DNA from: a virus
Lineage: Duplodnaviria; Caudoviricetes
Virus record (IMG/VR): IMGVR_UViG_3300036783_000247
Coordinates: 1-25,963 of that record
Reading direction: 5' to 3' (one strand)
DNA length: 25,963 nt
This document shows, in pieces, positions 1-25,963 of the stretch. The translations under genes and the position numbers were made by a program. The stretch's first letter is position 1; every line of letters begins with the position of its first letter. The notes beneath the pieces were generated by a model, which was not told where the DNA came from, did no database searches, and saw only the letters and a list, made by a program, of their open reading frames with translations.

Positions 1-494
1 CCTTGAGCTGCGGTTTTCGGCTTGGCCCGTGGCGAGTCCGAGGGGATGTACGCTGACTCGTCGCGGCGGCTGAACGTGCGCATCGCGAACCGCTCGATCT
101 TCTCCGGCTCGGACCAGTCGACCTCGAAGAGCCCCTTGACGAGGGGCGAGTCCTTGCTCAGCAGGTAGATGCGGTTCCAGCCGGCCGCGCCGGACTCAAC
201 CACGCAGGGGCGCACCCGGATGTAGCCGGCGCGCTCCAGCCGGTCGAGCGACTCGCGAACGGTGCGCAAGGTCGTCATGGCGAAGATCGCCAGGTCCTCG
301 TTGCCGATCAGCGCGTCCCACGTCTTCTCGCTGGCCTCGTCGCCGATGCCGATCAGCACGAGCTTGTCGGTCGCCGATGGGGAGGGCTCCGACTCGACGC
401 GCTGCGACGAGCCGCCGCCGGGCGGCTTCTTCTGTCTGACGGTGGACGTGATCACCGTCTGGTCTTTTGCCCACACCAACGTGCGGAGGGACAT
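1..494 (-). CDS. Helix-turn-helix protein resembling phage replication initiators (HTH_36-like N-terminus), 3' end outside the window
   Basis: Not in the ORF track; my translation from ATG 494 (GAGGA RBS upstream): MSLRTLVWAKDQ...TDKLVLIGIGDEA...DLAIFAMTTLRTVRESLDRLERAGYIRV...GWNRIYLL. The frame is open to position 1. The pattern MS..WA/KLVL/TV..L..LE..G.I/N.Y.L is typical of phage replication-protein wHTH domains. Confidence 0.7.
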   Translation of the reverse strand, partial: MSLRTLVWAKDQTVITSTVRQKKPPGGGSSQRVESEPSPSATDKLVLIGIGDEASEKTWDALIGNEDLAIFAMTTLRTVRESLDRLERAGYIRVRPCVVESGAAGWNRIYLLSKDSPLVKGLFEVDWSEPEKIERFAMRTFSRRDESAYIPSDSPRAKPKTAAQ

Positions 495-602
495 GGTTTG
501 GTCCTCTCAGCACACGCGTGTCCCATGGACGGCGCATAGGCGCGCCAGTACACTGGGAGACGTCGCGTGCAGGTCGTGGAGTCCGTGCTGCGACACCTCG
601 TC

Positions 603-630
603 CGGGCCCGGAGTCCCCACTCCGGGCCCG
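603..630. terminator. 12-bp hairpin downstream of the GNAT gene
   Basis: CGGGCCCGGAGT-cccc-ACTCCGGGCCCG perfect inverted repeat; no clear U-tract. Confidence 0.45.
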
Positions 631-670
631 TGGTGTGTCGGGGGCAGTGTGCCCCGTCGATCTTGTTTGG

Positions 671-1234
671 TCACTCACCCCCGCCCGGCGTGTCCGGTGA
701 TGGCGAGGTGGAAATCAGCCCGGTGGACCGTTGAAAGCACACCGCTGACGGAGTGTGGTGCCCCTCGACGGTGCGTACGAACTCGAATCCCCTCGCCACA
801 TAACTAGCCCACAACCCGGCCGCCCGAGGGCTAGTCCAGGCGTCAAGTCTCAGCCACGTGTAACCACGACCGGCGGCAAATCCGGCCGCGAAATCCAGCA
901 AGCGGTCACCAACCCCTCGCGACTGCGGTCGCGCAAAGTCCCGAGTGAGTCGGTGGATGAACAACGCCTCCCGCTCCTCCTTCTCCGTCCACAAGCCGTG
1001 ATCTGTTCTGGAATTTAGTGTCACCATTCCTAGAATTCGATAGTCCGAATCCTGATAAAGCCAGGTTTCTCCGTTTTCAAGCGCGCGTGCGAAGCCGGCG
1101 ATCATGGTTTCCCGGTCAGGAAAGTCATACTGCCACTGGTCCGATCCGCGAGCGGCGAGCCACGTTTTCGCCTGGTCACGCAGGCGTATGACCTCATCAA
1201 GGTCATGTAGCCCTCCCTGTCGAAACGGAATCAC
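671..1234 (-). CDS. GNAT family N-acetyltransferase
   Basis: Motif-A-like 'LFIHRLTRDFARPQSRGVGDRLLDFA', then 'WLRLDAW' and 'YVARGF'; its start overlaps the GntR stop (GTGA). Confidence 0.85.
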   Translation of the reverse strand: MIPFRQGGLHDLDEVIRLRDQAKTWLAARGSDQWQYDFPDRETMIAGFARALENGETWLYQDSDYRILGMVTLNSRTDHGLWTEKEEREALFIHRLTRDFARPQSRGVGDRLLDFAAGFAAGRGYTWLRLDAWTSPRAAGLWASYVARGFEFVRTVEGHHTPSAVCFQRSTGLISTSPSPDTPGGGE

Positions 1235-2028
1235 GCGCCGTCCATTCCCTGAATCCGAAGAATTACGCTGATGTCGCCCGCGCGATAGGCGATGGTGTTG
1301 CGGTCAGGAGGCAGTAGTTCGCGCGTGTACCGCACGATTCGGTCCTGAGTGCAGGCAACCCTCCTGTACACCAGGATCCACGTCCCCTTGGCCATCCTGA
1401 ACAGGCTCTGCTCCTGTTCGTGGGTCGGCCGAGTATCGACCCGGTCGTCCCATCCCACCTCGGCGTGACCATGGGCCGCCATGCGCGCCACGGTTCCCTC
1501 GGGAATGTCGTCTGCGGTGTCGAGGCCGCACGACCTGGCGAATTCGTAGGGGTAGTAGCTCACCTGCTCGGACCAGGGGAACTCGTCGATATAGCGGGTG
1601 CACTCGCGGACAACAACAAGTTCGCGCGGAGCGATGTTGAGGCGCCTGGCGACGCTATCTTCGGCGGCCACGATTTGAAATGCGAAATCCTGGGTCGGGG
1701 TATGGCCCAGCTCCAGCACTTCCGAATGCCAGGTATCGGTGGTGCCCTGCCGCGTGGGGTTCTCGCGGTGCGCGTCGTGCACCAGTGTTGGCAGCCTGCG
1801 CACGAAGGTCCCGCTGCGCCCCTTGGTGATGAGCAACCCCTCGGCAGCCAGTACGCCAAGCGCCTCGCGGATCGTGCCTCGACTGGCCCTGTAGCGGCCC
1901 GCGAGCGCCACCTCCGATGGCAACTGGGCGCCAGACACTAGCTCAACGCCCAGCAGTGTGGCCTCCCCCAGGATCGCGTCCCGTAGCTCGTCCGCGATCG
2001 CGCGGTGGCGGGCTGTAACTCCCACCAA
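1231..2028 (-). CDS. GntR-family (HutC/UTRA) repressor, KorSA/TraR-like
   Basis: wHTH 'GAQLPSEVALAGRYRASRGTIREALGVLAAEGLL...GRSGTFV' plus a UTRA-like C-domain; AGGAGG RBS at 2032-2037 (true start may be GTG 2025); divergent from the transfer operon, as in actinomycete plasmids and AICEs. Confidence 0.92.
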   Translation of the reverse strand: MVGVTARHRAIADELRDAILGEATLLGVELVSGAQLPSEVALAGRYRASRGTIREALGVLAAEGLLITKGRSGTFVRRLPTLVHDAHRENPTRQGTTDTWHSEVLELGHTPTQDFAFQIVAAEDSVARRLNIAPRELVVVRECTRYIDEFPWSEQVSYYPYEFARSCGLDTADDIPEGTVARMAAHGHAEVGWDDRVDTRPTHEQEQSLFRMAKGTWILVYRRVACTQDRIVRYTRELLPPDRNTIAYRAGDISVILRIQGMDGA

Positions 2029-2047
2029 GCACCTCCTCTGATCCGGT

Positions 2048-2124
2048 TGGTCTGATCAAGCTACCCCAAGACCCCTTGACAAGACCAGAGCTGACGCTAG
2101 TCTTAGCGCCGTAAGTACAGACCA
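2048..2124. promoter_or_regulatory. Rightward promoter of the transfer operon overlapped by putative GntR operators
   Basis: TTGACA (2076-2081), 16 nt, TAGTCT (2098-2103). Related boxes TGGTCTGATCAA (2048-2059), TTGACAAGACCA (2076-2087) and AAGTACAGACCA (2113-2124) resemble HutC-type TGGTCTAGACCA operators. Confidence 0.65.
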
Positions 2125-2173
2125 GAGAGGCCACGCAGACCAGCGAGGCCAAGCCGTCAAGAAGGAGTTGATC

Positions 2174-2461
2174 GTGGTCGATAGCCGTGACGATCCCCTC
2201 GCTGACCTGCGGGGACCGACGCGGGACGAGTTGGCCGCGATCGAGCAGGAAGCAGTGCTGGACCAGTTCGAGCTCGCACTGCTGGACATGGAGATCGCCG
2301 AAGCCGGACGGCGTCACATCGCTGCCGTCAACGCCGAGGGGTACGCGGCACGGCAGCAGCACAGAGCCGCGCTACTGACCCTCCAGTTGCTCAGAACGGC
2401 TCCACAGGCACGGCTGGCGCGGTGCTGGCCCGATCGAGAACTTCCAGGGAGGACAGCGTGA
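2174..2461 (+). CDS. DUF6284-like small protein, first gene of the transfer operon
   Basis: 'GPTRDELAAIEQEAVLDQFELALLDMEI' resembles the PT.AEL.AIE.E...E..LLD..I motif of AICE first genes; AAGGAG RBS before GTG 2174. Confidence 0.6.
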   Translation: MVDSRDDPLADLRGPTRDELAAIEQEAVLDQFELALLDMEIAEAGRRHIAAVNAEGYAARQQHRAALLTLQLLRTAPQARLARCWPDRELPGRTA

Positions 2462-2907
2462 CCAGCGAGAACCCCGCCGACCTCGACGGTCTGTGGCCGC
2501 TCCCCACCCTCTGCAGTGGCCCGCGCCCCGGCTGGGTCCGCACGCGGCGCAACAACGGCACCTGGGGCCTGACCTGCGTAAATAGCACTGAAAACGGACA
2601 GAACGGACGCTCTGTGAGCGACGACGACCTGTGCACCGCCCCCGGCCAGCTCACCATCGACGACGCCTCGGCGGCGTCCTATGAGGACGTGGCCGCCGCC
2701 GAGATCGCCGACAAGCTGGTGCAGGCGATCCTCCGCGGCGAGCGGCCGGCGCTGCCATGCACTGGCACCGTCGAGGCCGACGAGCTCACCGTGGCGTGGG
2801 GCCGGCTCGCCCGCGAGGGTCGCAAGGTCGGCCTCTCCCTCGTGAAGGACCCGTCGCCCCTCTGGGCGCAGGTGGCCGACGTCAGCCAGTTCGGAGCCGA
2901 GCGATGA
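2458..2907 (+). CDS. Hypothetical protein (149 aa)
   Basis: GGAGG RBS, GTGA coupling to the upstream gene, high GC3. Confidence 0.65.
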   Translation: MTSENPADLDGLWPLPTLCSGPRPGWVRTRRNNGTWGLTCVNSTENGQNGRSVSDDDLCTAPGQLTIDDASAASYEDVAAAEIADKLVQAILRGERPALPCTGTVEADELTVAWGRLAREGRKVGLSLVKDPSPLWAQVADVSQFGAER

Positions 2908-3191
2908 CCCACTCGCCGAGCAAGCCGGGTGACCCGGAGCGCCTGCCGCAGCAGACGACCAAGGAGTGGATCGAGGCCAACGGCACGACCGGCCCGATCA
3001 ACGCGCCGAGCCACTGGCGCGAGAGCCTCGGCCTCCGCCGCACCCGTCGCCGCCGGCCGTCGCAGGCGGTGCAGCTCGACATCGTCACGACCCTGGCCGA
3101 GATCGACGACACGCCGCCCTCGGGCGAGGAGTCCCGCACCACGTGCGGCACGATCGGCACCTCCCCCCGCACCACCACCGAGGAGTGCTGA
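2904..3191 (+). CDS. Hypothetical protein (95 aa)
   Basis: ATGA coupling; ends just before the next start. Confidence 0.55.
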   Translation: MTHSPSKPGDPERLPQQTTKEWIEANGTTGPINAPSHWRESLGLRRTRRRRPSQAVQLDIVTTLAEIDDTPPSGEESRTTCGTIGTSPRTTTEEC

Positions 3192-3193
3192 CC

Positions 3194-4831
3194 GTGGCGA
3201 TCTCCCTCTTTCCCCCCCGCATGGTCGTCGTCAACGGCAAGCCGATGACCCGCGCCGGCGTTCGCGACGTGGAGCGACAGAAGCTCCTCATTGAGCGCGA
3301 AAAGGCGGACATCATGCTGAGCAAGCAGCGCGACGTCGCCGCGGCCGAGGTCGCAGCAGCCGAGGCCATCGCCGAAAAAGCGCGCCTGGAACTCGCGGAC
3401 GTGCAGGCCGTTCACGACGCGAAGCGTGCCGTCGTCACGAAGTCGGAAACGACCGAGTCTGAGCGCAAGAAGTCGAAGGAGCGGGTGAAGCGCAGCCGGC
3501 GCAACAACGTCGGAATGGTCGTGGCCCTGTGTGCCGCCATCGAATTCGCCGGCCAGGTGATCTTCTTCTTCGGATACCTCGACAATTGGCCGCAGCAATT
3601 GCTTCCTCTGCTTTTCCTGGCGCCCTTCATTGTCCCGATCTTCACATGGGGCTTCGGCAGGGATGCGTACCTGCGCGCCAAGGACAAGGTCCCGTACGCC
3701 AAGTCGATGATGGTGATGTGGATCTCCGCGTTCGCGGCCGCCGCGATGATCACGTTCGAGCTGACGCTCATCCTGAGGATTCCCGGGCTGCCGGAATTCT
3801 TCGGCGCTGCGTCCATTGCGGGCCCCGCGATGTTCCACTGGCACGTGGGCAGCGTTTCGCAGGACGCACACGAGATTTCAGCGATCGACCGCGCGAAGAT
3901 GATCGCCCGAAAGTGGGCGAACCGCTTGCGGCACCCGTTCATCTGGTGGGGAGCGGTCGATCTTTACCACTCCAGCGTGGGCGTCATCGACTACGAGCAC
4001 GCATGGCTGATGGTCTACCGCCAGAAGAAGGGGCACCTGCCGGGCATGCTGCCGGTCTACGTCCCGGACGTTCAGGTACGTCGGCTGCGCTGGCTGCGCA
4101 AGCTGCTGGACCGCCTCGTGTTCGCCACGAGCAACGGTGTGAGCAACGGGCGAGTGAGCAACGGCGCGAGCAACGCGACGCCGGGGCGCCACGCGATCGA
4201 AGCCCCGGCAACGAGCAACGCCGTTGCTCCTGGCGTTGCTCAGGAGGCGTTGCTCCCGGCCGTTGAGCAACGGCCCGTCGTTGCTCCGCCGGAGTCCGAT
4301 GCGGAGATCACGGCCCCGATGAGCCCGTTGCTCGACGAGGTCTCCGCCTGGCTGGAGGGCAAGGGTACGGGCGTTGCTCACGCCGATGTGGCGGCCGGCC
4401 TGCGGGAGGTCACCGCGTTGCTGGAGACGCGTAACCCCAGGTCGCAGGGCGTTGCTCAGCAAGCAACGAGCAACGGTGTGAGCAACGACGCTCCGGCCAG
4501 CAACGGTGTGAGCAACGGGTCGACAAGCAACGACATGAGCAACACGAAGGCCGAGAGCAACGTCCGTCGACTGTTGAGGCGGCGACCGGAGCAACGGTCG
4601 AGCAACGCGCCGGCGAGCAACGTTCCCGCCTCGCAGTTGGTCCGCGAGTGGATGGACAAGAAGATCGCGAGCAACGTGCCGCTGGACCAGATCTTCGGCA
4701 GCGACGCCATGGCGGCGGTCAACCCGCTGCTCGTCAAGGCGGGGCGCGAGGAGGTCACTCGACAGGCCGCTGACAACGCCGTCAGGAACTACCGCAAGCA
4801 GTTGCAGAAGAAGCAGCGCCGCGAGGCGTAG
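3194..4831 (+). CDS. Spd-like (plasmid spread) membrane protein: coiled coil, about 4 TM helices, low-complexity C-terminal part
   Basis: GAGGAG RBS before GTG 3194; Ala/Glu/Lys-rich helix, four hydrophobic segments, then an SN/VA-rich tract; located in the tra operon. Confidence 0.7.
   Translation: MAISLFPPRMVVVNGKPMTRAGVRDVERQKLLIEREKADIMLSKQRDVAAAEVAAAEAIAEKARLELADVQAVHDAKRAVVTKSETTESERKKSKERVKRSRRNNVGMVVALCAAIEFAGQVIFFFGYLDNWPQQLLPLLFLAPFIVPIFTWGFGRDAYLRAKDKVPYAKSMMVMWISAFAAAAMITFELTLILRIPGLPEFFGAASIAGPAMFHWHVGSVSQDAHEISAIDRAKMIARKWANRLRHPFIWWGAVDLYHSSVGVIDYEHAWLMVYRQKKGHLPGMLPVYVPDVQVRRLRWLRKLLDRLVFATSNGVSNGRVSNGASNATPGRHAIEAPATSNAVAPGVAQEALLPAVEQRPVVAPPESDAEITAPMSPLLDEVSAWLEGKGTGVAHADVAAGLREVTALLETRNPRSQGVAQQATSNGVSNDAPASNGVSNGSTSNDMSNTKAESNVRRLLRRRPEQRSSNAPASNVPASQLVREWMDKKIASNVPLDQIFGSDAMAAVNPLLVKAGREEVTRQAADNAVRNYRKQLQKKQRREA
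4129..4676. repeat. Array of the 8-bp repeat GAGCAACG in both orientations; candidate clt / TraB recognition sequences
   Basis: 14 forward copies (4129, 4141, 4156, 4168, 4213, 4265, 4468, 4480, 4510, 4555, 4589, 4600, 4615, 4669) and 7 reverse copies CGTTGCTC (4222, 4234, 4248, 4279, 4326, 4372, 4450), plus 1-mismatch copies. Confidence 0.85.
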
Positions 4832-4841
4832 CGAAAGACCC

Positions 4842-4885
4842 CCGGGTGGGCGGCTGTTGACTTCCCGGTCCCGCCGCCCACCCGG
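4842..4885. terminator. 13-bp stem hairpin after the Spd-like gene
   Basis: CCGGGTGGGCGGC...GCCGCCCACCCGG perfect inverted repeat, 18-nt loop. Confidence 0.5.
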
Positions 4886-4930
4886 ACACCACCCGCAACG
4901 TTCGATCAACGAAGGGGCGAGGAGCCCATC

Positions 4931-5452
4931 ATGGCAGACTCCACTACGCTCAACTCGACTACAGAGCGTGAGGTCCACACTCCGCACTCCACACCGGAGA
5001 GTGTGCGGGTCGGGAAGAGCGACCAGGGGTTTTCGGCCGCCGGCGGGCCCAAAACTCCACACTCCGCACTCACGGAGAGTGACGAGCGGCCGTCGCGGGT
5101 GCTCGCGGTCCTGGACTGGCTGAAGGAGCGCAACCTCGTCCCGCCGGGTTTCGCGACCGAGCCGATGCCGTCCCTGGTGGAGGTCATCGAGCACGTCCGG
5201 CAGACCGCTGAGGCCAAGACCGACTCGCCCTGGGGACGCGCCTTCCGGATGGCCTGGGCCTACCTGGTCGGCATCCCCACGACCTGCCTGGGCTACTTGC
5301 TGGCCTGGTCGTCCTGGTTCGCCGCGCGCCTGCTGTTCGTCACGCTCGTCTCCATGTCCGTGATGTCGCTGCTGCAGTGGATTCCCCTCGTGCACTGGCT
5401 GCTCGCCTGGATGAGCTACCCCTACTGGTGGCACCGCCTCACCGGCTGGTAA
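4931..5452 (+). CDS. Membrane protein of the transfer operon (Spd-like)
   Basis: GAGGAG RBS; C-terminal Trp-rich hydrophobic segments. Confidence 0.7.
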   Translation: MADSTTLNSTTEREVHTPHSTPESVRVGKSDQGFSAAGGPKTPHSALTESDERPSRVLAVLDWLKERNLVPPGFATEPMPSLVEVIEHVRQTAEAKTDSPWGRAFRMAWAYLVGIPTTCLGYLLAWSSWFAARLLFVTLVSMSVMSLLQWIPLVHWLLAWMSYPYWWHRLTGW

Positions 5453-5506
5453 TCACCGCCGCAACGTCAACCAATCAACAGCTCGAAAGGGAAAGAGGAA
5501 AGAGAA

Positions 5507-5959
5507 ATGAACTACGCGGCCATCGGCTCGGGAATCATGAGCGGCGTGCTGAGCATCGTGGCGGGCTGGTTCTACTTCCGTCACAAGAAGGACTCCAAGC
5601 TCACCATCATCCTGTTTGGCCTGGTCGGCATGCTGGGCGTCGGATCCCTCTGGGCGGGCATCGCCGCCGCCGTGCACAACACCGAGATGGGCATCGCCCA
5701 CGGCCTCGGCGGCGCACTCGGCGGCGCCTCGGCCGGCATCGTGATCGGCATCTCGGTCATCGCCTGCCTGGAGATCTTCTGGAAAGCGCTGCACCGCAGC
5801 GGTCAGCCGAAGAAGTGGCACCCCTGGGTCGCACTGATCCTCGGCATCGTGATGTCGGCGTCCGGCGTCGGCCTGTTCACCAGCTTCAAGGACACGGTCA
5901 CCTCCATTGCCACCCAGGTCGGCCAGGACACGATGGGCGCCGGCGGCTCCGGCCAGTAA
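5507..5959 (+). CDS. Integral membrane protein, about 4 TM (Spd-like)
   Basis: Four Gly-rich hydrophobic stretches; purine-rich RBS region; high GC3. Confidence 0.75.
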   Translation: MNYAAIGSGIMSGVLSIVAGWFYFRHKKDSKLTIILFGLVGMLGVGSLWAGIAAAVHNTEMGIAHGLGGALGGASAGIVIGISVIACLEIFWKALHRSGQPKKWHPWVALILGIVMSASGVGLFTSFKDTVTSIATQVGQDTMGAGGSGQ

Positions 5960-6002
5960 TCAGTAGCAGGAACTGTTACCCAGTGAGGGGCGGGTAGTTC
6001 AC

Positions 6003-7079
6003 ATGGGCACCACAGGATCCATGGGCTCGGTGGTCACGCTGATGATCGTCGCATGGCTCATCATGAGGCCCGGCCGCGCCCTGTACAACGCGATCAAGGG
6101 CAACGACCCGGAGCAGTCGCGCACGGCAATTGACCGCGCTATCGATTACATCGTGGAAGAGGCCGGCGGCAGTTTCGTCGGCAATGCACACATCGGCGGT
6201 CGCACCTTAGGTGCCATCAAGAGGCTGTTCGGCGGCGGGAAGAACACCGCGCCGTCGGACAGCGGAGGGACACCCGCCTCCACCGCCCCTGGCGGCGCAA
6301 CGCCGCCGGCCGGGGGCACGCCCGGCCCCAGTCCGGCCCCGACCTCGGTCGGCGGGGGCGGGGGCGGGGGTGGGGGTGGCGACACGACCACCGGCGGGGG
6401 CGGAAGCGGGGATACCGAGGGGGACACCCCCGGCGGCGCCCGACCCGAGGAGATCGACCCCACCGGCGGGGGAGACACCCCCGACCCGACCGGCCCGACA
6501 CCCGGCGGCGGCCAGGTCCCGCCGGGTGACCCCACCGGTGACCCCGCCGGTGGCGGCGCAACGACAGTCGACTGGGGCGCCTGGGCCGCCCTGCTGGACG
6601 ACGACGATCCGCCTCGCGTCGTCCAGGCAACAGCAGAACGGTTATGGCCCGAACCGACCCCACCGGCGGGCTTGCCGCCTGCACCACCGAAGGCCCTCGA
6701 AGGGTCATCGACCGAAGGGAGCACCACCATGACCGCCATCGCCACCACCGGCGCCACCACCGGCGCCATCACCGTGGCCACCGACAGCGCCAGTCCCGAG
6801 ATCACCAAGAAGATCGGCTCGCAGTTCGACGTCGTGCTGGGCAGGGCCATCGGCCTGCTCGACCAGTACGAAGGCGCGCTGCGGAGCAGGAGCGAGACGA
6901 TCGGCGGCGAGACGATGGCGCAGATCGCCCAGATGAAGCAGGGCTTGGCCATCGCCAAGGCCGCCGCGACCAAGCTCGCCCACCGCGGCGCCGTCCAGGC
7001 CCGGGCCGCCGAGCCGGTGCGCAACGTTGACGACGTCCAGCTGCCGGCCAACAGCTACTACGCCGGCAACGCCCGCTGA
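6003..7079 (+). CDS. Membrane-anchored Pro/Gly/Thr-rich protein preceding traB (possibly TraA-like)
   Basis: N-terminal TM, long P/G/T/D linker, helical C-domain ending 'PANSYYAGNAR'; immediately upstream of traB. Confidence 0.7.
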   Translation: MGTTGSMGSVVTLMIVAWLIMRPGRALYNAIKGNDPEQSRTAIDRAIDYIVEEAGGSFVGNAHIGGRTLGAIKRLFGGGKNTAPSDSGGTPASTAPGGATPPAGGTPGPSPAPTSVGGGGGGGGGGDTTTGGGGSGDTEGDTPGGARPEEIDPTGGGDTPDPTGPTPGGGQVPPGDPTGDPAGGGATTVDWGAWAALLDDDDPPRVVQATAERLWPEPTPPAGLPPAPPKALEGSSTEGSTTMTAIATTGATTGAITVATDSASPEITKKIGSQFDVVLGRAIGLLDQYEGALRSRSETIGGETMAQIAQMKQGLAIAKAAATKLAHRGAVQARAAEPVRNVDDVQLPANSYYAGNAR

Positions 7080-7085
7080 TTGCCC

Positions 7086-7124
7086 GGCCGGTTGAGCCGG
7101 CCTTCCCCTCCGGCTCAACCGGCC
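7086..7124. terminator. 15-bp stem hairpin directly upstream of traB
   Basis: GGCCGGTTGAGCCGG-ccttcccct-CCGGCTCAACCGGCC. Confidence 0.5.
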
Positions 7125-7149
7125 ATCCCCAACCTCCGGGAGTCACAGC

Positions 7150-9426
7150 ATGACCGCCACCGTCACCACGGACGAGCAGCAGACCGAGCAGCAGGCCGCC
7201 GCCGCGCCGGTCGAGTCGCCGATGGACCCCGTCCAGCTGGCCAAGGATCAGGCGCTCGCAGCGCAGCGCGAGGCCAAGAAAGAGGAGCGCGCGGCCCAGC
7301 GGACGGCCCTGCGCCTGCCGCACATCCTGGCCGCAGGCACCTCCGCCGTCGGCATGGTGTCGTGGGGGATCGGCGAGGCCGTCAGCGCGGCCGGCGGCTC
7401 CGCCGGCCTCGTCACCCTCGGCGTTGCGGCCATCAGCAGCGCTGTCGTCGGCGGTGCGTGGCTGCGACGCAACAAGATCGAGGCGCTCGACGAGCGCTGG
7501 AAGAACGTCGCCCTCTCGGCCGGCGTCGCCGCCTCCGGACTAATCACCCTGGATTCCGTGTACGGCGCGACGTGGGGAACCCTCGCGGCGACGATTGTCG
7601 CCGAAGCCACGTTAGGCCGGGCCTGGCGGCGCGAGCACAGCATTCCGCTGGAGCGAATCGCAGCCCCCGAAGCCCGGGCCCGCGGCGGCTGGAGGCTTCT
7701 CCTGCCGCGCCGAAAGGCGAGCCGCGATGACGCGACCCAGGTCGAGCCCGAGCGCTCCCCGGTCGTTGTCGTCAACGACGAGCCGGACAACCTCATCGCC
7801 GACGTCATGCGGATGTGGCGCGAGAACATCTCGCGGCCCGGCGGCGTGCTGCCCGGTTCGGAACTGCTTGAGCCCACCAAGCGACCGACCGGCGCTCGCT
7901 TCATCATCCAGACGATTCCAGGCAGTTGCCAGTACTCGGACCTCGACGGCATTCGCGGCCGCCTCGCGGCCGGCCTGTTCCGGCAGATCCGAGACCTTCA
8001 CCCGGAGCCGTACCCCGGCAATGAGTCCCGCGCCTACCTGACCATCACCAAACAGCGAGTTCTGCAGCAGACGTCCCCCTATCAGGGCCCCATCTACCGG
8101 GACGGTGTCATCCCGGTCGGCCAACTGTCCAACGGGTCCGGCGAAGCCACCATCGTGGTAAAGGACCGCACCGGCGTGTACCCGACCCTGATCACAGGAG
8201 CACCCGGTTCCGGCAAGAGCACCTCCGGCCTACTCCCCATCTCCCTAGCCCTCAAGCACTCCGGCGAATTTCTCCTCGTGCACTGCGACGGCGACCCCGA
8301 AGGCGGCAGCTCACCCGAAATGAACGAGCTGTCCGACGCCCGACCGGGCGCGGGCCCCGAAGACGCCTACAAGCAGCTCCTCGCGATCGAGGAAACGCTG
8401 CAGGTGCGCGGCATGAACAAGAGGCTCCTCACCGAGGACCCGCTCACCGGACTGCCGCTGCCGCTGCTTGACCCGGAAACGCAGCGGGTCGCCTCGAAGA
8501 TCCTGCCGTGCGCACAGTTCCCCGGCCTCGCCTGGTCGATCGACGAGTTCTACAGGCTGTCGAAAGACCAGTGGCTGCGAAGCATGGGGTTCGGGGAACG
8601 CCTGGAACAGGTCATCCGGCTCGGACGCAAATACGGAGTCCTCGTCAACCTGGCCACACACAGCGTGCTGGTCGGAGACTACTTCGACTCGACGTCACTG
8701 CGCGGCCTGCTGGCCAACCGCAACTTCATGGTGTTCCGCAACACGAACAAGACCGAGTCCGACCTGGTCGGCGAGGTACAGGTCAGGCCCGGCGAGCTGC
8801 CGCCGGGCGGCGGCTACTTCTTGATAGCCAGCGCGGGCGGCTCACAGCTGCAGGCCCGCGGTGGCGAGGTCACGGGCGTGCGGGAGTGGGCGCACGCCCT
8901 GCCCGGCGCGCAGGCCGACCCCGACATGGCTGAGGCGCTGAAGCCGCTGACAGTCACCGCCGATTTCGACCCCATCCAGGCCGTGCGGGAGGCCAAGGCG
9001 AACCTGGCCGAGTGGCGGGCCCGCAAGCAGGCCGGCGTCGAGGGCAAGAAGGTGGAGCCCGACGGCTACGAGCAGTACGGCGAGATGGCCGACCTGCACC
9101 GCCTGCTCGACCCGATGCCCGAGCTCACCCTGATTCAGGGCGGCGGCGAAGAGGCGCTGTCGATCACCCAGCTGAAGATGCTCGCGGCGCTTCCCGGAAA
9201 GAACGCGCACGTCGCCCAGCGCGTGGGCGTGTCGGTCAGCTACGTGGAGAAGCAGCTGCCGAAGCTGGTAGCCCTCGGCCTGGCCGTGCAGCCCGAGAAG
9301 TTCGGCCCCTACCAGCGCACGCCAGCCGGCGACAAGGCCGTCACCGAGGCCGCCGGCGAGCTCGACGCGGAAGCCGATCGAGACCTGACCGACGTCGCGC
9401 ACGACCTGGACCAGGTCGCCAACTAA
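7150..9426 (+). CDS. traB: FtsK/SpoIIIE-family conjugative DNA translocase (actinomycete Tra/TraB)
   Basis: N-terminal TM helices; Walker A GAPGSGKS; 'DGDPEGGSSPE'; Walker B WSIDEF; 'RLGRKYGVLVNLATH'; C-terminal wHTH 'LSITQLKMLAAL...HVAQRVGVSVSYVEKQLPKLVALGLA'. Confidence 0.88.
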   Translation: MTATVTTDEQQTEQQAAAAPVESPMDPVQLAKDQALAAQREAKKEERAAQRTALRLPHILAAGTSAVGMVSWGIGEAVSAAGGSAGLVTLGVAAISSAVVGGAWLRRNKIEALDERWKNVALSAGVAASGLITLDSVYGATWGTLAATIVAEATLGRAWRREHSIPLERIAAPEARARGGWRLLLPRRKASRDDATQVEPERSPVVVVNDEPDNLIADVMRMWRENISRPGGVLPGSELLEPTKRPTGARFIIQTIPGSCQYSDLDGIRGRLAAGLFRQIRDLHPEPYPGNESRAYLTITKQRVLQQTSPYQGPIYRDGVIPVGQLSNGSGEATIVVKDRTGVYPTLITGAPGSGKSTSGLLPISLALKHSGEFLLVHCDGDPEGGSSPEMNELSDARPGAGPEDAYKQLLAIEETLQVRGMNKRLLTEDPLTGLPLPLLDPETQRVASKILPCAQFPGLAWSIDEFYRLSKDQWLRSMGFGERLEQVIRLGRKYGVLVNLATHSVLVGDYFDSTSLRGLLANRNFMVFRNTNKTESDLVGEVQVRPGELPPGGGYFLIASAGGSQLQARGGEVTGVREWAHALPGAQADPDMAEALKPLTVTADFDPIQAVREAKANLAEWRARKQAGVEGKKVEPDGYEQYGEMADLHRLLDPMPELTLIQGGGEEALSITQLKMLAALPGKNAHVAQRVGVSVSYVEKQLPKLVALGLAVQPEKFGPYQRTPAGDKAVTEAAGELDAEADRDLTDVAHDLDQVAN

Positions 9427-9452
9427 CACCCCCACGCCTACCGGAGGAAGCC

Positions 9453-9788
9453 ATGTCCGGGCTCGATAAGGGCACCATCGCCAAACATCTCAGCCGCATC
9501 GCCGGTGGCATTGCCGCCGTCGCACTGCTGGCCGCAGCGGCCACGTCCCTCCAGGGCGCCCGTAACGCCGTGGACGCCACCATCGTGGCCCGCTACACGC
9601 CGATGGTGGTTGACGGGCCCGCCACCTCGCGCAGCGGCAGCGACGTCACGCACTCCGTGATCTGCATCCCCGCCGACACGACCCCGCTCGACCTGGCACA
9701 CGCCCGCCGCTGGCGCGAAGTCGCCTCCGACGGCGACCCCGAGCGGGGCGCCCCCTGCCCCGACGGCGTCATCCTCGCGACCGGCTGA
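9453..9788 (+). CDS. Small secreted or membrane-anchored protein (111 aa)
   Basis: GGAGG RBS, ATG 9453; signal-like 'IAGGIAAVALLAAAATSL'; two Cys. Confidence 0.65.
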   Translation: MSGLDKGTIAKHLSRIAGGIAAVALLAAAATSLQGARNAVDATIVARYTPMVVDGPATSRSGSDVTHSVICIPADTTPLDLAHARRWREVASDGDPERGAPCPDGVILATG

Positions 9789-9826
9789 TCAGCCGACCGC
9801 TTCCAACCACACCGCAGGAGACCAGC

Positions 9827-10156
9827 GTGACCAACATCGACATCGAGGCCATCAACAGCGCCGTGAACACCGCCCAGGCCCTCGACGTGCCCATCGACGA
9901 CAAGACGGCCCGCGGCGCCGCGGAAGCAATCAAGCTGGCGCTGTGGCGCGGCAGCCGGGAGATCCCCGGCGCGCTGCTCGACTTCGTCCAGACCGGCCAG
10001 TACAACCGCGGCCTGTTCGACACCGACCTCTACGCGCTGGCCGGGACCATCAGCGGTGCCGACAACTTCATAGCCGCCCTGCGGCGCTACCTCGACTATC
10101 ACGCCAACTCGGCCGGCAAGCGCGGCCCCGTGGAGGGCTGGCCGACGCAGAGCTGA
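9827..10156 (+). CDS. Hypothetical protein, probable paralog of 11802-12125
   Basis: AGGAG RBS; motifs PID..TAR..A, GALLDFVQTG, RGPVEGW. Confidence 0.75.
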   Translation: MTNIDIEAINSAVNTAQALDVPIDDKTARGAAEAIKLALWRGSREIPGALLDFVQTGQYNRGLFDTDLYALAGTISGADNFIAALRRYLDYHANSAGKRGPVEGWPTQS

Positions 10157-10199
10157 CCCACCACCCCGAGTCGCCACCTACAAGAAAGGAGGTAGTGCC

Positions 10200-10574
10200 G
10201 TGCCCGCGCAGCGCAATCACGACTGGGACTGGTACGACCACGTCGCCGTCGACCGCGTCATGACCGGAGCCGACCCCGGCCGAGAGCTCACGCATGCCGA
10301 GCGGGTCGAGTGCGCGCGGCGGGCGCTCGCGCGGGGCGGCAGCGCGGACAGCGTGGACAAGCTGGTCGGCTTCGGCGCACGGCACGCGTACAAGCTCGTC
10401 GCGGAGGTCGAGACCGGCACCTGCTTCATCAGGCTCCAGCAGTGCGCCTACATCGGCTGCGCCGTGGAGTTCCGAACCCAGGACCCGCGAGCCAGCTTTT
10501 GCTCCGGCCCGTGCAGGGAACGCTCCCGCGAGCGCCGTACCCACGCCACCAGTCGCGCCGCCTCGGCAGCCTGA
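10200..10574 (+). CDS. HTH plus Zn-finger putative DNA-binding protein
   Basis: AGGAGG RBS; 'DHVAVDRVMTG...LTHAER' and an HTH-like segment; C-terminal CAYIGC...F...FCSGPCR. Confidence 0.7.
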   Translation: MPAQRNHDWDWYDHVAVDRVMTGADPGRELTHAERVECARRALARGGSADSVDKLVGFGARHAYKLVAEVETGTCFIRLQQCAYIGCAVEFRTQDPRASFCSGPCRERSRERRTHATSRAASAA

Positions 10575-10620
10575 GTCACATTCCGCCACCCGGACCACCA
10601 CACGGGAGACGAGAAACCTC

Positions 10621-10821
10621 ATGTACATCCTGCACAACCGGACGACCGGCGTCGCCGAGATCCACCCCGACGACACCGGCGAGCCCACCGTGCTGACCAA
10701 CGTCAGCCGGCACGAGCTGCCACGCCTGCTCTGGAAGGCCGACCTGATCCTCGGGCCCACGAGCCACTGGCTCCAGCAGCGCGACGGCTGGCACCGCCAC
10801 GGCCTCGATCGCGCCTCGTAA
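10621..10821 (+). CDS. Hypothetical protein (66 aa)
   Basis: ATG 10621 after GGGAG; high GC3; followed by a hairpin. Confidence 0.6.
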   Translation: MYILHNRTTGVAEIHPDDTGEPTVLTNVSRHELPRLLWKADLILGPTSHWLQQRDGWHRHGLDRAS

Positions 10822-10828
10822 GACCCCT

Positions 10829-10860
10829 CGTCCCGGCGCGCCCACCATCGCGCCGGGACG
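10829..10860. terminator. 12-bp stem hairpin
   Basis: CGTCCCGGCGCG-cccaccat-CGCGCCGGGACG directly after a stop codon. Confidence 0.5.
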
Positions 10861-10897
10861 ACAACCCCTTCCGTCCATGTCCACGAAGGAGCCGACC

Positions 10898-11377
10898 ATG
10901 ACCGTCACGACCGCCCGCCCCGTGTTCTCCCGCCGGCCGCACCGGGCCCACCCGCAGCACTTCCCGCACCCGGTCAACTGCACCATCCGCTACTGCGTGG
11001 ACGAGACCGAGGCGGCGGCCGAGCCCGGCACCATGCGCTTCACGAGCACGGAGGCCATGCTCGACGCGGTGCGCCGCCTGTTCACCGCCCGACTCGCCAC
11101 GATGCAGAGCACCGGCCGCCCGCTGCGGATCGACGACACCACCTATCAGGCGCTCGTGGTGCACATCGACAACCCGCTGGAGCTGCTGGCCGACGAGACG
11201 GCTCGCCGGCTCGTGCAGGAGATTATCTGGGCCGCTGACGGCGTCGGCATCTACCCGGCGCTGGCGATCACGCCGGCCGAGCAGAAGCACCTGCGCGAGG
11301 AGACGACCTGGGGGACCGCGATCCTGGAGTACCTGCGCCGAGACCAGGCCGGCTACCCGGTGTACGGCTGCTGGTAG
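10898..11377 (+). CDS. Hypothetical protein (159 aa)
   Basis: AAGGAG RBS 6 nt before ATG 10898; high GC3. Confidence 0.7.
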   Translation: MTVTTARPVFSRRPHRAHPQHFPHPVNCTIRYCVDETEAAAEPGTMRFTSTEAMLDAVRRLFTARLATMQSTGRPLRIDDTTYQALVVHIDNPLELLADETARRLVQEIIWAADGVGIYPALAITPAEQKHLREETTWGTAILEYLRRDQAGYPVYGCW

Positions 11378-11443
11378 CCGAGAGTCATCCAGCTCAACCC
11401 GCAGGGCGGCGACGCCGATAACGCTGCGGGGCTACCGACGAGT

Positions 11444-11517
11444 CCGGCCGGACGGGCCTTCACGCTGCCACCACGCAGCGGCGATGGTCCAAGCCATCGT
11501 GCGGCCCGTCCGGCCGG
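11444..11517. other. Branched intergenic structure (three-way junction)
   Basis: 15-bp outer stem CCGGCCGGACGGGCC/GGCCCGTCCGGCCGG enclosing hairpins CGCTGC/GCAGCG and CGATGG/CCATCG. Confidence 0.6.
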
Positions 11518-11553
11518 GGCACACCCTTCCCTCATGTCCCAGAGAAAGGATGC

Positions 11554-11805
11554 ATGCACATCATGCCTGCCGAACCCCCGAACGTCACGTCCGGAGTGCT
11601 GATCGACAGCGTCGGCTTCGGCGACGTCGCCATCCAGTTCCTCGGCAGCAACGCCTACCTGCGCGTCACCTCGACCGGCGAGGTCGAGCAGGCCATCACC
11701 GACGCGAAGCCCGAGGACGGCGAGATCAAGGTCGCCGTGCAGCAGCTGCGCGCCGGCGGCGAGCTGATTCAGGCCGAGGGCCTACAGCGGTGGGCGGCGG
11801 CATGA
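11554..11805 (+). CDS. Hypothetical protein (about 80 aa)
   Basis: AAAGGA RBS; high GC3; coupled to the next gene. Confidence 0.65.
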   Translation: MHIMPAEPPNVTSGVLIDSVGFGDVAIQFLGSNAYLRVTSTGEVEQAITDAKPEDGEIKVAVQQLRAGGELIQAEGLQRWAAA

Positions 11806-12125
11806 AGATCCCCGTGTCCCTCAAAGTGCGGGAAGCGGTCGACGAGCACAGCACGCCGGCCTGTTCGCCGATCAAGCCGGCGGACGCCGTCGCGATCGCG
11901 TCCGAGATCATCCTGCTGCTGATCCTGAACGGCCACGAGGCACAGGGGGCGCTGTGGCAGTTCCTCACCATCGGCGCCATCGTGCAGGACGAGATGCGCG
12001 CCGAGCTGTGGGCGGCGAAGGAGAAGCTGCCCATCGACCCGAGCGAAGTGCCCCTAATCAACGGCCTCATCCGGCACATCGAGTGGCACGGCAATCGGGA
12101 GCGGGGCCCCGGCTGGCACGTGTAG
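11802..12125 (+). CDS. Hypothetical protein (107 aa), probable paralog of 9827-10156
   Basis: ATGA coupling; motifs PIK..A.AIA, GALWQFLTIG, RGPGW. Confidence 0.7.
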   Translation: MKIPVSLKVREAVDEHSTPACSPIKPADAVAIASEIILLLILNGHEAQGALWQFLTIGAIVQDEMRAELWAAKEKLPIDPSEVPLINGLIRHIEWHGNRERGPGWHV

Positions 12126-12470
12126 CTGGCCGGTCTCGACCAGCACCTCCCGGCCGATCGGCCGGCTGCCGTACTCCTCGGAGAACAGCAGGATCTCGTT
12201 GCCGACGATGCGGAACGTCAGCCACATGGTGTTCCGGATGAAGTGCTTGACGATCGCCTCGCCGAGGGCCGGCAGGACCAGGTGCTGACCGGTCTCCTTG
12301 ATGCGCAGCGTGGGGAAGCGGCCCCGGCCGCGGTGGAAGCGGACGGTCTTGACGTCAACGCCCAGCTTCTTCGCCAAGATCGACAACGTCCAGAAGTCGC
12401 CCTTGGCGAAGACCTCTTGGCCGTCGTCGTCGACCAACCAGTCACCGTTCACGTAGTGCAAACCGGACAT
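12054..12470 (-). CDS. MerR/excisionase-like HTH protein (138 aa)
   Basis: GGGAGG RBS 6 nt before ATG 12470; 'WTLSILAKKLGVDVKTVRFHRGRGRFP' is HTH_17/MerR-like. Confidence 0.7.
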   Translation of the reverse strand: MSGLHYVNGDWLVDDDGQEVFAKGDFWTLSILAKKLGVDVKTVRFHRGRGRFPTLRIKETGQHLVLPALGEAIVKHFIRNTMWLTFRIVGNEILLFSEEYGSRPIGREVLVETGQLHVPAGAPLPIAVPLDVPDEAVD

Positions 12471-12489
12471 CCCAACCCTCCCAACGTAC

Positions 12490-12550
12490 GTGGTGCGTCT
12501 ACGGACCAATTCTAGTGGCAGCCGCGTGAATTGGTCCGTAGACGCACCAC
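12490..12550. repeat. Perfect 23-bp inverted repeat in a divergent intergenic region
   Basis: GTGGTGCGTCTACGGACCAATTC (12490-12512), 15 nt, GAATTGGTCCGTAGACGCACCAC (12528-12550). Confidence 0.9.
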
Positions 12551-12594
12551 CAAACACCCCGCCGAGACGTCGGCGGGGGAGCGGCACATCACGA

Positions 12595-12636
12595 CGGCGG
12601 TGTTGTAGAACTGTGACAACACCGCCGCCGTCTTTT
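12595..12636 (+). terminator. Hairpin followed by a short T-tract
   Basis: CGGCGGTGTTGT/ACAACACCGCCG 12-bp stem, then TCTTTT. Confidence 0.5.
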
Positions 12637-12649
12637 CTGGACTGATCCC

Positions 12650-12904
12650 ATGAACAGCGCCTACGTCCTGCTGTGCCTGCTCGCACCCGCGCTGCTCTGC
12701 GTGTGCTGGATGATCGGCCAGGGCGTGGCGCACCTGGTCCGCGGCTGGCGGCAGCGCCGATCGGAGTGCCGCCGGCACGTGCGGATGCTGCTGCCGACCC
12801 GGGTCGGTGTGGTCGAGCTGTGCTGCACCTGCGACGCCGGCCGCGTGGTTGACGACCGCTGGCAGTTCGCCGACCCGGTCGAGGCCGACCACACCCTGGG
12901 CTGA
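12650..12904 (+). CDS. Small Cys-rich membrane-anchored protein (84 aa)
   Basis: Hydrophobic N-terminus; CRRH...CCTC; RBS weak. Confidence 0.5.
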   Translation: MNSAYVLLCLLAPALLCVCWMIGQGVAHLVRGWRQRRSECRRHVRMLLPTRVGVVELCCTCDAGRVVDDRWQFADPVEADHTLG

Positions 12905-13024
12905 CCACAGCAGGTAATGCCCGAAACGTCTGGTCCGTAGAAGAACCGCAGCTCAACACACCCGTATTCGCTGAAGCGTGCCGCCAGCACGGCTACGCTG
13001 TGCGAAATTTCACGGAGGTGGCCG

Positions 13025-13921
13025 ATGGCAGGCGGCATTCTCTGCGACCCGCGATGCGCCCGCACCGAATGCGGGCTCCCCACGATCAACGCATACCTAT
13101 GCCGGTCATGCGAAGACCGCTTGCGGATCGAACTCGAACACATCATCGAATTCCCCGCGACCGACGCCCACGGCAATCCGCTGCCCGGGCTCGACCACGA
13201 ACTCACCACCACACTCCAACGCAACAACCGCACCGGCGGCGACGACGTCGGCTGGATCACCTACACGCCCGAACGTCCCGTGCCCTACGCCCAGCACGCC
13301 GCCGACGCCATCGCCGTGCTGCGCACCGTGCTGTCCACCTGGATCCGCGAACTCTGGGAAACCAACGGCGGCGACGCCATGGGCGAATTCCGCTGCGACG
13401 ACACCCTCACCGGCATGGCCGACTGGCTCCTGCTGCGCCCCAGCTGGATGGGCCTGCACATCGCCGCCGACGAGCTCTACGCCGACATCACAGGCGCCAC
13501 CGCCCAAGCCTGGCGCGCCATCGACCGCGGCCCCAGCAACGCCTACTCCGGCATCTGCGGCAACACCACCGACGAAGGGGAGTGCGGCCAACCCCTCTAC
13601 TCCCACCCCGACCACGACTGGGTCCGCTGCCGCACCTGCGACGCCGAATGGAACGTCGCCGAACGCCGCCAGTGGCTCCTCCTGCTCGCCGCCGAAACCC
13701 CCCTCACCGCCACCCGCATGGCCGGACTGCTCGTCCACGCCCGCATCGCCATCACCGCCGCCCAGATCCGCTCCTACGCCGCCCACGGCCGAATCCACGC
13801 CGTCGGCCGAAACGCACGCGGCCACCCGCTCTACCGCATTCGCGACGTGCGCGAGGCCATTGCCGACCGATACAAACGGCGACCGAACGAACACGCAGCG
13901 AGCCTGCTTGCCGCCCAGTAG
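13025..13921 (+). CDS. Actinophage Zn-finger plus C-terminal HTH DNA-binding protein (putative late-gene regulator)
   Basis: GGAGGT RBS; Cys pairs (CARTEC, CRSC, GICG...ECG, CRTC); C-terminal MerR-like HTH 'AAQIRSYAAHGRI...PLYRIRDV'; last gene before the virion cluster. Confidence 0.8.
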   Translation: MAGGILCDPRCARTECGLPTINAYLCRSCEDRLRIELEHIIEFPATDAHGNPLPGLDHELTTTLQRNNRTGGDDVGWITYTPERPVPYAQHAADAIAVLRTVLSTWIRELWETNGGDAMGEFRCDDTLTGMADWLLLRPSWMGLHIAADELYADITGATAQAWRAIDRGPSNAYSGICGNTTDEGECGQPLYSHPDHDWVRCRTCDAEWNVAERRQWLLLLAAETPLTATRMAGLLVHARIAITAAQIRSYAAHGRIHAVGRNARGHPLYRIRDVREAIADRYKRRPNEHAASLLAAQ

Positions 13922-14000
13922 AACCGCACGCTAACGTTGTTCACAGTGGACCGATATAGGTCCTGCGGGTCGACACCGAACGGCCCACGTCACCCCCCAG

Positions 14001-14047
14001 CGTGAACCCCGCCAGCGCTCTCCCCCGCGCAGCTGGCGGGGTTCACG
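14001..14047 (+). terminator. 16-bp stem hairpin in the leader of the late cluster
   Basis: CGTGAACCCCGCCAGC...GCTGGCGGGGTTCACG perfect inverted repeat, 15-nt loop. Confidence 0.6.
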
Positions 14048-14136
14048 TATATCCGGACCCCGCGCGAAGGGCGAAATCGCCCCGCGCCGGGTATCGCCCT
14101 GCCCGCGGGCTCCTCAATCCCAGAGGAACCCGAGCA

Positions 14137-14463
14137 GTGCACATCACCGGCACCGCCTACCGCGCCGCCTACGGCACAACCCAGGGCGTCGACACCACCA
14201 CCTGGATCATCCCCACCGACCCCGTCGACATGACCGTCAGCCTCGACGACGGCACCCCCATCGGCACCGCCACCATCACCCGCGACACAGGCGGCGATAT
14301 CACCGTCGACGCCCAGATCGACGACGTCTACCGCCGCTGGACCCACACCCGCCCCTACCTCGCCCTCGACCTCGATGGCGGCACCCCCGACACCGTGCTC
14401 TACGCCGGCATCGTCACCGACACCGAAGACCCCGACCTCCCGCCCTGGACCGAGGTCGCCTAG
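14137..14463 (+). CDS. Hypothetical phage protein (108 aa)
   Basis: GAGG RBS, GTG 14137; strongly C-ending codons. Confidence 0.65.
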   Translation: MHITGTAYRAAYGTTQGVDTTTWIIPTDPVDMTVSLDDGTPIGTATITRDTGGDITVDAQIDDVYRRWTHTRPYLALDLDGGTPDTVLYAGIVTDTEDPDLPPWTEVA

Positions 14464-14480
14464 CACCACGGGGGTGAGCG

Positions 14481-15203
14481 GTGGCGATCACCATCGCGCA
14501 AACCCTCACCGCCCAGAGCGCCATCGGCGGCGACAGCACCGCCCTCACCGCCGCCCTCACCTCCGTCGCCGCCAACGACGTCGTCATCGTCATGGCCCAA
14601 ACCTGGGACACCGCCACCGCCGCCGGCACCCCCTCCGGCGGCTCCCAGACCTACACCCGCCGCGCCACCTCCGCGCCCGCCATCTTCGCCGGCTACGCAA
14701 CCTGCTTCAGCGCCACCATGGCCGCCGGCGTCGCATCCAGCTTCACCCTCACCCTGAGCGCGCCCGCCGCCAGCAGCGGGCACAGCATGGTCGTCTACCG
14801 CGTCACCGGCGGCCAACTCGCCGCCACCCCCGCCACCAACTCCGCCGACTACGGCGGCACCGCCGGCGCGCCGAGCTCCACCATCACCGCCACCGGCAAC
14901 GGCAACTTGCTCTTCTGGTGCACCAACGACGCCCAGTCCATCAACCCCAGCACCGACGCCTACATCAGCCCCGCCCCCGGCACCCCGGACCTCCTGGTCG
15001 ACGGCCACACCGGCTCGGACGGCGTCTTCCGCTACACCCACCAAACCGCCAGCGGCGCCACCTCGCAGACCTACGGCCAGACCGCACCCACCGGCCAGAA
15101 ATGGGTCGCGGTCGCCATCGAAGTCCAAGCCGCCGCAGCAACGTTCATCGCGCCCCCCGCACCCAACGTCAGGCAGGCCATCCGCCGAGCCTCCCTCTAC
15201 TAA
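14481..15203 (+). CDS. Thr/Ala/Gly-rich beta-rich virion-like protein
   Basis: Composition typical of phage fibre/decoration domains; basic C-terminal tail 'APNVRQAIRRASLY'. Confidence 0.7.
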   Translation: MAITIAQTLTAQSAIGGDSTALTAALTSVAANDVVIVMAQTWDTATAAGTPSGGSQTYTRRATSAPAIFAGYATCFSATMAAGVASSFTLTLSAPAASSGHSMVVYRVTGGQLAATPATNSADYGGTAGAPSSTITATGNGNLLFWCTNDAQSINPSTDAYISPAPGTPDLLVDGHTGSDGVFRYTHQTASGATSQTYGQTAPTGQKWVAVAIEVQAAAATFIAPPAPNVRQAIRRASLY

Positions 15204-15217
15204 GGAGGTCGGGCCCC

Positions 15218-15706
15218 GTGGCCACCCTGTACTGGGCACACAACGGCGCAGCCCCCACCACCGCCGCTGCCGTGAAGGTCACCACCGGCACCGCGATCAA
15301 GACCCTGCTGCAGGTCGCCACGCCGTCCACCATGCGCATCAAGGTCGTCGAATGGGGCATCAGCTTCGACGGCAGCGCGGCGGCCACGCCGATCGAGTGC
15401 GAGCTCATCCAAACCGACGTCGCCGCCACCGTCACCAGCTTCACCCCGCAGGCCTACGACGACCCCAACGGGCCCGCCAGCCTCTGCGTCGGCGGCACCT
15501 CCGCCACCGGCTACACCGCCACCGCCGAAGGCACCATCACCGCCACCCGCTACGGCGACCTGCAGCTGATCGCGCCAACCAACCAGTACGTCAAGCAGTT
15601 CCCGCTCGGCCGCGAGTTCCAGGTGCCGGTCAGCAAGTTCCTGCGCGTACGCGTGACCGCGGGTGCTGCCGTGTCGGCGTACACCTATATCTGCTGGGAG
15701 GAGTAG
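15218..15706 (+). CDS. Putative virion structural protein (162 aa)
   Basis: AAGGAGG RBS, GTG 15218; beta-sandwich-like, ends 'FLRVRVTAGAAVSAYTYICWEE'. Confidence 0.7.
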   Translation: MATLYWAHNGAAPTTAAAVKVTTGTAIKTLLQVATPSTMRIKVVEWGISFDGSAAATPIECELIQTDVAATVTSFTPQAYDDPNGPASLCVGGTSATGYTATAEGTITATRYGDLQLIAPTNQYVKQFPLGREFQVPVSKFLRVRVTAGAAVSAYTYICWEE

Positions 15707-15708
15707 GC

Positions 15709-16023
15709 GTGACCGCCGAGCAGCCCGGCGCGCCTGCCGATTCCGCGGCGTCCACAACGGACGCAGTCTCCAGCGCCGAGGTCCGCCACGTCATCATCCG
15801 CGCCTGCACCACATGCGGCGCACGACGGCAGCCCGACGAACCGTGCACCGGCTGCGGCAACGAGAACCCGCCAGTGGTCGACGACCTCGGCATCGTCACC
15901 GCGGTGTACCGCGACCCCGTTCGGCGAGCGGTCTGGCGCCTGGTGCGCAAACCCCTGGCTGACCGCCGAATCCGGCGCGCGAACGCGCGCGCATCACAGC
16001 TGCAGCGCACACGCGAGGAGTGA
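15709..16023 (+). CDS. Small Zn-ribbon protein (104 aa)
   Basis: GGAGGAG RBS; CTTC...CTGC; Arg-rich C-terminus. Confidence 0.65.
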   Translation: MTAEQPGAPADSAASTTDAVSSAEVRHVIIRACTTCGARRQPDEPCTGCGNENPPVVDDLGIVTAVYRDPVRRAVWRLVRKPLADRRIRRANARASQLQRTREE

Positions 16024-16029
16024 TTTGCG

Positions 16030-16683
16030 TTGGCAAACACGGTTGTCGTCACTTCGAAGGGCCGTGAGGTCATTGCCAATCGCATGATCGGCACCTCACC
16101 GTCGCAGGCAGAGCCCAAGATCCTCGGCTGGGGAACCGGCGGCATCGCCGGCGGCCCGTTCACCGCCGCCGTCACCGACGTCGCCGCGTTCACCGAGGCC
16201 GCCGAAGCCCGCGTGACCGGGTCGTCCTCTGTGGTCACCACGACCACCACGAACGACACCTACCAGATCACCGGCACCATCACGTCGCTGTCCGGTCAGA
16301 CCATCGCCGAGGTGCTGCTCTCCGACGCCTCAACCAAGCCCTTCACCACCACCGTGGCGGCCGGCGGTGTTGTCGGCTCCAGCTCGGCCACCACGCTCAA
16401 CACGGCGGCCAGCTACACGCCGGCGAACAACACCTACGTGCAGATCCGCACCGAGGTTATGCAGGTGACGGCCGGCACCGGCACCACCGCGCTGACCGTG
16501 ACCCGCGGCGCCAACGGCTCGACGGCGATCGCCACGATCGCGGCGGCGGACACTGTTACACTCGGAAATGCGCCTGGCACGTCTACGGCGAATGCGACGC
16601 TTTACCTCCATGCCAGTTTCACTGGATTGGCTTTGAATACCAACGATTCCATCTCAAGCACTATCCAGGTCAAGCACAGCTAG
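16030..16683 (+). CDS. Putative collar/fibre-attachment virion protein
   Basis: 'VVTSKGREVIA...GWGTG...TDVA.FTE..EARV...TIAEV.L.DA...' resembles tail-collar fibre N-domains; internal 'TEVMQVTA...LTVTRGANGSTA' module. Confidence 0.6.
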   Translation: MANTVVVTSKGREVIANRMIGTSPSQAEPKILGWGTGGIAGGPFTAAVTDVAAFTEAAEARVTGSSSVVTTTTTNDTYQITGTITSLSGQTIAEVLLSDASTKPFTTTVAAGGVVGSSSATTLNTAASYTPANNTYVQIRTEVMQVTAGTGTTALTVTRGANGSTAIATIAAADTVTLGNAPGTSTANATLYLHASFTGLALNTNDSISSTIQVKHS

Positions 16684-16741
16684 TTTACCGGATCTGCGCT
16701 AAACAGAGGTGCGAACCGACCCCTGAGCAATCAAGGGGGCC

Positions 16742-18607
16742 GTGGTGGCGAGGTTCGGCAGGTCGTTCCCCGGACGCGTCATCATCCGTCGCGGCTTGGT
16801 CTCGGCTGGCGGCAGCACGAACTACCCGTTGACCCTCACCGTCACGTTGGCGCTCGCGCCAACGCTCACGCGCACGGTCGGCAAGTCGTTGCCCGGCTCG
16901 GTCACCACCACGCCGGTGCTGACTCGACAGGTGGGGCGTCGGCTGGCCGGCACGGCGAGCACGACCTGCGTGGTGACGCGGCAGCCGGGCAAGCAGTTGA
17001 CCGGCGGGATCGTCACGACCGGCGCGCTGGGCTGGCAGTCCGGGAAGTCGTTGCCGGCCACGGTGTCCACCACGGGCGGCCTGCAGCGGGCGCTGTCCCG
17101 CCAGGTCGCCGCCGTGGTGAGCCTGACGGGCGTGCTGGCCCGGGCGGTGGGGAAGCCGTTGCCGGGCTCGGTGGTCACGACCGGCTCGGTCGGACGGGCG
17201 CTGGGCAAGCAGCTCGGCGCGGTGGCGACGACGACGGGCCTGCTGCAGCGGGCGTTGAGCCGGACACTGGCCGGAGTGGCCTCGACCGTGCCGGCTCTGC
17301 AGCGCAGCGTGGCTCGCACCTTGGCCACGACGGTGACGTTGACGGCGACCGCGCTGGTGATCAAGACGATCTTGCGGGTGTTCACCGCGACGATGGCCGC
17401 CACTGGCACACTGGCTCGACAGGTAGGCAAGTCGCTGCCGGTCACGCTGTCCACTGTTGCGGTTGTGCGCCGTGCTGTGGGCAAATTGACCGCCGGACAG
17501 TCGATCCTCACCGCGGCGCACGGCCGCCAGGTGGGCAAGGTCGCGCCGGCGTCGCTGACCACGTCGGCTGTGTTCGTGCGGGAGGCGGGCCTGCTGCTGG
17601 CCACGGTGGGGGTCACCACCGGTAGTGCGCAGCGGGCCCTTGCGCGGACGGCAGTCGGCGTGGTCAGCCTGAGCGGGGCAACGTCGCGGCAGGCGGGCCG
17701 GGCGTTGTCCACCTCGGTCACAACCACTGGCGCGCTGTCGCGGCAGGTGGGTCGCCAGCTGGCGGCGACGGTGTCGACCAACGCCACGATCTTGGCGATC
17801 AAGGCGTTCCTGCTGTCGCTGGCCACCTCGATCACCGGCACCGGCGTGCTGCAGCGCACGGTCGGCAAGGTCGCGCCGGCGACGGCCAGCGCCATCGGCG
17901 TGCTCGGCCGGGCGTTGGGCAAGCAGTTGCCCGCGGTCGAGGTCACCGCGCCGGTGCTGCAGCGGGGCGTGACGCGGACGATGTCCGCCGGCGTGACGAC
18001 GACGGCCTCGGCCTCGGTGCTCAAGGCGACCCTGCGGCTGTTCACCGCGACCGTCAGCACCACGGCGGCCGTGGCGCGGACGCTGAACCGTCCATTGCAG
18101 ACCGTTGTGGCGTCTACGGCCACGGTGGTGCGCCAGGTGGGGGCCACCCGGGCCGTCAGCGTGGCGATCACGGCGTCCGGCAGCTTCAGTCGGGCCGCGC
18201 TGCTCGCGCTGGCCACCGCGGTCACCACGGCTGCGGGCATCGGCCGGTCGGTTGGCGTGCCGCTGGCCACGGCGGTGTCGGCGACGGCCACACAGGCGCG
18301 CACGGTCGGCAAGCAGCTCGCTGTCTCGGTGGGTCTGGCGCCGAGCAGGCGCGCGCAGCTGCCGCGGCAGTTCCTGGCCACGGTGCAGGTCACGCCGACA
18401 GCGTCGGTGGCGCGCCGGTTCGGATTGGCGTTGGCGGCGGTGGTGTCGACGGTGTCGACGGGCCTGTTCGCGCAGGCGGCGTCGGCGATCAACGTGACGG
18501 TCACCGCGGGTGCTGCCTACCTGAAGTGGGTGGCCCTGTTGGGCGCCAGGCGGTTCAAGACCGACTCGGCGGTGCGTAAGTGGGCTGAAGGGGAGGGCGA
18601 CCTGTGA
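16742..18607 (+). CDS. Fibre-like protein with about 29 tandem 18-aa repeats
   Basis: Repeats such as LTRTVGKSLPGSVTTTPV / LARAVGKPLPGSVVTTGS / LQRTVGKVAPATASAIGV; RBS AAGGGGG. Confidence 0.75.
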   Translation: MVARFGRSFPGRVIIRRGLVSAGGSTNYPLTLTVTLALAPTLTRTVGKSLPGSVTTTPVLTRQVGRRLAGTASTTCVVTRQPGKQLTGGIVTTGALGWQSGKSLPATVSTTGGLQRALSRQVAAVVSLTGVLARAVGKPLPGSVVTTGSVGRALGKQLGAVATTTGLLQRALSRTLAGVASTVPALQRSVARTLATTVTLTATALVIKTILRVFTATMAATGTLARQVGKSLPVTLSTVAVVRRAVGKLTAGQSILTAAHGRQVGKVAPASLTTSAVFVREAGLLLATVGVTTGSAQRALARTAVGVVSLSGATSRQAGRALSTSVTTTGALSRQVGRQLAATVSTNATILAIKAFLLSLATSITGTGVLQRTVGKVAPATASAIGVLGRALGKQLPAVEVTAPVLQRGVTRTMSAGVTTTASASVLKATLRLFTATVSTTAAVARTLNRPLQTVVASTATVVRQVGATRAVSVAITASGSFSRAALLALATAVTTAAGIGRSVGVPLATAVSATATQARTVGKQLAVSVGLAPSRRAQLPRQFLATVQVTPTASVARRFGLALAAVVSTVSTGLFAQAASAINVTVTAGAAYLKWVALLGARRFKTDSAVRKWAEGEGDL

Positions 18608-18909
18608 TCAGCCTGTCGTCACTGTCCACTGAGTACGTGCGAGTGCCGGTGTCCGCGGCGGTCAACAACGCCCCGTACAACCCGACCGGGGACGTGGTGC
18701 AGTTCGCGTTCACCACCGGAGCCAACCCCGCCGGTGGCGACTGGCATCCGGGCGTGTGGGACAGCGTGAACGCCCCGTACGTGGCGCAGTGCCTGGTCGG
18801 GCCGGGCGGGGGAGTGGCGTTGACGGTGGGAACGTGGGTCATCTGGATCAAGATCACGGACAACCCTGAGGTGCCGGTGCGGTCTGTGGGCCAGCTGTCG
18901 ATCACCTGA
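18604..18909 (+). CDS. Small Ig-like virion-associated protein (101 aa)
   Basis: GTGA coupling to the repeat gene; beta-rich 'CLVGPGGGVALTVGTWVIWIKITDNPEVPV'. Confidence 0.7.
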   Translation: MISLSSLSTEYVRVPVSAAVNNAPYNPTGDVVQFAFTTGANPAGGDWHPGVWDSVNAPYVAQCLVGPGGGVALTVGTWVIWIKITDNPEVPVRSVGQLSIT

Positions 18910-18962
18910 GGGTCACGTGGCCCTCCCCGGACTACACACTCACCCCGGGGAGGGCTGCCACG

Positions 18963-19343
18963 ATGGTCGAGACGCACCCTCACGTTCCGCACCCGAGGCT
19001 GCTGCTGGTGACCCAGCGCTCGCGGCTGGCCCGGTTCAGCGCCGCGGTCGGAGGGGTGGCCTCGACCGTGCTGGGGTCGATGGCGCTGTTCTGGGTGACG
19101 TTCCTGGTGCCGCTGTTGACGGTGCCGGCGCCGGACAGCGTGAAGCTGCTGGTGAGCATCGTGTTCAGCAGCTGGTTTCAGGCCTGGGCGCTGCCGATCC
19201 TGCAGCACGCCGCGAACCAGGCCGAGCTGCAGCGCGCGGCGAAGGCCGACGCCGACCACATCGCGCTGACCTCCCTGCATCACAAGGTCGACCAGCTGCT
19301 GCGTGTCTACGCGGTGCGCCCGAGAGGAGATCGATCCGAATGA
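18963..19343 (+). CDS. Two-TM membrane protein, DUF1003-like
   Basis: Two hydrophobic segments, then 'QAWALPILQHAANQAE...KADADH'. Confidence 0.55.
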   Translation: MVETHPHVPHPRLLLVTQRSRLARFSAAVGGVASTVLGSMALFWVTFLVPLLTVPAPDSVKLLVSIVFSSWFQAWALPILQHAANQAELQRAAKADADHIALTSLHHKVDQLLRVYAVRPRGDRSE

Positions 19344-19498
19344 CGCTGCTGAGCCCCGTGCTCCTGCTCGCGCTGGGAGCGTTCCTCGGCTTCCTCGGCC
19401 TGGCGCTGGGCGGCCGCGCGTCGCAAGCGCTGGTGATCGTCGCCGCTGTGCTGACCGGCATCTCGCTGCTGTTCATGGTTGTGGCGGGCCACGCCTGA
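19340..19498 (+). CDS. 52-aa two-TM membrane protein (possibly holin-like)
   Basis: GAGGAG RBS; coupled at both ends (ATGA, TGATG); almost entirely hydrophobic. Confidence 0.6.
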   Translation: MTLLSPVLLLALGAFLGFLGLALGGRASQALVIVAAVLTGISLLFMVVAGHA

Positions 19499-20184
19499 TG
19501 GGTCTGCTGACCGGCCTGGAGCGGGTGGCGCTCGACTCGATCGAGGTGCACCCGGCCAACCCGCGCCGCGGGGATGTGGCGGCGATCGCGCAGTCGTTGA
19601 CGCGCAACGGGCAGTTCGCGCCGGTCGTGGTGCAGGCCTGCTCGCGGTTCGTGTTGGCCGGCAACCACACCGTGCTGGCCGCGCGGTCGTTGGGCTGGAC
19701 CGAGATCGACGCGGTGCTCGTGGATGTCGACGAGCCGGCGGCGTATCGGATCATGTTGGCGGCGAATCGGACGCAGGAGCTCGGCGGCTACGACACTGAC
19801 GCCTTGGCGGAGCTGCTGTCCTATCTGGACGATGACCTGATCGGCTCGGGTTACACCGAGCGTGACATCCAGGCGTTGATCGCCCCGCCGCCGGAGTGGG
19901 ACGACGAGCACGCCATCACCGCGGTCACCGACCCGTCCGGCGCGCTGCCCGACGCCGAGGACGACGAGGTCGACGGCGCGTCGGCGGATGGGCGTCCCGC
20001 CGGGCGGGAGTACGACCCGGCCACGTCGGGCGGCGACTACATGCAGCTGGCGTGGCTGGTGCCCGCCGCGGATTGCGACACGGTCCGCGCCGCGCTCGGT
20101 GCGGCCCGCACCACCTACGGACTGGACACCGCCGGCGAGGCGCTGGTGGCGATCGCTCGGGACTGGCTGGCCAACAACAGGTAG
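19498..20184 (+). CDS. ParB/Srx N-terminal domain protein
   Basis: 'HPANPRRGDVAAIAQSLTRNGQFAPVVV...VLAGNHTVLAARSLGW...LAANRTQELGGYD'; common just upstream of terminases. Confidence 0.85.
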   Translation: MGLLTGLERVALDSIEVHPANPRRGDVAAIAQSLTRNGQFAPVVVQACSRFVLAGNHTVLAARSLGWTEIDAVLVDVDEPAAYRIMLAANRTQELGGYDTDALAELLSYLDDDLIGSGYTERDIQALIAPPPEWDDEHAITAVTDPSGALPDAEDDEVDGASADGRPAGREYDPATSGGDYMQLAWLVPAADCDTVRAALGAARTTYGLDTAGEALVAIARDWLANNR

Positions 20185-20204
20185 CGCGCGGGGAGGTGGT
20201 CCCC

Positions 20205-20660
20205 GTGGGGCGTCTTCCCGCCAGCCTCGACCGGCAGACCAAGGCGGTCGCGCTGCGGCTGGCCGGCTTGGACTTTCAGGCGATCGCCAGCCAGCTCGGC
20301 TACTCCAACCGCGGTCAGGCCGTGGCTGATGTGCAGAAGGCGATCTCGGCTCGTGTTGAGGACGGCACGCGGTCGATCGACGAGTTGCGGGAGATCGAGC
20401 TGCTGCGGTTGGACCGGTTGCAGGCGGCGACGTGGTCGACGGCGTTGTCCGGCGATCACAAGGCGATCGACCAGACGCTGAAGATCATCGATCGGCGTTG
20501 CAAGCTGCTCGGTCTGGATGCGCCGGAGCGTCACGAGGTGGTGACCATTGACTGGCTCGACTCCCAGATCCGAGAACTTCAGGCCGTCATCGCTTCAAGG
20601 CTTGCGGATGCAGCGCCTGCAGCAATTGAAGGCTTTGCAGGACGAGTTGAATCGGATTGA
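20205..20660 (+). CDS. terS: Terminase small subunit (HTH type)
   Basis: GGGAGG RBS, GTG 20205; 'AVALRLAGLDFQAIASQLGY...ELLRLDRLQ...LKIIDRRCKLLGLDAP'; overlaps terL. Confidence 0.75.
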   Translation: MGRLPASLDRQTKAVALRLAGLDFQAIASQLGYSNRGQAVADVQKAISARVEDGTRSIDELREIELLRLDRLQAATWSTALSGDHKAIDQTLKIIDRRCKLLGLDAPERHEVVTIDWLDSQIRELQAVIASRLADAAPAAIEGFAGRVESD

Positions 20661-22164
20661 GGCGCGCCGTCTGTCCCAGGTGGACGTGTTCGGGTCGCTG
20701 GAGTATGAGCCGACGCCGCGGCAGCAGGAGTTCCACGACGCAACCGAGTTCGACACGCTTTTCGGGGGCGCGGCCGGCGGCGGCAAGACCAAGGCGCTTG
20801 TCATGCATGCGATCCGGGAGTGCGTGCGCTACCCGGGGATCCGTGTCGGCGCGTTCCGCCGCACCTACGGCGAGCTGAAGGAGTCGCTGCTCGCGGAGCT
20901 CGCGTTGACCGGCTACGCCAAGGCGTTGGACGCGGTGTGGAAGGGCAGCGACTACGAGCTGCGCTTCCCCAACGGCAGCCTGATCATGTTCCGCTACGCC
21001 GAGACCATGGCCGACGCGACCCGCCGCCTGGGCGGTCAGTACCAGCTGCTGCTGTTCGACGAGCGCACGTTGACCAACCCCGACGTCGTGTCCTTTCTGG
21101 AGTCCCGCATGCGGTCCGGCCGCGCGGACATCCCTGTGCTCGGCATCCGCAGCGCCACGAACCCGGGCGGCCCGGGCCACACCGCGGTCAAGGACCGTTA
21201 CATCAAGCCGACGAACTACGGCGAGAAGGTCATCATCGACCAGCGTGGCCGCGAGGTCCGCTTCATTCCGTCGAAGCTCACGGACAACCCGCACGTCAAT
21301 GCCGAGTACGCCTCGGACCTGCTGGCGCTGCCGGAGAAGCTCCGCGCGGCCTATTTGGACGGCGACTGGGATGTGTTCGCCGGCCAGATGTTTCCGGAGT
21401 GGTCCCGCGACCGGCATGTGGTCGCACCGCGGCAGCTGCCGGCGACGTGGCGGCGGTACGCCGGCGTCGACTGGGGTTACGCCGCGCCGTGGGCCGTGGT
21501 GTGGGCGGCGGTCGACGAGGACGGTCGGGTGTGGGTGTACCGGGAGGCCTACGCGAAAGAGGTCGGCGAGGCCGACCAGGCCCGACGGATCCTCGCCGCC
21601 GAGAACGGCGAGTACGTCACCGCCCGCTACGCCGACGATGCGATGTGGGCCACCCGCGGTGACGCGCTGCCGATCGCGCAGGTCTACCAGGAAAACGGAT
21701 GCGCTCTGACGCCAGCCGGCAAGGGCCCGGGAAGCCGTGTCACCGGCTGGCAGCGCATCCACTCCTACCTGGCGGAGGCCCCGGCGTGCCGGGAGCACCG
21801 CGACCTGGGTTGGGAGACCTGCCCGCGGCTGCACGCGTTCAACAACCTGGAGCGGTTCGCCACCGGCATCGCCGACCTGCCGCACTCGCCGACCGGCAAC
21901 CCGGAGGACGCCGACACCCGCGCAGACGACCATGTTGCCGACGCAACTAGGTATCTGTTGATCAACATCGGCGGAGAGGCCCGCTGGCACTTCCCGTCGT
22001 TCGGGCCGGCGCAGCAGACCGGGCCGCGCACGATCGACCCGCAAGCACCCGACCCTGACTCCGCACTGTTGCCGCCGAAGCCGCTACCGACCGAGTACGG
22101 CGGATTCCCCGTGCTCAACCAGTCGGCGAATCCATGGGAGGCGGGCAATCCGTGGGCTGGCTGA
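20608..22164 (+). CDS. terL: Terminase large subunit
   Basis: Q-motif PTPRQQEF; Walker A GGAAGGGKT; Walker B LLLFDE; coupling motif ATNPGGPGH; nuclease GVDWG...DDHVADATRY. Start uncertain (20548 or 20608). Confidence 0.95.
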   Translation: MQRLQQLKALQDELNRIEARRLSQVDVFGSLEYEPTPRQQEFHDATEFDTLFGGAAGGGKTKALVMHAIRECVRYPGIRVGAFRRTYGELKESLLAELALTGYAKALDAVWKGSDYELRFPNGSLIMFRYAETMADATRRLGGQYQLLLFDERTLTNPDVVSFLESRMRSGRADIPVLGIRSATNPGGPGHTAVKDRYIKPTNYGEKVIIDQRGREVRFIPSKLTDNPHVNAEYASDLLALPEKLRAAYLDGDWDVFAGQMFPEWSRDRHVVAPRQLPATWRRYAGVDWGYAAPWAVVWAAVDEDGRVWVYREAYAKEVGEADQARRILAAENGEYVTARYADDAMWATRGDALPIAQVYQENGCALTPAGKGPGSRVTGWQRIHSYLAEAPACREHRDLGWETCPRLHAFNNLERFATGIADLPHSPTGNPEDADTRADDHVADATRYLLINIGGEARWHFPSFGPAQQTGPRTIDPQAPDPDSALLPPKPLPTEYGGFPVLNQSANPWEAGNPWAG

Positions 22165-24836
22165 ATCGCATGTGGACGGCGCTGGGCTCGACCGGCACGC
22201 CGCTGGAGGAAAAGAACGTCGCGGCGCCGGAGGAGCTCAAGCCGCCTAGCGCGGAGCAGGTGCGGCGCACCGGCTACGAGTACGGCATCCCGCTGGCGTC
22301 GATGACCAGCAGCGTACAGGTCGCCGCGTCCAGCGAGCGGCAGCAGATCCTCAACCAGCTCCACCAGCTGTACATGTCCTGCGACTGGGTCAGCTCCGCG
22401 ATCGACGTGATCGCCCGCACCGTCACCGCCGGCGGCCTGCAGGTCGTGTCCGACGCCGATGTCACCGAAGGCGACATCATGGACGACCCGCCGCCGGTGG
22501 TACGGCTCAAGCGGTTGGCGCGCTACACGAACCCGCGCGAGGACATGATCCAACTGCTGCGCGGGGTGCTGATCGACCTGCTGCTGTTCGGCGACGCGTA
22601 CCTTGAAGTGGTGACGCTGCTGGACGAGCCGGTCGCGCTCTACAGTCTGGACGCCACCACGATGACGGTGATCGCCGACCAGCACGGCGAAGTTTTGGGG
22701 TACAGCCAGGATGTCGATGGCGTCCGCTCGGCGGACTTCACGCCCGACCAGGTCATCCACTTCAGCCTCGACGCACCGCGCGGCGGCCTGTACGGGGTGA
22801 GCCCGGCCCAGAAGGCACTTCTGCCGGCCACGGCATGGCTGTTCACCATGGCCACACTCAAGGAATGTTTCCGGCGCGGCGACCCGCCGCGGGTGCATGT
22901 GGACCTGGGGCACTACAACGACACCGACATCCAGAAGTGGCGCGAGCAGTACACGGTGTACAACCTGGGTCCGAAGAGCGTCGGCGCGCCGCTGATCACC
23001 ACCGGCGGCGGCGTCGTGCAGGTGCTGGACCCCCGCAAGGTCGTCGACTACCTCGACACCGCGCGGCAGCTGCGCGACGAGATCGTGAGTGCGTTCGGTG
23101 TGCCGCCGTCGAAGTTGGGCATCATCGAGACCGGCAACCTTGGTGGCGGTACAGCAGAGGGTCAGGATAAGTCGTTCAGGGTCAACACGGTCATCCCGAT
23201 CGGGAACCTCATCCTGGAGAAGTTGAACTTCCACCTGCTTCAGCAGGGGTTCGGGATCTACAACTACCACCTGACGTTCGCCGAGATCGACTTCCGCGAC
23301 TCCAAGATCGTCGAGGAAATCCGGGACATCCGGCTGCGCAATGGATCGTACTGCGTCGACGAGGAGACGGAGATTCTCACCTCGGCCGGCTGGAAGCACT
23401 ACGACACGCTTCAGGCTGGCGACGCAGTGCTGACGCTCAACCATCAGACCGGCGAGTCGGAGTGGCAGCCGTGCCAGGAGGTGTGCGTCTTCCCGGCGGA
23501 TCGGCGCGAGATGGTACGCACGCGCGTGCGCGGGCACTCGTCACTGACGACGCCTAACCATCGGTGGCCGGTGGTGCGCTACAACCTTGCCGCCCGCGAG
23601 TGGCGCCGCGTGTGGACAACCAGCGAACGCCAGACCGTGTGGGACCGCGTGCTGCGTGCCGCACCGCGGGCCGACTGCCCGGTTGAGGCGGTGCACGAGG
23701 ACGCTTTCGTCGAGCTGGTGGCCTGGTTCTGGACCGAGGGGCACGCACCGGCACGCAATCGATTCGTGACAATCTGTCAGAAAAAGCCGGAGGGTGTAGA
23801 GCGCATCCGCGCTGCCCTGGAAAAGCTGTTCGGACCGCCTTACGAGCAGTCGAAGTACCACCGTACGTCGGATCCAGGCTGCTGGATCGAACGACTGCAG
23901 GGCAACGACGGGAAGCGTAGCTTCCGCATCGCCGCGTCACACGGGCAGCTGTTCCGCGATGTCGTGGCCGACCATGTCGTCAGCACCGAGTTCCTGATGT
24001 CGCTGACACAGCGGCAACTCGACCTGTTCATCGAAGTCTCGCTGATGGCAGACGGTGACAACAGCGTGTCAGGGCAGGCCAAGCTGGGCCAGAAGAGGCG
24101 GGAGGCCGCCGAGCAGTTCCAGCTGGCCTGCATCCTGTCTGGCCGCTCGGCAACCATCACAGAGCGCGTGTTCGCGCGTGACGGCTACCGCATGTGGATG
24201 GTCAACGTCGACAAGGTCGGCTCGGTTATGCCGAAGAAGGCCGTCAAGACCGGGTCTGGCGCGGTTATGGAGACCGTGACACACAACGGGATTGTGTGGT
24301 GCCCGCGCACTCCGAATCAGAGCTGGATGGCCCGACGTGACGGCACCGTGTACTTCACGGGAAACACCCTCAACCGCTACCGCGACGAGATCGGGGAGCC
24401 TCCGGTGCCCGGCGGCGACGTCGCGATCATCGTCGACCGCACCGGTTCCCTCGCGTGGGATGACGTCGAGGCGATGTCCAAGGCCAACGTCGCCTACCGC
24501 GTCGCCCCGCTCACCCAGGCCGGCGTCAACGGCTACGTGCCCGGCGTGCCTGACCCGGAAGAGGAGCCGGCGACCGATCTCGGCCCCGACCACACGCCGG
24601 TGCGCCGCGGCGACCCGGGCCTGCCGCCGCCGGCCAAGACCGACGACCGCAAGCCCGGCGCCAAGCAGGACCCCACCGCGGTGCCCGGCGGCAGCAAGGA
24701 CGCCACGCAGGGCAAGGCGCCCAAGGAGGACGCCGCCCAGCGGGACAACCGCCGACTGACCGAGGCGTGGCAGAAGGCCTACCGGGCACGACGCGCCCAG
24801 GCGCTGCGCGAGCTGCCGAAGGAGGACGTGGCGTGA
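22152..24836 (+). CDS. HK97-family portal protein containing an intein (about 556 aa after splicing)
   Basis: 'SAIDVIARTV', 'DLLLFGDAY', 'DQVIHF', 'GLYGVSP', 'IVSAFGVPPSKLG', and NGSY|TLNRYR rejoined across the insert; follows terL. Confidence 0.92.
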   Translation: MGWLNRMWTALGSTGTPLEEKNVAAPEELKPPSAEQVRRTGYEYGIPLASMTSSVQVAASSERQQILNQLHQLYMSCDWVSSAIDVIARTVTAGGLQVVSDADVTEGDIMDDPPPVVRLKRLARYTNPREDMIQLLRGVLIDLLLFGDAYLEVVTLLDEPVALYSLDATTMTVIADQHGEVLGYSQDVDGVRSADFTPDQVIHFSLDAPRGGLYGVSPAQKALLPATAWLFTMATLKECFRRGDPPRVHVDLGHYNDTDIQKWREQYTVYNLGPKSVGAPLITTGGGVVQVLDPRKVVDYLDTARQLRDEIVSAFGVPPSKLGIIETGNLGGGTAEGQDKSFRVNTVIPIGNLILEKLNFHLLQQGFGIYNYHLTFAEIDFRDSKIVEEIRDIRLRNGSYCVDEETEILTSAGWKHYDTLQAGDAVLTLNHQTGESEWQPCQEVCVFPADRREMVRTRVRGHSSLTTPNHRWPVVRYNLAAREWRRVWTTSERQTVWDRVLRAAPRADCPVEAVHEDAFVELVAWFWTEGHAPARNRFVTICQKKPEGVERIRAALEKLFGPPYEQSKYHRTSDPGCWIERLQGNDGKRSFRIAASHGQLFRDVVADHVVSTEFLMSLTQRQLDLFIEVSLMADGDNSVSGQAKLGQKRREAAEQFQLACILSGRSATITERVFARDGYRMWMVNVDKVGSVMPKKAVKTGSGAVMETVTHNGIVWCPRTPNQSWMARRDGTVYFTGNTLNRYRDEIGEPPVPGGDVAIIVDRTGSLAWDDVEAMSKANVAYRVAPLTQAGVNGYVPGVPDPEEEPATDLGPDHTPVRRGDPGLPPPAKTDDRKPGAKQDPTAVPGGSKDATQGKAPKEDAAQRDNRRLTEAWQKAYRARRAQALRELPKEDVA
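23352..24365 (+). mobile_element. Intein with LAGLIDADG-type homing endonuclease (338 aa)
   Basis: Block A CVDEETEILT; block B TTPNHRW; endonuclease blocks ELVAWFWTEG and EVSLMADG; block F VWCPRT; C-terminus YFTGN followed by Thr(+1). Confidence 0.92.
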
Positions 24837-25033
24837 TCGAGCACGAGATCGCCAAGGCCGGACGCGCCAACTACGAGGCGTACTGCGCGGCGGTCAAGGG
24901 CCTGTCTGTCCGCGGCGACATCCTGCTGACCTGGGAGCAGTTGTGCTCGGCCAGTCCCGATGCGGCCGCCGCGTGGTCGCGCGGAGCCGCGGCGGTGGCC
25001 GATCTGATCGCCCGAGATGAGGTGTGGTCGTGA
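24833..25033 (+). CDS. Small hypothetical phage protein (66 aa)
   Basis: GTGA coupling, AAGGAGG upstream; 'YEAYC...LTWEQL...AW..GAAAV'. Confidence 0.65.
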   Translation: MIEHEIAKAGRANYEAYCAAVKGLSVRGDILLTWEQLCSASPDAAAAWSRGAAAVADLIARDEVWS

Positions 25034-25266
25034 CAACGCTGCGTGCTGACGACGCCGCGCCGCTGGTCGAGGGGTGCGTGCCGGGGGAGCCGATCGTCGA
25101 TGACGAGTCCCGCTCGGATCTGCCGCTGACGCTGTGGGAGGCACACCGGCGGATGATCATGGACCGGCTCAATGAGGAGTTGCGGCACCTGTGGCCGGAG
25201 GGCTACCGCCTGGTGTGGGAGGAGGTGCCGCTCGATGGATCCGGGACACCCGACGCGGGCTGTTGA
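25030..25266 (+). CDS. Small acidic hypothetical protein (78 aa)
   Basis: GTGA coupling; GAGGT RBS. Confidence 0.55.
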   Translation: MTTLRADDAAPLVEGCVPGEPIVDDESRSDLPLTLWEAHRRMIMDRLNEELRHLWPEGYRLVWEEVPLDGSGTPDAGC

Positions 25267-25300
25267 CGTGCTGCCGCTGATTGCGAAGCGAGTGGGGTAG

Positions 25301-25376
25301 CGACGGGGGCAGGACTCGAACCTGCGTCCTCCGCACCCGTGGTGCGGCGCTCTTGCCTGACCCGAGCTACCCCGTC
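25301..25376 (-). tRNA. tRNA-like cloverleaf, nominal anticodon ACG (Arg), probably atypical or pseudo
   Basis: Minus strand: GACGGGG TA GCTC GGGTCAGGCAA GAGC G CCGCA CCACGGG TGCGG AGGAC GCAGG TTCGAGT CCTGC CCCCGTC G (cta). All four stems pair perfectly; C33 replaces U33, G14 replaces A14, CTA replaces CCA. Confidence 0.7.
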
Positions 25377-25445
25377 ATCACTGCCTTTCTCGACTACCCC
25401 AGGCCGCCGCCATCGAATCTCAGCGACCACAAAGGACGGTCTTTC

Positions 25446-25963
25446 GTGCCACAGGCGGGCGAGCAGGACACCATCGTCACCGGGCGCTACAACGCCGGCA
25501 ATCTGATCATCGACGGGGCGTACACCAACTCCGTCACCCTGACCGACCAGGCCACCGCGCCGGCGACGCCCACGGGCGGGTCGGTGCTGTACTCGATGTC
25601 CGGCGTGCCGACCCTCAAGGACGCGGCCGGCAATGTGGTCGCGCTGAAGAACGCCGACCCCACCGCGCTCGATTCCGGGCTGCTTGCCTGGACGTTCGAT
25701 CCCGCCGGCGCCACCCAGACGTTCCTGACCACCGCGGGTGTGCTGTATCTGAGCCGTGTGGTGCTGACCAGCCAGCAGACCATCACCAACGGTCTGGTCG
25801 GATTGACCACTGCCGGTGGCACGCTGACCAGCAGCCAGAACTTCCTGGCGCTGTACAACTCGGCCGGCACCCGCATCGCAGTGTCGGCGGACCAGTCCAC
25901 GGCGTTCGCCACGGCCGGCCTGATCACGGCGGCGTGGACCACGCCGGTCGCGGGCGCGACGCC
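25446..25963 (+). CDS. Putative virion fibre/decoration protein, truncated by the window end
   Basis: Not in the ORF track; AAAGGA RBS, GTG 25446: MPQAGEQDTIVTG...APATPTGGSVLY...LLAWTFDP...GVLYLSRV...QNFLALYNSAGTRIAVSADQS; frame open to the end. Confidence 0.7.
   Translation, partial: MPQAGEQDTIVTGRYNAGNLIIDGAYTNSVTLTDQATAPATPTGGSVLYSMSGVPTLKDAAGNVVALKNADPTALDSGLLAWTFDPAGATQTFLTTAGVLYLSRVVLTSQQTITNGLVGLTTAGGTLTSSQNFLALYNSAGTRIAVSADQSTAFATAGLITAAWTTPVAGAT

Follow-up and report, generated by a model that had tools for sequence, protein, structure and literature searches.

An octamer array inside a DUF2637/SpdB-like gene as candidate binding sites for the encoded protein's own C-terminal tail

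A predicted membrane protein gene on a phage record carries, within its own codons, a dense array of the octamer GAGCAACG, and we consider it fairly probable, from comparison of sequences, that these copies are candidate binding sites for the C-terminal tail of the same protein. A fuller model, in which the gene would hold a self-encoded docking array for its own predicted tail and would tether the DNA of the element at the membrane, seems to us nearly evenly poised and leaning towards acceptance. The 25,963-bp stretch of DNA analysed here (the window) comes from an IMG/VR linear virus fragment that is about 36% complete. The sequencing runs that match it are soil metagenomes, and its host organism is probably an actinomycete, because of the plasmid relatives of its transfer module.

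The octamer array and the constraint on its DNA

An exact-match count over the whole window finds 21 copies of GAGCAACG, 14 on the plus strand and 7 on the minus strand. All of them are confined to positions 4129-4676, and this recount gives the same copy number and 548-bp span as the original prediction, whose proposed count across the element, run here on the window, returns 0 copies in the rest of the 25,963 bp. Dinucleotide shuffles of the window (n = 100) contain 1.26 copies on average and 5 at most; the claim that chance would supply far below one copy holds within the 548 bp and fails for the whole window, where about 1.3 copies are expected. The array consists of a first block of five forward copies (4129-4220), a middle block (4222-4457) of seven reverse copies together with one forward copy at 4265, and a last block of eight forward copies (4468-4676), so that the rough forward, reverse, forward order noted earlier is seen apart from the one forward copy in the middle block. 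The GCAAC core occurs 27 times in 4100-4700, with the consensus (C/T)GAGCAACG and an irregular spacing of 7-54 bp.

No other word of the window clusters nearly as strongly as GAGCAACG (-log10 P 44.7, versus 7.8 for the runner-up). In a background set of 178 other loci, which comprises loci of at least 3 kb from DNA pattern scans plus some plasmid loci and is biased towards GAGCAACG, the richest 8-mer cluster counted in both orientations has 14 copies, and 4/178 loci reach at least 9. The matches of those scans, which had been directed at the array, were unrelated loci, used as the background set only. The array is not an assembly artefact, because contigs with zero differences are present in two runs, covering 3092-4844 in run X2 and 4026-4388 in run X3; run X1 is a possible source of the record and so does not count as independent confirmation. 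Run X3 also holds a second contig with many differences at about 4000-4115, over the start of the array, which may be a divergent relative or a chance match. Beyond the array, each of the two genes that follow is preceded by one intergenic GCAACG core, at 4895 and 5461; these may be weak sites or chance occurrences.

The constraint in the array segment lies on the DNA, not on the protein. The octamer is read as S-N (AGC AAC) 12 times, as E-Q-R twice, as V-A (GTT GCT) five times and as L-L (TTG CTC) twice, four readings that bear out the earlier claim of reading in different frames. We resampled the codons of the 190-residue segment 20,000 times with the protein fixed, using background codons from 13 genes of the window, and obtained GAGCAACG 1.49 times on average, compared with the 21 copies observed. 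The constraint is assigned to the DNA because this resampling yields at most 8 copies. Shuffling of the segment's own synonymous codons gave a mean of 6.13 and a maximum of 13. All 15 S-N pairs are written AGC AAC, and AGC is found in 1/7 of the remaining serines of the segment (28% in background codon use). The recourse to rare codons noted earlier is likewise observed, in that five of the six V-A pairs are written GTT GCT despite background frequencies of 7% for GTT and 4% for GCT.

The array might instead have no binding function, having arisen as a side effect of selection for the S-N peptide or of local duplication, tolerated by the linker. A duplicated block does exist (4130-4193 versus 4499-4562, 75% alike), the linker is disordered, and an array is missing from 15/19 related loci. 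Such an origin would nevertheless have to produce four readings on two strands with one codon choice each, spacers that diverge while the word stays exact, a GCAAC core that survives in homologues with linkers 26-57% identical, and more copies than the 14 of the best cluster in 178 other loci; we regard it as highly improbable and as the least credible of the explanations considered here.

The host protein and its close homologues

The gene that contains the array (3194..4831, plus strand; start GTG 3194 or ATG 3221) is DUF2637/SpdB-like, and a 13-bp inverted repeat, probably terminator-like, follows directly 3' of its stop codon (4842..4885, plus strand). Its product of 540 residues, referred to as P0001, comprises in order a coiled coil, three to four hydrophobic segments, a long disordered linker and a three-helix C-domain. 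The position of the gene, between GntR and tra, and the coiled coil followed by several membrane segments are as in SpdB-like proteins. Hydropathy predicts transmembrane segments at residues 96-120, 125-146 and 162-190 (3506..3790, plus strand). The C-domain (4628..4828, plus strand; about residues 470-536) is modelled by AF2 with a pLDDT of about 88, and its helix 3 starts VTRQAADNAVR. The linker is predicted to be disordered (pLDDT <50), and the array (4129..4676, on both strands) fills the linker codons immediately 5' of the C-domain coding region, with its last copy within that region.

Searches of Pfam and NCBIfam gave no match to the host protein. PF10935 in particular did not match it at E 0.01, and a six-frame search with this profile, whose controls also stayed silent, found none. 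Profile comparison aligns the membrane domain with the DUF2637 protein of plasmid pFP1 (hhalign 96%, E 2.6e-9) and with the corresponding protein of pSROS01 (hhalign 92%, E 5e-7), which itself passes PF10935; these alignments show the membrane domain to be homologous, as judged by sequence, to DUF2637 plasmid proteins. Atlas feature matches to DUF2637 (0.88) are a lead only.

The three-helix C-domain is putatively a helix-turn-helix (HTH) domain. Its structure matches in the Atlas, to HTH_21 and the DUF2637 C-terminus, have TM values of 0.54-0.67, all below the bar, and no usable match came from searching folds with either the full model or a C-domain model of low confidence (pLDDT 59). The hhalign comparisons of the C-domain with other tails are not significant (E 0.02 and 0.22). 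Searched alone against 1.84 billion representatives, the domain finds P0001 and P0003 only, and against plasmids it finds only chance Bradyrhizobium matches.

Only three close homologues are available, P0002, P0003 and P0004, which are 41-58% identical and are represented by protein sequence alone. Searches for their DNA in IMG/VR (with the Tra protein, the alignment A1 and a helix-3 pattern) and in JGI metagenomes found none; a search of GTDB gave one spurious 17-residue match (L008), which was discarded, and alignment A1 run against five whole plasmids found no DNA of a close homologue. We therefore looked, over all frames and both strands, for the 7-mers with which the linker peptides are compatible. 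The words obtained are GAGCAAC for P0003 (27 occurrences versus 3.8 expected), GCAACGT for P0002 (29 versus 2.1) and GCAACAT for P0004 (20 versus 1.3), with z values of 10.6-15.4 compared with a maximum of at most 4.8 in the null. As a control, the method applied to P0001 places the true word at ranks 2 and 4, with a synonymous variant at rank 1.

The GCAAC core is common to all of the inferred words, and it is kept though the linkers of the homologues are only 26-57% identical; helix 3 in all four proteins contains R-Q-(A/G)-A. In P0001 and P0003, both with GAGCAAC, helix 3 is 93% identical, versus 58% for the whole C-domain, and it is 29-43% identical between these two proteins and P0002 or P0004. 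The inferred word thus appears to track helix 3 among the close homologues. Word and helix may also have been co-inherited, because the coil, the linker and the C-domain all group P0001 with P0003.

The membrane segment (residues 91-285) groups the same proteins differently, placing P0001 with P0002 (79%) and P0003 with P0004 (78%), while the rest of the protein groups P0001 with P0003, and the membrane segment alone is likely to have been exchanged among the four. We considered this swap as proof for the HTH and rejected it, as the discordant part is the membrane segment, and coil, linker and tail travel together.

Tra, clt-like clusters and the plasmid relatives

The original prediction had placed a TraB-type gene downstream of the array, and a Tra/TraB-like P-loop ATPase gene is indeed found at 7150..9426 (plus strand), with Walker A (GAPGSGKS) and Walker B motifs, N-terminal hydrophobic segments and a winged-helix-like C-terminal tail. 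Its match to PF01580 covers Walker A only (E 8e-4; 13 bits, with a cut-off of 24), hhalign with an FtsK is not significant, and sequence searches of the PDB gave nothing significant. Relatives show weak matches to FtsK, AAA and MarR/ArsR. The Tra of the window shares 29% identity, across 213 aa, with that of one plasmid locus (L269), annotated as having an FtsK/SpoIIIE domain, and its nearest plasmid relatives, on Pseudonocardia plasmids, are 33-38% identical. Three genes that are conserved on those plasmids separate the host gene from tra on the plus strand, namely a small membrane-type gene (4931..5452), a 150-aa hydrophobic gene kept on relatives (5507..5959) and a 358-aa low-complexity gene directly ahead of tra (6003..7079), apparently in a TraA-like position.

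Under the reading first put forward, the array would be the clt of the element and GAGCAACG the TRS recognized by the winged helix of this Tra, which would load there and pump double-stranded DNA. The length of the word, 8 bp and non-palindromic, is that of the known TRS in two reports (PMC4170104, PMC4447253), and a Tra-like gene with an HTH-like tail lies 2.3 kb downstream. A scan of the window for a second significant word cluster found none, and the gap behind tra, at 24 bp, leaves no room for one. The place of the array is not that of a typical clt, as it is intragenic and lies about 2.3-2.5 kb upstream of tra rather than adjoining it. A clt may lie elsewhere on the element, because the record is only about 36% complete. 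Within the window, the 5' part of the small membrane-type gene contains a duplicated unit of about 25 bp (4974-5081) with five TCC(A/G)CAC words and one reverse CCGCACA, a pJV1-like word; considered as a second clt candidate, this region was set aside as a weak lead only, since its best exact word scores 5.9 and the null 4.6-6.2.

Plasmid relatives provide the comparison. Of 15 plasmid loci, eight (L251, L261, L263, L264, weakly, L266, L268, L269 and L270) have a clt-like cluster immediately behind the tra region, as judged by eye with no null. These clusters have 4-12 copies in non-coding DNA, and all are of mixed orientation. Their words include CCGCACA, TGACACC and GACCCGGA, the last of which we take to be the pSVH1 word. 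The first is the clt word of pJV1 and the second that of pWTY27, according to PMC3583192. No such cluster is present behind tra in the window or in the six loci of the nearest Tra relatives (L001-L005 and L007), and an 8-mer cluster comparable to the array within about 8 kb is found in 0/6 of these loci.

The inverted block of the array had been called unusual, which the relatives contradict, since all eight clt-like clusters and the intragenic arrays compared with them run in both orientations or use a palindromic word. Orientation therefore decides nothing between the two kinds of site; mixed orientation as an argument against clt was dropped, and the likewise mixed clt-like clusters could be cited in favour of that reading.

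An intragenic array ahead of a C-terminal HTH-like segment is strong in 3/19 plasmid loci (L006, L261 and L265) and weak in one (L264), in a survey that omits L253 as a near copy of L251. No such array is seen in 15/19 loci whose membrane gene is similar or syntenic, and pFP1, which ranks among the two best matches by sequence, is one of these 15; the family as a whole thus does not share the array. On pSROS01 (L261), the DUF2637 linker contains 14 CCGTACGG palindromes, and a separate cluster behind the tra region uses CCGCACA, a word unlike the intragenic one; pZL1 (L264) shows this separation less strongly. A second translocase, of FtsK-like type, is also encoded on pSROS01 and is a loophole in the two-word argument, although a palindromic word would presumably give a translocase no direction. 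Behind tra on pSROS01, a stand-alone duplicate of the Tra C-terminal winged-helix region (L261:13716-14216) precedes the CCGCACA cluster, and another CCGCACA cluster, mostly intragenic, lies at 10294-10372. On the Streptosporangium plasmid of L006 (10066-10970), the copies of a GCGGAAC array have forward orientation within a gene for a membrane-plus-HTH protein and reverse orientation in the intergenic stretch that precedes an ftsK gene.

The covariation of word and Tra winged helix, proposed as a check on the clt reading, could be examined in loci indirectly related to the window, consisting of L265 and seven others (L271-L277) picked by eye for spread from the 40 listed of 95 L265-related plasmids. 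The array occupies the 3' part of the membrane gene in all eight of these linear-plasmid loci. Where the word is GAACC (L265 and L271), the HTH is of type A, with tails 74% identical, and where it is CGGACCG (L272-L277), the HTH is of type B, with tails 79-97% identical. Between the Tra of L271 and those of L273 and L277 identity is 76-78%, and it is 84% between the Tra of L265 and that of L275, yet the words differ in each case; conversely, the Tra proteins of L272, L274 and L276 are largely unalignable with the others, and the word is that of L273, L275 and L277. Tra cannot define the word in this family, because Tra identity cuts across the word groups; nor does the word go with either of the two further neighbouring genes that were compared. 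The word is thus independent of Tra in 8/8 loci, which, being related, count as perhaps two or three events. It also follows the membrane domain of the host protein (86% versus 71-75%), so that these loci do not distinguish recognition from physical linkage. Only L261 (tblastn E 8e-3) connects the family with the protein of the window, the direct hhalign comparison giving E 0.13.

Taken against the place of the relatives' clusters (behind tra and non-coding in 8/15 loci), the two array kinds with different words on pSROS01, the independence of the intragenic word from Tra in 8/8 loci and the 0/6 nearest-Tra loci with a comparable cluster, the assignment of GAGCAACG as the TRS of the downstream Tra is disfavoured, and we consider the clt reading unlikely. 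The other ligand named in the original prediction, the C-domain of the host protein, is better supported, in that the intragenic word goes with the host gene and its HTH.

Binding by the C-domain could also serve regulation, by blocking transcription of its own gene and of the transfer genes or by soaking up a toxic excess of Spd or Tra protein. The covariation of word and tail applies equally to this purpose, the sites lie within a transcribed gene upstream of tra, and the arrays of L265 and L006 continue into the intergenic DNA behind the gene. A protein that binds ahead of its own gene is Gbn, with ten GATC sites in that promoter region (PMC9239103); as a relative, Gbn was rejected, because its paper names SpdB2 only as an upregulated gene. 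The likely promoter region of the host gene (2030-3190), however, contains 0 copies, a repressor is already encoded by a divergent GntR-UTRA gene of KorSA/TraR-like type (1231..2028, minus strand), and 21-27 sites over 550 bp for a membrane-anchored protein would seem more like an avidity platform. We judge a regulatory purpose to be quite unlikely.

A different reader might use the sites for partition or replication, be it a ParB-like protein, a nucleoid protein of the host or a product of the 64% of the genome that the record lacks. The window does contain a ParB-like gene, at about 19.3-20.2 kb, and related plasmids have iteron-like clusters of mixed orientation (L268-L270). The placement before a C-terminal HTH-like segment nevertheless recurs in unrelated elements (L006, L261, L264, L265 and L271-L277), and the word goes with the host gene; another reader is, in our estimate, very unlikely.

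A possible docking role and its genomic setting

In the docking model, the protein would insert in the membrane and its predicted HTH tail would read GCAAC and the flanking bases through helix 3. Many membrane-anchored copies would bind the 550-bp array in their own gene, holding the DNA of the element near the Tra pore, at a septum or hyphal contact, for transfer or spreading. Such tethering would be a step separate from the loading of Tra. Gene and sites could be exchanged as one cassette, and tail and sites could change together, giving element-specific words, because both are in one gene.

A precedent for a plasmid protein with sites in its own coding region is SpdA2 with its sps sites on pIJ101, where the sites are likewise visible as a repeated peptide. 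According to PMC4170104, SpdA2 is a 135-aa protein that acts in stability and not in transfer, and its site is a 12-bp palindrome, conserved from plasmid to plasmid and present two to three times. Unlike that system, the window has a 540-aa membrane protein, a non-palindromic 8-bp word in more than 20 copies and words that are element-specific. SpdB2 of pSVH1, by description, and the DUF2637 (PF10935) proteins share with the host protein the coiled coil, the membrane segments, the C-terminal domain and the location between GntR and tra; the host protein differs in having no direct match to PF10935, and the pFP1 gene lacks a strong array. Against specific binding by the tail, SpdB2 of pSVH1 is reported to bind DNA non-specifically (PMC4170104). 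The clt loci of pSVH1, pJV1, pIJ101 and pWTY27 resemble the window in having a cluster of a short element-specific word of 7-9 bp on an element that also encodes a Tra ATPase and a GntR repressor, and their words occur in direct and inverted copies (PMC3583192). They differ in being short, mainly non-coding and next to tra, whereas the array has 21-27 copies in 550 bp and is wholly intragenic. For pSAM2, the accessible portion of PMC9513070 describes no clt. The array is best described as resembling the SpdA2/sps arrangement set in an SpdB/DUF2637-type membrane protein, and we file it neither as clt nor as SpdA. A literature search, which covered few subscription papers, found no description of such intragenic arrays.

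Should the arrays prove to be bound by the proteins whose genes contain them, the way in which Spd proteins hold or move plasmid DNA could be tested directly with a domain of 70 residues and a probe of 550 bp, and the natural specificity variants GAGCAAC, GCAACGT and GCAACAT would serve as controls. SpdB2, the sole membrane Spd protein studied, is reported as binding without specificity. The array is also a clear example of a dense candidate protein-binding array overprinted on coding sequence in four readings, and it cautions against taking every repeat cluster close to traB for a clt. More tentatively, and as a possibility that we would not yet favour, the genes may represent a widespread class of tethers on actinomycete plasmids and phages, with anchor, swappable tail and array in one gene. 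Such a class would amount to a second recognition step in TraB transfer apart from clt, a sequence-specific job for Spd proteins and a tail-to-word code, here on a virion-encoding element that might additionally pass through hyphae without particles.

A plasmid-type transfer module that looks complete (1-9426), and that includes small genes besides those named above, shares the phage record with head-packaging genes (19303-24836), among them those for the terminase large subunit (20548..22164, plus strand) and the portal protein (22134..24836, plus strand). The Streptomyces replicon pZL12, presumably a plasmid-phage, similarly combines head-packaging genes and a Tra module; the Tra of the window differs in belonging to another subfamily, nearest to that of the Pseudonocardia plasmids (33-38%). 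For pZL12, a requirement for tra is given in PMC3583192. A comparison of the Tra of the window with 50,697 GenBank phage records gave no match. Between the transfer module and the terminase gene, at 14481-18909, lie long repetitive genes rich in Thr, Ala and Val (up to 621 aa), probably structural, for which Pfam and PHROG gave no match. The portal protein is interrupted by an insertion of about 338 aa whose ends are intein-like, as called by inspection from a Cys at its start and Gly-Asn at its end, followed by Thr.
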